Origin: Candidatus Peribacteria bacterium | GTDB taxonomy: Bacteria; Patescibacteriota; Gracilibacteria; Peribacterales; Peribacteraceae | Direction: 5' to 3' | Length of the DNA stretch: 64,000 nucleotides | Assembly: GCA_023245935.1 (NCBI GenBank) | Contig: JAHFJM010000004.1 | Location: 13,924-77,923 of the forward strand | Shown here: positions 1-64,000 of the stretch, piece after piece | Layout of the letters: the number at the start of each line of letters is the position of its first letter | Numbering within the stretch: the first letter of the stretch is position 1 | The notes under the pieces: model-generated | What the model was told of the DNA's origin: nothing | Databases searched by the model: none | Seen by the model: only the letters and a program-made list of their open reading frames with translations | Made by a program: the position numbers and the translations under genes

Positions 1-2
1 CC

Positions 3-30
3 TTGAAGACTGCCGTGAAATCCGTATAAT
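3..30 (+). promoter_or_regulatory. Putative sigma70-type promoter of rpmA (TTGAAG-N16-TATAAT)
   Basis: TTGAAG lies at 3-8 and TATAAT at 25-30, and only 9 nt separate the -10 from the ATG at 40. The window edge truncates the upstream context. Confidence 0.3.
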
Positions 31-39
31 TCTTGAGTT

Positions 40-318
40 ATGGCAACAAAAAAGGCCGGTGGGTCTACAGAGAACGGCAGAGATAGTCGGTCAAAGCGCC
101 GAGGGATTAAGCGTTCCGGCGGACAGCTCGTGAATGCGGGAGAGATCCTCGCACGCCAGAAGGGATCGTGGTACCGCACGGGACCGAACACCTACGTCGG
201 GAGCGACTGGACGATTCATGCTGCGATTGCCGGACGAGTTGCGTTCAAGAAGTGCAAGCGTGAGAAATTCAACGGCAATAAAGAGATGTGCACGTTTGTG
301 AGTGTGGTGGCTGCGTAA
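40..318 (+). CDS. rpmA: 50S ribosomal protein L27
   Basis: This is a 92-aa basic ORF with a KKAGGST..GRDS..KRRG N-terminus and a GEILARQKG..Y..G.N...G.D.T..A core typical of bL27. ATG is at 40 and TAA at 316-318. Confidence 0.9.
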   Translation: MATKKAGGSTENGRDSRSKRRGIKRSGGQLVNAGEILARQKGSWYRTGPNTYVGSDWTIHAAIAGRVAFKKCKREKFNGNKEMCTFVSVVAA

Positions 319-328
319 CGGATTTCTG

Positions 329-405
329 TGGTGGGCGAGGGTGGAGTTGAACCACCGACCGCAGGTTTATAAGTCCTGAGCTCTAACCAACTGAGCTACT
401 CGCCC
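329..405 (-). tRNA. tRNA-Ile, anticodon UAU (CCA encoded)
   Basis: The reverse complement is GGGCGAGTAGCTCAGTTGGTTAGAGCTCAGGACTTATAAACCTGCGGTCGGTGGTTCAACTCCACCCTCGCCCACCA and folds into a cloverleaf by hand. The 7-nt anticodon loop is CT-TAT-AA. The 3' half resembles bacterial tRNA-Ile. There is an A31/A39 mismatch. Confidence 0.8.
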
Positions 406-500
406 ATGATCAAGACAATACTCTTCTTCGATATTCTGCTGAAGTGAAGTTCTATCGTGAGCATCTTGACTCGCAGTCCGCCATCGTCGACCATACGGGC

Positions 501-941
501 ATGTCTCTTCAAAACACTTTCACGATCATCGGCTCTGTCCTACTTCTCGCAAGTTGTTCCGCATCAGCACCAACGGCGGTGGATTCAGGAACGAGTTCTT
601 CATCGGATGTCTCTTCCTCCCCTGCTGCCGAAGCGACAATCCTCTCCCCTGCTCCGGATTCTGTTGTGACGAGCCCTCTCGTTGTCACCGGTCGAGCGGA
701 CAACAGCTGGTTCTTCGAGGGGTCATTGCCTGTGAAGGTGGTCGATGCCGATGGGAACGTCCTCGCAGCCGAGCCCGGTCAGGCGAAGACCGACTGGATG
801 ACGCCTGGGATCATCGAGTTTGAAGCGCACCTTGAGTTTACGACGACGGCGAGAACGGGTTTCATTGTTGTTGCAAAAGACAATCCTTCTGGAGATCCGG
901 AGCGGGATGCAGAAATTAAAATTCCGGTGAAGTTTGAGTAG
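501..941 (+). CDS. Lipoprotein with Gmad2-like immunoglobulin-like domain
   Basis: The signal peptide ends in the lipobox LLASC, followed by a Ser-rich linker. The pattern WFFEGSLPVKVVDADGNVL...AKDNPSGDPE matches the Gmad2 domain. The start was moved to the ATG at 501 (the ORF track begins at a GTG at 444). Confidence 0.6.
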   Translation: MSLQNTFTIIGSVLLLASCSASAPTAVDSGTSSSSDVSSSPAAEATILSPAPDSVVTSPLVVTGRADNSWFFEGSLPVKVVDADGNVLAAEPGQAKTDWMTPGIIEFEAHLEFTTTARTGFIVVAKDNPSGDPERDAEIKIPVKFE

Positions 942-946
942 TCGCA

Positions 947-968
947 GCGGAAGATCCCTATCTTCCGC
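947..968. terminator. Hairpin between convergent genes (GCGGAAGAT-CCCT-ATCTTCCGC)
   Basis: A perfect 9-bp stem with a 4-nt loop lies in the 36-nt gap between the stops at 941 (+) and 978 (-). There is no clear U-tract. Confidence 0.4.
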
Positions 969-977
969 GGTTCGCGA

Positions 978-2333
978 TTAAGAATCGCTACGACGGGTGA
1001 GAAATGCCCTCGCCTCCGCCTTCGTCGTCACTTCTTTTCGCATCTGTGCATCGTGCAGTGCCTGCAGTGCTTTCCCGACTTTTTCTCCGGATCCTATACC
1101 AAGAATCTGCATCACCTCCTCACCCTTCAGCAGGGGTTTTTCCGGTCTCGGATGCGCATTCAGGAACTCGTCGTAATCCTTGATGATCGAATCGTAGAGC
1201 TCGAAATCCGCAGGATCCGTGCCTGCGATATCGAGTGACATCACCTGCAGAAGCTCACGGAACCAGGGATGGAAGTACCAGTGTGCCTTGCGTTCGTCGC
1301 TCAAGGTTTTGAACGCACCCATCATCATGTGATGTTCAATGAGCCAGCAGATTTTCTGCGAGCGTGCGCTCGGCATCTGCAGTTTATGAAGAATGCTCTT
1401 CGCCGTCTCTGCCGATACCTTGGCGTGTTTGTCGAAATGTATACGATCCGTCAGCGAAAATGTTTTCGGTTTACCGATGTCATGAAACAGGGCTGCGATT
1501 CTCACATCGAAACCGTGATCGTCAGTGAACGCATCGATGCACTGAAGCAGATGATTCCACACGTCGCCCTCATGATGATACTGCTGTGGCTGTGCAATGC
1601 CCTTGCATGCTTCCAGTTCCGGAAGAATCTCCTGAAGTACTCCGAGCTCCAGAAGATCAGTCAGGGCTTTCGATGGCTTCTTCAGTTGCAAGATTTTCTC
1701 GAGTTCTTCGAGAATTCTCGTACCGGATAACTTTCCTGCAAGCGCTACGTTTTCTTTGAGAGCACTGTATGTTTCAGGATGATACTGTCCGTCAATAAGC
1801 GCTCGCAGCCTCACCAAACGAAAAATGCGAAGTGCGTCTTCTTTGATTCTGACATTCGGCTCCCCGATGAAACGCACAAGTTTTTCCTTGAGATCCGCCT
1901 CGCCGCCGCAGGGATCAAACAGCTCTCTCGAGACCGGATTCCAGTACATGGCATTGATCGTCGCATCGCGCCTGAGAGCGTCTTCTTCGCGAGTTCCGAA
2001 GCGGACGGATTCGGGTCTCCTGCCATCGGAAATTTCGTGATCGGATCTGAATGTTGTCAGCTCGAACGTCTGTCCTTTCAGAGAAACAACCACACTCCCG
2101 AGTTCTGCGGCTGAGCTGTCGCATTTTGGAAACAGTTTCATTACTTCCTCAGGCTTTGCAGAGACCGCCATATCGATATCCGCAGGAGACTGACCGACGA
2201 ACATATCGCGAACGGCACCTCCGACCCAGAAGCATTCGTACCCTGCATCAATCATGGTTTCTGTTACTGCGTACGCCGCTTCGCCTTGTTTTGTAGCGAG
2301 AGTGCGGTCGATGATTTCTCTGGAGAGTGGCAT
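978..2333 (-). CDS. cca: CCA-adding enzyme / poly(A) polymerase-family tRNA nucleotidyltransferase with HD domain
   Basis: The nucleotidyltransferase head motif is GGAVRDMFVG..DIDMAV and the HD motif is ALFHDIGKP. The start is set at MPLSREII (the reverse complement of ATG at 2331-2333), because the longer ORF runs into the divergent neighbour. Confidence 0.8.
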   Translation of the reverse strand: MPLSREIIDRTLATKQGEAAYAVTETMIDAGYECFWVGGAVRDMFVGQSPADIDMAVSAKPEEVMKLFPKCDSSAAELGSVVVSLKGQTFELTTFRSDHEISDGRRPESVRFGTREEDALRRDATINAMYWNPVSRELFDPCGGEADLKEKLVRFIGEPNVRIKEDALRIFRLVRLRALIDGQYHPETYSALKENVALAGKLSGTRILEELEKILQLKKPSKALTDLLELGVLQEILPELEACKGIAQPQQYHHEGDVWNHLLQCIDAFTDDHGFDVRIAALFHDIGKPKTFSLTDRIHFDKHAKVSAETAKSILHKLQMPSARSQKICWLIEHHMMMGAFKTLSDERKAHWYFHPWFRELLQVMSLDIAGTDPADFELYDSIIKDYDEFLNAHPRPEKPLLKGEEVMQILGIGSGEKVGKALQALHDAQMRKEVTTKAEARAFLTRRSDS

Positions 2334-2354
2334 CGGATAGGTTATGATCGTAGC

Positions 2355-3179
2355 ATGCTTCACTTCGCAGTCGCCGGTGTTCCTCACTCTACTCCAAAGC
2401 CTGGAGGAACGGTCGAAGGTTTGAAGCATGCGCACTCGCTCGGGATCACCGCGATGGAGCTCGAATGGGTGCAGCAGGTACCGAAGAATCCTGAGCGAAT
2501 GCTGGAGATCCGGAAAACTGCAGAGTCACTCGGGATGTATCTGACGTGTCACGCGCCGTATTACATCAATCTGAATTCGCCTGATCGTGAGACGCTCGCA
2601 GCAAGCAAGAGACGCATACTTCTTGCACTGGAAATGGGCGAGATCGCAGGGCTGCATTCCGTCTGCGTTCATCCTGCGTTCTACCTTGGGATGGATCCGA
2701 AAGTTGCATTCGAGAACGTGAGACGCGCAGTGAATGACATCATGAAGAACAAGCAGAAGCTTTTTCCAAATGTGAATCTGGGACTCGAAACGATGGGCAA
2801 GCCGACGCAGTTCGGAACACTGGAAGAAGTCCTGAAAATCAGTAAAGAGTTCGGTATCTACCCGACAGTAGACCCCGCGCACATGCATGCGAGAACGAAC
2901 GGACTGGTCAATTCGACGGAAGAGTGGGAAGAGATGCTGGACCTATACGAAGCGCACCTTGGGAAAGGTGCACTGAAATCCATGCACATGCACTTCTCCG
3001 GAATCGCGTATGGTCCGAAGGGCGAGAAACATCACCTGCCGCTGCTTGAGAGCGATGCGAAGTGGAAAGATTTCCTGAGGGTATTGAAGAGGAGAAAGAT
3101 TGCCGGAGTGGTCGTGTGTGAGTCACCGCTTCTGGAAGCGGATACGGTGAGGATGCAACAAACATACGAAAAGATGTAA
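2355..3179 (+). CDS. Endonuclease IV-like / AP endonuclease family 2 TIM-barrel protein
   Basis: The pattern MLHFAVAGVP..GITAMELEWVQ, HAPYYINLNS, VHPAFY and HMHFSG resembles archaeal-type endonuclease IV / xylose-isomerase-like barrels. ATG is at 2355. Confidence 0.6.
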   Translation: MLHFAVAGVPHSTPKPGGTVEGLKHAHSLGITAMELEWVQQVPKNPERMLEIRKTAESLGMYLTCHAPYYINLNSPDRETLAASKRRILLALEMGEIAGLHSVCVHPAFYLGMDPKVAFENVRRAVNDIMKNKQKLFPNVNLGLETMGKPTQFGTLEEVLKISKEFGIYPTVDPAHMHARTNGLVNSTEEWEEMLDLYEAHLGKGALKSMHMHFSGIAYGPKGEKHHLPLLESDAKWKDFLRVLKRRKIAGVVVCESPLLEADTVRMQQTYEKM

Positions 3180-3215
3180 GATAGAAGACGTACTTATATC
3201 TTCCGTCTCATCCCC

Positions 3216-4220
3216 ATGAACATCGCCATCAACGGTTTCGGTCGTATCGGTCGTCAGGTACTCAGGATTATTCTTGAAAAACATCCGGATCTGAACGTTG
3301 TTCTCATCAACGATCTTACGGAGCCTTCTACCCTTGCACACCTCTTTCAGTTCGATTCGACGTACGGGGTTTTCCGTGAGAACGTCGCATTGAAAGGCGA
3401 CATGCTCATCACCGCTCATGGCAAAGCGAAGCTGACCGCAATCAAGGATCCGTCGCTGCTGCCGCATAAGGAACTGAAGGTCGATGTCGTTCTCGAGTGT
3501 ACGGGTTTCTTCACGAAGCGTGATGATGCGGCACTGCATCTGAAAGCCGGTGCGAAGAAAGTGATCATCTCTGCTCCCTGCAAAGACAAAGCGGACGGGA
3601 CGTTCTGCATCGGAGTGAATCACGAGACCTACAACGCGAAAACGATGGACGTGATCAGCAATGCTTCCTGCACGACGAACTGTCTCGCACCGATGGCAAA
3701 AGTCCTCGACGATACGTTCGGCATCGAACACGGACTCATGAATACGATTCACAGCTACACGAACGATCAGAATCTGCTCGATCTGCCTCACAAAGATCTG
3801 CGTCGAGCACGCGCAGCTGCAGTGAACCTCGTCCCATCGAGCACGGGGGCAGCAAAGGCGATCGGTGAAGTGATTCCCGCACTGAACGGCAAACTGCACG
3901 GTATTTCGATTCGCGTGCCGACACCGACCGGAAGCATCACGGATCTCACGGTCGTGACGAAGAAAGCGACGACGGTGGAACAAGTGAACGCAGCGTTCAA
4001 GAAAGCCGAAGCAGGAGCGATGAGGGGAATTCTGGGCGTGGAAGATCGTCCGCTCGTCCTCAAAGACTTCGTCGGTGATCCGCGAAGTTGCATTATCGAT
4101 TCCGCGCTCACGCAGGTCATCGGCGGAACGCTCGTCAAAGCATTCGGTTGGTACGACAACGAATGGGGATACTCTAATCGTCTTGCGGAGCTTGCTGCGT
4201 TTGTGGGAGGGAAGCTGTAG
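3216..4220 (+). CDS. gap: Glyceraldehyde-3-phosphate dehydrogenase
   Basis: The N-terminus is INGFGRIGR, the active site is SNASCTTNCLAP, and the C-terminal motif is WYDNEWGYSNR. Confidence 0.95.
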   Translation: MNIAINGFGRIGRQVLRIILEKHPDLNVVLINDLTEPSTLAHLFQFDSTYGVFRENVALKGDMLITAHGKAKLTAIKDPSLLPHKELKVDVVLECTGFFTKRDDAALHLKAGAKKVIISAPCKDKADGTFCIGVNHETYNAKTMDVISNASCTTNCLAPMAKVLDDTFGIEHGLMNTIHSYTNDQNLLDLPHKDLRRARAAAVNLVPSSTGAAKAIGEVIPALNGKLHGISIRVPTPTGSITDLTVVTKKATTVEQVNAAFKKAEAGAMRGILGVEDRPLVLKDFVGDPRSCIIDSALTQVIGGTLVKAFGWYDNEWGYSNRLAELAAFVGGKL

Positions 4221-5397
4221 GAGTTTCCCACTTCCTCTCGTAGTTCTGGTCGCCGAGGAGTTGGATCTGACTCATGAGTCGCTGGAGAGGTAGTTGCAGT
4301 TCTTGCATAACTTGTGCGATCGCTCCTTGCCTAGAATCAGAATGATCGCCACCGTCCGTTGAAGAATGTTTTTGAGAGAATTTTTCCCATACATCCAATT
4401 CATTCAATTCCTGCATGCGACGCTGCACGAGCTGTATCACATGTGCTGAAGCAGGAACCTGTTTCTTGATCGCTTCCTTCATCATGATATACATCTCACT
4501 CTCTTGGTTACTCATCTGACGAAGCGCCGATTGCATTGCGTCATCCGTGCAGAGCTCGAGATGCTCATTTCGATCATCTTGAAATAAGCTTTTCTTGAGA
4601 GACGATCTTCCAATGGAATCGATCCAATAATCATCCCAATCGCGGTCATGTACTGCTGGTGACATTATGCTTTGACGTCTTATTTCCTTTCGTACAAGAG
4701 CTGTGATGTTTGGTTTCTCCAACTCGTATATTTCTTCAAAAATGCATTCCTGAACACGATACGTGACAGAGTCCATCACATACGATGCTTTTGCAGTTTC
4801 AAGTAACCATTTCTGATAAGAAAAATCAGACCCCCTTCTTCCTTGCAGCTTCCTAAATGCAGAAAGTACACGATCTTCTTCATCTGGATTAGCTCCCCTT
4901 AATGCAGCGGCAAAAAGCTCGTCATGTATAGATACATCGTCAGGCTGATCAAAACATTTGGATAAATAGTACAGAGGATTTTCTTTGACAATCCTCACTG
5001 ACATCAGCGTGAGATAACTCTCAAGTGGTATTGGAGCTTTCTTTTCGGGACAAAAACCGAACCATCCACGAAATGTTTCACGGGCCTTTGATGTTTTGAA
5101 ATATGGCAACGATCGAGCAAGTATTGCCTCGTTTCCTTTTTCTGATAAGCCGAGGCACTGGCTGAGTGAAGCAATGACAGATTCTGAGATTACCCCCTTT
5201 TTTGAATCGACAGGAAATTGAGGAACAAGGGAAAGCCCCATTCTTCCGAGGAAATCACGTCGATTCATATCCGTCCTGAACGGCAGCTCCGTCGATTCCT
5301 GTGCAGCATGATCCGGTCGATGCTCCATAATTCTATGATACGCCGTTCGCAACGATTGCCATCTCGCAAGTAACTGTCTTGAATATATTTTTGTCAA
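4174..5397 (-). CDS. Hypothetical protein (ORFan, AT-richer; possible internal start at 5268 exposing an RRDFLG motif)
   Basis: This 407-aa ORF has no motif I recognise. Its 3' end overlaps the gap 3' end by 47 nt. M44 is followed by NRRDFLGRMGL. Confidence 0.45.
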   Translation of the reverse strand: MTKIYSRQLLARWQSLRTAYHRIMEHRPDHAAQESTELPFRTDMNRRDFLGRMGLSLVPQFPVDSKKGVISESVIASLSQCLGLSEKGNEAILARSLPYFKTSKARETFRGWFGFCPEKKAPIPLESYLTLMSVRIVKENPLYYLSKCFDQPDDVSIHDELFAAALRGANPDEEDRVLSAFRKLQGRRGSDFSYQKWLLETAKASYVMDSVTYRVQECIFEEIYELEKPNITALVRKEIRRQSIMSPAVHDRDWDDYWIDSIGRSSLKKSLFQDDRNEHLELCTDDAMQSALRQMSNQESEMYIMMKEAIKKQVPASAHVIQLVQRRMQELNELDVWEKFSQKHSSTDGGDHSDSRQGAIAQVMQELQLPLQRLMSQIQLLGDQNYERKWETPTASLPQTQQAPQDD

Positions 5398-5504
5398 TGA
5401 AACATGAAGACTATCTGTTCATTTTCTCGACAACTCGCAACTCTTTCAAATGCTCTGAAAATAGCTTTCATTGGCACTCTCCTTGGCTTGTGTTCATGAA
5501 AAAG

Positions 5505-5810
5505 TCAGCCTAGGAGGCTTGATTCGGAAACCGCATTCCGATACAAGTCGCCGATCAAAGTATGAGCGGCTTGACCCCAAACAACGGCAACAATCATGAG
5601 TGCCACGACATGCCCAAAAATCATGTGGCTGTCACTATTCACAGCTCCAGTGACCTGATCGTCATTGAGGGAAGAACTGTGTTCATCAGCGAACAGGTGA
5701 GGTTCATCCTCAGGAGAGGCTTGATCAATGGAGTTCCCATCAAAACTCCCGTCACCGTGCACGGAACCAATGCAGGCTACGTCGGACACAGCCAGCGGCA
5801 AACGTTTCAC
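5505..5810 (-). CDS. Hypothetical small protein with one predicted TM segment
   Basis: This 101-aa ORF lies downstream of dnaK on the same strand and has a hydrophobic stretch MIFGHVVALMIVAVVW. A competing plus-strand ORF lies at 5562-5849. Confidence 0.25.
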   Translation of the reverse strand: MKRLPLAVSDVACIGSVHGDGSFDGNSIDQASPEDEPHLFADEHSSSLNDDQVTGAVNSDSHMIFGHVVALMIVAVVWGQAAHTLIGDLYRNAVSESSLLG

Positions 5811-5858
5811 CTGCTCGATGCGAGTGTGTTTCCACGCAGCGATGACTGATGATGATCT

Positions 5859-7760
5859 TCATTTCTTATTTTCATCATCCACTACTTTGGCATCGACGAC
5901 ATCGTCCTTGCCTTTCTTCTCCCCTGCCTTCGCTTCCTCCGCCTGCTTCTTCTGCGCTTCCTCGTAGACAATCTTGCCGATTTCCTGTGCGTCGGTTGCA
6001 AGCGTTTCCGTTGCCTTCTTCACCTCTTCGAGTGTTGCACCTTCTTTCTTGAGCACCTCACGAAGCTCGTTCATCTTGTCATTCACTTTCTTCTTCGTCG
6101 CATCAGGGATCTTCGCATCGTTCTCACGCATCTGCTTCTCGAGGTTGAAGATCAAACTGTCGGCGGCATTGCGCGCGTCGATCAACTCTCGCTTCTTCTT
6201 GTCCGCTTCGGCGTTCACTTCCGCATCTTTCTTCATGCGTTCGACTTCGTCTTTGCTTAAGCCCGTTGAGCCTTGAATCGTGATGTGCTGCTCTTTTCCG
6301 GTTCCTTTGTCTTTGGCTTTCACATTCAGAATACCGTTCGTGTCGATATCGAACGTTACTTCGATCTGCGGCATGCCGCGAGGTGCGGTGAGAATGCCAT
6401 CCAGAATGAAGCGACCGAGCGATTTGTTGTCGGCTGCCATCTCGCGTTCACCCTGCACGATATTGATCTCGACCGATGTCTGATTATCCGCAGCCGTCGA
6501 GAAAACCTGGCTTCTGCTTGTGGGGATCTTCATGTTTCTCTCGATGACCTTCGTCGCGACTCCTCCGAGCGTTTCGATACCGACACTCAGTGGAATAACG
6601 TCGACGATGGTGATGTCGCGGTTGATGTCGCCTCCGATTTGCCCCGCCTGAATGGCGGCACCGATTGCGACGACTTCGTCCGGATTCACGCCCTTGTGCG
6701 GCTCCTTGCCGAAGAGTTCCTTCACTTTCGCTTGCACGGCAGGCATGCGTGTCATACCACCGACGAGCACCACTTCGCTGATCTCGGATTTCTTGAGCTT
6801 TGCATCTTTCAAGGCGGCTTCGCAAGGCTTCACCGTTCGTTCGATCAGTTCCGCGACGAGCGCTTCCAGTTTCGACCTCGACAGCTTGATATTCAGGTGC
6901 TTCGGACCCGTGGCATTCGCCGTAATGAACGGCAGGTTCACTTCGGTCTCAGTCTGCGATGACAGTTCGATCTTGGCTTTCTCGGCGGCTTCACGGATGC
7001 GCTGGAGCGCGATGCGATCGGTGCTGAGATCGATGATCTGATCCTTCTTGAATTCCGCGATGAGCCACTCGACGATCAGTTGGTCGAAGTCGTCGCCACC
7101 AAGATGCGTGTCACCGTTCGTGGACTGCACTTCGAAGTGACCATCGCCCGAGATCTCGAGCACTGTCACGTCGAATGTTCCTCCACCGAGGTCGTAGACG
7201 ATGATCTTCTCTTCTTTCTTCTTGTCCAAACCGTACGCGAGCGTTGCCGCTGTCGGCTCATTGATGATACGCACGACTTCAAGCCCTGCGATCTCTCCGG
7301 CTTCCTTCGTCGCCTGTCTCTGGTTATCGTCGAAGTACGCCGGCACGGTGATGACCGCTTTGCTCACGGTCTGCCCGAGGTATGCCTCCGCATCTTTCTT
7401 GAGCTTCATGAGTACTTTCGCGCTGATCTCTTGCGGGAACATGTCTTTTCCGTTGATCGAAATCACCGTTCGACCTTCCTTCCCGCCCTTCACCTCAAAC
7501 GGCATGTTCTTCGCATCCTTCTTCACTTCCTCAAAACGATGTCCGATGAATCGCTTCGCAGAAAACACGGTGTTCTTCGGATTCGTCACAGCCTGACGCT
7601 TCGCGGCGATACCGACGATCACCTCGTTATCCTTGAAGCCAACGATCGACGGTGTCGTATTCGCACCCTCACTGTTCGGGATCACGACCGGCTCTCCTCC
7701 TTCGATAACGGCGACGCAGGAGTTCGTGGTACCGAGGTCGATTCCAATGATTTTTGACAT
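5859..7760 (-). CDS. dnaK: Molecular chaperone DnaK (Hsp70)
   Basis: [27 protein letters not shown] and the full Hsp70 pattern are present. The start is set at the ATG whose reverse complement is at 7758-7760. The 91 upstream codons of the ORF track are not Hsp70-like. Confidence 0.97.
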
Positions 7761-7779
7761 GGTTGTAATGGGAAATGAA

Positions 7780-7806
7780 TTATCACTCGGGAGTGTAGAG
7801 TGATAA
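7780..7806. promoter_or_regulatory. CIRCE-like inverted repeat (TTATCACTC-N9-GAGTGATAA), putative HrcA operator
   Basis: A perfect 9-bp inverted repeat with a 9-nt spacer lies 20 nt upstream of the dnaK ATG. It differs from canonical CIRCE (TTAGCACTC-N9-GAGTGCTAA) by one symmetric substitution per half-site. Confidence 0.65.
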
Positions 7807-7820
7807 TCCTTCGTCGTCAA
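7792..7820 (-). promoter_or_regulatory. Putative dnaK promoter (TTGACG-N17-TACACT) overlapping the CIRCE-like element
   Basis: On the minus strand TTGACG is the reverse complement of 7815-7820, and 17 nt further on TACACT is the reverse complement of 7792-7797. The -10 lies inside the CIRCE spacer. Confidence 0.45.
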
Positions 7821-7881
7821 TAGGAATTTGCAGGATTTTTCTCTGCTGTGATTATGGCTGAAAATAGCGTAGAATGACGAT

Positions 7882-9183
7882 ATGTTTTTGGACGAAGCCA
7901 CGATCGACGTCACGGGCGGCAAGGGTGGAAACGGCTGCGTTGCATGGCGCAGGGAAAAGTATGTGCCAAACGGAGGTCCTGACGGTGGTGACGGAGGAGA
8001 CGGAGGGAATGTCATCATCGAAGCAAATTCCAATACGGATACCCTCAGCGACTACGCGAGCAAGAAACGCTTTGCCGCAGACCCGGGACTTCCTGGGCTC
8101 GGCAAAAATTGCGCGGGACATGCGGGGGAAGATCGAATTCTCTTTGTACCGCCGGGCACGATCATTCTCGATGTCACCGATCCCGCACAGCCGAAGCTCA
8201 TTGCGGACCTCATGCATCCGGGTGAGCGATGCATTGGATCGAGGGGAGGGCGCGGAGGATTCGGCAACACGCATTTTAAAACCTCGACGCGTCAGGCACC
8301 GGACTTTGCAGAACTCGGTGAACCGGGTGAGAAGCGCAGCGTCAAGATGGAGCTGAAACTGGTCGCTGATGTCGGCATCATCGGCTATCCGAGTGTCGGA
8401 AAATCGTCACTGATCGCCGCCGTCTCGAAGGCGAGACCCAAAATTGCCGAATATCACTTCACGACACTTGTGCCAAACCTCGGCGTCGTGCAGGCGTTTG
8501 ATCGCGAGTTCGTGTTGTGTGATGTGCCGGGGCTCATCGAAGGAGCATCGGAAGGCAAAGGGCTCGGCGATAAATTCCTGAAACACATCGAGCGTTGTGG
8601 CATTCTGATTCACCTTCTGGATGTCAGCCGAGACGATATCGTCGCCGATTACAAAGCGATCCGCAAAGAACTGAAGGCATACTCCCCTGCTCTCACGAAG
8701 AAACGAGAACTCGTGGTGCTGAATAAGATCGATCTCGTCGGAGGTGACGCCAAGCCATGGCTGGATGCGCTGAAGAAAGCGAAGATCAAAGTCTTCACGT
8801 CGATTTCTGCAGCCGCCCATAGCGGTACGGATGACCTTATGAAGAAGCTGCTGCCTGCAGTGCTTGAAGAACGTGAGAAGAGACTCGCAGAGCCTCTGGA
8901 AGAGGACGATGCATTCGAGAAAGTGTTGCCCGTTCTGCAGCCGCATCTTCTGAGCAGTAAAATGGGTGCGTACAGAATTAATCGCAGGGAAGGTGAGATT
9001 CATATTTCCGGCACGCGCCTCGAACAGTTCACCCATATGACGAACTTCAAGAATGCCGGTTCCCGTCAGCGCTTCCGCGATGTCGTCTCACGCATTGGCT
9101 TGCTGAAAGCGATCGAGCGAATCGTCGAGCCTGAAGACAAAATCTTCGTCGGACAGACGAGGGTGGAGGAGCACCTTCGATGA
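7882..9183 (+). CDS. obg: GTPase Obg/CgtA
   Basis: The Gly-rich Obg fold is [31 protein letters not shown], the G1 motif is GYPSVGKSS, and a C-terminal extension domain follows. Confidence 0.95.
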
Positions 9184-9235
9184 TCGTTAGGGGGGACTCG
9201 CCATGGCTTCTTTTTTTGCATACAATCATTTCATT

Positions 9236-9311
9236 GGGGCTGTAGCTCAGTTGATAGAGCGCGGCATTCGCATTGCCGAGGTCGAGGGTTTGATTCCCTT
9301 CAGCTCCACCA
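9236..9311 (+). tRNA. tRNA-Ala, anticodon CGC (CCA encoded)
   Basis: The sequence GGGGCTGTAGCTCAGTTGATAGAGCGCGGCATTCGCATTGCCGAGGTCGAGGGTTTGATTCCCTTCAGCTCCACCA carries the G3:U70 identity pair. The anticodon loop is TT-CGC-AT. Confidence 0.9.
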
Positions 9312-9317
9312 CAGTAA

Positions 9318-9345
9318 TTGACATATTAACAAATAAAAGTATAAT
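9318..9345 (+). promoter_or_regulatory. Consensus sigma70-type promoter (TTGACA-N16-TATAAT)
   Basis: TTGACA lies at 9318-9323 and TATAAT at 9340-9345. Only 14 nt separate the -10 from the ATG at 9360, with no SD motif between. Confidence 0.5.
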
Positions 9346-9359
9346 ATTTTTCAATTTCT

Positions 9360-10391
9360 ATGTCTTCCGACTTCCGCCAGCAGCTCATCGACAGCGTCCA
9401 CCCCGAGGGTAGAGAGCTGTATCAGAAGTCTTTCGATCAGATCAGTACTGCGGTCAATCGCAAGGCAGAAATCAGAGCTATCAATCTTCGCATCGTCAAA
9501 GGCATCAATCAGTTGAGCTTGCAAGAAGCACAGCTGACAACGACAGGGCTTGCGACGAGTGACGGGAAAATTTTTGACTGTGGTGCAGCGATGGTGAGGA
9601 ACTTCGAAGGCGTATGGAAGCGCTACTCCGGGAAGGATTCCGCTCATCCCACTCGCCTCTTCTCGAGCTACGACCCGAGCACGGCACAATTTTCTCTCTG
9701 GGCAGAAGGTGATGACGGATTGCTGCTTACGGAGAAGAAGATATTCGATGCATCGATCCTCAATTCGAGAGAGGGTGATATCATTTCTGCTAAATTCGGT
9801 GTAAGTACAGTCCTTGACGGAGTACTGGAGGAAGGAAAACTGACTGATCATATTCGAGAGTGTCTCAGTTCATTTGAGAAAGAAGTCGAAAACATCGGTC
9901 TTCTGCTCCGTCACCCGACGTTTCATCGTTCGTCCGATACGAGAAGTGTGCCGCAGAAAAATATCGATACTCTCTACTCCGACGGTGCGCAGATACACGT
10001 GATGAACAGGGGAACCGTTGAGGATCAGCAAAGCGCATTGCTCGGCATGAAGAGTCTGCGAGCAGGCGTTGAATTCGATGGAGGAGAACTGCCTCCGAAT
10101 ATCGAAGACTGGATTGGTGAGATTGATATCGAGACAGTGCGGGATGGACGCATTCCCCTCAATTTCACGAGTCTCACTCCACGCTGCCTCGTCACTCAGC
10201 GTGATGTTCGCACCGGTGAGATTCATGCGGAGCCCAAGCTTTGGCTGAAGAAGTACAGACCGCTTCGCCCATGGGATCAGCTTGCAACCTTGGGTGCGAA
10301 TGTCGATATGAATCCGGAATTCCACGGAGCGATCATCAGGGTCGGTGATCGATTCACAGTCACTGCGGAGAAGACCGACTGGAGGACGTAA
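9360..10391 (+). CDS. MOSC domain-containing protein (MOSC_N beta-barrel + MOSC)
   Basis: The C-terminal pattern LTPRCLVTQRDVRTGEIHAEPKLWLKKYRP....IRVGDRFTV matches MOSC (YcbX-like) domains, including the conserved Cys. Confidence 0.6.
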   Translation: MSSDFRQQLIDSVHPEGRELYQKSFDQISTAVNRKAEIRAINLRIVKGINQLSLQEAQLTTTGLATSDGKIFDCGAAMVRNFEGVWKRYSGKDSAHPTRLFSSYDPSTAQFSLWAEGDDGLLLTEKKIFDASILNSREGDIISAKFGVSTVLDGVLEEGKLTDHIRECLSSFEKEVENIGLLLRHPTFHRSSDTRSVPQKNIDTLYSDGAQIHVMNRGTVEDQQSALLGMKSLRAGVEFDGGELPPNIEDWIGEIDIETVRDGRIPLNFTSLTPRCLVTQRDVRTGEIHAEPKLWLKKYRPLRPWDQLATLGANVDMNPEFHGAIIRVGDRFTVTAEKTDWRT

Positions 10392-10429
10392 TCGAAACGA
10401 TCGCGAGCGTGCTATTCTCTATGTTATAT

Positions 10430-11668
10430 ATGAATTTTGACGTTGCCGTCATCGGCGGAGGACCGGCTGGCATGATGGCAGCCGGCAGAGCGGCGGAGCT
10501 TGGAGCGACTGTCGTGCTTCTTGAAAAGAACCCGATTCTCGGCAAGAAGTTGCTGATTTCCGGTGGAGGGAGGTGCAATATTCTGAACGCGGAATTCAAT
10601 ACTCGATTGCTGACAGAAAAGTATGGCAAGAAGGGGAAGTCTCTCTTCTCCGCTTTTTCTCAATTTGACGTGCAAGCGACGATCGACTTCTTCGAATCAC
10701 GCGGACTGAAGATCAAAGTCGAGCCGGAGAAACGTGCGTTTCCCGTGACCGACAGCGCGGAGGATGTGCAGAAAACTTTGATTGCATACATGACTGCGGG
10801 AGAGGTGAACGTCATGACGAATGCTCAGGTCAGTGATTTCGAAGTGACTGAAGGCAACATTGCAAAAATTATCTGCAAGGCTGCGGTAATCGAAGCATCG
10901 CAGGTCATTCTCGCAACGGGTGGAAAGTCACGACCGGAGACAGGGTCAACAGGAGACGGATTTCTGTGGACGAAGAAGCTCGGGCATACGGTGACAGAGC
11001 CAGATCCAGCACTTGTTCCGGTGACAATCAGAAATCCGTGGATCAAGGAAGTTGCAGGGATCAGTCTGAAAGCGGCGAAGCTGACGGTCATTCAAAATGA
11101 CAAGAAGCATGATTCCCGCAGCGGAAAAATTCTCTTCACGCATACGGGGCTCAGCGGTCCTCTCGTACTCAATATGAGCAAGGGAATCGGAGCACTTCTG
11201 AAAACCGGATCGGTCAGTCTTTCGCTTGATCTGTTCCCCTCCCTCGATCTCGGAGCACTCGATCGCAAGCTGCTTTCCGTTTTCGAAGGCGGGAAGAATA
11301 AGATGATCAAGAACAATATCGGGGAGCTCGTGCAGCCGAGACTCGGGCATACACTCCTCGCTCTTGCAGGGATCGACGGTTCGACCTTCCTACATCAACT
11401 GACGCGCGATCAGCGCATGGAATTTGCGAAACTTCTCAAGGATATTCCGCTCTCGGTCTCCGGACTGCTCGGAGCCGAGAAGGCAATTGTCACGGGAGGC
11501 GGCGTGCTGCTCTCCGAGATTGATTTCAAGACGATGCGATCGAAGCGTTGCAAGAACCTCTTCGTCATCGGTGACCTTCTCGACTTCGATCGACCCTCCG
11601 GAGGATTCAGTCTGCAGATCTGTTGGACGACGGGATTTGTTGCAGGGACGAATGCGGCGTTGCGATAA
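10430..11668 (+). CDS. HI0933/BaiN-family NAD(P)/FAD-dependent oxidoreductase
   Basis: MNFDVAVIGGGPAGMMAA...LLEKN..LGKKLLISGGGRCN is the hallmark of the HI0933-like flavoprotein family. The start is set at the ATG at 10430. Confidence 0.8.
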   Translation: MNFDVAVIGGGPAGMMAAGRAAELGATVVLLEKNPILGKKLLISGGGRCNILNAEFNTRLLTEKYGKKGKSLFSAFSQFDVQATIDFFESRGLKIKVEPEKRAFPVTDSAEDVQKTLIAYMTAGEVNVMTNAQVSDFEVTEGNIAKIICKAAVIEASQVILATGGKSRPETGSTGDGFLWTKKLGHTVTEPDPALVPVTIRNPWIKEVAGISLKAAKLTVIQNDKKHDSRSGKILFTHTGLSGPLVLNMSKGIGALLKTGSVSLSLDLFPSLDLGALDRKLLSVFEGGKNKMIKNNIGELVQPRLGHTLLALAGIDGSTFLHQLTRDQRMEFAKLLKDIPLSVSGLLGAEKAIVTGGGVLLSEIDFKTMRSKRCKNLFVIGDLLDFDRPSGGFSLQICWTTGFVAGTNAALR

Positions 11669-11713
11669 GGTTTTGCAGTGAAGGAGATTCTTGGTAGTAT
11701 CGCAGTGCACCGT

Positions 11714-11788
11714 GGCCCGGTAGCTCATTGGTAGAGCGCTGCCCTGAAGAGGCAGGCGTAGGCAGTTCGATTCTGCCCTGGGCCACCA
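11714..11788 (+). tRNA. tRNA-Phe, anticodon GAA (CCA encoded)
   Basis: The sequence is GGCCCGGTAGCTCATTGGTAGAGCGCTGCCCTGAAGAGGCAGGCGTAGGCAGTTCGATTCTGCCCTGGGCCACCA. The anticodon loop is CT-GAA-GA. Confidence 0.9.
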
Positions 11789-11794
11789 TCCATA

Positions 11795-12448
11795 TCAGTG
11801 CGGAGAGACGTTGCCGAGTTTGTCGATCGGCAACCCTGACCCTGTGAAAGCCGGCTGTGCTTTTCGCAGAACATCGTAGACAGCCTTCAGTCTCGCAAGT
11901 GGCTCGCGCCATTCGCTACGAAGCGACTGCTTTGCACTCAGCGGCACTTTCGATGCACTGAAGCCGACTGCCTGCAGCCCGAGCGAGCGTGCAATGAAGA
12001 GCGCTCTCGGCAGATGGAAATCCTGACTAACAATGATCACCGAGTGGGCACCGAAAATCGTCTTGGCGCGAAGCACGCTGTCGTATGTCGAAAATCCTGC
12101 ATGGTCGAGAAGAATGCTTCCACTGCTGATTCCGTGCTTCAGAAGATACTTCTGCATCGCAGAAGCTTCGTCATAGTAGCGGCTGCTGTAGTCGCCTGAG
12201 ACGAGAATTTTGTCTGATTTCTTCGCGTTGAATGCGTCGATCGCCGCATCGAGCCTCTGCGCAAGAATTCCAGATACTTCCCCTGCATAGACCTGAGCAC
12301 CCGGAACGAGGATGACATCGGCAATTGGGAGGTTCGATGCATTCGAAATGATCTCGCCTCTCGCAGAGAAAACAATCCACTGGTCAATCAGAATCAGCAC
12401 ACTGACGCTAATCAGACAGACGAGAATAAGATTTCTCAGCAACTTCAT
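11795..12448 (-). CDS. SanA/YdcF-family (DUF218) membrane protein
   Basis: An N-terminal TM is followed by ILVPGAQVY...ILVSGD....YDEASAMQKYLLKHGI....ILLDHAGFSTYDS, the pattern of DUF218/SanA. Confidence 0.75.
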   Translation of the reverse strand: MKLLRNLILVCLISVSVLILIDQWIVFSARGEIISNASNLPIADVILVPGAQVYAGEVSGILAQRLDAAIDAFNAKKSDKILVSGDYSSRYYDEASAMQKYLLKHGISSGSILLDHAGFSTYDSVLRAKTIFGAHSVIIVSQDFHLPRALFIARSLGLQAVGFSASKVPLSAKQSLRSEWREPLARLKAVYDVLRKAQPAFTGSGLPIDKLGNVSPH

Positions 12449-12457
12449 TGCACTATC

Positions 12458-14356
12458 CTACCGTACGTAGCCGTCTTTTCTCATGCGAAGCACGAGATCA
12501 ACCGCCGTTGGATTACTTGAGTCGATTGCGAGAGACTGCTGAAGGTACGAAGCAGCACTGTCGATGTTTTTGCGGTTATAGAGAAGTAAGGCAAGATTTG
12601 CGAGCGCATCGGCATCGCTCGGATTCATTTCTAACACATGTAGAAGCAGCGCTTCCGCACGATCGTTCTGTCCAAGTTGCATGAGTGCAAGTGCAAGATT
12701 ATAGGACGATTCGATGAATGTCGGTTTCAGTTCGATGGACTTCTTGAGAATTGCGACTGCATTCGTCCAGTCTTTCATTTGAAGATAGACACCGCCGAGG
12801 TTGTTGTAGGCGTTGAAGTACTCCGGATCGATCCCGATTGCTTTCCGGTAATGCTGTACCGCGTCCGAAAGATTCCCCCGTTTCTGTTCGATGTTCCCAA
12901 GCCCGTACTCGCTCTCAGCAAGATCCGGATCGCTCGCGAGGACTTCTCTATAAATTTTTTCTGCATCATCAAGGCGACCGAGACGTACGTACGCAGCAGC
13001 AAGATTGATTTTCGTCTTCGGATCCGGTTGTATGGCAAGCGCACGATTGAAAGACCGAATCGATTCCTGCACGTCTCCTCCAAGCATCTGCTCCATGCCG
13101 AGGTTATTGTGCGCTGCTCTTGCATTCGGGTAGAACGCGAGCGCGTTCTCGTAGAGAGAAACGCTGTCGTGCCAAACGGCTGGTTGCTTCACAGAAAGAG
13201 CAGCTGCAAAAACCAGAACAATCAACGATCCTGCAATGCTTGCATTTCTGCGCAGTGCAATCGAGTGAACGGTGTATGCGGTCTGCAGCCATGCTCGAAG
13301 CAAAACACCAACCAAAAGCAAAAGCCCGACCATCGGAACGTAGGCATACCGATCAGATGCGAAGTAGAGATCACCGCCTTTCGCGAAATTGATGAACGTC
13401 GGAAGAAGGGTAATGACGAAGAAAGCGAGTGCAAATGATGCCATGCGATTTCTTTTCCAAAGAAGAACAGTTGCAATCAGAAGAATGAGAGTCAGTGCAA
13501 ACGGAATGGCAAAATCAGCAGAAGTAAACTCGATTGATTGTGTGTACGGGTAGACAACCGAGAGGCCGGTGGGCCAAAGAAACTTCTGGAGGTAAAACAC
13601 AATGCTCTTCCCTGCCATGAGAATTTTCTGCCAGAGCGTCGACGATACGAGCACTTTTGTTTTCCCGAAGATTCCGATGATTCCGAACGTGAAAGCAAGG
13701 AGAAAGTACGGAACCTTCTCGAGAAGCGTCTTCTTGTTCAGGCTCCTTCCTCTCGCAGCATCGAGCAGAAGAAGAACGATCGGCAGTGTCACCACCATGA
13801 CTTTCGAAAGAAGCCCGAGAGTGAAGAGGAAAATCGACAGCCAGAAAAGTTTTCGGCTGCTTCTGTCTATGCCATAGAGGTACGCAATTGCTGATGCAAA
13901 GAAGAAAAACGTCGAGAGTACATCCTTCCTCGCAGCTGCCCAGAGTACCGCTTCGCTGTTGAGCGGATGAACTGCAAAGAGCAATCCAAGCGAAAGTGCC
14001 AGCCAACCGTTTTCGAGCAGGAAAAACAGAAACCATGTAACGAGCAGCGCGTTCAGCGTATGGAAAATCAGGTTCGTCAGGTGAAACATGAGCGGATTGA
14101 GGCCGGCAATAGCGTGGTCGATCTGATACGACAGGAACGTCAGCGGAATGTAGAGCTCCGGATCGTACGACGTGAATGCTTGCTTGATCGTGTCTTCATT
14201 CATGGACGCAACAATGGGGTTTTCGACGATCAGAAAAGAGTCATCCCAAGAGACGAACTGATTATGCAAAGACGCTCCGTACACGCCGAACGTGACGACG
14301 AAGAAAAACACAGTGACCAAGGCGAGTTGAGGGAGGCGAGGAAGGGAAGGCAACAT
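12458..14356 (-). CDS. GT-C-type membrane glycosyltransferase-like protein with C-terminal TPR repeats (TMTC/PMT_2-like)
   Basis: About 10 predicted TM helices have a DD/E-containing first loop (SWDDSFLIVENP). About 6 TPR-like repeats follow in the last 250 aa or so. Confidence 0.65.
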   Translation of the reverse strand: MLPSLPRLPQLALVTVFFFVVTFGVYGASLHNQFVSWDDSFLIVENPIVASMNEDTIKQAFTSYDPELYIPLTFLSYQIDHAIAGLNPLMFHLTNLIFHTLNALLVTWFLFFLLENGWLALSLGLLFAVHPLNSEAVLWAAARKDVLSTFFFFASAIAYLYGIDRSSRKLFWLSIFLFTLGLLSKVMVVTLPIVLLLLDAARGRSLNKKTLLEKVPYFLLAFTFGIIGIFGKTKVLVSSTLWQKILMAGKSIVFYLQKFLWPTGLSVVYPYTQSIEFTSADFAIPFALTLILLIATVLLWKRNRMASFALAFFVITLLPTFINFAKGGDLYFASDRYAYVPMVGLLLLVGVLLRAWLQTAYTVHSIALRRNASIAGSLIVLVFAAALSVKQPAVWHDSVSLYENALAFYPNARAAHNNLGMEQMLGGDVQESIRSFNRALAIQPDPKTKINLAAAYVRLGRLDDAEKIYREVLASDPDLAESEYGLGNIEQKRGNLSDAVQHYRKAIGIDPEYFNAYNNLGGVYLQMKDWTNAVAILKKSIELKPTFIESSYNLALALMQLGQNDRAEALLLHVLEMNPSDADALANLALLLYNRKNIDSAASYLQQSLAIDSSNPTAVDLVLRMRKDGYVR

Positions 14357-14362
14357 TGAGAC

Positions 14363-15607
14363 CTATCCTACATCTTCTTCCTGCAATTTGTACCCGCATC
14401 GAAACGCTCGCAGTGCCTTGCGCAGCGGAAGCAGCGTCAGAAACACTCGAAGATCGAGAAGGCGACGGAGAAGCCATCCCCTGTACCCGCTCGTCACCTT
14501 CGTTCCCTGTACGACGACAGCCCACTTCGGACCGACGGGAACTGCGTAGGTGAGTGGACACGGCTGGTACGCAGCCGGCGTCTTGCCGCTGTGCTTTGCC
14601 GCAATCACTCCTGCAACGTATCGACCGTCATGCAGAGCAGTCTGTGCCATTCCGCTTCCCGGTGTCGCTGCCGAGTCACCGAGCACGTAGACATCCTGAG
14701 TTCCCTTCGCTTGCAGAAATGCATCAACCTCCACTCTTCCTTTACGATCTGTCTGTAAGCCTTTTGTTTCCTTGAGAAGAGGATGTCCGCAGAGACCTGC
14801 AGTCCAGATGACCGTACTTGCATTAATCGTGCCGTCACTCAGAACGAGTGTTCCCTGCTCTTCTCTGAGAACGCTTGTCTGTAGCAGCACCCGAACACCG
14901 AGCGCCTTCAGTCTCTCTTCCGTGGCATTGGATGCGGCGAGCGGCAAATTGCCAAGCACGCGCTCTGTAGCTTCGATCAAATCGATGCGGATTTGCGATG
15001 GAGATAATCCTGACGAAAGTGCAAGTTTCTTCGCATAGGAAGCCAGTTCTGCTGCAATCTCTACTCCGCATGCTCCTCCGCCGACGACTGCTATATGGAG
15101 CAGTGGCATTTGTTTCTCCCCCGTCACGGATTTCGCGGTTCTGAAAGCTTCGTCGATGTGATTTTTCAGTCGCAGAGCCTCCGTTGCGCTTTTCATGCCA
15201 AATGAATACGTTGATACACCTTCGATTCCGAATGTCGTGCCGGTGCTTCCAAGCGCAAGTAACAGCTTGTCGTAGTGGTAGTGAGATCCCGATGCTCCGA
15301 GCGCGCTCTTCTTCTCGAGGTCGATTGTCTGCGCAGAGTCGCGTACGACATCGATGTCGTAGTCATCGAAAATATCGTTGTACGGAATGCAACTCTCCAT
15401 CGGAGATCTCCCCGTTGCAAAACGGTACAGCGCAGCGTGGTACTCGAAGTACGTCTTCGGCTCCAGAAGACGAATCACGGTATTCGGTAACTTTTTTCTC
15501 GCGAGACAGAGCGCAGCCTCGGTGCCTGCGAATCCTCCGCCGATGATCAGAATTGTTGATGACAACAATGAAAGGGAAATCTTCGTATTGTAGCAGAAAT
15601 CAGCCAA
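14363..15607 (-). CDS. Type II NADH dehydrogenase-like FAD/NAD(P)-binding oxidoreductase
   Basis: Two Rossmann motifs are present (IIGGGFAGTEAA and VVGGGACGVEIAAEL), together with the pyridine-nucleotide disulfide oxidoreductase pattern. Confidence 0.75.
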   Translation of the reverse strand: MADFCYNTKISLSLLSSTILIIGGGFAGTEAALCLARKKLPNTVIRLLEPKTYFEYHAALYRFATGRSPMESCIPYNDIFDDYDIDVVRDSAQTIDLEKKSALGASGSHYHYDKLLLALGSTGTTFGIEGVSTYSFGMKSATEALRLKNHIDEAFRTAKSVTGEKQMPLLHIAVVGGGACGVEIAAELASYAKKLALSSGLSPSQIRIDLIEATERVLGNLPLAASNATEERLKALGVRVLLQTSVLREEQGTLVLSDGTINASTVIWTAGLCGHPLLKETKGLQTDRKGRVEVDAFLQAKGTQDVYVLGDSAATPGSGMAQTALHDGRYVAGVIAAKHSGKTPAAYQPCPLTYAVPVGPKWAVVVQGTKVTSGYRGWLLRRLLDLRVFLTLLPLRKALRAFRCGYKLQEEDVG

Positions 15608-15709
15608 AAAGTCACTGAAAATAGCGATGAGTTCCGATGTTCATATTCCATTTTCTTTTTGAAGACTCTTGTCTATCATTGTTCAGCTTATTTTCTCCCC
15701 TCGCAGAGT

Positions 15710-16480
15710 ATGGCAACAAAAGAACAACAGCAGAACGTATGGTTCGGTCTCTCGATGTTCCTCGGCGGCATGATCGTCGGCGTCATCCTCGTTGGTGCAA
15801 GCGGCATCAGCCCTTTCGGAAAAGGTCAGCCTGCTCCGAGCGGTCAGCCTTCGCCGACGGCACCGAATGCTCCGGAAGCTCCGACGGCAAATCTTCAGGA
15901 CACCATTCTCGGATTTGCACGCACAGTCGGTCTCGATGAGGCAAAGTTCACCGGTTGTCTCGCGGCAGACAAGTTCAAGCAGATGTTCACAGATGAGGAG
16001 GCGGCAGGTCAGACGGCCGGAGTGAACGGCACACCCGGAAATATTCTGATCGACATGAAGACCGGCAATGCCAGACTGCTCTCCGGCGCGCAGCCGTTCG
16101 AGGTCTTCCAGAAGAACATCGACGAAATGCTCAAGAATCCGACGGCGAAGAGCACGGATCCAGCAACCCCTCAGGCGACGAATGTCGTTCCGGTCGATCT
16201 CGAGAAAGATCACGTCCGAGGCTCCAAAACGGCACGTCTGGCACTGATCGAATACTCCGACTACCAGTGTCCGTTCTGTCACCGTGTTCACCCGACATTG
16301 GAGCAAATGATGCAGAAGTATGACGGAAAAGTTGTTTGGGTCTACAGACACTTCCCTCTCAGTTTCCATCCGAATGCAATTCCTCTCGCAACAGCTGCCG
16401 AGTGCGCGAATGAAATTGGCGGAACGGATGCGTTCTGGAGTTTCACTGATGAGGTCATGGCGAGTGATAATGTAAATTGA
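15710..16480 (+). CDS. DsbA-family thioredoxin-fold thiol:disulfide oxidoreductase, membrane-anchored
   Basis: An N-terminal TM and a Pro/Ala linker precede the CPFC active site (YSDYQCPFCHRVHP) and a DsbA-like C-terminal part. ATG is at 15710. Confidence 0.8.
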   Translation: MATKEQQQNVWFGLSMFLGGMIVGVILVGASGISPFGKGQPAPSGQPSPTAPNAPEAPTANLQDTILGFARTVGLDEAKFTGCLAADKFKQMFTDEEAAGQTAGVNGTPGNILIDMKTGNARLLSGAQPFEVFQKNIDEMLKNPTAKSTDPATPQATNVVPVDLEKDHVRGSKTARLALIEYSDYQCPFCHRVHPTLEQMMQKYDGKVVWVYRHFPLSFHPNAIPLATAAECANEIGGTDAFWSFTDEVMASDNVN

Positions 16481-16502
16481 AAGAAAATCCAAAATCCAGA
16501 TG

Positions 16503-16524
16503 CCAAATTCCAATTGGAATTTGG
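16503..16524. terminator. Perfect 22-bp palindrome CCAAATTCCAATTGGAATTTGG, likely a bidirectional terminator hairpin
   Basis: It lies in the 66-nt gap between convergent stops (16480 + and 16547 -). It is followed by TTTTT on the plus strand and by T-rich sequence on the minus strand. Confidence 0.5.
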
Positions 16525-16546
16525 TTTTTGGTATTTGGAATTTTTG

Positions 16547-17761
16547 TTACACCGTAAACATCCCGTCCTTGAAAATCACTTTCTTGCTGCCATCCGGCAG
16601 CAGTGCGGTGACGGTGCGGTCTTCGGTTGAGATGATATCTGTGTGTTCCGGCGAGTCGTTGTAGCCCATGTTTTCCCACTCCGCATCCGTCGGAAGACTC
16701 TGATCACCGGGAAAGCTGTCTTTGTACGCGCGACCGAGCGCGAGGTGAGTGTTGCCGAATGCGCCTCCGACGTTCTCGTCGAAGAGCGTGTTCGCCATGA
16801 AGCGGGTGATGCGTGAATATCGCTTATCGGTGAGCGAATACTCGCCGATTTTATTCGCATTCTTTCTGGCAATCATACTCTCCAGAACGCTCTGTCCCTC
16901 CTCGGCAGTTGCCTTCGTCAGGATTCCATCCTTGAACTCGAGTGCAATATTCCTGAGGATGTTTCCGTAGCGGTACAGAGGCTGATTGAAAAAAATCTTT
17001 CCGTTCGTTCCTCTCCAATCCGGAGAGATGAAGATTTCAAAACTCGGAATGTTTCTGCAGCTTCCACCAAGCCATTTACGATTCTTCCCAAGTTGCACGG
17101 TCAGATCGATACGCGCGCTTTCGATGTGCACTGATTCGATCGCCAGAGCATCCAATGCGGCTTTCACGCGATCCTGTTCGCGCTGAATACCCTTCCACTC
17201 GGCAATGGGATCATCGAAATCCAGATAGCACGCACGGATAATCTGACCCCAGTACTCTTCTAAAGACATTCCCGCCTCCTTGGCCATCGCAGAGGTACCG
17301 AAGAGCGCGAGTGTCCACGTGAATTTTCCTTCCTGCTCTTTTCTGAATAACCAATCACGGGCAACGCGTCTTGAATCCATCGCCTTGAAAATCTTCACCG
17401 GATCGATGTTCTGCAGCTCCCTCGGATTCGGATCAGCGATGATCGATACCCGGTGATCGATGAGATCCGCTTCCGCCCGCTTGTAGGCTTCGGGGAAATG
17501 CGTCAGTTGGTCATCCGAGGCACACTGAAAGAAGACGGAATCAACTTCCGTCGGGATGAAGTGAATTTTCGGGTACGCACCGCATTCAAGGACGGCACGA
17601 ACCAGTTCCGGAAGCAGCGGTTTTGCGCTGTCAGGGACGCTCAAGTCGACTGTCTGCTTTGGCTGTACGCCTTCCCCTCCTCCAAGGGCAAATTTGATGA
17701 GGAGGTCTGCGTACTTCCTGAGAATGACCGGTTCCGGTTGAAACATGAAGCAACTATACAT
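16547..17761 (-). CDS. Aminopeptidase, M29 (AmpS/PepS) family
   Basis: The length and the pattern (LRKYADLLIKFALGGG.GVQPKQ.V...., conserved E/H/D-rich C-terminal half) fit thermophilic metalloprotease M29. Confidence 0.75.
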   Translation of the reverse strand: MYSCFMFQPEPVILRKYADLLIKFALGGGEGVQPKQTVDLSVPDSAKPLLPELVRAVLECGAYPKIHFIPTEVDSVFFQCASDDQLTHFPEAYKRAEADLIDHRVSIIADPNPRELQNIDPVKIFKAMDSRRVARDWLFRKEQEGKFTWTLALFGTSAMAKEAGMSLEEYWGQIIRACYLDFDDPIAEWKGIQREQDRVKAALDALAIESVHIESARIDLTVQLGKNRKWLGGSCRNIPSFEIFISPDWRGTNGKIFFNQPLYRYGNILRNIALEFKDGILTKATAEEGQSVLESMIARKNANKIGEYSLTDKRYSRITRFMANTLFDENVGGAFGNTHLALGRAYKDSFPGDQSLPTDAEWENMGYNDSPEHTDIISTEDRTVTALLPDGSKKVIFKDGMFTV

Positions 17762-17827
17762 AGGTACTTTTATTGGTGCAAAGCATCGCTTCTGCGTATA
17801 CTTGGATCGTTCTCTCCCCCCACAATA

Positions 17828-18892
17828 ATGAAGAAATTTTCCACTCTCCTTTTCGTCTTCTCGACAGTGCTTTTTGCGGCGTGTTCACCCGCGTCTCCTG
17901 GCAGTAGCAGCACAGTGCAGACCGGTTCCGGCAGCACTTCCGCTTCGGAAGCCGAGAGCGGCAGTACGATGGTCACGGTGACCAGCAACGTCAGTTACGT
18001 TGGAACGGTGACGGAGCTTGGTGTGTCCGCTGCCATGCAGGGCACTCATAAACTTCTCCTCGCCGACGGGCAATTCATTCTGCTCGAATCGACCGATGCA
18101 AACCTCAACCTGGATACCTATCTCGGAAAGCAGGTGGAAGTGCGAGGAAGCGTTTCACCGACGGTGGAAGGCAACGGTGGAATCATGAGAGTCGAGGAAG
18201 TGACGATTCTCGAGGCCTTCTCCGGGAGTGAGGCGCAGACGACCTCTTCGTCATCGAAATCAGCAACCATTTTCTGCGGAGGCATTGCAGGGATCGCTTG
18301 CCCATCAGGAATGTCATGCGTCGACAATCCGGACGACAGTTGCGATCCTGAGAATGGAGGAGCGGACTGCGGTGGAATATGTGTTCATGCAATGATGCCG
18401 GCATCATCCAAGACATCTTCCGCTTCCTCGAAAGCTTCTGTCGAGCCGACTCAATCTTCCTCGCTCTCGAGTGCTCAAGACGCATTGTCTGCATCACTGG
18501 AAGCTGCAATCGTGCTCATGGCGAAGCAAAAAAATGATGACGCCCTCTGGACGCAGAAGTACTGCACGGGTCACAGCGCATTCTGCATTGCAGCACACAA
18601 GAATTGGTACTTCAAATCGTTCGGAGCGACGACATCCAATCTCTGGCATGTCGAATTCGGCATGTCGCCGATTGAGGACCTCCACACGGGACCGATCGTC
18701 CTCAATCTTGTGACCGGCACGAGCGCATCGATGAACGCGAAAGACGGAGAAATTCGCTCGGAAGGCAGTGACGTCATCGGCTTCAAAGATTGGACCGGCG
18801 GCACGCACTTTGAATTGATTGCCGATGCAAGGCTGAAGGATGCCGTCCAAATCATGCTTCGTTCCATCTCTTCCTACACTCCTGCGGAGTAA
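17828..18892 (+). CDS. Lipoprotein, function unknown, with an internal Cys-rich motif
   Basis: MKKFSTLLFVFSTVLFAAC is a signal peptide plus lipobox, followed by a Ser-rich linker. The motif CGGIAGIACPSGMSCVDNPDDSCDPENGGADCGGIC lies at nt 18275-18382. Confidence 0.6.
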   Translation: MKKFSTLLFVFSTVLFAACSPASPGSSSTVQTGSGSTSASEAESGSTMVTVTSNVSYVGTVTELGVSAAMQGTHKLLLADGQFILLESTDANLNLDTYLGKQVEVRGSVSPTVEGNGGIMRVEEVTILEAFSGSEAQTTSSSSKSATIFCGGIAGIACPSGMSCVDNPDDSCDPENGGADCGGICVHAMMPASSKTSSASSKASVEPTQSSSLSSAQDALSASLEAAIVLMAKQKNDDALWTQKYCTGHSAFCIAAHKNWYFKSFGATTSNLWHVEFGMSPIEDLHTGPIVLNLVTGTSASMNAKDGEIRSEGSDVIGFKDWTGGTHFELIADARLKDAVQIMLRSISSYTPAE

Positions 18893-18898
18893 AATTCT

Positions 18899-19744
18899 AT
18901 GCCTGTCTTCACCTACAGAGCGATGAACGAAGACTCCAAGGAGGTGAGGGGTCAGGTTGATGCTCTCGATCTTGATTCTGCAAAGAGAGCACTTGAGGCA
19001 ACGCATCTCGACGTCGTCGAAATTCACGAAGCATCGAGGAGAAGCGGAGCCGTAGCCGATGCTCCGACCGACGCTCCTTCCCTCAAGACGACGTTCGCAT
19101 TCGAAGGAAAAGACACGAGCGGAGGGATTCGCCGAGGCACGGTGCAATCCGAGACGAAGTACCAGGCGTTTGAGAAACTTAAAAACGATCAGGAGCTGTT
19201 TTTGACAATGCTCTCTCCTCTCGGTGTCACGCCGCAGTACCGTGACAACGACCTCGAGAACTGGCAGAAATCAGCTCCCCCTCCGCCGATCCGTACGGCA
19301 CCTTCGAAGCCTTCGTCGCCCTCACCTGCAAAATCGGTATCGGCTCAACCCCTGAAGCAGGGAAAACCAAAATCCATCGGCTTCGCAGAGACTGCCAGCA
19401 CCCCTCCACCGCAAAAATCAGTATCGCAGCCGGTCGCTCCTTCTTCACACCAATACCATCCTCTCGCATCAACGCTCCGTCTCTATGCCGGCTGGCTTCT
19501 TGCGTGGTACGGGCTCTTCGTCGCACTGGGCTACTATGCGCACACCCGCGCGCTCCCCTGGGATCTTCCGTTCGTCGAAGCATTCTTCGTCTCACCGCTG
19601 ATTTTCAGCTTCACCGTTGCGATCTTCCTGTTCCTGATGCTTGGAAGCATTCACCGGGCAGTCAACGGTCACTGGACAAGCCGCATCGTTCTCGGGCTTC
19701 TCGGAATCGGTGCACTGGTCGGTGTAAGGATGAGTGTCGTCTAA
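18899..19744 (+). CDS. Membrane protein with PilC/GspF-like N-terminal ~45 aa, Pro-rich linker and ~4 TM helices
   Basis: MPVFTYRAMNEDSKEVRGQVDALDLDSAKRALEATHLDVVEIHE follows the M..F.Y.A.d..G....G...A.....A...L......V..I.E pattern of T2SS-F/PilC N-termini. The rest is not a T2SSF domain. Confidence 0.55.
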   Translation: MPVFTYRAMNEDSKEVRGQVDALDLDSAKRALEATHLDVVEIHEASRRSGAVADAPTDAPSLKTTFAFEGKDTSGGIRRGTVQSETKYQAFEKLKNDQELFLTMLSPLGVTPQYRDNDLENWQKSAPPPPIRTAPSKPSSPSPAKSVSAQPLKQGKPKSIGFAETASTPPPQKSVSQPVAPSSHQYHPLASTLRLYAGWLLAWYGLFVALGYYAHTRALPWDLPFVEAFFVSPLIFSFTVAIFLFLMLGSIHRAVNGHWTSRIVLGLLGIGALVGVRMSVV

Positions 19745-20379
19745 AGCCCCAGCTGCTTGCGAATATCGTCAGCCTGCGACTGTTCCTGCTTCTTCGCTGC
19801 GGTCTGCACATACAGAGCTTGCAGATCCTTCCAGTCTTCGCCGTGCTTCTTCTCGAGTTGCTGCAGATGCTTCAAGTGCTTCGGGGAGAGCTGGCTGAAC
19901 TTGAATCGCTCTTCCTCAAGAATCTTCTGAAGCTCATCGATCTGGAACTGACTCAGCTTTGGGATCGCCTGCACGATGCGCCACTTCTCGTCTCTCGTGA
20001 GAGAAATCGAACCCCTGAGCAGTGTCAGGAATGTCTGCTCATCGAAGTTTGTTTCCGGATGGGCCGGAACGACGACTTTGTCGTTATTCAGCGTCGCCAT
20101 CAGAGAACCGAAGCGGTAATTGCCGATCTCCGCAAGAATCTTGATATCCTCGTCGTCATACCCCATCTCCTTCGTCGCAACCGTCCCGACGGGAGGCGGT
20201 GGAGGGCTGGTGTCTTGGACCGGAGGATTCGCGGCACCGGGCTGACCCTGTGCCTGTGCTCCTGCTTGCCCTGCCGGAGGAGGCGGAGGAGAACCGAAAA
20301 CTTGTGTCGGGTCCAACCCTTCTGTCGGAACAGGATCTCCGGGACGCGGTGGGTTGGTGCCTTGAGCTTGGTCAGCCAT
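19741..20379 (-). CDS. Hypothetical protein with Pro/Gly/Gln-rich N-terminus
   Basis: This 212-aa ORF has coding-like composition and a 4-nt overlap with the convergent neighbour stop. I recognise no motif. Confidence 0.5.
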   Translation of the reverse strand: MADQAQGTNPPRPGDPVPTEGLDPTQVFGSPPPPPAGQAGAQAQGQPGAANPPVQDTSPPPPPVGTVATKEMGYDDEDIKILAEIGNYRFGSLMATLNNDKVVVPAHPETNFDEQTFLTLLRGSISLTRDEKWRIVQAIPKLSQFQIDELQKILEEERFKFSQLSPKHLKHLQQLEKKHGEDWKDLQALYVQTAAKKQEQSQADDIRKQLGL

Positions 20380-20442
20380 AGAGGAGGAGGAAAACAGGAT
20401 GAAGCTTATACTGAGCTTGACGCAGCGGCAAGTGAGTAGTGG

Positions 20443-20901
20443 TTAATTGCTGACCGTGAGTCCATACAGAGCAATCCCAAGTGCGACCGATACATTCAGC
20501 GATTCCTTCTTTCCGACCATCGGAATGTGCAGGGCAGTATCGCAAACCTTCAGAAGTTCATCTGAAACTCCTAAAACTTCATGACCGACGATAAGACAAA
20601 TCGGCTTCTGCAAATTGAAATCCGAGAGCGCAGTCGATTTTCCTGTTATTTCAAGTGCCACAATTTCATATCCCTCTTCTCGTCGCTTCTCGATCACCGT
20701 CATCGGATCGTTCGTGTGCGACCACGGAATCCACTCCTCTGCTCCGAGTGCTGTCTTGCTGATTTCTGTGCGTGGAGGAATAGCTGTGTAGCCCGTCAGG
20801 TGAATGTGACTCACGCCGAACGCATCGGCAGTGCGGAAGAATGATCCGATATTCCAGAGTGACCGTATATTGTGAGCGATGAGGACGATGTTCGTTTTCA
20901 T
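20443..20901 (-). CDS. SpoU/TrmH-family RNA 2'-O-methyltransferase
   Basis: The pattern NIRSLWNIGSFFRTADAFG, a small 152-aa SPOUT fold and the C-terminal LNVSVALGIALY motif are present. Confidence 0.85.
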   Translation of the reverse strand: MKTNIVLIAHNIRSLWNIGSFFRTADAFGVSHIHLTGYTAIPPRTEISKTALGAEEWIPWSHTNDPMTVIEKRREEGYEIVALEITGKSTALSDFNLQKPICLIVGHEVLGVSDELLKVCDTALHIPMVGKKESLNVSVALGIALYGLTVSN

Positions 20902-21266
20902 TCAGGAGAATTGAGAACATCGATATTTTGCCAAACCCTTGTGATATTTCGTTGCAACGTGTAATCACGTTGGATGGTATAGCGAAAAATCAGAGCACGA
21001 TCCTCTCCGAGTGTCTCGAGGCAATTTTGCTCATCCATCATAAGATCAGCGCCTTCTTCCATTGAGATATAGGGAAGAAGATCGTCGAGATTATCGAATG
21101 ATTTCAGACTTGTGCGTGCATTGGAATGCGGCTTACAAAAAGCAGACAGCAATTGATACGCTGCATAACGTATGACTCCTACTTCCTTCTGCGCCCTCGT
21201 TTTGTATTCACGATGTTCTTTGCCAAGAACGCGCTTCCGTAGCTGTATTTCCTCAGGTGTATTCAT
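20898..21266 (-). CDS. Hypothetical protein
   Basis: This AT-richer 122-aa ORF has a stop that overlaps the spoU-like start (ATGA). I recognise no motif. Confidence 0.4.
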   Translation of the reverse strand: MNTPEEIQLRKRVLGKEHREYKTRAQKEVGVIRYAAYQLLSAFCKPHSNARTSLKSFDNLDDLLPYISMEEGADLMMDEQNCLETLGEDRALIFRYTIQRDYTLQRNITRVWQNIDVLNSPE

Positions 21267-21283
21267 AAAAGTACTGTAACACT

Positions 21284-22531
21284 TTACGACAAAACTTCAA
21301 GCGTGCTCGCATGCGGATTGCAGAAAACCTCGCAGACTTGCGGGGAGAAAAGCTTCTCCTCACTCACGTCTCTGCAATCGTAGCAAATTCCGGTCTCTGA
21401 TCCTTTTCCGAGTCCCGTTGCTCCCGTGTCCGGTTCATCACGCCTCAGTAGTGTGATACCGGAGAATATCGTGCCGGATGCCGGAGCAAGGCTTCCTGTA
21501 GCACTGTTCCACCTAAAGAGAGAGCCTTTCGAGCGAACGTATGCGATCTCTTTATTCGGATTGAAGAATGAAAGCGATGAAAGTAAATCTTTCACACTAT
21601 CTCTCTGCAGCCCAACGTAACGATACTGCTTCAGGTTGATATTCGGTTCGATTCTTCGCGCAGCCTGCTCGACCGTTCGCTCTTCGTTATTCGTGATGAT
21701 CGTATCGATGAAAATTTCGAGCGGAAGTTGTGACCTCTTCTTTGGCTTGAGATTTGCTTCCTGACTGGCAGAAGAAACCTTCTGTGCAATGCTGTGTTTC
21801 ACTTTCATCCACTGAAGAACAGAGAGAAAGTACGGATCGCCGAGAGGTGTGCGTTCCGGGTGCGGCATGAGTGCGACGACGTTCCCTTCTCTGTTGCAGA
21901 TTCCTGCGATTGCAAGCGTCGAACCGTTCGGAGTCGTCGGCGACGTTTCGTCGACTTTTCCCTCAGCATCGCAGTACTGAAATGCAATTTGATCTTCCTT
22001 CTGCAACTGCTTGATCAAGTCCGGATCACGAGTCACAAATCTGCCCTCTCCGTGTGCAATCGGAATATGAAGAGTCCCAGACCAATTCGATGTTGCGCAA
22101 CGATCTACACTGCACGAACGCTTGATCCAGACCCATTCATTCAGGAACCCCGGTGACCCGTAGCTGCCGTCAGAGTTCTTCAGTGCATTGTGTGCGAGAC
22201 ACATTTTCAGCCCTTCTCCAAGCGGAATCAGCCCGCTCTCGACCAAAACCTGCGCACCGTTGCAATTCCCGATGATTACTTTTCCCTTCGCTGCTTCTTC
22301 ACGCATGAATGCGAAGAGTGGATCGCGTGCGGCAACCATGCCCGATCTCCCTCTGTCTTCGTAACTGAAACCTGCACCGAAGAAATATCCGTCGACATCG
22401 CTCAGCTTCTCAAGGGAATCGTTCCAGCGAAAGACGAAGCAATCAAACCCACAGCGCCTGAGTGTCTTCATGTTGTCTACTTCTCCATTGGAACCAGGGA
22501 AGGACGGTATGGCGAACAGAGGCTTCTTCAT
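21284..22531 (-). CDS. purQ: PurQ-like class I glutamine amidotransferase (FGAM synthase I-like) with ~160-aa C-terminal extension
   Basis: The nucleophile context is GNCNGAQVL and the catalytic His/Glu context is MPHPER. The N-terminus FPGSNGE..... is typical of PurQ. The C-terminal tail ends in a weak PurS-like ..[12 protein letters not shown]. Confidence 0.65.
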
Positions 22532-22540
22532 AGCCCGATC

Positions 22541-22945
22541 CTAGCATGACACTTGCACTCGGTCGACGATCGTACAAACTTCTCCACTCACAGATCCCGG
22601 AGCAAGGACACAGCCCTTGATATCACACAACTTCTTACCGTTCCTGCATGACGTGCACGCTCTCCCGGTACACATGCGGACGCATTCGGCAGAAACAGAG
22701 GAACGGCACGTCATTTGGAACCGAGGCAAGTCGATGCAAGCAGTTCCGCTTGCATTACAACCTTTGTCTGAGCACCATCTTTTGCCATTCTCACACGCAC
22801 CGCATGTTCTTGGACCACAATCTTTGCATACTGGGCTCAATCTCGCATCGAGATTCGACGACTTTGAAGAGTAGATGATCATCATCACCGCAAGCGCGAC
22901 AAGAATGAACCCGGCAATCACAAGCGTGTGCAGGGCTTTGGTCAT
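22541..22945 (-). CDS. N-anchored small cysteine-rich protein (internal duplication of an 8-Cys unit)
   Basis: An N-terminal TM is followed by Cys at 40,43,48,51,58,63,70,80 and at 88,92,97,100,107,112,124,134. The repeated motif is C(E/R)NGK(R/K).C.(D/I)KGC. Confidence 0.6.
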   Translation of the reverse strand: MTKALHTLVIAGFILVALAVMMIIYSSKSSNLDARLSPVCKDCGPRTCGACENGKRWCSDKGCNASGTACIDLPRFQMTCRSSVSAECVRMCTGRACTSCRNGKKLCDIKGCVLAPGSVSGEVCTIVDRVQVSC

Positions 22946-23021
22946 AAAACTGGAGGAGGGAGAATTACTGAATATCCATAAGTGTACTCAACCTGCAATT
23001 TTCTGCAACATTCGGTTCTGA

Positions 23022-23561
23022 TTAAACAGTCATCACCTCCTTGTCTTTCTGCTTCGCCGCTTCATCGATCTTGCCGTTTGCGAGGTCGACGAGGTGTTGC
23101 AATTCCTTCTGTACGCGTTCTTTTTCGTCTTCTTCCGCAATTTCCTTCGCCTGGTCGTTCGCCGCTTGGCGATCCTGACGAATTCTGATCTTCGCCTGCT
23201 CCGAGAGCTGACTGACGACCTTCTTCATTTGAATTCTGCGCTCTTCGGTCATCGGTGGAAAATTGAGACGAATGACGATGCCGTCGTTCACGGGATTCAC
23301 GCCGATATTCGCAGCCTGCAGCGCTTTCTCGACATCCCCGAGCACCGACTTGTCCCACGGTTGAATCACGATCGACCGAGCGTCTTGCACGGAAATGCTC
23401 GCAACCGCCTTCAACTCCATTCGCTGACCGTACGCTTCGACGGTGACATGCTCGATGAGCGATGCATTCGCTCGTCCGGTCTGCAATTTGGAAAATTCAG
23501 CATGAAGATGCTCGATCGTCTTCTGACTGTGAGCGGAGAAAAGTTCGAGTGAGGGATGCAT
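23022..23561 (-). CDS. frr: Ribosome recycling factor
   Basis: This 179-aa protein has the full RRF pattern MHPSLE...LQTGRANASLIEHVTVEAYG......A.ISV.DARSIVIQPWDKS. The reverse complement of ATG is at 23559-23561. Confidence 0.95.
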   Translation of the reverse strand: MHPSLELFSAHSQKTIEHLHAEFSKLQTGRANASLIEHVTVEAYGQRMELKAVASISVQDARSIVIQPWDKSVLGDVEKALQAANIGVNPVNDGIVIRLNFPPMTEERRIQMKKVVSQLSEQAKIRIRQDRQAANDQAKEIAEEDEKERVQKELQHLVDLANGKIDEAAKQKDKEVMTV

Positions 23562-23575
23562 AGAAGAGGAGTGTA

Positions 23576-24280
23576 TTAATCTTTCACTATAGTACCTATT
23601 TTTTTTCCAAGAGCCGCATCCAGCAATGCGCCCTTCTTTGAAAAGTTGAAGACGACGATCGGCAGATTCTGTTCGCGGCAGAGACTGAATGCCGATTGGT
23701 CCATCACCTTCAGGTTTTTCTCGATCACTTCCTGAAATGTTACGCTGTCGTACTTCTTCGCATTCTTGAATTTGTTCGGATCTTTGTCGTAAATCCCGTC
23801 GACATTCGATGCCTTCAGAATGACATCGCACTCCAGTTCGAGTGCACGGAGCGCTGCCGCAGAATCGGTCGTGAAGTACGGATTTCCCGTTCCTCCCGCG
23901 CAGATCACGATTCGCTTCTTCTCCATGTGCCTTTCCGCCCTGCGACGAAGGTACGGCTCGGCAAGTTGCGGAACATTGATGGCCGAGCAGACACGCGTCA
24001 CTGCGCCCAGTTTCTCGATGGCGGATTGCAGTGCGACGGCGTTCATGATCGTTGCAAGCATGCCCATCGCATCGCTCGCCGTGCGCTCGATGCCGCTCTC
24101 CGTCGTATCGCGGTAGCGCCAGATATTGCCGGCACCGATGACGATCACGATCTGAATCCCCTCCTTCCACACATCCACGACCTGCGAGGCGATCGCATGC
24201 AATTTTTTGTAATCGAAACCGAAACCGTCGGCGAGTGCTTCACCGGAGATCTTGAGGAGGACACGCTTGTAGTTTGGCAT
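23576..24280 (-). CDS. pyrH: UMP kinase
   Basis: YKRVLLKISGEAL, VIGAGNIWRY and ICAGGTGNPYFTTDSAAALRA are present. Confidence 0.95.
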   Translation of the reverse strand: MPNYKRVLLKISGEALADGFGFDYKKLHAIASQVVDVWKEGIQIVIVIGAGNIWRYRDTTESGIERTASDAMGMLATIMNAVALQSAIEKLGAVTRVCSAINVPQLAEPYLRRRAERHMEKKRIVICAGGTGNPYFTTDSAAALRALELECDVILKASNVDGIYDKDPNKFKNAKKYDSVTFQEVIEKNLKVMDQSAFSLCREQNLPIVVFNFSKKGALLDAALGKKIGTIVKD

Positions 24281-24310
24281 ACGAAAGTGAAACGAGCGTA
24301 GCAGAGAAAT

Positions 24311-24814
24311 TCACTTCTTGTCTATCTCGAGCGGTGCAGAAGCAGGTGCCTTTTCGGGAGTTTTTAGCTTTTCTGGCGACGGAGGATTTGAGCGCTTGAA
24401 TACATGATCTTTAAGAAGCCTCTGCAAGGTTTCCCAGAGTGTTTTCAGTCCAGTCACCGAGAGATGCAGAAGATCTCCAGCCGAAAGTTCTCCTCTGGAG
24501 AGTGGTCCGGCAAGAGGAACATCTCGAATCTGCCCGCTCGCCGCATTCAGAAAGCCAAGCAGCATTCCGGCAACGATCAGGAAGACCAGGTACTTGCCGA
24601 CCACCGGAATAAAGCTGACTGGAATCGTGAGCAAGAAGAGGACGATCCCCTGCTTGCTGTGGTACTGAATGAACGCCGAATCCTTCCTGCTGAAGTAGAT
24701 CAGCACCGACATGATCCAAATGTAACTGAAGGCAGCCATATCTTTGTTCTCACGAATATCCCGCTGCTCGGGAGTCTCATTCGCAGGTATTTGTATGATG
24801 TTCATCAAGAACAT
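24311..24814 (-). CDS. DUF4870-like membrane protein
   Basis: The pattern AAFSYIWIMSVLIYFSRKDSAFIQYHSKQGIVLFLL is typical of DUF4870. It has 3 TM helices and a Pro/Lys-rich tail. Confidence 0.65.
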   Translation of the reverse strand: MFLMNIIQIPANETPEQRDIRENKDMAAFSYIWIMSVLIYFSRKDSAFIQYHSKQGIVLFLLTIPVSFIPVVGKYLVFLIVAGMLLGFLNAASGQIRDVPLAGPLSRGELSAGDLLHLSVTGLKTLWETLQRLLKDHVFKRSNPPSPEKLKTPEKAPASAPLEIDKK

Positions 24815-24833
24815 TATATCATAAAAACAACAG

Positions 24834-24910
24834 TGGTGCTCCCGGCAGGACTCGAACCTGCGACCAACAGGTTAGAAACCTGCTGCTCTATCCACCTGAG
24901 CTACGGGAGC
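24834..24910 (-). tRNA. tRNA-Arg, anticodon UCU (CCA encoded)
   Basis: The reverse complement is GCTCCCGTAGCTCAGGTGGATAGAGCAGCAGGTTTCTAACCTGTTGGTCGCAGGTTCGAGTCCTGCCGGGAGCACCA. The anticodon loop is TT-TCT-AA. Confidence 0.9.
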
Positions 24911-24932
24911 GAACGCAGGGCAGGATAGCATC

Positions 24933-27900
24933 TTACGAACGTCTCAGGAATCTCCTCCTCGCAAGCCCAATGCCGGCTGCTGCGCCGGTGACGATGAAGA
25001 TCACCATACCCGGACCTTCCTGTGACCGCGCTGGAGTCGGAACTTTCGTCACTTGATCGAAAGCATCTGCAGAGCTTCGGACCCCTTGCGGAGGAATCAG
25101 CGTTCCGACAACCGGAGACGCGGGATGCACCGCTCTCCTGCAGGCGTGATCGCACCCGTCACCGTCGAACGTGTCTCCGGTGTCACACTCCTCATTCACC
25201 GCGACGACTCCGTCGCCGCAGTACGGCAGCTGGCAATTGTCGAGACACCGCGTCGATGCATAGTTCCCGTTGTTGATCCCCGTGTCGCACTGCTCGTACG
25301 GTGAATCGATGACGCCATTGCCGCATTGCGGAACCCTCACCACTCGGCAGAGTACCGTGCAATGCGAAGAAGGCTGACCGTTGAGAGGTCCATCGTCACA
25401 CTGCTCACCGGATCCGCTGTTGATTTGTCCGTCACCGCAGGTACCGTTTTCGACCTTGCATTGCGCGCTGCAACCGTCTCCATCGATGGCATTCGAATCA
25501 TCACACTCTTCTCCCGCATCGATTGCTCCGTTGCCGCAAGTGGTGACCGTCAGGATCTGACAGGTAGTCGTGCAGTTCTGATTGATTTGTCCGTTGAGAG
25601 AGCCAAGATCACATTTCTCCCCCGCTTGCTGTATTCCATCACCGCAGTAGGCAATACTCGAAGCAGGGTACTGATTCTCGCTGGAAGATTGCTGGAAATT
25701 TTGCGAAGGATTTGAGGGGAAACTCGCGATAAATTGACTCGAGCTCGAGGTATCTTTCAAGCTTTGGCAGCACACCTCCGACTGCGAACAATTGCCGAGG
25801 GTCTGAGAGTACGGACACTCCTGGAAGGGAACGCAGGAAGAACCCGTGGGGCAGGTCAGATCACTTGAACTGCTTGAACTCGAGGAGGAATCGAGAGAAC
25901 TTGAGGAGCTCGGCACGGCACCCTGGCAACACACTCCGGTATCCGAACAGGCACCGACTGTGCTCTCCGGCGTGCATTCGTAATAGTTGACGCAAGCGGA
26001 ACCGCCCGGGCAGACGGAATCCGGAACACTCGATGATGAGGACTGCGATCCGCACACCGCGGGACAGGACACTCTCGAATCCCAACATGACCAGCTGCCA
26101 TCCGGACAACAAATCGCTTTATCTTCGCATGCAGGCTTGTTTCCAATGCTGCAGGCTGGAGAGAGAGAACTGGAACTTGAGCTCGAATTTTCACTGCTCG
26201 AAGAAGAACTTGAGGACGAACTGCTGAACGAGGAAGAAGAGGAGCTGCTCACACTGTTGACACTTGAACTGGATGAAGAACTCGAGGAGGGAACAATGGG
26301 AGGGAAGGTGGACGTGCTGTTGCAGGTGTACACCATTGCTCTCGACAGGGAAACGAATCGTACGCAGCCCTGTCCGCAGCTCACCGGCGTGGTTGCCCAG
26401 TGAATGTACTCGGGGAAAGAAACAGACGTATCCTGGCAGAGCGGTTCAGAGGGCGAAGCAGTCATTGCGATCGCATCAATATATTCCTGCCTGTCTTTGT
26501 CCGTGAGATCGGCCGGATCGAAGGAGTAATAGTCGGGATAGTAGGTGCTGTTATAACCGCCCAGTGACGTACTGCTGCGCGTGCATGTGCCCGAAATCGC
26601 AAAGGGACTGATCGAATACTGAACGCCCTGCCATGTGCAGATGTGATCCGGTCCATCCATCGAAACAGGCTGCCATCCGATTTTTGGGAGAGCCTGTGCA
26701 GTGCAGACAAACGGATTCACGTGTCTGCACGCAATGTCGGGGCTCTTGCATGTAGTCGCAAATCCTCTTCCTCCAAGAGACACGAATCTGGCACAGTTTG
26801 GTCCGCAGCTCACAGGCGCAGTCGCCCAGCTGACATCGTGATTGAATGAGACAACGGAACCCGAGCAGGCCGGGGGGGAGCTTTGAACAACATTGAGAAT
26901 CAGATTTTTCATTTGAGTTCTGTCCGGATCCGTCGCATCATTTTTGGCGAAGCTCATGAAATCGGGAACCGTGGGAGGCGTACATGTGCCTGCTTCTTGA
27001 AAGGGATTGAGTGTGAAACGTTTTCCAGTCGCAGTACAAGCGGCATTCGGTCCGTCCATCGAGACAAAATCAACATTGTGCGTGCTTTCGCGGATGCACC
27101 CGATCGGATCGATGGCGGTGCAGGACGACGTGATGTCGCCTCTCAGGATCGATGATCCTCCCGAAATGGCATCTGTGAAACTCCTGATCAAACCGGTCAC
27201 CCAATGCCACACGCCGCTGCCACCGGTTGAAACGGACGAGTTGGAAGTTCCCGGTATCAAGGACCCGAGAAGATTTCCTCCAAGCGTCGAGCTGCTTGCA
27301 CTGTCAACGGCAATTCCATTCACGGCAGGATCCCAGCACATCCAACTGCCGTCGCCGCAGCAGTATGCGTACGCATCGCCGGTGCAGACCGGGGCAACGC
27401 CCTGACATCCTGCGCCGTCGATGAATGAAGATGACGAAGAGGAACTTGAAACACTCGATGTGTTTTGGCAGCAGACTCCGGTCTCCGAACAGACATCAAT
27501 GGTTTGTTCCGGCGTGCATTCGAAGAAGTCGACGCAGGAAGAGTCTTCGGGGCAAGCAGATTGCTCACTGGAAGAAATGCTGCTCTCGCTTGAAGCGCTT
27601 GAACCGTTGTTGCAACAAACGCTGTCGAATGAGCAGGCATCACCGGTATTGTCGGGAGTGCAATCAAAGAAATACTTGCAGGAAGATCCGGACGGACAAC
27701 TGCTGCTCGTGACGCTTGAAGACAAGCTGCTTGTATTGGAACTGACCGACGAACGGGAAGAAACTGCGGAACTTGCGAGTGAAGAACTCGCACTGAATCC
27801 TGAGCTTGCAGAACCGGAACGACTGCTGCTCACACTCGAGCCGGCAGAGAAACTGGAAGAAACCGAAGAACTTGAAACGCTTGATGTGTTTTGGCAGCAG

Positions 27901-30900
27901 ACTTCGAGCGACGAACACTCGCCCACCGTGTGATCCTGATCACAATCGAAGAAGTAGACGCAGGAAGAATCAGCGGGACACCCCGCACTGCTTGAACTAT
28001 TCGAACTCATGCTGCTCTGTGATCGTGAGGATACGACAGAAGATTTCGAGGAACCAACGGAGCTTTGCACGGAGCTCGTAGAAAGGCTGGATCCCGCAGA
28101 ACCGGAACGAGAACTGGAAACGCTCGATGATGTGTTTTGGCAGCAGACTTCCAGTTGAGAACATGCGCCAAGGGTCTGTTCGGGATTACAATCGAAGAAA
28201 TATTTGCAGGAAGAATCGGACGGGCATGCTTCGCTGCTCGAACTCATGCTGTTCTGTGATTGTGAAGAGACAACCGAAGATACCGAACCGGCGGAGCGAC
28301 TGGATCCGGCAGAACCGGAACGGGAGCTGCTTGAATTGGATCTGATCGAAGAAATGGAAGAAACAGAGGAATTCGATGATCCTCCACCGGAGCAAGTACC
28401 GGGACACTGAAGTGTCAGATCCTGACAGGACCAAGTGCCGTCCGGACAGCAGAAGAGCGTGTTTTGGCACTGCGGCTTCGTTGCATCGGAACAGAAGCCT
28501 GCATCAGAACTTGAGGATAGGGAGGAAGAATTTCCGGAAGAAGAATTGTTGGAGGAAGAAGAACTCTTCAAAGACGAACGCGAACTGCTGCGAGAACGGG
28601 GAGAGCTTGAGGAAGAGCAGTACGTAAACCCGGCGACTGCAGCACGGAAGTCACGAGACAGAGCATCCTTGTCTGCAGCGTACCGTGCGTCCAAAGCAGA
28701 GAGCCCGGCTTGGATCTCCGTAGGCACACGTGTTTTGGGATCGATCCCCCTGGCCTGCCAGTAACCGACATCGACTTTGTACAGAACATACACGCTGTTG
28801 ATCGTACTGTTATAGGCAGTGTCCAATGCTGTGCGAATGGTTCCATAGTCCTTCGTCATCGCGACGATTGAGACGCACGCATTCGGAAACGTATAATGCT
28901 CGACCGGACAATTCGCGGGGAATGCGCCAATTGCGGTAAGAAAGTCGCGAGAGAGAGCGGCTGTATCCTGAGCATACTTTCCATCCACAGCAACAAGCAC
29001 CGTCTGAACATCCGCAGGCAAACGTGTTTTGGGATCGATCCCCCTGGCCTGCCAGTAGCCGACATCGATTTTGTACAGAACATACACGCTGTTGATCGTA
29101 CTGTTATACGTATCAGTCAGTGTTTTTTTCGCAGCGGCAAAGTCAGTGATCGAATCGATAACGGGTACACACTCGGTCGGAGGAGGGGGAGGCGGAGGGC
29201 AACTGCTCGATGGGAAGGCGGCAACCGCGGCACGGAAGTCACGATTGAGAGCCGCTGTATCTGCAGTGTACCTTGTGCTGAGAGCCGCAAGAGCAGTCTT
29301 GATCTCTGCGGGCAGAAAGAATTCCGGATTGTTGCGATTCTGAACGCCGTAGGTGGCATAGATGGAATTTGCATTCGTGCTGTACGCATTTGAGAGCGTT
29401 TTCGTTTCTGCGTTGTATTCCTCAGTCATCGCAACAACGGACACGCATGAATTCGTAAACGTATAGCTCTCCACGGGACAATTCGTCGGGAATGCGCCGA
29501 TAGCTGCAAGAAAGTTGCGAGAGAGAGCAGCTGTATCTGCGGCGTACTTCTTATCCATCGCATCGAGCGAAGCCTTGACCTCTGCGCTCAGAAAGAATCT
29601 TGGATTGTCGCGGTTTTGAACACCGTAAATGGCGTACACATTGTAGATTGCGGTGTTGTAGGTACTGGCAAGCGTTTTGCTTGCTGCAGCGTAGCTGGCG
29701 ACTGAGCTTGCGATAGGAACGCACTCGGTTGGCGGAGGGGGAACAGGACAGTCTCCGGGAAGCGTGGCGAGTGCAGCGTTCAAATCATGAGAGAGCGCAT
29801 CCTTATCCGCAGCGTACTTGCTGTCCACGGCGGCGAGTGCTGCATCGACCTCTGCACCGATGAAGATTCTTGGAACATGGTCTGCGTACGTCGCAGGATT
29901 ATAAGGATGGTAGATGGCATACAATTGCAGAATCGAATTGCGGTATGCAGTGTCCATCGCTTTGCGCTTTTCAGCGTAGACACGCATCATGTCGACCGCC
30001 GACACTCCGCATGTATCTGGGAACACAGTGCTTTGTGTGGGACAATTCAGAGGAAACGCAGCGAGGGCTGCAAACAAGTCATTGGAGAGAGCAGCCGTAT
30101 CTGCGGCGTACTTCCCGTCCAACACCGCGAGGATGGCATCGACCTCTGCACTGATGAAGATTCTTGGAACATGGTCTGCGTACGTCGCAGGATTATAAGG
30201 ATGGTAGATGGCATACAATTGCAGAATCGAATTGCGGTATGCAGTGTCCATCGCTTTGCGTTTCGCACCGTACTCACTCATCGAATCGACAACTTGCACG
30301 CAAGTATTCTGCGGAGAAGCGACTCCTCCCGTGAGATCTCCTTTCAAGGTGTCACCCGCTCCATTGAAGATGCTTCCAAAGAAATGCAGAACGCTTTTGC
30401 CAAGATCGATGATCCACTGCATCAGGCCTGAACCGGACTGATTCGATGCGAGCGCTGTTTTGTGACCTCCGAAGAGCAAGTTCCCTCCTAGGATTGATCC
30501 CCCACCGGGAGCCTCGTCGACGATGAGACCGTTCACCGAAGGATCGAAACACATCCAATTTCCGTTGCCGCAGCAATATGCATACGAATTGCCGGAACAC
30601 ACGGGCTCTGCGTCGCCGCACCCGGTAATGCTGGAGCTGAGGCTGCTGGCCGAAGAACAAGACTCCGGACCGCAGGAGATCACGCAACCATTCGCACCGA
30701 AAACCATCGAGGAAAAAGTACATCCGGGTCCCGGGTCGCAGACGAGACATGAGGAAGATTTCGAAGAACTGGACACCTTCGAATTGTTGCTATTCGCTGA
30801 CGAAGATGAACTGGACGGAGGATCGGTACAATCCCGATTCAATGAATTCCGCGCCGTGATGTAGTTTCGATGCAAGGCATCCAGATTGGCTAGGTAGGTA

Positions 30901-33900
30901 TTGTACAGAGAAGTGCGTGAAGTTGCGTAGTCTCTGTCCAGAGCCGCACGGGCAGCAGTGAAGGTGCGATACAAAGCGTCGTTTGAGGCGGCGAAAGTTC
31001 GGTCCAGGGTATCGCGGGCGGCGGTATAGTCACGAGTGATGATCGAGCGAGAGCTTTGATAGCTTTTCTCCAAGGTGGCGCTCGATGCGAGGTACGTGTT
31101 TTTGAGCGTCGCGAGAGTGTTTTGGTAGATCGTGAGCCTCGAAGCGGCAGTCGAGGTGACATAGGTCTGGTACGCTGCATTGATCGCATCGATGTAGTTG
31201 GTTTCCAGCGTATTCCTTGACGTTTGGTACGTACTCAGAAGAGCATTGAGCGACGCAGTGTTCTTGGTCTCGAGGGCATTGCGCGCCGCCTCGTGCGACG
31301 AAAGCAATGCATTGCGATCGGTATTGTATTTGGCGAGCAAAGCGTTTCCGGACGTTTCGTACGCAGTCGTCGCATCATCCCTGGACGCATTGTACTTGGC
31401 GTCGAGGGCGGCAACCGCTGCAGCATAGTTTCGGTCGAGGGCAGCGAATTGATCGCTACAATCACCAGGCTCGGAGCTTGCGGAAGAGCGGGAAGAAGAG
31501 AGTGAGGACGAGGACGAAGGACAAGGCAACGCCTGGAAAACTCCGTCGCAGTAATATCCGTCCTCTTGGCTCGAAGAGGAGGAAGAACCGGAAGAGACGG
31601 GCTGGCATGAAGCGAATGCGCAGTTCGGTCCCGTGCGAGCGACGTAACTGCCATCGGGACACTGCAAGACATCGAGCTCACATACCTGCGGTCGGCTGCT
31701 TGAGAGAGAGGAAGCGGAGGAGAACGACGAAGGCGCTGACGAAGAGAGCGAAGAAGAGGAAGGCTCCGGAATGCACTGCAAGTTAAGTTCTGCGAGTGCA
31801 GTATTGTAATTACGGTCAAGCACCGAGCGTGTGGCAGTGTATGACGACCGCAAGGCATCATACGAGAGTGCATACTCGTTTTTAGCGCGAACGCGTGAAA
31901 TCTGATACTCACGGTTTAAAGTGCTCAGCGCCGTTTGCCATTCAATGCGCGCGTCATCGAAGACACTATTGACCCAATGGGTACCTAGCTGGCTCGAATA
32001 CGCGTAGTATCCATGGTACTTTTTGTAGAGTGCATTCGTTGATACAGAGTACTCATTCTGGATGCGAGCAAGCGTTTCATCGTACGTCTTCTTCCCATCC
32101 CTCAGCGCAGCCTGGTACTCGCTATCGAGTTGAGCACCCTTCGCCTCGTAGGTTTTCGTGAGTGCCCTCGACGACACAATGTTCTTGCTTTCCAGCTGAC
32201 TGCGAATCGAGGCGTAGATACCGTTCAATTTCCGTACCAAATCATTGTACTGCCAGACTAAAGTCTGACTCTCTGATTGATACTGAATACCAAGAGCATG
32301 CTGAGCATCGGAGTATTTCCTTTCCAAAGCATAGAGCAAATTACCATACTTCGTTTTGAGCTTATTTCGATCAGAGCTGTACTTGTAACCGAGTTGCCGG
32401 ATCGTGTAGGCATTGCCATCCGAAGCATCGAGGGAAGCAAGGTAGCTCGCCGTCAGTGCGTCAAACTCCGTTTTGTACTGCGCATTGAAGGAATCACGCG
32501 AGGCAGTGTACTGCTCGTAGAGCGTGATGAGCGATGCGGCAAGCTGACTGTCCATGGCATCTCTGGAAGCGACAAAGTTGCTGTCCAGCTTTGCAAGCTC
32601 CGCTGCTTGTTTGCTCTCCATCGCAGCGAGTGCGTCGTCGTAGGGACGTTTCAAAGCGGCGAGCGCTGCTTGGTACTCCTTCTCCAATGCAGCAGCGGAA
32701 GCAAGGTAATTTTTGTAGAGATTCGCCTTCCATGTCGCAAAATCCCCGAGGGAAGCAATCGCAGTATTGTAGGCACTGCGCAACGCTGCACTCGCAGCAG
32801 TGTATTCGACCTGCAACGCCGCAACCTTGGCTTTGTACCTATCGTATAAAGCTGTTCTTGCGATGGGGTAATCCCGATCGAGAATTGCAAGCGAGGTGTT
32901 GTAGTCACGGAGAAGATTGGCAAAGAGCACTGCGTATTTTGCGTCCAGTGCGGCAATCGCTGCCGTGTAATCGCGCAGTAACGCAGCGCGCAGAGCATCG
33001 CATTCTTCTTTCGTATAGTGCGAACTGCTGGAGCTTGAAGATCGCACAGAACTTGCAGAGCTTGAGGAAGCAACAGAGCAGGTAACATCGGCTATGCATG
33101 CTCCGGCAGCGCACACACCGGAGCCGCACGCTGTCGGATCGATGGCTGTGCACTTCGTTCCTTCGTTCACATAGCAACTGCCGCCATTCAAATAGGATCC
33201 CTGCGGACACTGCCCATTGATTGCGCTGACCGTGCAGCTGACGACCGGGGAGGCCGATGAAGACGTGAGAAAATTCGCACATCCTCTGGCATCGTACGTG
33301 CAGTACTGACCGACTTTGCAGCAGTGAACCGGACCACCCGTGCAGGTGATTTGATCGAAGGCACACGCCTGCGGTGCACACTTGCCACCTGAGCAGTTAT
33401 TGCTACAGCAGCCCGGAGTCATCGGCGTCACGAAGCCGTCGTTCATACAGCATGGACCGGCAATTGCAGGACAGGCAGCTCCGTCCTGCAAGCAAAGACC
33501 GGCACAGAGCGGGACTCCTGTCGGACAGATTCGACTGGATGAAGAAGAGAAGGTTAACCCGCATGCTGCAGTACAGGCTCCAAGAGTGTCAAACACCGGC
33601 TGCCCGGAACAGAGCGAGGAATTCGACTGCTGCATGCAAGTGGGAGGAGCGTGCTGCAGGTGATCGCAGCAGTACACGGATTGAGTCGGCGTAATGACAG
33701 GTCCGCAGAGTGTGACGTTGCTTGCCAAGGCGGTTGCACAATTCTGCGTCGCAAAGTACGTGCCTGACTTCACCGCGCATGCCGACGACGTGATAAGTTC
33801 ACATGCATGTGCGGAGCAACATGCAGAGAGCGGACAGTCTGCATGACAGGAGTCATTGGTTTCTCCGGCATCGCAAATTCCATTCTGGTTGCATGTGGTG

Positions 33901-34208
33901 GACAACGGACATTCAGCCGGGCAGAGAGCATTCGTCTCTCCGGGTTCGCAGATGCCATTCATATTGCATGCTGTTCCGCCCGTACCGCATCCCTGTCCTG
34001 CGCAATCGGAACAGCCGCTCGTGCACTCCTGTGCCGAATCGCAGACACCGTTTAAGTTGCATGTAATACTGCATCCGGGCGTTCCGACGATACAGCCCTT
34101 CAGTTTTGAAGGATTCCGCAACACATTCGATTGCAGAAGAACGATCGTCATCACGAGCCCGAGAAGCGCACCGATCAGAAGCCTCAGGGGGAACTTTATT
34201 GGCATCAT
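24933..34208 (-). CDS. Giant (3,091 aa) Cys-rich, Ser-tract-rich modular cell-surface protein with N-terminal signal/anchor and C-terminal TM + Arg-rich tail
   Basis: This is a single uninterrupted ORF with the N-terminus [25 protein letters not shown]. It has internally repeated modules (see the repeat features) and myxo-type Cys repeats. The C-terminus is [27 protein letters not shown]. All other-frame ORFs inside it are low-complexity shadows. Confidence 0.85.
   Translation of the reverse strand: [3091 protein letters not shown]
25137..25646 (-). repeat. Five myxo-type cysteine-rich repeats (CG[DN]G...E.CD.G..N......C...C), aa 2855-3024 of the giant protein
   Basis: An example is [27 protein letters not shown]. 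This is the pattern of the Myxococcus cysteine-rich repeat (myxo_disulf_rpt / DUF4215-like). Confidence 0.75.
25767..26012 (-). repeat. 6-Cys knot modules K5-K6 (aa 2733-2814)
   Basis: The modules are [29 protein letters not shown] and [29 protein letters not shown], with spacing C-x5-C-x5-C-x8-C-x5-CC. Confidence 0.8.
27468..28226 (-). repeat. 6-Cys knot modules K1-K4 separated by Ser-rich linkers (aa 1995-2247)
   Basis: The modules are [87 protein letters not shown] and [29 protein letters not shown]. Confidence 0.85.
28617..30302 (-). repeat. Six tandem ~95-98-aa repeats (aa 1303-1864) arranged as three pairs
   Basis: Each unit starts with C(V/G)..(V/A) and ends with ..FP..CP. Pair R1/R2 shares a 125-nt DNA block (29842-29966 vs 30136-30260, 1 mismatch). 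Pair R5/R6 shares an 87-nt block (28728-28814 vs 29022-29108, 2 mismatches). Both blocks are offset by exactly 294 nt. Confidence 0.85.
30828..31460 (-). repeat. Hendecad (11-residue) Tyr/Ala repeat region B (aa 917-1127)
   Basis: Aromatic residues lie at 928, 939, 950, 961, (972 H), 994, 1005, 1016, then 1028, 1039, 1050, 1061, 1072, 1083, 1094, 1105 and 1116. Confidence 0.8.
31773..33011 (-). repeat. Hendecad (11-residue) Tyr/Ala repeat region A (aa 400-812)
   Basis: Tyr lies at 414, 425, 436, 447, 458, 469 and 480, then at 501, 512 and 523. F545, L556, Y567, Y578 and Y589 follow. Y621 to Y731 are spaced by 11 with one gap, and Y768, 779, 790 and 801 complete the series. The motif is roughly (L)D..Y..A..AL. 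Confidence 0.85.
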
Positions 34209-34286
34209 GGAAGTCGATGCTGATTATGTCTTATCCGTGAGGAAGCTACAAGCAATTACGACTGCACGCTTCACTATGAAATCTCC

Positions 34287-35615
34287 CTATGGCCTGCAGC
34301 AAACTGTCGGTCCAAAATTGCCGGGTGCGCATGCACCTGCAGTCTGCTTCGAGCTCGGACACATCGCGGTGACTCTGCATGCATTCGGGGAACTGCATGG
34401 CGGAACACAACACACCTTGCCGCCGGTACATGAGTCATTGGTCCTCCTCGCTATGGGACACGATGCACTTGTTGCGCATGCATTCGGAGAAGCGCACGCC
34501 GTCACCGGGTCACAACACACCTTATTGGTACCGGAACATGCCCCTGTTGTGCGGCTCAAGGCCGGACAGAGCATAGTCGTTAGACATGTATTCGGAGACT
34601 GACATGTCGGAGCGCGACAGCAGACCAACTGCGGACTGCTGGTGGGACAGGCAACTCCCGGCATCCGTCTTGATACTGGACAGGAGGCAGGATTTTTACA
34701 TGAATCGGGGAGACCGCATGATGTACAGCAAATCGTGCCTGTGGGACATGCGCCACCCGTCTGGTGTGACAACGGACATTGGCTCGTCGGTGAACATAAA
34801 TTACCGGAGGCACATGCTGCTGAAGCAGAAGAGGAAGGATTGGATGATTGCTGAGAAGAAGGCGATGAACTGCGTCTGGAAGATCTTGAGGAAGAACGTC
34901 TGGAGGACCGAATGGAGGAATTGGCACTGGAACCTCCTCCACCCCCCCCTCCACTACTACTGGAACTTATGGAAGACTGTCCGGAGGAATTGGCACTGGA
35001 ACCTCCCGAACCTCCACTGCCTGAAGAACCGCTGGAGCCACCGGAACCCGCACTGCCGGAGGAACCAGTGGAACCGCTGGAGCCACCGGAGCCGCCTGAG
35101 CTGGAAAAGGCAGGACATAATGGATCGGGGAGAGTAACCATAACGCATAAATTGAAAAAAAGGTCACACGTGCAGTGCCCCATTCCTCCTGCAGGTTGGC
35201 AACCATTGTTACAGATCTGCATATTGCTCACTTGTCCAATGCATGATGCATCTGGATTTGGAGCGGTATTGCAGCCAGAACTTGAAGATGTGCTCATGCT
35301 TGAGGAATTTGAGCTGGCAGATGCACCGCCACACACTCCCGGATGTGCAGTCTGTGCTGCTGCACACGTTAATTCCCCTGGGAAGAAATTTCCCAGTGCG
35401 GTCGTACAAGCAGTCGGGGTCATTACACCGATACAGTGAGGTGTTGGCACCGTGGAACAACAGGCAGCGGTCGGGGGAGTGAGTGCCATTCCCTTCACAT
35501 CACTATTCACTCTAAACCAGAGCTGCATCGCAAGAACAATCACCAACAGAACTGCAGGAACAACGATGGCTGTGAAACCAATGATATTGGAGGAGAACTT
35601 CTTGGGATGCTTCAT
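34287..35615 (-). CDS. N-anchored Cys-rich surface protein (442 aa) with Gly/Ser tract and five 6-Cys knot modules
   Basis: The N-terminus is MKHPKKFSSNIIGFTAIVVPAVLLVIVLAM. The GS/S tract spans aa 171-266. Five C-x5-C-x5-CP-x8/9-C-x5-8-CC modules span aa 268-440 (nt 34296-34814). Confidence 0.75.
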   Translation of the reverse strand: MKHPKKFSSNIIGFTAIVVPAVLLVIVLAMQLWFRVNSDVKGMALTPPTAACCSTVPTPHCIGVMTPTACTTALGNFFPGELTCAAAQTAHPGVCGGASASSNSSSMSTSSSSGCNTAPNPDASCIGQVSNMQICNNGCQPAGGMGHCTCDLFFNLCVMVTLPDPLCPAFSSSGGSGGSSGSTGSSGSAGSGGSSGSSGSGGSGGSSANSSGQSSISSSSSGGGGGGGSSANSSIRSSRRSSSRSSRRSSSPSSQQSSNPSSSASAACASGNLCSPTSQCPLSHQTGGACPTGTICCTSCGLPDSCKNPASCPVSRRMPGVACPTSSPQLVCCRAPTCQSPNTCLTTMLCPALSRTTGACSGTNKVCCDPVTACASPNACATSASCPIARRTNDSCTGGKVCCVPPCSSPNACRVTAMCPSSKQTAGACAPGNFGPTVCCRP

Positions 35616-35638
35616 AGAATTGTTTGAATCCTACTGAC

Positions 35639-37267
35639 CTATTCTGCTCTGCACAACTTGCTGCAACCGTCACCGGATTTCGTGTTCTTATCGTCACACT
35701 GCTCACCGGTATCGATCGTCCCATTGCCGCAGACTGCCGCATGAAGACCGCGGAGCGTGGTGAGGAGGAGAATCAAGTCCTTCCGATCCACGGCACCGTC
35801 ATTATTCAGGTCATTTCTGAGATTTTTGATTTTCATGTCCTGGAACATCATCGTGATTCCCCTGTACATCTCGCTGTTGCTTAGCACACCGCTTCGATCG
35901 ACGTCGAGAGCGGTCAGAATACGAGCGACTAAGGGAGCGATTGGAGCTACGACGAGCGGAGGAGGCAACGCTACTGCAGTGCAAAGGGGAAGAAGTGGTG
36001 ACGGAGCCTTGCACAACCAAGGGAACGGCGGCGGTCCCGGTGGTGGGTGGAGAGGGCAATTACCGAAATGATGCGGACAGTAGTAGTACGCCTCAAGTAC
36101 GCCATGATCCCCGGCAATAATGCCCGCGTCCGGTCCATCGCATTTAATGTACTTTGCCGGTGTCTCGTTGACGCCAATGCACGTGCCCGGTCCTCCGCAT
36201 GTGTTTTCACAAAGTGTCTTAAAGCTGTTCATGTAGGGACCAAGAATAGCGCAGTCGATGGTGATCGGTGGCGTGTTACCCGGTGGAAGTGGAGTCGTAG
36301 GTGGGGGAACTTGTGGCGGATAGCCGGGATAGCCGAGTGCGACCGTGCACCTCTTTTGCATACAATTTGCACTGCAGCCGTCTTGGACAACGGCACACGC
36401 TCCTGTACCGGGGCAGTCTGCAGCGACGCTGCACTGCTTCCCTAAATCCGGAGGACCATTCGGACAATGCTTTCCATTGTCACAGACTTCCGGTGCAGTG
36501 ACGATTCCGTCTCCACAAGCGACGGTGCAGACACTGGTGGAAGTAGCGAGTGGAAGATTTTCACAAGACCAACCGTTCTGAATATTGCAGGCTGCAGTAC
36601 ACCCGTCTCCATTCGTGTTGTTGCCGTCGTCACAGGCTTCATCGTCTCCGCCACCCGGAGCATTGTCTTGGCCATTGGCATCTCTGTATCCGTCTCCGCA
36701 TGATTCGGTTTTGCAAATGTTACTGCAGCCATCTCCGGAAACGGTATTCCCGTCGTCACACTCCTCCGGAGCCACTGTGGCATTGTCTCCACAGGAGCCA
36801 ATCGGTACGCATGTAGTGCCAACGCAGACAGTAACTCCCGGGTTACACATCGGTGGAGTGCAAGCAGACACGCACGTTCCTGATAAGCACGTTCCACAAC
36901 AAGGAGGCTTTTCGGTGGAAGGCATTGGTCCGACGCAGCAAGCGGTCGTCGCTCCCGGAGAAAGGCAGCTGGTGCTACCGTCAGGTCTGCACGTTGAGGC
37001 ATTTCCACACGTGGGAATCGTGACGTCGGGACACGGTCCAAGGAAAGTGCATATTGCAGGAGAACCAAGACACACCGCCGGCGCAATGCAATTCGATGTG
37101 TTGCAAGCGAACACGCATCCTGTAGATGGACAAACAATGCCTCTCAGAGACGTTGTATTTGAGAAGAGCGATGACTTGATGATAAGAACAACCACCAAAA
37201 GAACGGTCGGAACTACGAGAGCTGTGACACGGATAGCAGTGGATGAGTGCTTCGAGAAATGCTTCAT
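35639..37267 (-). CDS. N-anchored Cys-rich surface protein (542 aa) with myxo-type Cys repeats and a dockerin-like EF-hand pair
   Basis: The N-terminus MKHFSKHSSTAIRVTALVVPTVLLVVVLII is paralogous to the neighbour. The repeats CGDNATVAPEECDDGNTVSGDGCSNIC, ACDDGNNTNGDGCTAAC and CGNGTIDTGEQCDDKNTKSGDGCSKLC are present. The loops DVDRSGVLSNSE and DLNNDGAVDRKD lie at aa 455-497. Confidence 0.75.
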   Translation of the reverse strand: MKHFSKHSSTAIRVTALVVPTVLLVVVLIIKSSLFSNTTSLRGIVCPSTGCVFACNTSNCIAPAVCLGSPAICTFLGPCPDVTIPTCGNASTCRPDGSTSCLSPGATTACCVGPMPSTEKPPCCGTCLSGTCVSACTPPMCNPGVTVCVGTTCVPIGSCGDNATVAPEECDDGNTVSGDGCSNICKTESCGDGYRDANGQDNAPGGGDDEACDDGNNTNGDGCTAACNIQNGWSCENLPLATSTSVCTVACGDGIVTAPEVCDNGKHCPNGPPDLGKQCSVAADCPGTGACAVVQDGCSANCMQKRCTVALGYPGYPPQVPPPTTPLPPGNTPPITIDCAILGPYMNSFKTLCENTCGGPGTCIGVNETPAKYIKCDGPDAGIIAGDHGVLEAYYYCPHHFGNCPLHPPPGPPPFPWLCKAPSPLLPLCTAVALPPPLVVAPIAPLVARILTALDVDRSGVLSNSEMYRGITMMFQDMKIKNLRNDLNNDGAVDRKDLILLLTTLRGLHAAVCGNGTIDTGEQCDDKNTKSGDGCSKLCRAE

Positions 37268-37362
37268 ACAATTATCTTCATCCTAAAGGTTGCGCACTTC
37301 CTGAAGCAATACGATCTTCTCAGAATTTGGTTTTTGGAATTTTTCGTCTTACACTGCCGTCC

Positions 37363-38883
37363 ATGATCAGAAAAAGCACATCAGACGAGAAAAAAAAACC
37401 GTCCCACGTGTGGCTGTATGCGTTGTTCGTCCTCGTGACGTCGTTCTTCACGTACATGTACCGCTACGACTTCCCGCCGAATCCTTTCTGGGATGAGCCG
37501 TACCACATCGTCTCCGCTCAGAAGTACCTGAACGGAGTCTTCTTCATGGAGCAGCATCCTCCGCTTGGGAAACTGTTCATCGCTCTGGGAGAAAAGATCG
37601 TGCACGGAAATGCACGGAACGATCAGTTCCTGACGACCGACTACGCAAACAATATTCCGAACGGTTTCAACTTCGCGGGATACCGACTCTTCCCGACACT
37701 GTTCGCGTGGCTCACTGCACCAGTGCTCTTCTTCATCTTTCTCTTCATCACGGGAAGCAGTCCCCTCTCCGCACTCCTTTCTTTCCTCTACGTCTTCGAC
37801 AATGCAGAGATCGTCCACAGCCGCGGCGCGATGGTGGACAGCACACTGACGTTCTTCGGAATGCTCTGCGTGCTGCTCTTCCTCCATCTCCAGCGAAGAG
37901 AAAGGAAGGTCACGCTGAAGAAGCATTGCATTCTCTCGCTTCTCCTCGGCGTATCGTTCGGGCTTGCAATGGCGACGAAAGTCATCGCACTCATCTTCAT
38001 CCTGCTCTTCCCGCTGATCATCCTGCGCCTGCTCCCCGATTGGAGAAAAGTCACGCTCTTCTGTGTTCTCAGCATGGTAGGAATGATGACAATGTACGTC
38101 AGTGTCTGGCAGATTCACTTCTCACTCGGGAAGAGAGTCGTGCCCGAACTCCCCGATAACGGGTATTACCAGGCATCGAGCGAGCTGAAGACGATTCTCA
38201 GTTCGCATGCGCAGAACACATTGTCGTCATTCCCCGTGATGCTTCGCGATCACCTGCTGTTCGCACCGCACTACAACAGAGGAGTGCCGCGTCTCGACCT
38301 GTGCAAGAAAGATGAGAACGGAAGCCCCTCGTACTTCTGGCCGTTCGGGGCACGGTCGATCAACTATCGCTGGCAACAGGAGAATGAGAATGCGTATCGC
38401 TATCTCTACCTCGTGAGCAATCCCGTCGCATGGGGGCTTGGGCTGCTTGGCATTTTATTGACTGCCGTTCTTCTGATCGGCTCACAACTTTTCACAGTCA
38501 AAGAAAAACTGCAGCAGCCGTTTCTGCTTCTGTCGTTTTTTGGCATCTACTGCTCATACATGATTGCAATCAGCCGCATCACGCGTGTGATGTACCTCTA
38601 CCACTATTTCCTGCCTCTCCTGTTCAGCTTCATTCTGTTTTCGCTCGTCCTCATCAATATCCGAACCATCGGACGGTACAGAGTCACCGATGATCGGCGC
38701 ATCGTCTTCATGACGATTCTCGGTCTTCTGATCTTCGGTGCATTCCAATTCATGAGGCCGCTCACCTATTACGAGCCGCTGACCGACAGTGCATTCAAGA
38801 AACGAGCAATCGTGACCATGTGGGAATTGACCTGTGTCCGTTGCCAGAAACTCAGTTGGCTTGTGGTGCCGACCGGGAATTAG
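37363..38883 (+). CDS. Dolichyl/polyprenyl-phosphate-mannose protein O-mannosyltransferase (GT39, PMT family)
   Basis: The loop-1 DE motif (FWDEPYHIVSAQKYL), the HPPLGK motif and about 10 TM helices are present. The start is set at the ATG at 37363 (MIRKSTSDEKKKPSHVWLY...). The gene is divergent from the 542-aa gene across a 95-nt spacer. Confidence 0.8.
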   Translation: MIRKSTSDEKKKPSHVWLYALFVLVTSFFTYMYRYDFPPNPFWDEPYHIVSAQKYLNGVFFMEQHPPLGKLFIALGEKIVHGNARNDQFLTTDYANNIPNGFNFAGYRLFPTLFAWLTAPVLFFIFLFITGSSPLSALLSFLYVFDNAEIVHSRGAMVDSTLTFFGMLCVLLFLHLQRRERKVTLKKHCILSLLLGVSFGLAMATKVIALIFILLFPLIILRLLPDWRKVTLFCVLSMVGMMTMYVSVWQIHFSLGKRVVPELPDNGYYQASSELKTILSSHAQNTLSSFPVMLRDHLLFAPHYNRGVPRLDLCKKDENGSPSYFWPFGARSINYRWQQENENAYRYLYLVSNPVAWGLGLLGILLTAVLLIGSQLFTVKEKLQQPFLLLSFFGIYCSYMIAISRITRVMYLYHYFLPLLFSFILFSLVLINIRTIGRYRVTDDRRIVFMTILGLLIFGAFQFMRPLTYYEPLTDSAFKKRAIVTMWELTCVRCQKLSWLVVPTGN

Positions 38884-38958
38884 ATATCTGCCTTACGTAT
38901 TCCGGATTTTGTGTGTAGACTCTGCCCGCTTTTTTCTCTCACCTTCCCACTCACCATC

Positions 38959-40380
38959 ATGCGTTTCACCAAAATCGTCGCGACCATCGGTCCTGTGACA
39001 TCGTCAGTCGAAAAAATCGAGCAGCTTGCAAAAGCCGGTGTCAATGTTTGCCGTCTGAATTTTTCTCACGGCAGCTATGAAGTGCACGGACAGACGATGG
39101 AGAACATCAAAACAGTCAACAAGAAGGGATACTCGCTTGCGATCATGCTCGACACCAAAGGACCGGAGATTCGTACGGGAGACGTCACGCAGGCGATTGT
39201 CATCAAGAGAGGCGACAGGGTGATCTTCACGTCGAAGGCAACAGGCAAGGAGAAGCTCACGACCATCACGGTGGATTATCCGAAATTTGCGGAAGACGTG
39301 AAGAACGCGAGGTGCATTCTCATCGACAACGGTTCCATCGAATTCAGCGTCGAGAGCATCGAGAAGGGAGGCATCGTCATCGCGAAAGCGCTTGAAGATG
39401 GAAAGATCGGTTCCAGGAGACACGTCAATCTTCCCGGCGCCGATGTCAGTCTGCCGTCGTTCACACCGAAAGACTGGGCGGATATCAGCTTCGGCGTGAA
39501 GCACGGCGTGGACTTCTATGCGACGTCGTTCGTGCGCACCGGAAAGGACATTCGTACGCTCAAAGCATTTCTTTTGAAACACAAAAGTGATGGCGAGATC
39601 ATTGCGAAGATCGAGACGCCGCAGGCAGTCGACAACATCGACGCAATCATCGATGCGGCAGACGGTGTGATGGTTGCACGCGGCGACCTCGGAGCCGAGG
39701 TACCGTTTGAGGATGTTCCGAAGATACAGGAAATGATCGTTGCGAAATGCCGCTTGAACGGAAAGCCGGTCATCGTTGCCACGCACATGCTCGAGAGCAT
39801 GATCCTCTCGCCGATGCCCACGCGCGCCGAAGTCACGGACATCGCATTCGCAGCGATGCTCCAGACCGATTCCACCATGCTTTCAGGTGAAACGACGACG
39901 GGTCTCTATCCCTTCAAAGCGGTCTCTGCCATGGATCGGGTGCTGAAAGTCAGCGAACGAATCGAACACGGAGACATGGCCTCATCGATGCTTCGAAAAA
40001 CGGAGAACATCGCAAACAACATGCCGAGGCAAGAACAGGCAGTTGCTGCGAGCGTGCTGGCAACCAAACTGAAAGCTGACATCATCCTCGTCATCAGCAA
40101 GCACGGACATACGGCGATGGCCGTGAGCAACTGTCGCCCGCTCGTCCCCATTCATGCGTTCGTCGAGACCGAGAGCAGGCAGAGAAAACTGATGCTCGTC
40201 TGGGGCATCACCCCTCACACGATCCGGTTCTCTGAAAAACCGGAGGACACTCTCGATCGTGCACTTGCGTTCCTCGACAAGAACAAGCTCGTCAAGAAGG
40301 GACAGAGAGTGGTCGTTGTCTCCGACATTCGAACCGGAATGACTCCGGTGATGACGATTCAGATACGAACCATCAACTAG
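38959..40380 (+). CDS. pyk: Pyruvate kinase
   Basis: MRFTKIVATIGP, NVCRLNFSHGS, MVARGDLGAEV and the C-terminal regulatory domain are present. ATG is at 38959. Confidence 0.95.
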   Translation: MRFTKIVATIGPVTSSVEKIEQLAKAGVNVCRLNFSHGSYEVHGQTMENIKTVNKKGYSLAIMLDTKGPEIRTGDVTQAIVIKRGDRVIFTSKATGKEKLTTITVDYPKFAEDVKNARCILIDNGSIEFSVESIEKGGIVIAKALEDGKIGSRRHVNLPGADVSLPSFTPKDWADISFGVKHGVDFYATSFVRTGKDIRTLKAFLLKHKSDGEIIAKIETPQAVDNIDAIIDAADGVMVARGDLGAEVPFEDVPKIQEMIVAKCRLNGKPVIVATHMLESMILSPMPTRAEVTDIAFAAMLQTDSTMLSGETTTGLYPFKAVSAMDRVLKVSERIEHGDMASSMLRKTENIANNMPRQEQAVAASVLATKLKADIILVISKHGHTAMAVSNCRPLVPIHAFVETESRQRKLMLVWGITPHTIRFSEKPEDTLDRALAFLDKNKLVKKGQRVVVVSDIRTGMTPVMTIQIRTIN

Positions 40381-40739
40381 TGCGCTTCCGCAACCGACAG
40401 ATCCGCCTGAACGTACTTCGGCTTTGTCGGTTTCTGCATGAGTTGAATCTGCGGATCGTTCTGGAGTGATACGAGTGCATTGGACTTGGCAATCTGCATG
40501 TTCACCACTTCCTGCTCAAGGAGGAGATCCGAGCGTGCACGCTCGAGAGTACGAAGCTTGTAGCCCTTCGTCGCATTCATGTTGTGATGAAAGAGAATGA
40601 GCAGCGCAAGCACGACGATCAGCGTTCCGATCACCGACAGCAAGAGAGCCGTGCTGCTCGACATCATGCGACCAAGCGAATGGCGACGCTGCACGGAGAG
40701 CGCAGACGGCAAAGACGGAAATGACACAAGGTTCAGCAT
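40377..40739 (-). CDS. FtsL-like cell division protein (single TM + coiled coil)
   Basis: It lies immediately downstream of and overlapping rsmH, in the conserved mraW-ftsL position. The TM is ALLLSVIGTLIVVLALLILF, followed by a heptad-like segment. The exact start is uncertain. Confidence 0.5.
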   Translation of the reverse strand: MLNLVSFPSLPSALSVQRRHSLGRMMSSSTALLLSVIGTLIVVLALLILFHHNMNATKGYKLRTLERARSDLLLEQEVVNMQIAKSNALVSLQNDPQIQLMQKPTKPKYVQADLSVAEAH

Positions 40740-41674
40740 GACGCGGTGCGATGGTCAGTATACTCGGTTCGTTTCGCGATTGCACGCAGTCTCGCTGATC
40801 TCGATCGAGGATTTTTCTGAATTTCCTGTTCGCTCGCAGCGATAGGCTTCCGCGTGAGCAGTACAAATTCAGATTTCTTCGAGATCGATCCTGTGAGTAA
40901 GTCCTTCTCATCTGCAGCGAGAGATCGGAATGCTGTCTTCACGAGCGTATCTTCAATCGAATGATAGGCGATCACCGCACAGCGTCCTCCGGGAGCAAGG
41001 AGGAACGGAATCGCTGCAAGCAAGTTTCCGAGTGCTTCGCGTTCACGATTCACCGCCATGCGAAGTGCCTGAAATAACTGCGGCAGCATCTGAGGCGATT
41101 TGTACCCGTACACGACCTTCGCTGCATCCGTGAGATCCGAGCTCGACCGAATAGGATTCTCCGTACGCCTTGCAACAATCTCCGTGACCAATGGACGAAC
41201 TTTCGGCAACTCTCCAAATTCCCAGAATATTTTTCTCAGCTTCTCCTCATCGAGCGATGCAAGGAGCATCGCAGCGGTCATGCCGGAGCTGCGATCGAAT
41301 CGCATATCGAGCGGCGCATCGGTTCGAAACGTAAAACCGCGTGTGGGATCGTCGATGTGCGGAGAACTGAGTCCAAGATCGGCGAGGATGATATCGAATT
41401 GTCGCTGATCTTCCGGCAAACAATTCGGCAGCTCGCTGAAATTGGAATGGAGAATCGTCACTCGTGAACCGAATTTTTTGAGATTTTCTTTTGCAATCGC
41501 AATATTTTCCATATCAGCATCGAGTGCAACGAGCGACCCTGCTTTTCCTGCTGCTTCGAGCAATGCCTCGCTGTGTCCTCCGAGCCCGAGTGTGACATCG
41601 AGAATGCGATCACCTGCTTGCGGAGACAGAATCTCGAGAGTTTCTTTGAGGAGTACTGGAATATGCTGCTGCAC
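40733..41674 (-). CDS. rsmH: 16S rRNA (cytosine1402-N4)-methyltransferase RsmH/MraW
   Basis: HIPVLLKETLE, DVTLGLGGHSEALL, DLGLSSPHIDDPTRGF and SIEDTLVK are present. Confidence 0.95.
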   Translation of the reverse strand: MQQHIPVLLKETLEILSPQAGDRILDVTLGLGGHSEALLEAAGKAGSLVALDADMENIAIAKENLKKFGSRVTILHSNFSELPNCLPEDQRQFDIILADLGLSSPHIDDPTRGFTFRTDAPLDMRFDRSSGMTAAMLLASLDEEKLRKIFWEFGELPKVRPLVTEIVARRTENPIRSSSDLTDAAKVVYGYKSPQMLPQLFQALRMAVNREREALGNLLAAIPFLLAPGGRCAVIAYHSIEDTLVKTAFRSLAADEKDLLTGSISKKSEFVLLTRKPIAASEQEIQKNPRSRSARLRAIAKRTEYTDHRTASC

Positions 41675-41761
41675 GACGGAAGTCTATCCTCACTCCGTCC
41701 TGCGGGACACCTCTCTCCGCTGCGGCGAAGACAGGAATGTCCGTACTCAGAGAAGCTCGAG

Positions 41762-42904
41762 TCACCCCTCTCCAGCCGATGGAGAGGGGCTGGGGGTGAG
41801 GACCGTCTCAAAAACCGCATGCAAGTCCTTCGCCCTCTCCTCAGGTGAAAATCTTTTCCGTGCATCTTCCCTCCCCTTCTCCGAAAGTTTTTGACGAAGC
41901 TCCGGAGAACCGAGCGCTTCGACAATTGCACGCGCGCAGTCGGTTCTGTCACCTGCCGTACAGACAAGTCCCGTTTCGTGATCTCTCACAATACTCCGTA
42001 GACCCGGTGCATCGCTTACGATGACACACGTCCCGGCGAGCATTCCCTGCGCCGCTATGAGACCGAAGCCTTCGAGAAGCGACGGCACGACAAGCACCGT
42101 CGTTGCTGCAAGTTCACGGTACATCGAAGCATCGTCGGTGTGCCCGAGCAGAGTCACAACGTGGGTCAGATTTTTCTCAAACAGAAATTTTTCCAGTGCA
42201 TCTCCGATCAGATTTCTTCCGATCAATCTGACTCTGATGCTCGGATGCGACACTCGAAGAATTTCAATTGCTTTCAGCAACGTCCAAATGCCCTTTCGCT
42301 CCTCAAGCCTTCCGATGAAGAGAATCGTCGCGGGATCTCTTCTCTGTAAAGAATTGTTTGAGGCAGCCGTTACAGCATTCTCGATCACGCACACTTTCGA
42401 TTTCGGAATGTCATACCTCTGTACAAGGAAATCTGCAGTGTCTTTCGAAACGCAGACGATGCGATCGGCAAGTGCGTACGTTCGCTTCTCAAGTTTTGAC
42501 ATGAACTTTTTCCACAGACATTTGAAAAGTGATCCGGAGAAAACAATCTCCGCTTCCTGCAGGTACGTGTGATGCGCGGTGACAACAAGAGGACACGACG
42601 GCTTTCGAAGCAAAAAAACTCCACCCGATCCTGCGTGAACATGAAGAAGATCGAGACGGTGTTTTATGATAAGCGATGGCAGCCTGAATAAAAGCATCAG
42701 GGAAAACAGAGGACAACCGCCTGACTTCTTCCACCGTGAAGCGGCAAGTGAACTCACGCGATCATCGGCGTTTTCGCTCGGAGAAAGTGCAATGAGCGTA
42801 TCCTCCGGAAACAACGTCTCAAGCATTTGCTTCGTCTGCTGTGCAACAATCCCCAGCCCTCCAATCGGAGGGCTGAAATCGTAGGTGAGGATTCCGATGC
42901 GCAT
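41762..42904 (-). CDS. Glycosyltransferase family 4 (GT-B, RfaG-like)
   Basis: The N-terminus is MRIGILTYDFSPPIGGLG, and the C-terminal motif EGFGLIAAQGMLAGTCVIVSD (E-x7-E type) is present. The reverse complement of ATG is at 42902-42904. Confidence 0.85.
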   Translation of the reverse strand: MRIGILTYDFSPPIGGLGIVAQQTKQMLETLFPEDTLIALSPSENADDRVSSLAASRWKKSGGCPLFSLMLLFRLPSLIIKHRLDLLHVHAGSGGVFLLRKPSCPLVVTAHHTYLQEAEIVFSGSLFKCLWKKFMSKLEKRTYALADRIVCVSKDTADFLVQRYDIPKSKVCVIENAVTAASNNSLQRRDPATILFIGRLEERKGIWTLLKAIEILRVSHPSIRVRLIGRNLIGDALEKFLFEKNLTHVVTLLGHTDDASMYRELAATTVLVVPSLLEGFGLIAAQGMLAGTCVIVSDAPGLRSIVRDHETGLVCTAGDRTDCARAIVEALGSPELRQKLSEKGREDARKRFSPEERAKDLHAVFETVLTPSPSPSAGEG

Positions 42905-43022
42905 GTGGAAATAGTAGCATGTAAGAGAATGTTGACTTATAACGATTTTCATTCAATATGACCAAGTTGCTGCCGATCTTTACATCACCGATGTTCGGGA
43001 TGGAGAAAGGTGCTTCTTATGA

Positions 43023-43403
43023 ATGAAAGGGAGAATCATGAGAAAGTTATTCAGAGCCTTCAGTCGTTTCAACGACTGGTACGTTCGTGAGTGCATGAAC
43101 CTCGAAAAACCGGGATTACTGCGATATGAATTCTGGTTCGATGTTGTGCTGATCATTTTAATGTCTTTATTTCTGTTCGCCATCACCGAAGGAATTCCCT
43201 TCTGGAGAAGAGCGACCGTCACGGCGATGGGACCATTCTTCATGTTCTTCATGAGGCTGGGGCTTGCGTGCCAATCCCTCGGTTATCACTTCGGCAAGGA
43301 AAAAGCTGAAGTTATGTCCCGAAAGTTTTGGGGGATTCTGTCCCTCATCACCTTTGTCCCGCCGCTCATCGGCACGATCATGATTATCGTCACGAAATCG
43401 TAA
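43023..43403 (+). CDS. Hypothetical small membrane protein (3-4 TM)
   Basis: This 126-aa ORF has hydrophobic segments and no motif I recognise. Confidence 0.4.
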   Translation: MKGRIMRKLFRAFSRFNDWYVRECMNLEKPGLLRYEFWFDVVLIILMSLFLFAITEGIPFWRRATVTAMGPFFMFFMRLGLACQSLGYHFGKEKAEVMSRKFWGILSLITFVPPLIGTIMIIVTKS

Positions 43404-43493
43404 TCGAAAGTCAGCAGCAACACCGGTCCAGACTTCGTTCTGGACCATTTTTATATATTGACTTATTTATAATTTATAGTAGTATATGACCTT

Positions 43494-44123
43494 TTGTCAC
43501 TCCAAACCCTCCATCAGTTTCGGCTTCTACTGGCTGTTATTGCCTCGGTAACCGTCTATTCAGGTACTGCACTCGCTGCAAGTATTCTGCCTTCGGAAGA
43601 ACCACCAACGCCCTTTGAAGCATGGCAAGCATCTGCAGGAGATTCCTTCCTCGTTGATACCGATCGAAATGTCGGATACCTGCTTCATGCTGATGGTGGT
43701 TATACGACATTTCCTGTCGTCACCGGTCAGCGCCGAACGGTCAGATACATTGGAAGAACCTACAATGCTTCGACACCGACAGTGTCATGGAAGGCACTGA
43801 ACGAGGAGACGAAAGGTGACCGTATCACGTTTGGAAAGCTTGGACGGTTTCTGCGACTCTATAACACGGAAGACGGTGAACCGGAGAGAACACCGTACGG
43901 CATCCACTCCCATGCCTCTGCGGAGAAAATGCTTGCAAGCACGGATCGTTACCGAAGCATGGGCTGCATCATCGTCTCCGAAAACGTGCTCGATACGATC
44001 ATCGAATCATTCGCACTGAACGGCAATGCGCTGACGGTGCGAACCGTTCAAAGCCTTGGGGATGAGTCGATCTCTTTCGAGATGCTGAGGGAGAGAATGA
44101 GTGCACTGAATACGCAACAGTAA
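43494..44123 (+). CDS. L,D-transpeptidase (YkuD-like) domain protein
   Basis: A signal peptide is followed by TPYGIHSH.....YRSMGCIIVSENVLD, the H...S.GC catalytic motif of YkuD. The start is TTG at 43494 as in the ORF track. Confidence 0.65.
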   Translation: MSLQTLHQFRLLLAVIASVTVYSGTALAASILPSEEPPTPFEAWQASAGDSFLVDTDRNVGYLLHADGGYTTFPVVTGQRRTVRYIGRTYNASTPTVSWKALNEETKGDRITFGKLGRFLRLYNTEDGEPERTPYGIHSHASAEKMLASTDRYRSMGCIIVSENVLDTIIESFALNGNALTVRTVQSLGDESISFEMLRERMSALNTQQ

Positions 44124-44137
44124 TATTATTTGCTTTG

Positions 44138-44225
44138 TGGCGGAGAGGGAGGGATTCGAACCCTCGAGACCTTTCGGTCTGCCACGTTAGCAGTGTGGTG
44201 CCTTCAGCCGCTCGGCCACCTCTCC
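44138..44225 (-). tRNA. tRNA-Ser, anticodon GCU (long variable arm, CCA encoded)
   Basis: The reverse complement is GGAGAGGTGGCCGAGCGGCTGAAGGCACCACACTGCTAACGTGGCAGACCGAAAGGTCTCGAGGGTTCGAATCCCTCCCTCTCCGCCA. The anticodon loop is CT-GCT-AA. Confidence 0.9.
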
Positions 44226-44258
44226 ATAATGAGTATAGGTGAAGCTGTCGACTCCTGA

Positions 44259-46745
44259 CTAGGAATGTTTTTTGTATGTCATCACCTTCCCCGCCTCAAA
44301 AATCACGAAGCATGTGAAACAAGCTCCGAGCAACAAGCCCCAGAGCGGAAGCGGAAGCGGGACGACGTGGAAGAGCAGTCCGATCGGCGTTGAGAGCAAG
44401 AGGATGTGCAGAAGCAGCGAGCAGGCAATGGCAAAGGCAAGCCACCGATTCCTCAGTGGCGATTCGAGGAAGGCAAGAGCTCTGGTTCTTGTGGAGATCG
44501 AGAGAAGCATTTGAAAGACGATTGTTGTCGTCAGCGCCACAGTTCTAGCGAGAGGAAGGTTCTCCGGAGCAATGAATCTGACGTACGAGAAAAGGCTGAG
44601 TGTGACGATCATATTGAGAACTCCGGCAAGAACTAAAAGCGGCCACTCTCCGGTGAAGATTCCGTCCTGTCTCGCTCTCGGCTTTCTCCGCATCATGCCC
44701 TGCTCCCCTTCCTCAAGCGCAAGTGCGAGAGCCGGGAAACTGTCGGTGACGAGATTCACCCACAGAATGTGGAGAGGAAGAAGCGGCAACGGCATGGCAA
44801 AGAGCATCGCACCGGAAATGATCATCACCTCCCCAAGGTTGCTGCGCATCAGAAAAATCACGAATTTCCTGATGTTATCGTAGATGCGTCTTCCCTCCTC
44901 GATGGCCGCAACGATCGTTGCAAAATTGTCATCGGTGAGCACCATGGAAGCCGCCTCGCGAGCGATATCCGTTCCCCGGAAGCCCATCGCGATGCCGACA
45001 TGCGCGCGTTTGAGCGCCGGCGCATCATTCACGCCGTCGCCGCTCATCGCGACGATGTGCCCGAGCCCCTGCAGTGCCTCCAGAATTTTCACTTTGTGCT
45101 TCGGCTGCACGCGCGCAAAGACCGAGACTCGTTTGAGTGCATGTTGCAGGTCTTCCGTATCCATTCGCTCAAGCATCTCACCATCGACAACTCCGTCGGA
45201 AACGATGCCAACGCTCTTCGATACCGAAAACGCCGTTGCAGGATGATCACCGGTGATCATGATCGTTAGGATGCCTGCAGACTCGGCTTCGAGGATGGCG
45301 GCTGCAACGCCACTGCGGGGAGGATCCATCATCGCAATCAGTCCCGCACATTGCACATGTCCTTCTGTACCAGAAGCAACCGCAAGGACCCGAAGTCCCT
45401 GCTGCGAAAGCTTCTCACTCTCCGCAAGCACTTCTTTGCGTTCCTTCTCCGAGAGAAAATATGCGATGACTTCAGGTGCGCCTTTCAGATAGCGAAGGCG
45501 CTTTGCATCTCGTTCGTGAATCGTCACCATGTACTTCGCCTCGGATGTGAACGGAACTTCTTCTACCAGAAGAGGCAATCTCAGAATGCCGTCCCGGTCC
45601 GCCTGACGAAGAAGGGCAACTTCGGTCGGATCGCCAATATCCGGGAGTTCGCTCCTGTTGCAGGAAGCGGCAATCTCGAGTGCGAGCTGTCTGCTTCCGC
45701 GGGTCGGAACCCAGATATGCTGCACCGTCATGCGGTTTTCGGTCATTGTTCCGGTCTTATCCGCGCAGATCACCGTGACACTGCCGAGTGTTTCGACCGC
45801 GTCGAGCCTGCTGATCAGCGCGTTCTTCTTGATCATCCGCTGTACGCCAACCGCAAGACAGATCGTCACGACGGCAGGCAACCCTTCCGGAACTGCAGCA
45901 ACGGCAAGACTGACCGCCGTGAAGAAAATGTCCGTCGTTTGCATGCCGGAGAGAATTCCTGCCACGAAGATCAGAAAGCACAGAGCCAGTACCACGATGC
46001 CGATGCGTTTGCCTGCTTGCTGCAGCTCCACCTGGAGCGGCGTCGGCGGCGACTTCAAGTGCATCACCATCGACGTGATTTTCCCGATCTCCGTTCCGAG
46101 CCCGGTCTTCGTGACGACTGCTTCACCGAAACCGCGCGTCGCAAGTGTTGCGGAGTACAAGCAACCTCCGGAAATCGCTCCTCCTGTCAGCATCTCTTCG
46201 GGACATTTTTCTACCGGAACAGATTCTCCGGTCAGGCTCGACTCATCCACTTCGAGCGATGAGCTTGCAATCAGTCGGGCATCGGCACTGATTCTATCTC
46301 CCGCTTCGATCAGCATGATGTCTCCGGGAACCAGTTCCCGAGATGGGATGACGGCTACTTTGCCCTCACGCCTGACTTTCACGCGCGGAGCCGACAAACT
46401 TGCGAGGGCAGCGATGGCATTCTCCGCTCTCCACTCCTGCGCAAAACCGAGCACTGCATTCAACGCAATGATCGCAAGAATTACCACGGCATTCGTGAAC
46501 TCCTGAATATCGATTCTTCCGTGTTGTGCAAGCGGCACCAGCACAGACACGGCGGCAGCCGCGAGCAGAATCGCAACCATCGTGTCCCGGAACTGGCTGA
46601 GGAGCAGCTTCAGCGCCGATCGCTTCTTCGGTGGAATTTCATTGAGACCGGAGCCTGCACGACTCCGGAGAACGGAAGCGGCATCCAGTCCCCCTTCACT
46701 GACCCCAAGCGAGCGAAGAATAGAGAGACGGAGTGCCTGACTCAT
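44259..46745 (-). CDS. P-type cation-transporting ATPase (P2-type, Ca2+-ATPase-like)
   Basis: The motifs PEGLPAVVT (TM4), [17 protein letters not shown] and [20 protein letters not shown] are present. The start is set at MSQALRL (the reverse complement of ATG at 46743-46745). Alternative ATGs lie at 46766 and 46781. Confidence 0.9.
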
Positions 46746-46764
46746 GACTATACTATAGCCGCCC

Positions 46765-47097
46765 ATGCGGAAAACTCCCACATCAGTCGCAATTCTCCTC
46801 TACATGACCTGTCCGACGCAGCGTGTCGCACAGCGCATTGCGAAAACACTGGTGACAGAAAAACTTGCAGCATGTGCAAGCATCCTTGGGGAGTCCGAGT
46901 CTTTCTACCGCTGGAAGGGAAAACAGCAACGGTCAAGTGAGATCGTTGTGGTTGCGAAGACGGTGAAGAAGTTATTCCGAAAAATCGAACGAAGAACATT
47001 GCAAATGCATCCCTACGACTGTCCCTGCATTATCGCGATAAAGATTGAGGATGGGTATGGGAAATATTTGGAGTGGATCAGAAACAGCACTCAGTGA
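46765..47097 (+). CDS. cutA: Divalent-cation tolerance protein CutA
   Basis: This is a 110-aa protein. The pattern VAILLYMTCPT...A..IAK.LV.EKLAACA.I......S.Y.W.G....S.E......KT......I......HPYD.P.I is typical of CutA1. Confidence 0.85.
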   Translation: MRKTPTSVAILLYMTCPTQRVAQRIAKTLVTEKLAACASILGESESFYRWKGKQQRSSEIVVVAKTVKKLFRKIERRTLQMHPYDCPCIIAIKIEDGYGKYLEWIRNSTQ

Positions 47098-47214
47098 AGG
47101 TAATGAAACATGCCCCTCGGCTTGCTGAAGCTCGCTCGAGGCATTCGTCTCGCATGATACCTCTATTGAAGGAGGTCGCAGACCATGAGCAAGGCACCAC
47201 AGTGCCGAGTCGAA

Positions 47215-47304
47215 TGGCGGAGAGGGTGGGATTCGAACCCACGAACCCCTTGCGGGGTTAACAGTTTTCAAGACTGTCGCCATCGACCACTCGGCCACCT
47301 CTCC
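47215..47304 (-). tRNA. tRNA-Ser, anticodon UGA (long variable arm, CCA encoded)
   Basis: The reverse complement is GGAGAGGTGGCCGAGTGGTCGATGGCGACAGTCTTGAAAACTGTTAACCCCGCAAGGGGTTCGTGGGTTCGAATCCCACCCTCTCCGCCA. The anticodon loop is CT-TGA-AA. Confidence 0.9.
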
Positions 47305-47376
47305 ATATCCATCATAGCAAGGTGTCACTTCACATCACCAGAAAGAACCAGTCGCTTCGCTCCGGTTCGTGGCACG

Positions 47377-47394
47377 CCACTCGGCCACCTCTCC
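47377..47394 (-). pseudogene. Orphan copy of the first 18 nt of tRNA-Ser (GGAGAGGTGGCCGAGTGG), no cloverleaf downstream
   Basis: The 19-nt exact repeat ccactcggccacctctcca occurs at 47287-47305 and at 47377-47395, offset by exactly 90 nt, which is the length of the tRNA. The sequence following the copy cannot be folded into a tRNA. Confidence 0.5.
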
Positions 47395-47467
47395 ACAGGA
47401 GATTCTAGCTTCCAAAGATCAATGAAGCGAGACGTGCCTATTTCTTGACAAAGAATTTCGTTCGTCA

Positions 47468-47833
47468 TTGACTAGTGCCATGAACACGGCTGCTGAAATG
47501 GCGGACTACGACGATGGCAGTCTTGATCCTCTGTACTGGGAACTGCGAGATGCTGTCGATGAATATATAGAAATATCACACGGAGCACTGATGACAGCTT
47601 TTGAAGGAATGTTAACGGTCTCGATGGTAGTTGCTTATCAGCAAAATAATAAGTCGTCTAAAAATATCCGTGAGAAGCTTGCAACCATCATTCGAGGTGA
47701 TTTTGAAGAAATGCTCGCGTACTGCCAAGAGAAACGGCATGCATACAAAACCGGTATCACATACTACGAAGAAGGTCTCACACAGGGCGATCTGCAAATC
47801 TACCATCGCTTAAAAAATAATACTCAAATATGA
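47468..47833 (+). CDS. Hypothetical protein (AT-richer ORFan)
   Basis: This is a 121-aa ORF whose stop overlaps the next start (ATGA at 47830). I recognise no motif. Confidence 0.4.
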   Translation: MTSAMNTAAEMADYDDGSLDPLYWELRDAVDEYIEISHGALMTAFEGMLTVSMVVAYQQNNKSSKNIREKLATIIRGDFEEMLAYCQEKRHAYKTGITYYEEGLTQGDLQIYHRLKNNTQI

Positions 47834-48252
47834 AGTACAATCTGGTCATGCAATCAGTGATCATCCAAAGCGCTCCCGTAGTTTCCGGTGCTGGGCGTGG
47901 TCGTCGTATCGGCATACCGACAATCAATGTCGAACCGGCATCCGCTCCGAAAGAACTGACGCACGGCATCTACGCCTGCTTCATATTCATCGACGGGAAA
48001 AAGTACAAAGGTGCGATGCATTTCGGACCGAGACCGGTCTTTAGGGATACCGAGACACTCGAGGTGCACGTGCTGGATGCGACGATCGAAACACTGCCGA
48101 AAACAGTCGACATTGAAATTGCCGGTCGAATACGTGACATTGCAGACTTCCAAAGCGTCGAAGCCCTACAGAAAGCCATTGCAGCCGATATCAAGACAAC
48201 ACGTGCTATGCTGAACACACATGAAGAAGCTTCTGAAAAGCATCGTTCCTGA
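47830..48252 (+). CDS. Stand-alone riboflavin kinase (flavokinase domain)
   Basis: The pattern GAGRGRRIGIPTINV....HGIYA.......Y.GAMHFGPRPVF....TLEVH.LD......IE..GRIRDI..F is the RibF C-terminal domain pattern. Confidence 0.75.
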   Translation: MKYNLVMQSVIIQSAPVVSGAGRGRRIGIPTINVEPASAPKELTHGIYACFIFIDGKKYKGAMHFGPRPVFRDTETLEVHVLDATIETLPKTVDIEIAGRIRDIADFQSVEALQKAIAADIKTTRAMLNTHEEASEKHRS

Positions 48253-49618
48253 GCTGTCGCCACTCCGACTTGCGTACCACCGCACACGAGCGCTGATTGC
48301 AGCGCTGTGGTATGGATTTCCGGCAAAGAAGCTGACGATCATCGGGATCACGGGTACCGACGGCAAGACAACGACCGTCGGCATGGTCGCACATATTTTG
48401 AATGAATGCGGAATCAAGACCGGAGCGCTCTCGACTGCATTCTTCCAGATCGGCAATGATGTCCGCTTCAATCCGACGCAGAAGACCTCGCCTTCACCGT
48501 TCCTGGTGCAGAAGTTTTTGCGTGACCTCGTAAGAGCCGGATGCACGCATGCCGTTCTCGAGTGTTCGTCGCACGGACTGCTGCAAGGTCGACTGAATCA
48601 CACATACCCGTCAGTCGCAGGTATCACGAATGTTTCGGAAGAACATCTCGATTACCATGGAACGATGGAGCAGTACATTCAGGCAAAATCCATTCTCTTT
48701 ACGATGCTTGAAGGCGAGGGAACAAAAGTATTGCATTACTCGGATCGATCCACGGAAACGCTTCGCACTGTTCCATCAAAGAAAACGATCCTCTTCGATC
48801 TCGAAGAGACAAAAATAGATTCCCGCACAGGTGCACCGCTGAATCTCTGGACAGAGGAAATTTCTGTCACAGGCACCGGATCAAACGCAGCACTTGTTTG
48901 GGATGACAGAGGATCTTCCGGAACGCAACGCCTTTCCCTCTCTCTCAATATTCCAGGACGATTCAACCTCGAGAATGCGCTCTGCGCGATTGGTTGCATC
49001 TGCGGTTTGCCCTCTTCTCCGGCACTCAGCGCCAGTGTGAAAGCACTGCAAACATTCAAAGGAGTAGCCGGGCGCATGGAACGAATTGAGGAGCAGCAGG
49101 ACTTCTCTGTAGTCATCGACTTCACGGTCACGCCGAAATCGTATGAATCGACACTCAAGACACTGCGATCGATGCTCGCTCCGGGAAAGCGACTACTCGT
49201 CCTCACTGGCAGCTGCGGCGACCGCATGAAGATGAAACGACCGATCATCGGCTCACTCTGCGCAGCTCTTGCAGACGTTGTTGTCGTCACGAATGAAGAT
49301 CCCTACACAGAGGATCCGGAGAAAATCATTGATGAAATTCTCACGGGTGTTGCAGGGATGATGCCAATCTACAAAAATACCTCCGAGATTCCAGCAAATG
49401 TCATGAACCGCGACACCACTTCGGGTGCAGGGCAGAGTAAATTTTGTGTTCGTATTTCAGATCGTCTTCTAGGGCTCCAATGGATTTTATCGCATGCTAA
49501 AACAGGTGACATCGTTCTGATCGCCGGGAAGGGATCTGACACGACGATGATGACGGCACATGGGCAGATACCGTGGAATGAGAGGGAGATAGTACGAAGA
49601 GAATTAAGAAATAAGTAG
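48221..49618 (+). CDS. murE: Mur ligase, MurE-like (UDP-MurNAc-tripeptide synthetase)
   Basis: The P-loop is IIGITGTDGKTTT. The Mur ligase middle and C-terminal domain pattern (NLENALCAI, GRMERI, DFTVTP, GKGSD) is present. Confidence 0.8.
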   Translation: MKKLLKSIVPELSPLRLAYHRTRALIAALWYGFPAKKLTIIGITGTDGKTTTVGMVAHILNECGIKTGALSTAFFQIGNDVRFNPTQKTSPSPFLVQKFLRDLVRAGCTHAVLECSSHGLLQGRLNHTYPSVAGITNVSEEHLDYHGTMEQYIQAKSILFTMLEGEGTKVLHYSDRSTETLRTVPSKKTILFDLEETKIDSRTGAPLNLWTEEISVTGTGSNAALVWDDRGSSGTQRLSLSLNIPGRFNLENALCAIGCICGLPSSPALSASVKALQTFKGVAGRMERIEEQQDFSVVIDFTVTPKSYESTLKTLRSMLAPGKRLLVLTGSCGDRMKMKRPIIGSLCAALADVVVVTNEDPYTEDPEKIIDEILTGVAGMMPIYKNTSEIPANVMNRDTTSGAGQSKFCVRISDRLLGLQWILSHAKTGDIVLIAGKGSDTTMMTAHGQIPWNEREIVRRELRNK

Positions 49619-49677
49619 TACGTAGTAAGAATAACATCCAACACTCGAGGTGCAATGCTTGCTATACTTCTTACTAC

Positions 49678-50466
49678 TTACTTCTTACTACTTTTCCTCC
49701 AACACCAAATACCAAACCCAATCAAGAAGACGGGTACAGTCAGCAGCTGTCCCCGACTCAACATCAATCCAAGCACCTGTGTGTATCCGTACGGCTGATC
49801 ACGAAAGATTTCGACGATGAAACGAAGAACGGCATAGAGCATCAGAAACAGTGCGGTTGTTTTGCCTGAGCTGTCTTTCTCGGATGACGTAATCTTCAAA
49901 TGCCTGAAACAGGCAAACGCAATGAAAAGATCTTTGATGATCGCATAGATCTGCGTCGGATGACGACTGCCTTCAGCGCCGGGAAACTGCATTCCCCATG
50001 GCAGAGTCGTCAATGTCCCATAGAGCTCTCCGTTGATGAGATTGCCGAGTCTGCCGAGGGCAAGACCGATGGCAATCGGAATAACGAGAATGTCGGTGAG
50101 TGCAAACAAGTCGATCCCGTTCTTTCGCGCAAAGTGGACAAGCGCAAGCGTGACACCGATGAAACCTCCATGTGATGACATGCCGCCATGCCACACGGCA
50201 AAGATTTCCAGCGGATGATCGAGATAGAACGATCCTCCGTAGAACAGCACGAAGCCGAGACGACCGCCGAGGAGGACGCCGAGAAACACATGGAAGAGAA
50301 GGGATTCCCGCTGCGCATGGTTCAATGTGATATTTCTGTATCGCTGTATTCTCGGCAGCAGCCAGACACCGATCAAAAATCCAAGCAGATAGAGAATGCC
50401 GTACCAGTGAATGGCAATCGGACCGAGGGAGAGGGCGACGGCGCGGGAGGGGAAGAGAGAAATCAA
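49678..50466 (-). CDS. lgt: Prolipoprotein diacylglyceryl transferase
   Basis: HWYGILYLLGFLIG, GGRLGFVLFY, the SSHGGFIG context and GRLGN are present. There is no ATG upstream of the conserved core, so the start is tentatively placed at the TTG whose reverse complement is at 50464-50466. The ORF track extends to 50610 and overlaps tsaD. Confidence 0.75.
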   Translation of the reverse strand: MISLFPSRAVALSLGPIAIHWYGILYLLGFLIGVWLLPRIQRYRNITLNHAQRESLLFHVFLGVLLGGRLGFVLFYGGSFYLDHPLEIFAVWHGGMSSHGGFIGVTLALVHFARKNGIDLFALTDILVIPIAIGLALGRLGNLINGELYGTLTTLPWGMQFPGAEGSRHPTQIYAIIKDLFIAFACFRHLKITSSEKDSSGKTTALFLMLYAVLRFIVEIFRDQPYGYTQVLGLMLSRGQLLTVPVFLIGFGIWCWRKSSKK

Positions 50467-50509
50467 GGTATGGAAGGTACGGAAGGTATGGTAGGTTTGG
50501 AAGGTGATG
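50465..50509. repeat. Five tandem 9-bp units AAGGTAYGG (degenerating) in the lgt-tsaD divergent spacer
   Basis: The units are aaggtatgg aaggtacgg aaggtatgg taggtttgg aaggtgatg, directly followed by aggtaaagcaagcat and the tsaD ATG at 50525. Confidence 0.6.
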
Positions 50510-50524
50510 AGGTAAAGCAAGCAT

Positions 50525-51658
50525 ATGCGTATTCTCGGTCTCGAAACATCGTGCGATGAAACCTCTGCCGCTGTCGTCGAGGACGGATGCAGGGTCAAAA
50601 GCTGCGTCATCGCAAGCTCTCAGAAAGATTTCGAGAGGAAAGGAGGCGTGATCCCGGAAGACGCAGCGAGGAAGCAGCTTGAAGTGATTTTGCCTGTCAT
50701 CCGGAAGGCGTTGGATGATGCGAAATGTACGGAAGAAAGCATCGATGCAATTGCAGTCACGTTCGGTCCGGGATTACTCGGTTCGCTGCTCGTCGGGACG
50801 ACAACGGCAAGAACGCTCGCTTCCGTCTGGAAAAAACCACTCATTCCTGTGCATCACACGCTTGGGCATCTCTCTTCAACCTGGCTTTTCTCTCCAAATC
50901 AGAGCCTCAATCCCAACCCTAACCCTAGCCCTGTTTTCCCCATCCTCACCCTCTCCGTCTCCGGCGGACACTCGGATCTCTGGGTTCGATCCTCACACAT
51001 TTCCGGAACGCTCATCGGCTCAACCAGAGATGACGCTGCGGGAGAAGCGTTCGACAAAGGAGCCGTGATGCTCGGGCTCCCCTACCCGGGGGGACCCGCG
51101 CTCGCAAAACTTGCGGAAGAAGGCGACGAGAAGACGTACTCGTTTCCAAATCCACTCGAGAAAGAACATACGCTCGACTTCAGTTTCTCCGGTCTCAAGA
51201 CATCACTGAAATACCTGCTTCGAGATCTGGAAAAACAAGAGAGTATTCAGCCGCTTCGAGCATCGATTGCGGCAAGCTTTCAGTTCGCAATCTGCAGGCA
51301 TCTCTGTTCGACATTGGAGAAGGCAATCAACAGTCATCCGGACATCAAAGAAGTGCACATCGTCGGAGGAGTATCGGCAAACGAGCGACTCAGAATGATG
51401 ACGCGCGCGCTCGGGGAAAAGCATGGAATCATTGTTCGATGGCCATCGTCTCTTCGCACCTGCACCGATAACGGTGCGATGATCGCATCAGCCGGATATT
51501 TTCTCGTGCAAGAAAAACCGGAGATGCTCGGTGCCGAGTTTGAGACAAGTGCGACGGCGAATCTAGAAAAACTCCTTGACCATTCGCCAGAGAATACTGC
51601 TCGGAAAGCAACCTCTCAAAAATCGCAGAATGCGAGGAAGCAAGTAAAAATTTCGTGA
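50525..51658 (+). CDS. tsaD: tRNA N6-adenosine threonylcarbamoyltransferase TsaD (Kae1/Gcp)
   Basis: MRILGLETSCDETSAAVV, the HH motif (PVHHTLGHL) and the GGVSAN motif are present. Confidence 0.95.
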   Translation: MRILGLETSCDETSAAVVEDGCRVKSCVIASSQKDFERKGGVIPEDAARKQLEVILPVIRKALDDAKCTEESIDAIAVTFGPGLLGSLLVGTTTARTLASVWKKPLIPVHHTLGHLSSTWLFSPNQSLNPNPNPSPVFPILTLSVSGGHSDLWVRSSHISGTLIGSTRDDAAGEAFDKGAVMLGLPYPGGPALAKLAEEGDEKTYSFPNPLEKEHTLDFSFSGLKTSLKYLLRDLEKQESIQPLRASIAASFQFAICRHLCSTLEKAINSHPDIKEVHIVGGVSANERLRMMTRALGEKHGIIVRWPSSLRTCTDNGAMIASAGYFLVQEKPEMLGAEFETSATANLEKLLDHSPENTARKATSQKSQNARKQVKIS

Positions 51659-51728
51659 GGCGTATGCATATACGTTGAACGAAATTTTTACGCAGCTGAC
51701 GAAGCAGACTGCATTTTTCAGAGGTTGC

Positions 51729-51827
51729 TCAGTACTGCAAAGAAGACAGTGCAGGCAGCAGTGCACCTAAAATAATCGCAAGAACTCCTGCGATGGCCAC
51801 GCCGCGAATGAGGGAACGTGTTTTCAT
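51729..51827 (-). CDS. Possible 32-aa hydrophobic peptide (MKTRSLIRGVAIAGVLAIILGALLPALSSLQY) translationally coupled to the PKD gene
   Basis: Its ATG overlaps the PKD-protein stop as ATGA (reverse complement at 51824-51827). It has a single TM-like segment and is too short for the ORF track. Confidence 0.3.
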   Translation of the reverse strand: MKTRSLIRGVAIAGVLAIILGALLPALSSLQY

Positions 51828-53899
51828 GGTGCAGTCACGGTAATGATAGCAGTTTGGCTGCTTTTCCGTCCGTCGGCCGTGACCGCAACAAATGAGACAC
51901 TGTAGATTCCCGGCTTTGCGAAAACGTGTGTTGGGTTTGATTGATCGCTCTGTGAACCGTCGCCAAAATCCCAGAGTTTGGAGACGAACTTCCCCGCCGA
52001 GCAGGAATCGTCGAAGAGCACTCCGAGGGGCGCCTTGCCGTTCGTTCGACTGGGCATGAAGCAGGCGTCGATGATCGGCGCCTTCACCACGAGTGTCTGT
52101 TTTCCGATGTAGAATTGATTCGATGTGGTGCGCACGGTCAAGGTCACGGTGTACGTTCCCGGATTTTGGTACGAATGCGTGATGCGTGAACCGGAAAACT
52201 TGGTACCCGTGCTGTCTCCTCCGCTTGATCTGTCATCGCCGTAATCCCAGACGAAACCGGTAATTTCCTCTCCCGACGGAACGTACGTGTCGGAAGCATC
52301 GAAGGTGACGATCGCCGGAGCCGTCGGTGTGGGAGGATCCATCGTGAAGCTGACAACCGACTGAGGAGACTCCGCCGTCACCGTGATGCGCTTGCGGAAC
52401 ACATTCTGATCGGGATCAACGGCAATGAGATCGAGAAAGTACCGTCCGATGTCACGGTAGACCGCATGGAAGCTTTTATCGGTTGCAAGTACTTCCGTTG
52501 CACTCTGCGCATCCCATGAAAAAGAGATGAGCGGTTGCGAGGTGATAGGTGTCAAATCAATCGTCAGCGGCACCTCTCCCGTGATCGTGAACCCTTTCAC
52601 CTCAGGCCTACCCTGGAAGGTAAGATCGGAAAGAACAAGTGGGTTCGTGATGCGCACAAGCTTCGAAAGCTTTGCGGTCGCTCCGCTCTGGGAGCGAACA
52701 GTGCTGGTAACGGCATAACTTCCAACGGAGGAAAACACATGGGCAATCCGAAGTCCCTCGCCCGTTTTCTGGTCACCGAAATCCCACGAAGCACTGGCGA
52801 TGGGCTCCTTGGTCTTCAGTGTGAACACCGCGCCGAACGGAGGCGGACCGAGCAGTGTCGACGGCTCGGTCTCGAGTTCAATCGTAAACGGCTGCTCCGC
52901 AGGCTTCACCACCTCGATCTTTCGTTGAAAGGCCGTCTGCGTCTGGTTGCTGAACTTCATCGTCACCGTGACCGTGACCTCACCCAGCTTATGGTAGACA
53001 TTCGTGGCAACGGTCTTATCGGTCTCCAGATCAACCGTTCCATCGCTCTCGAAATCCCATGTTGCTTTCTCAAGTTTGGGAGCGGTATCCCCACCCGGTG
53101 GCAGCAAATTTTGAAGAGAAAATTGGACAGGGTCATCGATTACGGGATTCATCGGCTCGATGCCGAAGCTCTGCTTGGCAACAACGAGACTCATGCCAAC
53201 CTTCTTCACCGTGCCATTGGTCATCATCACCGTCACGGCAATCGGGTAAATGCCGGAACGATTGACGATGTACGTCGCCTGAGGATCGAATGTTTCCTGA
53301 TCGGGCGTGCCATCCGAAGTGAAGTCCCACTGGTACTTGAGCGGTACCAGATGCATCTGATTGAAGAGTTGCATGGTCGTGGGCATACCAAACGTCACGG
53401 AAACGGGTGCGATCAGTTCCTCGGCATTTGCAGGCTTGATAACCTCCAGAAGGAAAGTCGGTTCACGGTTGATCATGAAGAGCGTGAGTGCGCTGACCCC
53501 GAGGACAGGGAGAACACCGATGAGCAAACGGACGAAAGCCACCAGCTTCATCTGCTGTGTCCCTCCCACCATCGCGATGCGCATCATCCCAAGGACACCG
53601 ACAAATCCTGCAAGGAGAGCACCGAGTGCCATCACGATGGTGCCAATGAGTTTCAAATCCGCACCGCTTGCGTCCTGCGTTGGAAACTTCGCGAGGAGGA
53701 AAACGGCATAGGCAACGTACAGAGCACCCGCGACTCCGAAGGTCGTGAGCAAAACGGCATGCATTCGGGGCTTCTTTCCTTGATCAGTGAGAACTTTTTT
53801 CGCTGCTGCGGGAGCAACGGGAGACCCTTGAACCGGAACTTCCGCCGCTCGTGCAATGCCGTCAACGGACGTTGGTGTTGGAGGGTTTTCCTGCGCCAT
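51824..53899 (-). CDS. Polytopic N-terminal membrane domain + multiple PKD-domain repeats
   Basis: About 4 TM helices are followed by repeated WDF(G/E/T)(D/S)G...... motifs, for example WDFGDGSQSDQSNPTHVFAKPGIYSVSFVAVTADG. This is the classic PKD pattern. Confidence 0.8.
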   Translation of the reverse strand: MAQENPPTPTSVDGIARAAEVPVQGSPVAPAAAKKVLTDQGKKPRMHAVLLTTFGVAGALYVAYAVFLLAKFPTQDASGADLKLIGTIVMALGALLAGFVGVLGMMRIAMVGGTQQMKLVAFVRLLIGVLPVLGVSALTLFMINREPTFLLEVIKPANAEELIAPVSVTFGMPTTMQLFNQMHLVPLKYQWDFTSDGTPDQETFDPQATYIVNRSGIYPIAVTVMMTNGTVKKVGMSLVVAKQSFGIEPMNPVIDDPVQFSLQNLLPPGGDTAPKLEKATWDFESDGTVDLETDKTVATNVYHKLGEVTVTVTMKFSNQTQTAFQRKIEVVKPAEQPFTIELETEPSTLLGPPPFGAVFTLKTKEPIASASWDFGDQKTGEGLRIAHVFSSVGSYAVTSTVRSQSGATAKLSKLVRITNPLVLSDLTFQGRPEVKGFTITGEVPLTIDLTPITSQPLISFSWDAQSATEVLATDKSFHAVYRDIGRYFLDLIAVDPDQNVFRKRITVTAESPQSVVSFTMDPPTPTAPAIVTFDASDTYVPSGEEITGFVWDYGDDRSSGGDSTGTKFSGSRITHSYQNPGTYTVTLTVRTTSNQFYIGKQTLVVKAPIIDACFMPSRTNGKAPLGVLFDDSCSAGKFVSKLWDFGDGSQSDQSNPTHVFAKPGIYSVSFVAVTADGRKSSQTAIITVTAP

Positions 53900-53976
53900 C
53901 GTCGGTCAGTATCCACGCAAGAGGTGCCGAGCGGAAGTGGTGCAGCGCGAAAAATGATGTCAAAACTCATATCTTG

Positions 53977-54927
53977 CTATCTCTCGTGATACGGAGTGGC
54001 AACAATGTCCGACGGTTCCTCGATGACGAAGTTGATCTTCTTGCTCCTCGAAGCGTGCACCTCCGCCTTCAAATTCAGCACTTTCGTTTCTCCCGCCTGC
54101 AGGATGATCGTGGGACTGAACTCGAGTGTCGCAGTGTATCCGCGCAGGTGCGGCACGGGAGCAGTCAGCCCGGTTCCGGAGAGCGTCTCGAGGGACAACC
54201 ACTGCAAATCCATATCGCGTGCCGTCTCAACATTCGTGAACGTGATGCTCTTGAGGAGGTGCGCAGTCCCGGGTCCCGCCGTCAGCTGCACCCTCGCAAC
54301 ACTCTCGATATGTCCGTACTCAACGTGAGCGGACGTTGGCAAGAGACGAACTGTCAGTGATTCTCCCGCCAGAGCCGGAGACATCGATATCACTTTTTTC
54401 GTCGGATCATCCATCGTCAGATTCGTCCGCTTCGCACTCGAGACGATATCAGTGACACTCGCGAGAATAATCCCATGTTCGGACGCAACCTGCGAATCGG
54501 TGCGCATATCGCCAAGCACCGTGAAAGTCACCGCACCGCATTTCGGCAACGTCAGTGCACGAAAACGCAGCGTGGCTTTGTTTCGCTGACGATCGAAGTG
54601 CGCAGCGCGCGTGGTGCGCGTGAAACCGTCGACGGCGTAGACGGATGCGATATCGGTCGAAAGCCCGAGTCCGATGTGCGTGAGGTCGATGGAAGAAACT
54701 TTGATCTCACTGTCGCACGATGCGGAGAGACTGACTGTCAGGAAGGGAACATGTGATGCGCCCTGCGGGAGCGAACCGGCGGTCTGGACGGCATCGGTCA
54801 CAACTGTCAGTGTTCCTGATCCCCTCTCGGAGTACTGCGTATCGGGTGCGGGAATTGCAGTCGATACGGCAGGCTGAAGAAGATCAAGCAGCATGAGGGA
54901 AACGAACGCAGTTGAAATGATGTTCAT
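53977..54927 (-). CDS. Hypothetical secreted protein (signal peptide; two beta-rich repeats)
   Basis: This 316-aa ORF lies upstream of and co-directional with the PKD gene. It has a hydrophobic N-terminus and Thr/Val/Ser-rich alternating patterns. I recognise no named motif. Confidence 0.5.
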   Translation of the reverse strand: MNIISTAFVSLMLLDLLQPAVSTAIPAPDTQYSERGSGTLTVVTDAVQTAGSLPQGASHVPFLTVSLSASCDSEIKVSSIDLTHIGLGLSTDIASVYAVDGFTRTTRAAHFDRQRNKATLRFRALTLPKCGAVTFTVLGDMRTDSQVASEHGIILASVTDIVSSAKRTNLTMDDPTKKVISMSPALAGESLTVRLLPTSAHVEYGHIESVARVQLTAGPGTAHLLKSITFTNVETARDMDLQWLSLETLSGTGLTAPVPHLRGYTATLEFSPTIILQAGETKVLNLKAEVHASRSKKINFVIEEPSDIVATPYHER

Positions 54928-54960
54928 AGAATCATTGTAGCAACAAGAAACTTTTGAATT

Positions 54961-55827
54961 TTACCACTTCCCACTCGCCCCCCCGCCACCGAAGCCACCT
55001 CCGCCAAAACCACCGAATCCGCCACCTCGTCCGCCTCCAAAACCCCCTCCCGGTCCCCATCCTCCACCCGCCCACCAGCTCGTTGCCCCACGAGATTTGT
55101 AATTTTTCGAGACGAGGTAATCAAGCAGAAACCCGAGAGGAATGAGAATCGGCAGCAGCAGCCACCATCCGAACACGAATGCCAGAATCAGTCCGCCGAT
55201 TCCTCCAAGCACTCCTCCAAGCCACCAGGATTTCGTGCGACCGAGAACTGAGGCAAGCCATTGCAGCAGGAGAAAACCAATCAGGAAGATCACTCCGGCG
55301 GAAGGACTTCCCGTATCTTTTTGCGCATAACGATCCGCAGTGAACTCACCGCCGATGTGCTTCTTCAGTGAATCGATGCCGGCGGAGATGCCTTCGAAGT
55401 ACTTCGCGTTCCTGAAATTTGGAACGATATCGGTGTCGATGATCCCCTTCGCAACGATATCCGGTACCGCACCCTCGAGACCGTAGCCGACGTCGAATCT
55501 GACTGTGTGTCCGGCGTAATCGATCAGCATCAGGATGCCGTTGTTTTTCCCCGATGAACCGATCCCCCACTGACGACCGATCTGCAGACCAATGTCCTCG
55601 ATGGCTTCTCCGCCGAGATCCGGAAGAATCACGACGGCGATCTCGTTGCTCGTCGCATCTTTGTACTGCTGCAACATCGAATCGAGATCGGATTTCTGCT
55701 CTGCAGTCAGAATGCCTGCGGCGTCAGTCACGAAGCCGTCATTCGGAGGAATCACGAAGGCAGCACATGCAATTGATACGCTGAGAATCCAAGCTCCAAA
55801 GAGACACGTACCGCGAAGAGATTTCAT
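54961..55827 (-). CDS. TPM-domain protein (YgcG-like) with TM and Gly-rich tail
   Basis: GFVTDAAGILTAEQKSDLDSMLQQYKDATSNEIAVVILPDL is the TPM pattern. The C-terminal tail is GGGFGGGRGGGFGGFGGGGFGGGG. Confidence 0.8.
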   Translation of the reverse strand: MKSLRGTCLFGAWILSVSIACAAFVIPPNDGFVTDAAGILTAEQKSDLDSMLQQYKDATSNEIAVVILPDLGGEAIEDIGLQIGRQWGIGSSGKNNGILMLIDYAGHTVRFDVGYGLEGAVPDIVAKGIIDTDIVPNFRNAKYFEGISAGIDSLKKHIGGEFTADRYAQKDTGSPSAGVIFLIGFLLLQWLASVLGRTKSWWLGGVLGGIGGLILAFVFGWWLLLPILIPLGFLLDYLVSKNYKSRGATSWWAGGGWGPGGGFGGGRGGGFGGFGGGGFGGGGASGKW

Positions 55828-55830
55828 ACA

Positions 55831-56406
55831 TTATTTGGTGAAATCGACGACCGGAGCTTTGTCCGCGCCTTCGACTGCCTCAAATGACTTCTCCGACGCA
55901 AAGCCAAACAGCTTCGCCGCAAGAACGCCTGGGAATCTCTGCACGCGGACATTGTAGGCAAACACGGCATCGTTGTAATCCTTGCGTGCGACAGCGACTC
56001 TGTTCTCCGTTCCTTCGAGCTGCGTCATGAGATCACGAAACGCCTGCGTCGCCTGCAGCTGCGGGTACGCTTCGACCGTCACGAGCAGACGCGACAGAGC
56101 GGAATCGAAACCCGATGCCGCCTGAATTTCCCCGCCGCGATCACCGATCGATTTCGATTGCGACCAACTGCTTCGAGCCTGCGTGACCGCAGTGAATGTG
56201 TCCTGCTCGAATTTTGCGGCACCCTTCACGGTGCTCACGAGATTCGGCACGAGATCAATGCGGCGCTGGTACTGCGTCTCGACTTGTGCCCATGCATTGT
56301 CGACACCTCCCTTCGCGGTGATCAAGCCGTTATAGCTGCTGACTGCCCAGAGGAGAACGAGAACGATGCATCCGAGAAGGATCCAAAGAGGAGAGATTTT
56401 GCGCAT
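55831..56406 (-). CDS. lemA: LemA family protein
   Basis: YNGLITAKGGVDNAWAQVETQYQRRIDLVPNLV, VEAYPQLQATQAFRDL and the GTENRVAVARKDYN pattern are present. The start is set at MRKISPLW (the reverse complement of ATG at 56404-56406). This forms the conserved LemA-TPM gene pair. Confidence 0.85.
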   Translation of the reverse strand: MRKISPLWILLGCIVLVLLWAVSSYNGLITAKGGVDNAWAQVETQYQRRIDLVPNLVSTVKGAAKFEQDTFTAVTQARSSWSQSKSIGDRGGEIQAASGFDSALSRLLVTVEAYPQLQATQAFRDLMTQLEGTENRVAVARKDYNDAVFAYNVRVQRFPGVLAAKLFGFASEKSFEAVEGADKAPVVDFTK

Positions 56407-56486
56407 GAGGGAAGGTTGAGAAAGTAAGCTTCGGGAGTATAGCAAAAATAGGGAAAATTGCGACCGGAGAATGAGCATCATTCGTC

Positions 56487-56945
56487 CTAGATGTTCAGTG
56501 CATCGAGGTCAGCCTGTACTTGCCCTGCATGCGAAGCAGCATCGAATCCTTGGTAGATCTTCTGAATGACTCCTGTCGATCCAATCAGGAACGACGTGCG
56601 TTTCGGGAAGACCGTCCCGTCTGTGCCGTACGCTGCGATCAACTGTCGATTCGGATCCGAAAGCAACGTGAACGGCAGCCGGTATTTTTCCTCAAATTTC
56701 TTGTGACTTTCACTGCTATCTGCACTCACACCGACAATCGCGATTGCTTTCGACAACTCAGAAAACTGATCACGGAATCCGCATGCTTCAGCCGTACAAC
56801 CGGGTGTATCGTCTTTGGGGTAGAAGTACAGAAGATATCGCTTGCCTGAAAAATCCGATGACGAGACTTCGCTTCCGTTCTGATCGAGTGCTTTCCATGC
56901 CGGTGCGGTGTCTCCGATACTGAGCATGTTTGAATGATACTCCAA
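56487..56945 (-). CDS. bcp: Peroxiredoxin Bcp (thiol peroxidase)
   Basis: The active site is YFYPKDDTPGCTAEAC. An alternative start, MLSIGD, lies at 56927. Confidence 0.85.
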   Translation of the reverse strand: MEYHSNMLSIGDTAPAWKALDQNGSEVSSSDFSGKRYLLYFYPKDDTPGCTAEACGFRDQFSELSKAIAIVGVSADSSESHKKFEEKYRLPFTLLSDPNRQLIAAYGTDGTVFPKRTSFLIGSTGVIQKIYQGFDAASHAGQVQADLDALNI

Positions 56946-56980
56946 AGGCCAGCCATTCAGGACGACACCAAATATTCTTT

Positions 56981-57640
56981 CTATTGACCTAGCTGTCGCA
57001 CTCGATCGTGTGTTTCCCTTCTAAACTGTGATACCGAGTTCGATGTTGGATAAACCGTCCCTTTCTCTGCCATCTCGCGGAAAGTTGCTCTATCTATACT
57101 TAGTAATTCACGGGTCTCTATATCGATGAAGAGAAGAAATCTATCGTAAGCTCCGGTAAATCGAATGGTTCTCCCTGAATAATGAAATAAACCACCCGGC
57201 ATAAAAGGTGGAATGTCTGGCGTGGGATATACTGAAGGTTCCCCGCCACCCAGCAGTTCACAGATTTCTGTAATTGAAGTGGCGACAGCGGAATTCGGAT
57301 CGAGACATTCTTCAATGTGATACATCAATTCAGTCGACAAAAAAGTTCCCGGTAAAGACATATACACTTCCAATTTTCGTTCAGTAGATTGAGGAGATCG
57401 AAGCAGGTGCAGAATTACTCCTGCATTCATGCTTCGAAGTACAACTTGATAATCAAGAGGAGCATCTGGATCACTTTGATCAGTGTAATCATGAATGATT
57501 CCATCTGCTGACCTTAAAATTTCTTGCCCCCTCCCGAATTCAAGTGCTTCTAGCCTCGCCACAATTTTGTTCAGAAGCGCACATTCCTCCTCCTGCAAAA
57601 TTTCCCTGCCTTTTTCTGGTGATTTCGATGATTCAACCAT
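56981..57640 (-). CDS. Hypothetical protein (AT-richer ORFan next to tRNA-Pro)
   Basis: This is a 219-aa ORF with no motif I recognise. Confidence 0.45.
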   Translation of the reverse strand: MVESSKSPEKGREILQEEECALLNKIVARLEALEFGRGQEILRSADGIIHDYTDQSDPDAPLDYQVVLRSMNAGVILHLLRSPQSTERKLEVYMSLPGTFLSTELMYHIEECLDPNSAVATSITEICELLGGGEPSVYPTPDIPPFMPGGLFHYSGRTIRFTGAYDRFLLFIDIETRELLSIDRATFREMAEKGTVYPTSNSVSQFRRETHDRVRQLGQ

Positions 57641-57676
57641 AGAAATATTATAGCATATTTCTTTATAAATAACAAC

Positions 57677-57752
57677 TGGTCGGAGCGAGAGGACTCGAAC
57701 CTCCAGCCTCGTGGTCCCGAACCACGCGCTCTACCAACTGAGCTACGCCCCG
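57677..57752 (-). tRNA. tRNA-Pro, anticodon CGG (CCA encoded)
   Basis: The reverse complement is CGGGGCGTAGCTCAGTTGGTAGAGCGCGTGGTTCGGGACCACGAGGCTGGAGGTTCGAGTCCTCTCGCTCCGACCA. It has the C1:G72 pair, and the anticodon loop is TT-CGG-GA. Confidence 0.9.
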
Positions 57753-58078
57753 ACAGATATTAATGATGGTACAAAATACGGTGATGATGTGGAATGAACG
57801 AACGAGAAGATACAGGAAGATTTGGCTTCAGGGAAAGCTTTAGAACTATGCTCACTATTTGTTGAACACAAAATTTACTCATAATGTACGTATAGTTCTG
57901 GACAAAAGAAAAGTTGCCTTTACAATTTGCAACCCTTTTTACAAATCCTATGAATCCGACCCCCCAGATTTCTAAGGACTTGCCCATGAGAATCCTCATG
58001 ACGCACATCGCGCTGATCGCGTTGGTGACGGTCGCAATGCTCGTCAGTCTGCCGACCAATAACCTGATCGGTTAGAGA

Positions 58079-58582
58079 CTATTTCTGCACCTTCTTCAAG
58101 GTGCCCTTTGCAACGAGCGTCTCGTTGCCGGAACCCGAATCTTTCACGAGATAGACCAGCACCGTATTGAAGTTCGTGACGTCTGCTTTGGTCTCGAGCT
58201 TCACGGAGTGACGGACATCACCGACGATGCTTTGGAGCGTTCCGACTTCCATCAAGCCCTTCGATGTGCCGTCTGTAAGCATCGCGAGGTAATGACTGCC
58301 CTTCGGGGCGAGGAGAATATTCACGTTCACCGTGAGAACAGAATTACCATCGTCAAACGTCGGGAAGTAGGCAACACCGTTTGCGTGCGTCTGTCCGACA
58401 CCGTCGATTGCCCCGTACTTGAAGCCCACTTGCGTTCCGTGCACCGGATCCTTGGATCCCTGGATCACCGTATTGTACTTCTGCACTTCGAGAACTTTAC
58501 CGTCATCCACCTTCACGGTGGTCGAGCCGCAGGCAGCGAGGCTCGCGAGAGAGATGAAAAGGAGTGCGTACGTTTTGTTCAT
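58079..58582 (-). CDS. Lipoprotein, function unknown
   Basis: MNKTYALLFISLASLAAC is a signal peptide plus lipobox, followed by a beta-rich mature part. The reverse complement of ATG is at 58580-58582. Confidence 0.55.
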   Translation of the reverse strand: MNKTYALLFISLASLAACGSTTVKVDDGKVLEVQKYNTVIQGSKDPVHGTQVGFKYGAIDGVGQTHANGVAYFPTFDDGNSVLTVNVNILLAPKGSHYLAMLTDGTSKGLMEVGTLQSIVGDVRHSVKLETKADVTNFNTVLVYLVKDSGSGNETLVAKGTLKKVQK

Positions 58583-58656
58583 GGGGGCAAGGGGGAAACA
58601 AAGCAATCATAGTGCGATTCGAGGAGAGAGCAAAAGCGATGCGTCTTGACAGCGAT

Positions 58657-60600
58657 CTACCACAAGTACCCTCGTGGTCTTCCCGTGAGCCTGCTTCGTT
58701 CGAGAGCGGCATGCTGCTCGCTTCTCTGCTGCAGTGAACGGTAGACGGAAGCATCGGAGGGGTAGATCTCCGCAAAGAGCGTGCAGAGCTTCGACAGTTC
58801 CTCCACGTTCGTGGAGAGATCGATGAAGTGCGCATCCTGTTCGATGGCAAGCCCGAAGTCATCCATCAGGAGTTCGAATTCGTGACGGTGAAGATCGAGA
58901 TTTTTTCGGCCACTGCGGAGAAGTTCAACAAGAACCCTCGTGATGCCGAGATCGTTGTAACGACCATAGTGATAGGCGTTCCAGAATGCTTCCAACGCTT
59001 TGTCGTTGTTCTTCTGTTGCAGAAAGAGATCACCCTGCAATTTCCAAATACGATAGTCCTGAGAATTCAGATTCATTTCATGATTGATTGCTTCCTGCGC
59101 TGCATCCGGCGTTCCCTTCGCAAGAAGGATCCCTGCTCGACTCAGCCAACCGTCTCTCGGAAAAAGAGAGTCGTCCGTGAGAGCATAACGAAGCATTGCC
59201 TGAGGATAGTTTCCTGACCTCTCCGCTCTGCGAGCGAGAGAACTAAACAGGAGATACCGTCCTTCGATCAGGGTGAGGAGAAGGAGTGCAAGTGCAATGA
59301 CTACCGATAGTGTTTGCGTGAAAGCGAAAGAAAATTTGGAAGGAAGCGATCTCCGGTTCGGCAGAAGCCCAAGCCCAAGCCAGAACGGAAGTGCGATTCC
59401 GACGAACTGCAGATTGTAATCGATGAGGTTGTGGAGAAGCACTCCTGAAACACTGACCACTATCAATCTGTGAAGCACATCACCGCTTCCCGCTACTCGC
59501 TTCCCGCTACTCTCCTTTCCACCGAAAATCAGGCAGATGCAAACGAGCAGCGCGAAAAGTACCGCAGCAGCAACTCCCCTCTCCATCGCAAGCTTCAGGA
59601 AAACGTTGTGCGGATGATCGGACGTTGCAAGCACATCGGTTTGTATGTGCGGCTGCAGAAACCTGAAACTGTAGGGACCGAAACCAAAGAGCGGTTTCTG
59701 CTGTATGAATGTCAGTGCCTGGCTCCAGAATTGCCTGCGTTCCGAAACGGACGATGTCCCTTCATCTGAAGTGAACGTCGCCTTCTTCGCAACCGATTCG
59801 ACGGCATGGAAGTTCGACCTCAGATGATTGGACAGAACGAAGAAAAGAATCGAGACGGCAATAATCGAGAGTGCGGATGTGAAAAATTTCCGGCATTGAT
59901 TTCCTCGCAGCCCTCTGCGAACAAAAAGCATTGTACAGAGAACAATCTGCATGCAGAAAACAAGAATCGCCCCTCTCGAGTAGCTGAGGAGCAGGCAACT
60001 GAGAAGGAAGCCCATCACGAAAATTTTGAGCAGGTGCGCTCGACTCTCCTGCTTTCTTCCCCACAGTGCCCAGACCATCGGCGGCCATGCGAACAGCAAA
60101 AATTCCGCCCAGGCATTCGGCCAGTAATCCGTCGAGAAACGAGCGTCGAAGAACGTCCCGACGAAGCGACTGACGGGCTGGAGTGTGTAGACGACCATCC
60201 CGATGCCGCAGGCAATGAGTGCTGAGAAAGCAATAATCCTTGCAGAGCGGGATCGAACGTTTTCAAGCTGTGCATCGGGAACTGAGAGTGCGATCTGAAA
60301 GATCAGAAAGAGGGACGCCGTCTGCATCACTTCATCGAGCCCATAATTCTTCGTCGTCGACTGCAGAAAACTCAGGATCGTCCAGAAGAGAAAGAAAAGA
60401 GCGAGGAACCACGGAATCGTCGCCGGTGCTTGCTTCTCTTCACGTGACAGAAAGAACGCATGCAGCAGAGTAATTCCGCATGCAACAAGCGACAGCATCC
60501 ACACAGCATCAAGCGCCTTGCCTCCTTTCCAGAGGATCGAGAAAATCAGCAGAAGAAAGAGGAAGGCGGAGAGAGCGGAGCGGTGGAGTGTCAATCGCAT
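58657..60600 (-). CDS. O-antigen ligase/polymerase (Wzy_C)-like polytopic membrane protein with C-terminal TPR-like repeats
   Basis: About 12 TM helices contain the LLSYSRGAILVF motif typical of Wzy_C/O-antigen ligase. The last 200 aa or so are helical-repeat (TPR-like). Confidence 0.7.
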   Translation of the reverse strand: MRLTLHRSALSAFLFLLLIFSILWKGGKALDAVWMLSLVACGITLLHAFFLSREEKQAPATIPWFLALFFLFWTILSFLQSTTKNYGLDEVMQTASLFLIFQIALSVPDAQLENVRSRSARIIAFSALIACGIGMVVYTLQPVSRFVGTFFDARFSTDYWPNAWAEFLLFAWPPMVWALWGRKQESRAHLLKIFVMGFLLSCLLLSYSRGAILVFCMQIVLCTMLFVRRGLRGNQCRKFFTSALSIIAVSILFFVLSNHLRSNFHAVESVAKKATFTSDEGTSSVSERRQFWSQALTFIQQKPLFGFGPYSFRFLQPHIQTDVLATSDHPHNVFLKLAMERGVAAAVLFALLVCICLIFGGKESSGKRVAGSGDVLHRLIVVSVSGVLLHNLIDYNLQFVGIALPFWLGLGLLPNRRSLPSKFSFAFTQTLSVVIALALLLLTLIEGRYLLFSSLARRAERSGNYPQAMLRYALTDDSLFPRDGWLSRAGILLAKGTPDAAQEAINHEMNLNSQDYRIWKLQGDLFLQQKNNDKALEAFWNAYHYGRYNDLGITRVLVELLRSGRKNLDLHRHEFELLMDDFGLAIEQDAHFIDLSTNVEELSKLCTLFAEIYPSDASVYRSLQQRSEQHAALERSRLTGRPRGYLW

Positions 60601-60642
60601 GCTGAAATCATACCCTACCGAAGGTGTATAATCGTCTCACTC

Positions 60643-61005
60643 ATGGAATTTAACCCTCTCTCACCGGCAGAAAAAGAAATCATCGAGAACAAAGGCACGG
60701 AAGCTCCCCACTCGGGAGAGTACGACAATTTCTTCGAGAAGGGCACGTTCGTGTGTCGGAAATGCAATGCGCCTCTCTATCGGTCCGAGGATAAGTTCCA
60801 CTCACGCTGCGGGTGGCCGAGTTTTGATCAGGAAATAAAAGGTGCGGTGAAACGCATACCGGATGCGGACGGACACAGGATCGAAATCCAGTGCAAGAAC
60901 TGCGGCGGTCACCTCGGTCACGTGTTTGAAGGCGAGCACTTCACCGAGAAGAATACGAGACACTGTGTGAATTCCTTGTCGATGAAGTTCGTACCGGAGC
61001 AGTAA
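60643..61005 (+). CDS. msrB: Peptide-methionine (R)-S-oxide reductase MsrB
   Basis: The pattern is G.F.C..C...L..S..KF.S.CGWPSF, with HLGHVF and the RHCVNS catalytic Cys motif. ATG is at 60643. Confidence 0.9.
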   Translation: MEFNPLSPAEKEIIENKGTEAPHSGEYDNFFEKGTFVCRKCNAPLYRSEDKFHSRCGWPSFDQEIKGAVKRIPDADGHRIEIQCKNCGGHLGHVFEGEHFTEKNTRHCVNSLSMKFVPEQ

Positions 61006-61012
61006 ACGAGCA

Positions 61013-61660
61013 TTAGGGATGCACGACGAAACCGGTTTCTGTTTTCCAATAGGACACCATGTTGAGTTCGAGATTTTGGAGTGCTCCGCCTTTCGGGAGC
61101 ACCAAGAGCGGATCGATGTACTCACTGATCTCCTCCTTCGTCTGAACGTACCCACGCACATCAATACCCGTGCCTCGGTGAATGCCAAGATGCAAGTGTT
61201 TGCGATTGCCATCGGTGTCATGACTTCTGGCAGGTCCGAGAAGGGCAATCTGTTTCCCTGCAACAACCGAAGTACCGTTCTTCGGAAGACTGGAGAGGAA
61301 CAGATGACCGTAAAGAACAGTGACGGATTCTCCGTTGATCTTGCAACGATGCACGATGAGCCCTCCGTATCCTTCGACGAATCCACTCATCACAACTTTT
61401 CCGGAACAGATGGCAAAGACCGGAACATTCACGTCGAGTTCCTCTTTCGTCACTTCGAAATCCGTTCCCACATGGTATCCGATAAAACGCTCCGGCGGGC
61501 TGATGGGATTATTCGCGGGATCCGGCGTGACGTACATGCCGAAGGTGAGGAGAGTCGGTCGAATGCCGATATCGTGTATCGGAACCTGCATCGCAGCCGC
61601 CGTGCAACCGACAAGCAGCAAGCAAAGGCAAGAAAGGTGAAGGGCAGAACGCATGGTCAT
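61013..61660 (-). CDS. M23 (LytM-type) peptidase, lipoprotein-like signal
   Basis: HVGTDFE, YGHL and HLHLGI are the H.xxD / HxH zinc motifs. The signal is MTMRSALHLSCLCLLLVGC. The start is set at 61660. Confidence 0.8.
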   Translation of the reverse strand: MTMRSALHLSCLCLLLVGCTAAAMQVPIHDIGIRPTLLTFGMYVTPDPANNPISPPERFIGYHVGTDFEVTKEELDVNVPVFAICSGKVVMSGFVEGYGGLIVHRCKINGESVTVLYGHLFLSSLPKNGTSVVAGKQIALLGPARSHDTDGNRKHLHLGIHRGTGIDVRGYVQTKEEISEYIDPLLVLPKGGALQNLELNMVSYWKTETGFVVHP

Positions 61661-61765
61661 AGTCTGAAGACGGTACGGAAGCTTCGTTCTTACTCGGAAA
61701 GAATTTCCAGCCTCATCCGTCTGTTTGAAGGCAACATAGTTTTTAAATTCCTTTCCCCACTCATT

Positions 61766-61945
61766 ATGGCAACCGATCTCAGACACCAGCAGCAAATTAT
61801 CGAAGAGCAGAAAAGGCAGACCGGCAAGCTCATCAGCGATCAGAAAACGCTTCTTCATCACGAGCTTACAAATCTCGAGAAGGAGATCTCGCAGATGCAG
61901 AGCCAGAAGAGTCAGGTCGCGGCTGACCTGAGCAAGTTGGGGTAA
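61766..61945 (+). CDS. Possible 59-aa coiled-coil protein
   Basis: The sequence is MATDLRHQQQIIEEQKRQTGKLISDQKTLLHHELTNLEKEISQMQSQKSQVAADLSKLG. This is the only part of the 61019-61945 ORF that is not antisense to the M23 gene. Confidence 0.3.
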   Translation: MATDLRHQQQIIEEQKRQTGKLISDQKTLLHHELTNLEKEISQMQSQKSQVAADLSKLG

Positions 61946-62018
61946 TTTCTCAACTGAGACTTCATCTTTGATGATGTGAGCGTTCCAGCTAGGATGGCTT
62001 CGCTCATTTCATCATCGT

Positions 62019-62105
62019 GCCGATGTGGCGGAATTGGTAGACGCGCACGCTTCAGGAGCGTGTAAGAGCAATCTTGTGCGAGTTCGAGTCTCGCCATCGG
62101 CACCA
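62019..62105 (+). tRNA. tRNA-Leu, anticodon CAG (long variable arm, CCA encoded)
   Basis: The sequence is GCCGATGTGGCGGAATTGGTAGACGCGCACGCTTCAGGAGCGTGTAAGAGCAATCTTGTGCGAGTTCGAGTCTCGCCATCGGCACCA. The anticodon loop is TT-CAG-GA. Confidence 0.9.
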
Positions 62106-62116
62106 CACAAAAATAT

Positions 62117-62512
62117 TTACGCCTTCTTGATGTCCTCCCAAAGCCCCAGAACATTCCCGTCGGGATCCGTGACGTAGGCGTAGTAGCCCATGCCCATCAT
62201 ATCGATCTTCGGCATCACGACTTTTCCGCCGGCTTTTTCGATTTGCTTGATGCGCTCGTCGATCGAGGGAACGTTCATGGCGAAGATCGGTGCCTTCGCG
62301 GTCTTCGTGCGCTTCATGATGCCGCCGTTGATGGCACCGGGCTTGAGCGGCATTCTGGTCTTCTCATCAATCGGCGTCGTGTGCACACCGATGTACTTCG
62401 AACCGTCCGGCATCGGAAAATCCATCAGGTTCCATCCGAAAACGGAACTGTAAAAACCGCGTGCGCGTTCGAGGTCGTCAACCGGTATTTCGAAGTGTAC
62501 GAGAGGATCCAT
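62117..62512 (-). CDS. VOC (glyoxalase/bleomycin-resistance) family protein
   Basis: VHFEIPVDDLERARGFYSSVFGW and YAYVTDPDGNVLGLWE are typical VOC beta-alpha-beta-beta-beta modules. Confidence 0.8.
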   Translation of the reverse strand: MDPLVHFEIPVDDLERARGFYSSVFGWNLMDFPMPDGSKYIGVHTTPIDEKTRMPLKPGAINGGIMKRTKTAKAPIFAMNVPSIDERIKQIEKAGGKVVMPKIDMMGMGYYAYVTDPDGNVLGLWEDIKKA

Positions 62513-62552
62513 GACTAAACATTACCGTGCCTTTCGGACATCCGCAATTTAC

Positions 62553-63260
62553 TTATTTCACCAGAGGTTCTCCCATAATCACATCCTCCACCGCCGCCTC
62601 CACACCCGCCTCCTCCTCCTCGGGCATGGTGACCTGCACCAGAGGCTGATCGACAGGTTCGATTCTGATCGGAAATGTTCCAAGGATGAAGACGGATGTT
62701 GTGATCGTGACCGAGTTCCCCGCGGAAAGAGCCAAAGCAATACTTTTCAATCCCTCCTCATCAACATTCGAATTTCCACGAAGACGAGCTTTGCCGCCGA
62801 TACGAAGCACCTGACCAATCTTCTTCTCAACGGAATCAACCGTGACGAGACTGTTATCGGTTGTCGAGATCTGACGGAAACCTCGCCCACTGACAGACAG
62901 GGTTTTTCCGTCGACGGAAAATGTCATTGGAACCACTCGCTCGACGGGAGCATCGGGCGTGCCTGCATTTACGCGAACGTAGATGGTCGACCCCAGTTCT
63001 ATTGGACCTTCGTCCATGTCTTTAAATTCCACATGCTCTTCCTCCTCTACTTCAACAGCTTTGTCTTCCAAAGGAGGCGCATCCGGGAGCGTCTGCAACA
63101 GAGAAGCACTCTCAACATTCACCGTCGAAACTGCATGAGGATCTTTGAATGCTGTCGTAAGAGCAAGGAGTGCTGCTGCAGATATCCCGAGCGACAGCTT
63201 TTGAGTCGTGCGATTCTCAGGCACCGAATGATTCGCATACTCCTGGAAACGCTCAGCCAT
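62553..63260 (-). CDS. Hypothetical membrane-anchored protein with acidic tail
   Basis: The start is set at MAERFQEY. The TM segment is LSLGISAAALLALTTAF. I recognise no motif. Confidence 0.4.
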   Translation of the reverse strand: MAERFQEYANHSVPENRTTQKLSLGISAAALLALTTAFKDPHAVSTVNVESASLLQTLPDAPPLEDKAVEVEEEEHVEFKDMDEGPIELGSTIYVRVNAGTPDAPVERVVPMTFSVDGKTLSVSGRGFRQISTTDNSLVTVDSVEKKIGQVLRIGGKARLRGNSNVDEEGLKSIALALSAGNSVTITTSVFILGTFPIRIEPVDQPLVQVTMPEEEEAGVEAAVEDVIMGEPLVK

Positions 63261-63367
63261 GACCGAAATAGTACATGTTTCTTCCAACTTTTCGACTACT
63301 TTGCAGGCTGCAGTCAAAATATTGGCTCAGGCATGAGAGAATATCGTATTGGTTTGGTCATGCGTTC

Positions 63368-63766
63368 CTACAAACTCCTCAGAACTTTCTCCAGTGCTTG
63401 GTCATTGTTCTTCTCAGCTTCGTCATACATTTTCTTCTGTGCGTTCCACTCATCTGCTTTTTTCTTCGCGGTCTGCGTATCGGATTCTCTCGCTTGCTGC
63501 ATTGCCAACTCGTATCCTCCCCACGCGAGTAAAGAGATCACTCCACCTAAAACAGCCCTTTCGATGTTCGTGCGCCCCAAGTATCCGAAAGATTCCTTCT
63601 GACTCGCTTGCTTTCGTGATGGTGCAGCTTCAGCGATGACGGGATGATTTCTCATTGTTGTCAGCATAATATTTTCAGAGAGATTTTCGACTATTTCGCA
63701 GCCCATAGGGAAATTCTCGGCTTGTCTCTGAGAAAATATTGCATTGTCCGGAAAAATCCTTAGCAT
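63368..63766 (-). CDS. Hypothetical protein with one TM segment
   Basis: This is a 132-aa ORF with several alternative internal ATGs. The TM segment is AVLGGVISLLAWGGYELAM. Confidence 0.35.
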   Translation of the reverse strand: MLRIFPDNAIFSQRQAENFPMGCEIVENLSENIMLTTMRNHPVIAEAAPSRKQASQKESFGYLGRTNIERAVLGGVISLLAWGGYELAMQQARESDTQTAKKKADEWNAQKKMYDEAEKNNDQALEKVLRSL

Positions 63767-63772
63767 TCCATT

Positions 63773-64000
63773 ATGCGGTCTACTGAACGCAGGGACGAGT
63801 CTCCAAAAAGCAGAATCAATCGCAGTTCACATGTATCACCGTCGATTACTGTCACCCTTTCGATGCTTGTTGCAGCCGGACAGATGAACATTCAAAATGT
63901 GTTCGAAGAACATGAACCGCGCGATTCACAGACCGTGCTCACCGTCGAGCAAAGTCCGGAAGACATTGCGCATCTTCAGCAGATCAATGTCGATCTTGAT
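63773..64000 (+). CDS. Partial CDS (5' end only), hypothetical membrane-anchored protein
   Basis: From the ATG at 63773 the frame stays open to the window end (76 codons), reading MRSTERRDESPKSRINRSSHVSPSITVTLSMLVAAGQ... Confidence 0.3.
   Translation, partial: MRSTERRDESPKSRINRSSHVSPSITVTLSMLVAAGQMNIQNVFEEHEPRDSQTVLTVEQSPEDIAHLQQINVDLD

Follow-up and report, generated by a model that had tools for sequence, protein, structure and literature searches.

The surface-protein gene and its surroundings

Within the window, a stretch of 64,000 nucleotides from a Candidatus Peribacteria genome, a single minus-strand ORF encodes a surface protein of 3,091 residues (Table 1). Its translation is built as a mosaic, with an N-terminal hydrophobic signal or anchor, Ser-rich linkers, 176 Cys and, in the C-terminal part, myxo-type Cys-rich acidic repeats followed by a transmembrane helix with an Arg-rich tail; profile matches are to TIGR02232 (4.1e-17) and DUF4215. 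Window positions 30828-33011 (minus strand) correspond to residues 400-1127 of this ORF and contain two long blocks of 11-residue (hendecad) repeats, each with exactly two Cys and bounded by Ser-rich linkers according to the Cys map. The remainder of the protein consists of small monomeric disulfide knots strung along Ser linkers.

Proteins of this kind are known from the lineage: Peribacteria are reported to encode large, extracellular, Cys-rich and strain-variable proteins with a proposed role in attachment, and those of Candidatus Peribacter riflensis exceed 1,000 residues, carry a signal peptide, are very Cys-rich and weakly resemble myxo repeats (PMC4736985). The protein studied here comes from a Peribacteria genome and likewise combines >1,000 residues with an N-terminal signal, abundant Cys and myxo similarity, so that it represents the same kind of gene in the same lineage, whereas hendecad or helical modules are not described for the riflensis proteins (PMC4736985).

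A GT39 protein O-mannosyltransferase gene lies divergent from the surface-protein operon, and the pairing of the two genes recurs in a second locus of the same genus (L019); the enzyme is likely to glycosylate the Ser-rich linkers that flank the blocks. The genome has three DsbA-like genes, one of them in the window, and a DsbA-like oxidoreductase is a prerequisite for extracytoplasmic disulfides. The product of a neighbouring pyruvate kinase gene is 85% identical to its counterpart in a Ca. Peribacteria MAG.

Between the two blocks sits a small domain with the pattern C..D...CPDGS.V.R.GP.C.F..C, the only part of residues 400-1127 with many relatives elsewhere: almost all of the top 150 phmmer matches fall on query residues ~410-500, mostly ~440-475, and the domain occurs in tandem copies in P0002-P0006 and P0010.

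Table 1 Features of the surface-protein locus, in window coordinates.
Feature	Residues	Window position	Strand	Basis
Surface-protein gene	3,091 aa	24933..34208	minus	ORF and translation
Hendecad block 1, C403...C812	403-812	31773..33002	minus	AF2, rung table, Cys map
Block 1 tip turn, SDGN	596-599	32412..32423	minus	AF2 break, model residues 202-205
Bulge or loop in block 1 arm 2, YHGYYAYSSQLGT	731-743	31980..32018	minus	AF2
Small 4-Cys domain between blocks	843-868	31605..31682	minus	phmmer matches
Hendecad block 2, C917...C1127	917-1127	30828..31460	minus	AF2, register count, Foldseek
Block 2 tip turn, STAAS	1019-1023	31140..31154	minus	AF2 break, model residues 115-119
Six short paralogous modules	1303-1864	28617..30302	minus	Cys positions, alignment, AF2
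DsbA-like thiol-disulfide oxidoreductase ORF		15659..16480	plus	PF13462 at window 16202-16471, 52.1 bits, above cut-off
GT39 protein O-mannosyltransferase gene		37243..38883	plus	PF02366 3.7e-33; PF16192 1.8e-15

Eleven-residue periodicity of the two blocks

A sequence-only reading of this DNA had listed Tyr and Phe residues recurring every 11 positions in two regions that it described as Ala-rich and Pro-poor. Every listed position agreed with the translation, and both regions were recovered as hendecad arrays (residues 403-812 and 917-1127) with an Ala content of 17-19% and only two Pro in 408 residues of block 1 and none in 209 of block 2. The dominant 11-residue signal was also borne out, with Fourier peaks at 11, 5.5 and 3.67 residues and not at 3.5. 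Aromatic pairs at lag 11 numbered 25 of 49 in residues 404-811, against 5.6±2.1 (maximum 14) in 5,000 shuffles, and 13 of 20 in residues 918-1126, against 1.7±1.2 (maximum 7). Fourier power of the aromatic indicator had its maxima near 3.65-3.7, 5.45-5.55 and ~11 residues in both blocks, with peak values of 18.4 and 15.9 compared with shuffle maxima of 9.7 and 11.1, and in 66-residue windows the 11/3 signal exceeded the 7/2 signal throughout. In the broad sense of a hendecad coiled coil, core positions thus recur with period 11 (3.67 residues per turn), and packing of helices along the core stripe is predicted by monomer AlphaFold2 (AF2) in the form of hairpins.

The consensus unit reads Y-x-A-S/A-R/L-A-A-L-D-R-x. 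Across 49 in-register units, position 1 is Tyr in 41 (84%) and Phe in 3 (90% for the two together) and position 8 is Leu in 38 (78%), while positions 3, 4, 6 and 7 are rich in Ala or Ser, with polar or charged residues at 9-11. The resulting core stripe is narrow (Y1/L8/(L,R)5), with Arg at one third of the position-5 sites. Register shifts occur at 480/490 (-1), 589/610 (spacing 21), 731/757 (+4) and 1016/1028 (+1). No 33-nt tandem repeat was found at the DNA level of the blocks, which argues for maintenance of the pattern at the protein level and against an origin in recent duplication.

Predicted antiparallel hairpins and competing architectures

All four Cys of the blocks lie exactly 11 residues outside an end Tyr (C403 to Y414, Y801 to C812, C917 to Y928, Y1116 to C1127), and each therefore occupies a core position. 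The main discontinuity of each block is central, leaving as many core positions before it as after it, and in the register defined by each Cys pair Tyr faces Tyr on every rung. Such packing, with two Tyr facing each other at one level between two helices, is unusual.

For block 2, a turn was predicted at midpoint 1022 from the Cys positions before the AF2 result was obtained. AF2, run on single chains from one sequence with no alignment, returned helices at residues 916-1018 and 1024-1128 (103 and 105 residues; pLDDT 90-97), separated by a five-residue turn that is exactly equidistant from C917 and C1127. Of all registers, the one that the two Cys define (i+j=2044) brings the largest number of aromatic residues opposite one another, a global maximum, and it sets L8 opposite position 5 on every rung, with 10 core positions per arm. 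Block 2 is accordingly modelled as a predicted antiparallel hairpin of ~15 nm with nine Tyr-position rungs and a Cys rung per arm.

Block 1 is likewise predicted to form an antiparallel two-helix hairpin of ~29 nm, each arm of which carries 18 core rungs. Its AF2 helices span residues 400-595, 600-730 and 744-810, and its rung table runs through 18 matched rungs from C403-C812 and Y414-Y801 to Y589-Y610, the last of which enclose the tip turn. Confidence is high around that turn (pLDDT 89-95), with a mean of 66.6 and low-confidence stretches at residues 447-488 and 719-759. The count of Tyr-Tyr facing pairs reaches 7, a local maximum, at i+j=1199 (centre 599.5) and is 8 at i+j=1210, a register one hendecad removed from 1199. 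Residues 731-743 are non-helical in the AF2 model (model residues 337-349, low pLDDT) and the i+j sum goes from 1200 to 1215 across them, consistent with a bulge that would absorb ~15 surplus residues of arm 2. The rod may also have an elbow at G488/G705.

The six short modules downstream each have Cys...Cys pairs 82-88 residues apart, are helix-loop-helix in AF2 secondary structure (pLDDT <50), carry the same Y-x10-Y / LDxKYAADTAAL hendecad motif and match block 1 weakly (E 2.9e-7). Overall they resemble the long hairpins in miniature.

On balance we favour the interpretation that the hendecad blocks fold autonomously, each within one chain, as antiparallel alpha-helical hairpins that form disulfide-clasped rods. 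The chain would leave as one nearly straight 11/3 helix, reverse at the block centre and return, building a ladder in which position 1 Tyr meets position 1 Tyr of the other arm and position 8 Leu packs against the partner's position 5 (Leu or Arg). Cys would replace Tyr in the terminal hendecads, and disulfides C403-C812 and C917-C1127 would clasp the open ends, giving two rigid rods of ~29 nm and ~15 nm followed by the six miniatures; the disulfides, the monomeric state and the rod lengths are what we infer for this model. We counted in favour of the clasped hairpin the Cys bracketing of the short modules, the DsbA-like genes and, both described below, the superposition of the block 2 model on an antifreeze hairpin and the antiparallel arms of a metagenomic outer-membrane protein, P0014.

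The sequence-only reading had instead proposed a non-canonical coiled-coil stalk projecting a Cys-rich head tens of nanometres from the cell. A hendecad helical assembly (11/3, predicted all-helical) survives from that proposal; the extended stalk and the projected head are not supported, given the central breaks, the equal core counts, the end Cys and the AF2 hairpins. Because the ends of a hairpin lie side by side, a block would add no head-to-membrane length, and because both ends of each rod lie together, the rods would stick out from the chain. With the rods contributing nothing to the height of the head, the protein must then owe its reach to glycosylated linkers, and chain length would be supplied by these Ser-rich, probably O-mannosylated segments. 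Most likely, we infer, the blocks serve as rigid rod modules of an attachment protein that varies between strains and is probably O-mannosylated, where they could act as stiff struts or spikes of a membrane-anchored attachment or coat protein on a host-dependent Peribacteria cell.

The foremost competing architecture, which we regard as unlikely, is a parallel homo-oligomeric hendecad stalk of two to four chains with a Tyr/Leu core, resembling tetrabrachion. Such a stalk would have inter-chain disulfides at both block ends and raise the N-terminal Cys-rich head by up to ~60 nm plus 30 nm. The true 11/3 periodicity over ~620 residues and the long helices with almost no Pro are as expected for it, the core-position Cys could form inter-chain staples, and it lies beyond what monomer-only AF2 can test, since modelling one chain has no means of revealing a parallel oligomer and that chain will fold back at any break. 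Core-position Cys at both block ends would also suit the inter-chain disulfides of a parallel dimer. However, each block has its main break exactly in the middle and as many rungs before the break as after it, AF2 predicts a confident non-helical turn at the middle of block 2, the narrow core with Arg in a third of its position-5 sites is poor for trimers or tetramers, the remaining protein is made of monomeric disulfide knots and Ser linkers, and the six short modules of the same protein are clearly helix-loop-helix. Tetrabrachion, the stalk of Staphylothermus marinus, is a cell-surface protein with a right-handed parallel hendecad coiled coil; like the blocks, it has a hydrophobic pattern that recurs by hendecads and long surface helices free of Pro, but its four chains run parallel around an aliphatic core and make no central turn, whereas each block is mirror-symmetric about its turn and has a Cys at either end. 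Searches of the PDB with phmmer and a repeat profile revealed no sequence relationship to tetrabrachion-type members and no significant match to any coiled-coil chain.

Less probable still, and confined to block 1, is a hairpin folded over at the G488/G705 elbow into an up-down-up-down four-helix bundle closed by C403-C812, with helices of ~105 residues, equal in length to those of block 2. GD/DG pairs at 488-489, 597-598 and 704-705 follow one another at intervals of 109 and 107 residues, similar to the 103- and 105-residue arms of block 2; residues 480-501 resemble the tip turn at 589-610 in Tyr spacing (21), GD/DG centre and L.YK.Y-type end; and the lowest-confidence AF2 stretch of arm 1 ends at 488. 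Against this, the AF2 helices are continuous through 488 and 705, the Tyr phase is intact at 705, and helix 1 would fall ~20 residues short of the length of the other three. The folded form and the extended rod are equally compatible with what is seen in block 1.

Surface-exposed amphipathic lipid-binding helices of the apolipoprotein, synuclein or perilipin type, contacting or stripping host membranes, would suit the 11-residue periodicity that is a hallmark of membrane-surface helices, the lack of fatty-acid synthesis in Peribacteria (PMC4736985) and a weak, sub-threshold Apolipoprotein match in P0014, but are very improbable, because the 3,091-residue protein has no Apolipoprotein (PF01442) Pfam match even at E<=1, both blocks lack the Pro-punctuated 22-mers and the broad hydrophobic face of exchangeable apolipoproteins (the stripe comprises positions 1, 5 and 8 only, one of them often Arg, the rest being Ala or polar), and a clasped hairpin would block the opening that lipid binding needs.

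Structural analogues, relatives and significance

The best structural match to the block 2 model was Maxi, the hyperactive type I antifreeze protein of winter flounder (4KE2): Foldseek aligned the prediction to the crystal structure (4ke2_A) with TM 0.80 and rmsd 2.7 Å over 193 columns, at 18% identity and E 0.09, and the model has the same straight hendecad helical hairpin fold. Maxi has TX10 repeats with 3.7 residues per turn and a hairpin fold (PMC5304152). Its chain of ~195 residues, with 11-residue repeats at ~3.7 residues per turn, folds midway into a straight antiparallel hairpin of ~15 nm, as block 2 is predicted to do. Unlike the blocks, it is an ice-binding protein free in the plasma, has >60% Ala, a water-filled core and no disulfide clasp, and dimerizes into a four-helix bundle, whereas the blocks have Tyr at position 1, a Tyr/Leu core and 17-19% Ala and are modules of a giant membrane-anchored bacterial protein; there is no sequence homology between the two. 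Foldseek also matched the arms of SMC/Rad50 proteins and the cytoplasmic hairpins of chemoreceptors, which are long antiparallel two-helix rods from one chain (with an elbow also in SMC arms), but these are heptad-based, supercoiled and cytoplasmic, carry functional domains at both ends, show no homology and gave rmsd values >8 Å for chemoreceptors and SMC against the block 2 model.

Long hendecad assemblies are rare, and the sole solved long hendecad hairpin among the matches is the fish antifreeze. If the model is right, this protein would provide a bacterial Tyr-cored, disulfide-clasped hendecad hairpin in two lengths plus six miniatures, and a natural example of straight helical rods of defined length that could interest coiled-coil designers. 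Its value is limited by the fact that the sequence is an orphan from an uncultured organism and all structural statements are predictions. It is highly doubtful that the Tyr-ladder rods are themselves working devices, either for host-membrane contact or lipid extraction in a bacterium unable to make fatty acids, or for rod-rod pairing; were they so, they would constitute a new functional class of hendecad hairpin arisen within a single species. In rod-rod pairing, the nine rungs of block 2 could combine with the nine in the distal half of block 1 to make a Maxi-like four-helix clasp, and such a clasp would set or switch the length of the surface fibre.

No homologues of the helical blocks were found in any database or genome searched. 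A syntenic orthologue from the same genus (G002) shares the knots, D1 domain, myxo repeats and tail, and none of the helical blocks was found in it, so that module content of these Cys-rich proteins differs between close relatives; for CPR biology, this indicates that giant strain-variable Peribacteria surface proteins gain whole structural modules within a genus.

The best-scoring match on the hendecads themselves was P0014 (71.8 bits, 26% identity over 260 residues), in which a DUF3570 barrel is interrupted by an insertion of two Y/F-L hendecad arms with a domain between them; because both arms are inserted in one barrel, they must run antiparallel. Metagenomic outer-membrane proteins of this type share the L-D-x-x-Y/F-x6-L rhythm of the 3,091-residue protein but differ in having no Cys clasp, a globular domain at the tip and arms of ~500 residues, and their similarity to the blocks may be convergent and repeat-driven.

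Hendecad periodicity of the surface protein

The hendecad region occupies residues 400–1127 of a single 3,091-aa ORF and falls into two blocks (block 1, aa 403–812; block 2, aa 917–1127). Every Tyr and Phe position listed in the sequence-only reading was correct, and the 11-residue periodicity that it described was borne out by Fourier peaks at 11, 5.5 and 3.67 residues in the spectra of both blocks. Aromatic pairs at a lag of 11 residues were far more frequent than in 5,000 shuffles in block 1 (25/49 versus 5.6 ± 2.1, maximum 14) and in block 2 (13/20 versus 1.7 ± 1.2, maximum 7), aromatic Fourier peak power was 18.4 and 15.9, respectively, versus 9.7 and 11.1 as the highest in any shuffle, and in sliding windows the 3.67 signal exceeded the 3.5 signal over the full length of both blocks. 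The consensus of 49 in-register units is Y-x-A-S/A-R/L-A/D/N-A-L-D-R-x, with position 1 occupied by Tyr in 41 units and Phe in 3, and position 8 by Leu in 38; mapped onto an 11/3 helix, positions 1 and 8 line up with position 5 in a narrow single stripe bordered by positions 4 and 9, the remainder being Ala or polar. The Ala-rich, Pro-poor character noted earlier also held (Ala 17–19% in both blocks; Pro two in block 1, none in block 2). Since no DNA tandem repeat of period 33 nt was found, the rhythm is kept at the protein level, and we reject a recent repeat expansion. A disordered low-complexity region is argued against by the strong pattern and confident helix prediction, and a beta-solenoid by the Ala/Leu-rich, Gly/Pro-poor composition.

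A hairpin reading of the two blocks

We favour, with some confidence, the interpretation that the blocks are intramolecular antiparallel hairpins. Each block has Ser-rich linkers on both sides, and the only Cys in it are a pair marking its two extremities (403/812 and 917/1127). Each of these four is separated by exactly 11 residues from the first or the last Tyr, on its outer side (C403 to Y414, Y801 to C812, C917 to Y928 and Y1116 to C1127), so that Cys fills the core position in the opening and closing hendecads. Turns at ~598 and ~1016–1028 were foreseen from the Cys positions alone, prior to AlphaFold2 modelling. The models, computed for single chains from a single sequence without an alignment (a setting in which parallel oligomers cannot appear), gave for block 2 helices at 916–1018 and 1024–1128 joined by STAAS (1019–1023), with pLDDT 90–97 throughout, and for block 1 helices at 400–595, 600–730 and 744–810, with the turn SDGN at 596–599 and a loop at 731–743 (mean pLDDT 66.6; confidence high only near the turn).

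In the register set by the Cys pair of block 2 (i + j = 2044), the nine position-1 residues of arm 1 each face a position-1 residue of arm 2. Of these nine rungs (core positions facing across the hairpin), seven are aromatic–aromatic, the global maximum among all registers, and the Leu at position 8 is always opposite a position 5. In block 1, 18 core positions of arm 1 match 18 in arm 2 one-to-one, a pairing that works only if one residue is skipped at 480/490 and ~15 residues bulge out at 731–743. The hendecad motif is shared by six paralogous Cys...Cys modules of 82–88 residues (aa 1303–1864), predicted with low pLDDT to be helix–loop–helix, to which block 1 is weakly similar (E = 2.9e-7).

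Block 1 could possibly be folded further, into a four-helix bundle of ~15 nm, because its GD/DG dipeptides (488, 597 and 704) lie ~108 residues apart, a spacing that matches the arm lengths of block 2 (103 and 105 residues), and because segment 480–501 is similar to the tip turn at 589–610. The core-position Cys would also be well placed to staple two chains together in a parallel dimer. We regard the parallel stalk originally proposed as rather improbable. Apolipoprotein-like lipid binding is unlikely, given the absence of an apolipoprotein profile match and of Pro punctuation in the blocks, the narrow hydrophobic stripe and the putative clasping of the hairpin at both ends.

If the blocks are hairpins, the two ends of each are adjacent, such that the blocks add rods pointing away from the chain, which at 1.5 Å per residue would measure ~29 nm (block 1) and ~15 nm (block 2). 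The proposal that a hendecad stalk raises a Cys-rich head is thus not supported, as hairpin ends sit together and the rods would not lift the head; the protein's reach would come from its Ser-rich linkers. Our best guess at function, from architecture and lineage biology alone, is that the blocks serve as stiff struts or spikes within an attachment or coat protein that is glycosylated and anchored in the membrane.

Structural and sequence relatives

As a further point for the hairpin reading, the block 2 model fitted best in Foldseek superposition on the flounder antifreeze protein Maxi (4ke2_A; TM 0.80, rmsd 2.7 Å), the only solved long hendecad hairpin among its structural matches, whereas heptad hairpins (chemoreceptors, SMC arms) fitted at >8 Å. 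Maxi is described as a hairpin built of TX10 repeats at 3.7 residues per turn (PMC5304152). By sequence or profile, no meaningful match to the hendecads was found in the PDB.

A phmmer search with aa 400–1127 against 1.84 billion representative proteins gave 680 matches, almost all to a 4-Cys domain between the blocks, and only two of them, P0014 and P0126, touched the hendecads, with repeat-level similarity. P0014, the best-scoring match on the hendecads themselves, has a single DUF3570 barrel into which a central domain and two Y/F-L hendecad arms are inserted, so its arms are necessarily antiparallel. This protein has 2,614 aa, its barrel is of the outer-membrane type, and the insertion spans ~1,750 residues, with the arms (~aa 265–950 and 1290–1850) on either side of the non-periodic central domain; it would form a stalk folded back on itself, perhaps 70–80 nm long, and the architecture appears to be undescribed. 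P0126 (221 aa), an ENA singleton with no further members in a homologue search, has in its C-terminal half nine near-perfect DYQAALAPLDR hendecads, the motif found in the window, and a weak PHROG match to a DNA-ejection pilot protein (9.6e-7).

Pfam, NCBIfam and PHROGs, searched with the whole protein and the blocks, gave matches nowhere but in the C-terminal myxo repeats/DUF4215. Regions 917–1127 and 1296–1866 had no match in a collection of 5.8 billion clusters, block 1 had none in 40 related genomes, and no hendecad relative was found in JGI metagenome contigs. A profile of the hendecad units matched only this gene within its own genome and nothing in 400 genomes across the phylum, and a profile of the six short modules matched none of 150 genomes across the class. 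Literature searches yielded nothing specific on Tyr hendecads or giant proteins of Patescibacteria. No hendecad relative emerged beyond the repeat-level P0014 and P0126, and the Tyr-ladder module with its putative disulfide clasp is an undescribed orphan; genes of this class have been described before, and one solved structure already exemplifies the structural principle.

The 4-Cys domain (~28 residues, C..D...CPDGS.V.R.GP.C.F..CP), which draws almost all of the top 150 among the 680 matches, is repeated in long tandem series in numerous unrelated secreted proteins (P0002–P0006, P0010), some of them eukaryotic-looking; one of these, P0002, had no Pfam match.

Protein architecture, gene neighbourhood and orthologue

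The protein contains 176 Cys, mostly in small knot-like modules with Ser-rich linkers between them. Its gene neighbours two more Cys-rich genes and a divergent GT39 protein O-mannosyltransferase (PF02366, 3.7e-33), followed by a pyruvate kinase 85% identical to that of a MAG labelled as uncultured Candidatus Peribacteria; the adjacent O-mannosyltransferase could plausibly act on the Ser-rich linkers. The host genome (1.22 Mb, 99% complete) encodes three DsbA-like genes, one inside the window, and VKOR was not found in it, a combination that bears on the oxidation of such a Cys-rich proteome. We also set the DsbA-like genes and, as a precedent in nature, the antiparallel arms of P0014 beside the putative disulfide-clasped hairpins as supporting context.

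Features of the surface protein, its locus and its orthologue
Feature	Residues	Nucleotides	Strand	Remarks
Surface-protein ORF		24933–34208	−	
N-terminus				Hydrophobic signal or anchor
4-Cys domain	843–868	31605–31682	−	
Duplicated 5-Cys unit, copy 1	1197–1302	30303–30620	−	
Duplicated 5-Cys unit, copy 2	2268–2360	27129–27407	−	
C-terminus				Myxo-type Cys-rich acidic repeats (TIGR02232, 4.1e-17; DUF4215), then TM helix and Arg-rich tail
DsbA-like ORF		15659–16480	+	PF13462
Orthologue (L019, G002 contig 4)		3980–10375	−	Sequence broken by runs of N

A syntenic orthologue in a genome of the same genus (>2,131 aa) shares the knots, D1 domain, myxo repeats and tail; the helical block is absent, its place being taken by Gly-Ser repeats (GISGVSG) and by globular Cys domains of other kinds. 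The module content of the surface protein turns over within one genus, which fits Ca. Peribacter riflensis, where large strain-variable Cys-rich extracellular proteins have been described and a role in attachment proposed (PMC4736985). A duplicated unit comprises a 5-Cys motif, C.......C.......CC......C, a stretch rich in Gly and then an amphipathic helix (GLMQWIIDLGKSVLHFF / GVWHWVTGLIRSF); its odd number of Cys leaves one thiol per unit without a partner, and the same unit is also found in the orthologue.

Follow-up and report, generated by a model that had tools for sequence, protein, structure and literature searches.

A GT39-type protein O-mannosyltransferase gene adjoins genes for anchored Ser-tract and Cys-rich proteins in one clade of Peribacteria

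Among the targets of fungal protein O-mannosyltransferases (PMTs) are mucin-like cell-wall proteins and sensors rich in Ser and Thr (Wsc1, Mid2, Msb2). They serve as the working model for the Peribacteria proteins described below, in which long Ser/Thr-rich stretches of anchored surface proteins would, once densely O-mannosylated, form extended rigid stalks. The eukaryotic PMTs carry a MIR domain and work as dimers in the ER, with dolichol-phosphate-mannose as the donor. The actinobacterial Pmt/Ppm1 proteins (M. tuberculosis Rv1002c, S. coelicolor SCO3154, C. glutamicum Cg_1014) are single-subunit GT39 enzymes of about 500-590 aa without a MIR domain, which take the sugar from a polyprenyl-phosphate donor made by a GT2 enzyme and modify exported proteins; the literature cited here describes no pmt gene beside those of its substrates (PMC12331936, PMC5882110). 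In the M. tuberculosis enzyme four catalytic residues are essential, as determined by mutagenesis, the loop-1 Asp being D74 (equivalent to ScPmt1 D77 and ScPmt2 D92), and the substrate sites of mycobacterial PMT are rich in Pro, Thr and Ala (PMC12331936).

Two further systems combine such enzymes with the genes of their targets. The GT39 gene of C. bescii (Cbes_1864) lies next to celA in the glucan degradation locus; its substrates, multidomain cellulases encoded by co-oriented genes, are glycosylated on Ser/Thr-rich inter-domain linkers (Thr/Pro linkers), and its deletion abolishes glycosylation (PMC6151902). The sugar moved by non-actinobacterial GT39 enzymes is disputed (PMC12757957). In the S. 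mutans Pgf system (cnm-pgfS-pgfM1-pgfE-pgfM2), a co-transcribed operon, the gene of an adhesin with Thr-rich repeats and a C-terminal anchor of the LPXTG/sortase type is accompanied by genes for the modifying GT2 and for polytopic PMT-superfamily proteins, PgfM1 and PgfM2, which belong to the PMT_2 subfamily and not to GT39 (PMC5856776). The serine-rich repeat adhesins of Gram-positive bacteria (GspB, Fap1, SRRPs) are likewise very large, Ser-tract-dominated, C-terminally anchored and heavily O-glycosylated, in their case by cytoplasmic GT-B enzymes before accessory Sec export (PMC5578698).

The locus described below lies in a 64-kb stretch of a contig from an uncultured Candidatus Peribacteria bacterium of groundwater type (the window), in which a PMT gene is transcribed away from an array of genes for Ser- and Cys-rich proteins (Table 1). 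The first-pass annotation had called dedicated pairings of this kind poorly documented outside Actinobacteria. This was overstated, given the pairings published for C. bescii and S. mutans and the GT39 gene of Ca. Peribacter riflensis, which had been annotated in a supplementary table in 2016. The 2016 paper on the Peribacter genomes also noted numerous "dolichol-phosphate mannosyltransferase" genes and, separately, extracellular proteins that are large and Cys-rich, but drew no connection between the two. No novelty is expected in the enzymology of the Peribacteria PMT; what is new is comparative, namely the pairing of a PMT with a membrane-anchored Ser/Cys-rich family in one PMT clade.

Table 1. 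Features of the PMT locus, in positions of the window
Feature	Coordinates	Strand	Basis or remarks
GT39-type protein O-mannosyltransferase gene (bacterial type, without MIR domain)	37363..38883	+	506 aa; Pfam, PDB, AF2, Foldseek
WDEPYH, loop-1 motif with catalytic Asp44 and Glu45	37489..37506	+	residues 43-48
HPPLGK motif	37555..37572	+	residues 65-70; aligns with HPPLGK of yeast Pmt2
Asp159, second (loop-2) acidic catalytic residue	37837..37839	+	aligns with ScPmt2 D203 = MtPMT D176
Arg408-x2-Tyr411, R-x2-Y motif of external loop 5	38584..38595	+	aligns with ScPmt2 R671/Y674 = MtPMT R441/Y444
Pyruvate kinase gene, synteny marker (no functional link proposed)	38959..40380	+	Pfam PK, PK_C; downstream of PMT throughout clade A
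Divergent intergenic spacer, 95 nt	37268..37362	.	between the starts of PMT and the 542-aa Cys-rich gene
542-aa signal-anchored Cys-rich protein, directly divergent from PMT	35639..37267	-	DUF4215 x3; TIGR02232 myxo_disulf_rpt 109.9 bits
442-aa signal-anchored Ser/Gly/Cys-rich protein	34287..35615	-	one 111-aa Ser/Gly tract
3091-aa giant protein	24933..34208	-	N-terminal anchor; ten Ser tracts; conserved C-terminal module
Conserved C-terminal module, residues 2847-3091; hallmark of the protein family beside PMT	24936..25670	-	homologue comparison
Tripartite C-terminal anchor VPTPARSQEGPG / MVIFIVTGAAAGIGLA / RRRFLRRS	24936..25043	-	family consensus IPTPARTPTGPG-LVIFLASGAAAGIG-VRRR

The PMT reading frame proposed in the first-pass annotation is present in the sequence and begins at M41 of a longer ORF (37243..38883). 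Relatives of the protein are 495-510 aa long, with the alignment starting at residue 1-4 of the 506-aa form, and an independent public gene call on an identical contig uses the same ATG. The 546-aa reading from the ATG at 37243, which overlaps the divergent gene and agrees neither with the homologues nor with the independent gene call, was rejected.

The family placement of the product rests on discrimination by Pfam, PDB and Foldseek searches. The Pfam models PMT (PF02366, residues 23-229; 115.6 bits against a cut-off of 22.7) and PMT_4TMC (PF16192, the C-terminal four-helix module, residues 315-487; 57.4 bits against 32.4) both match above their cut-offs, so that the family match lies far beyond chance. 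Sequence and profile searches of the PDB, taken to E<=10, returned Pmt1, Pmt2 and Pmt4 only (best E 1e-24). The AF2 model (pLDDT 80.9, pTM 0.86) contains 11 long helices and a loop-4 beta-hairpin. Foldseek placed the fungal Pmt4, Pmt1 and Pmt2 nearest to this model (TMq 0.72-0.77, E 1e-9 to 7e-15), and non-PMT GT-C folds reached a TMq of at most 0.50. As predicted, the protein thus has a GT-C fold of 7+4 transmembrane helices that is closest to the solved PMTs.

The two motifs on which the first-pass annotation had relied, WDEPYH and HPPLGK, were both found, and are nearly invariant in 29 homologues. WDEPYH, with D44-E45 aligned to ScPmt2 D92-E93, is unchanged in all 29, as are Arg408 and Tyr411, while HPPLGK varies by a single G69A substitution; position 159 is D in 19 homologues and E in 10. 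By alignment, each of the four residues essential in MtPMT has a counterpart in the Peribacteria protein. The WW-like loop-4 hairpin of the actinobacterial enzymes is also recognizable (here P322-x3-W326-x8-Y335-x14-L350-x3-P354), although it lacks their insertion of ~9 aa, and the organism belongs to another phylum (CPR). No MIR domain was matched by Pfam in the 506 residues, in contrast to the eukaryotic enzymes of 750-820 aa; bacterial PMTs have none (PMC12331936), and its absence therefore indicates the bacterial subtype and does not contradict family membership. ArnT-like families, whose grouping with this protein would have spoken against a PMT, were excluded: PMT_2 (PF13231) did not match at E<=0.01, ArnT was not returned from the PDB by sequence or profile at E<=10, and it is not among the 50 best structural matches. 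An ArnT-like or GT83-like identity is hence ruled out by the Pfam, PDB and Foldseek results together with the catalytic residues. The earlier assignment to a polytopic GT-C enzyme of the PMT family was upheld, and the sequence identifies the product as a genuine member of GT39.

The head-to-head arrangement with a 95-nt spacer was described correctly. A scan of this spacer for sigma-70 promoters found zero consensus sites at threshold, and counts were not above those of shuffled sequence. A sub-threshold, promoter-like TTGG..N17..TACACT element ends 8 nt before the PMT ATG and is conserved in an alignment of the window with two related loci (L002 and L003), three species in all.

The claim that PMT faces the Ser-tract proteins needed correction. 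They do belong to the same minus-strand array, whose order from PMT is the 542-aa, the 442-aa and the 3091-aa gene, but the facing gene encodes a Cys-rich protein (9.6% Cys, 6% Ser) with an N-terminal hydrophobic segment (residues 12-30) and no Ser tract; the tracts are found in the products of the second and third genes. The 442-aa protein has no match in Pfam or NCBIfam. In the 3091-aa protein, the ten Ser tracts total 573 aa (524 Ser), Cys-rich and helical modules lie between them, and Myxo_disulf_rpt repeats are located near the C-terminus. Ser makes up nearly all of the tracts and Pro and Thr are scarce, whereas the sites of mycobacterial substrates are rich in Pro, Thr and Ala (PMC12331936). 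All six Ser codons are evenly used and tandem repeats are absent at the DNA level, which argues that the tracts are selected as protein and rules out slippage-prone DNA repeats as their source.

The 3091-aa protein begins with a hydrophobic segment and ends with a transmembrane segment followed by the basic tail, so ~3000 residues are predicted to lie outside the membrane; the abundance of Cys-rich repeats in it points to oxidising surroundings beyond the cytoplasm. Its C-terminal Cys-repeat module is 33-59% identical to that of PMT-adjacent proteins in 15-17 related genomes. Among the 120 best homologues, 37 carry the anchor consensus (IPTPARTPTGPG-TM-RRR), which was seen on one DUF4215 family only. 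No curated NCBIfam model of a known sorting signal (LPXTG, PEP-CTERM, MYXO-CTERM, PID-CTERM and others) reached its cut-off with three C-termini searched at E<=10, the sole return being PID-CTERM, whose scores of 11.5-12.4 bits stay below the cut-off of 26.

The distribution of the pairing was examined across Peribacteria. PMT is present in all lineages sampled, with or without the family beside it. In clade A, which is monophyletic in the PMT tree, the family defined by the C-terminal module adjoins PMT in 17 of 19 informative genomes, at PMT identities down to 51%. Its paralogues multiply in place, to as many as seven genes (L034), and at two loci (L006 and L008) they flank PMT on both sides; within 420 kb of clade-A loci, 35 of 46 Ser/Cys-rich ORFs are located within 3.5 kb of PMT. 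At another locus (L001), genes for a PMT_2 GT-C and a thiol-disulfide oxidoreductase are inserted between PMT and the Ser-rich gene, an arrangement compatible with a surface-protein maturation island. Retention of the pairing in some twenty related species makes the Ser/Cys-rich proteins likely candidates for targets of the PMT. Since clade A is monophyletic, the adjacency is essentially one event, and as the opposite flank (pyruvate kinase, ftsL and rsmH) is just as well conserved, synteny by itself says little about function.

The reading we favour is that the gene encodes a functional GT39 O-glycosyltransferase, most likely O-mannosyl, whose principal clients are the adjacent anchored Ser-tract/Cys-rich proteins; we consider it probable, with appreciable room for doubt. 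The enzyme would be an 11-helix membrane protein with its active site (Asp44/Glu45, Asp159, Arg408/Tyr411) facing the outside of the cytoplasmic membrane. A polyprenyl-phosphate carrier, charged with sugar in the cytoplasm by a GT2 of the Dpm1/ArnC/GtrB class encoded elsewhere in the genome, would supply the sugar, which PMT would transfer to Ser/Thr hydroxyls of unfolded chains during export. The principal clients would be this Peribacteria-specific family, anchored at both the N- and C-terminus, with small disulfide-rich modules spaced by long Ser tracts. Once densely O-glycosylated, the tracts would become stiff, protease-resistant, mucin-like stalks that hold the Cys-rich modules off the cell, plausibly for attachment. 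Like the first-pass annotation, we infer that the neighbours are substrates of the PMT; their predicted extracytoplasmic location and the conserved pairing speak for this, while the essentially single origin of the adjacency limits how much the pairing can say.

The proposed system would share with the actinobacterial one a GT2-made polyprenyl-phosphate sugar donor and exported protein targets, and differs from it in the position of pmt beside its putative substrates and in the near-pure poly-Ser of the candidate sites. Like the C. bescii enzyme, it is a non-actinobacterial GT39 encoded near genes of its putative secreted substrates, but these are anchored Ser-tract/Cys-repeat proteins whose genes diverge from its own. 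The class-B loci of Peribacteria (PMT-GT2-PMT_2) resemble the S. mutans Pgf arrangement, whereas the locus studied here is a divergent pair. In place of the cytoplasmic GT-B enzymes of the SRRPs, the neighbour of the Ser-tract genes is an outward-facing GT-C.

The PMT could instead be a general housekeeping enzyme that, like its actinobacterial counterparts, modifies a broad range of exported proteins, lipoproteins and enzymes among them, its position merely reflecting inherited gene order. The occurrence of PMT throughout the sampled Peribacteria would suit such a role, as would the single origin of the adjacency and the equal synteny of the unrelated pyk, ftsL and rsmH. The family is beside PMT in none of ten class-B loci, two clade-A loci (L028 and L036) carry PMT without Ser/Cys-rich neighbours, and in all class-B genomes PMT is remote from the Cys-rich genes, as in Ca. 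P. riflensis, where PMT is gene 61 and the Cys-rich genes are numbers 109, 228-229, 1089-1102 and others; the PMT is thus not dedicated to this family. Gene order inherited by descent, however, does not account for duplication and diversification of the family around PMT specifically, on both its sides, nor for the apparent departure of PMT from an older locus. In basal lineages the order is FtsH-PMT-GT2, with PMT between FtsH and a polyprenyl-phosphate GT2 and without nearby Ser/Cys-rich proteins, and in class-B relatives GT2 adjoins PMT. The clade-A genome ASF_3 (the MAG that is also the source of locus L024) has purC-GT2-FtsH-purB without PMT. Because GT2 stays at the old locus in this genome, comparison of gene orders suggests that PMT was moved next to the Ser/Cys-rich genes and the candidate donor synthase left behind. 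In addition, a membrane PMT could scarcely pass over unfolded tracts that are exported with Ser residues exposed by the hundred. A purely housekeeping role is on these grounds unlikely.

The nature of the sugar bears on a second alternative, in which PMT O-glycosylates its neighbours with a sugar other than mannose, e.g. glucose, galactose or an amino sugar on polyprenyl phosphate. A point against the favoured reading is that neither a GDP-mannose gene nor a donor synthase was found in the 64-kb window, which was searched by blastp and tblastn with five Peribacteria GT2s and by Pfam among ~35 window proteins; in the GT2 homologue table, the best 120 matches are all on class-B-type contigs. The PMT-associated GT2 received no equivalog assignment, its best matches spanning ArnC, PpgS, AglJ, and Dol-P-hexose and Dol-P-Man synthases, a spread over several synthase types that leaves room for other sugars, and the best solved homologues of the ASF_3 GT2 are ArnC, the Pyrococcus Dol-P-Man synthase and GtrB. 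For CelA, a substrate of the C. bescii GT39, galactose has been reported (PMC12757957), and Peribacteria make many unusual sugars (PMC4736985). On the other hand, mannose is the sugar of every biochemically characterised GT39 enzyme, and the GT2 beside PMT in Ca. P. riflensis scores as DPM1 (K00721) with 154.6 against the KEGG threshold of 50.9. We therefore regard a non-mannose sugar as rather improbable.

That the Ser tracts are unmodified or are modified by another enzyme, with PMT serving other targets, is very improbable: a pre-export cytoplasmic GT-B (like GtfA/B or SdgA/B) could be sought in the one generic GT4 gene 3 kb away in the same syntenic block (41762..42952), and another GT-C in the multi-pass 632-aa TPR protein (12458..14356) or the PMT_2-type enzymes beside PMT in relatives, but the GT4 similarity to SdgA/SdgB is weak and family-level only (40-48 bits, the best being SdgA at 48, against a cut-off of 800), no accessory Sec genes (SecA2/SecY2) were seen beside the Ser-rich genes among the part of the window ORFs scanned, no glycosyltransferase model fits the N-terminal domain of the TPR protein (in a search for TMTC-like features its N-terminal 400 aa had no Pfam match and PDB matches covered the TPR part only), and none of these genes is placed as tightly against the Ser/Cys-rich genes as PMT.

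O-glycosylation of the adjacent proteins by the GT39 enzyme remains the reading we prefer. A bolder extension of it, tentative and unlikely as a whole, would see in one Peribacteria clade a dedicated surface-glycoprotein island, comprising a relocated GT39 and fast-evolving, mucin-like, disulfide-knotted stalk proteins of 0.5 to >3 thousand residues, whose undescribed C-terminal signal (IPTPARTPTGPG-TM-RRR) may be read by a sorting or anchoring enzyme; together these might form the glycosylated host-attachment apparatus of symbiosis-dependent CPR cells. For CPR bacteria a life in attachment to other cells is generally assumed, yet the construction of their surface is almost uncharted. The conserved pairing of a PMT with Ser-tract proteins offers a concrete, testable hypothesis for one step of envelope maturation. 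If it is true, protein O-mannosylation, which in bacteria has been studied almost entirely in Actinobacteria, would extend to another deep bacterial lineage.

The enzyme encoded divergently from the Ser/Cys-rich genes had been assigned to the GT39 protein O-mannosyltransferases (PMTs) by the first-pass annotation, on the motifs WDEPYH and HPPLGK and a polytopic GT-C layout. Both motifs are present in the 506-aa protein (residues 43-48 and 65-70, respectively) and are essentially invariant among 29 homologues; the named PMT homologues are all from Candidatus Peribacteria, Peribacteraceae or Peregrinibacteria. The Pfam models PMT (residues 23-229; 115.6 bits vs. a cut-off of 22.7) and PMT_4TMC (residues 315-487; 57.4 bits vs. 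32.4) matched the protein, and no PMT_2/ArnT-type match was obtained at E≤0.01. Searches of all PDB sequences, performed with the single sequence and with a 29-sequence profile, retrieved only Pmt1, Pmt2 and Pmt4 of yeast and Chaetomium (E down to 1e-24) and no non-PMT protein at E≤10. The AlphaFold2 model (mean pLDDT 80.9, pTM 0.86) comprises eleven long helices and a large external loop with a beta-hairpin. Foldseek ranked Pmt4, Pmt1 and Pmt2 highest (TMq 0.72-0.77; E-values between 7e-15 and 7e-9). For other GT-C folds (STT3, DPY19, Emb, ALG9, PglB) the TMq did not exceed 0.50, and the top 50 matches did not include ArnT.

Four residues of the Mycobacterium tuberculosis PMT, D74, D176, R441 and Y444 (D92, D203, R671 and Y674 of ScPmt2), are essential according to mutagenesis (PMC12331936). 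Alignment to ScPmt2 identified D44, D159, R408 and Y411 as their counterparts, leaving the catalytic apparatus intact; D44, R408 and Y411 are invariant in all 29 homologues, and position 159 is D or E in every one. A WW-like hairpin signature (P322-x3-W326-x8-Y335-x14-L350-x3-P354) was also recognisable. The protein lacks a MIR domain, a feature that it shares with other PMTs from bacteria. The GT39 assignment is thus borne out by Pfam, PDB searches, Foldseek and catalytic residues, the first three placing the enzyme with PMTs and not with ArnT. That it is a GT39 PMT is virtually certain, this membership being about as secure as sequence analysis permits.

The PMT frame is open over 37243..38883 (+), and the ATG at 37363 is its Met41. 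The closest relatives are 495-510 aa long, with alignments starting at residues 1-4; a public gene call, made independently on an identical contig of 11.5 kb, uses the same ATG; and the upstream ATG at 37243 was rejected because it would run into the divergent gene, which begins at 37267; 37363 is therefore the correct start. Given these starts, the 95-nt spacer described earlier was recovered exactly. A TTGG..(17 nt)..TACACT element ending 8 nt 5' of the PMT start codon is kept in three species (the window and related loci L002 and L003, aligned). It scored below threshold in a consensus promoter scan, and may be a promoter yielding a leaderless or near-leaderless mRNA.

The head-to-head arrangement of PMT with a Cys-rich gene was confirmed, with the correction that this direct partner has no Ser tract; the tracts are located in the two genes that come next in the same minus-strand array (see table). 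Each of the three proteins of the array opens with basic residues and a segment of strong hydrophobicity. The 3091-aa protein has, in addition, a C-terminal TM helix with the tail RRRFLRRS, so that an external location is predicted for ∼3000 of its residues, with Cys-rich and helical modules set apart by Ser tracts. The six Ser codons are used about evenly in the tracts (55/55/33/38/37/35) and no DNA tandem repeats were found, which rules out upkeep by slippage and argues that the tracts are maintained as protein. Residues ∼1430-1960 contain near-identical repeats together with more diverged copies, a pattern that indicates recent intragenic duplication.

The last 245 residues of the 3091-aa protein comprise 4-5 myxo_disulf_rpt/DUF4215 repeats, a Pro-rich spacer and an anchor, and share 33-59% identity with the C-terminal ends of PMT-adjacent proteins from related genomes (the anchored-module family). 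The tripartite anchor, with the consensus (I/V)PTPA(R/K)TPTGPG-LVIFLASGAAAGIG-x-VRRR, is strikingly conserved in the window and in proteins of loci L002-L038. Its build is that of a protein-sorting signal; curated sorting-signal models (CTERM/LPXTG) gave no match, and the motif has so far been found only on the DUF4215-repeat family and only in Peribacteria. Public gene calls of several family members cover just the last 226-260 aa, from an internal Met (compare L008 with database protein P0139), vs. continuous ORFs of 560 to >2400 aa, and therefore database annotation seems to miss their Ser-rich parts.

Features of the window and of related loci (window positions unless a locus is named)
Feature	Position	Strand	Characteristics
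tRNA-Ile	329..405	-	anticodon TAT (UAU), uncommon in bacteria
Small exported protein	501..941	+	146 aa, Ser-rich, Gmad2 Ig-like domain
TPR membrane protein	12458..14356	-	632 aa; ∼400-aa polytopic N-terminal part without family match, strong C-terminal TPR array
Pyridine-nucleotide-disulfide oxidoreductase	14363..15400	-	adjoins DsbA/thioredoxin-like protein
DsbA/thioredoxin-like protein	15710..16480	+
Small exported protein	22541..22945	-	134 aa, 12% Cys
3091-aa protein	24933..34208	-	ten Ser tracts, 573 aa in total, 524 Ser
Tripartite C-terminal anchor	24936..25043	-
Internal repeats	28300..29900	-	∼95-110 aa each (YAEKRKAMDTAYRNSILQLYAIYHPYNPATYADHVPRIFI...CP)
442-aa protein	34287..35615	-	one 111-aa Ser/Gly tract
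542-aa Cys-rich protein	35639..37267	-	9.6% Cys, 6% Ser, no Ser tract; directly divergent from PMT
Spacer	37268..37362
TTGG..(17 nt)..TACACT element	37322..37354	+
PMT	37363..38883	+	506 aa
GT4	41762..42952		conserved
Wzy_C membrane protein	58657..60600	-	647 aa; O-antigen ligase-like domain, weak C-terminal TPR
Three-gene insert	L001 6710..10002		between PMT and Ser-rich gene
Anchored-module ORF	L008 7905..9743
MazE/PemK toxin-antitoxin pair	L040 11556..12142		between PMT and GT2

Elsewhere in the window, the Wzy_C protein is a candidate for another surface-glycan enzyme, and the DsbA/thioredoxin-like protein and adjoining oxidoreductase could provide oxidative folding for many Cys-rich exported proteins. 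Two more small exported proteins and a tRNA-Ile were also observed.

Scanning a single genome from each species gave 38 Peribacteria loci. On the evidence of ORF tables, tblastn searches for the C-terminal module and an NJ tree built from the PMTs, they fall into two classes. Class A is monophyletic (51-78% identity to the window enzyme) and has the order frr-pyrH-small gene-(1 to 7 Ser/Cys-rich genes, minus strand)<>PMT-pyk-ftsL-rsmH-GT4. The anchored-module family was found in 15 of the 19 class-A loci with ≥2.3 kb of upstream sequence; two more (L001 and L003) carry giant Ser-rich ORFs extending past the locus edge, the C-terminus of the former being present in database fragments from the same contig, and the remaining two loci, L028 and L036, are without the family. 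Three shorter loci (L013-L015) also start with Ser/Cys-rich ORFs. Anchored paralogues amass in place, with three copies each in L017, L018 and L034, and flank PMT on both sides in L006 and L008. Class A contains 46 Ser/Cys-rich ORFs in 420 kb, 35 of them ≤3.5 kb from PMT, vs. none in 167 kb of class-B loci. The pairing is thus long conserved and locally expanded. In L001, the closest relative, the three-gene insert codes for a GT-C enzyme of PMT_2 type (31 bits), for a membrane protein that bears a DCC1-like thiol-disulfide oxidoreductase domain and for an uncharacterised 221-aa protein, consistent with a surface-protein maturation island.

Class B comprises basal lineages, among them Ca. Peribacter, with the order purB-FtsH<>PMT><GT2. 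Genes for GT-C enzymes of PMT_2 type often come next; a toxin-antitoxin pair is wedged into L040. The Cys-rich genes of P. riflensis are located elsewhere in the genome than PMT. The class-B GT2 is a ∼230-aa PF00535 protein whose best solved homologues are ArnC, the Pyrococcus dolichol-phosphate-mannose synthase and GtrB, which identifies it as a polyprenyl-phosphate glycosyltransferase. Neither a GT2 of this type nor mannose-activation genes were found in the 64-kb window. An orthologue (P0354, 59% identity) is encoded on contig JBEBFT010000002.1 (L042) of assembly GCA_040081825.1, the same MAG as class-A locus L024, so a donor-synthase candidate exists in at least one clade-A genome; its presence in the window's own genome is an extrapolation. 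The context of P0354, purC-GT2-(134 aa)-FtsH-purB, is the class-B locus minus PMT. Because the basal order is purB-FtsH-PMT-GT2 (L042 compared with L024, L030, L031, L040 and L043), the simplest reading is that PMT, at the base of clade A, left the donor-synthase locus for that of the Ser/Cys-rich genes, and GT2 stayed.

Such a move supports a functional pull towards the Ser/Cys-rich genes. A dedicated enzyme-substrate relationship has four points against it. According to the NJ tree, the adjacency arose once; the housekeeping genes flanking PMT on its far side show the same degree of synteny; PMT occurs without such neighbours in two genomes of clade A and in every class-B genome; and the tracts are poly-Ser vs. 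the Pro/Thr-rich sites preferred by the mycobacterial enzyme. The strongest alternative is that PMT is a general housekeeping enzyme and its synteny with the neighbours coincidental. We consider it slightly more likely than not that the neighbours are major PMT substrates. The full proposal, in which PMT glycosylates their Ser tracts with mannose supplied by way of GT2, is in our judgement moderately probable. GT2 would load mannose onto polyprenyl phosphate, the product would be flipped across the membrane, and Ser residues would receive the sugar from PMT during Sec export, giving mucin-like stalks that would present disulfide-rich modules for attachment. The tracts might instead be unmodified, or modified by other transferases, such as the conserved GT4, PMT_2 enzymes or the TPR membrane protein, which in its architecture recalls the TMTC-type (GT105) protein O-mannosyltransferases. 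In a further alternative the pathway is as proposed but its sugar is not mannose; the class-B GT2 has no NCBIfam equivalog that would assign its sugar, and the sugar on the GT39 substrate of C. bescii is itself disputed (PMC12757957).

A GT39 gene is not new to the class, since gene 61 of Ca. Peribacter riflensis is listed as K00728 POMT 'gt39A', flanked by a K00721 DPM1-type GT2 (gene 60) and FtsH (gene 62), in a supplementary table of the complete genomes paper (PMC4736985). In its main text, that paper mentions ∼8 genes for 'dolichol-phosphate mannosyltransferase' and ∼20 large Cys-rich proteins that are extracellular and weakly similar to Myxococcus repeats. According to CAZy, GT39 occurs in ∼4000 bacterial species, the vast majority Actinobacteria (PMC12757957, PMC11727336). 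The view that enzyme-substrate pairing is poorly documented outside this phylum is only partly true, as two published cases encode a GT-C enzyme beside a Ser/Thr-rich substrate. In C. bescii, the GT39 gene Cbes_1864 lies near celA in the glucan degradation locus and its deletion abolished glycosylation of secreted enzymes (PMC6151902); in S. mutans, cnm-pgfS-pgfM1-pgfE-pgfM2 combines an adhesin that has a Thr-rich region, a GT2 and membrane proteins of PMT_2 type (PMC5856776). The present case adds a new lineage, a new family of substrate candidates whose conserved C-terminal anchor was previously undescribed, and evidence that a gene was relocated.
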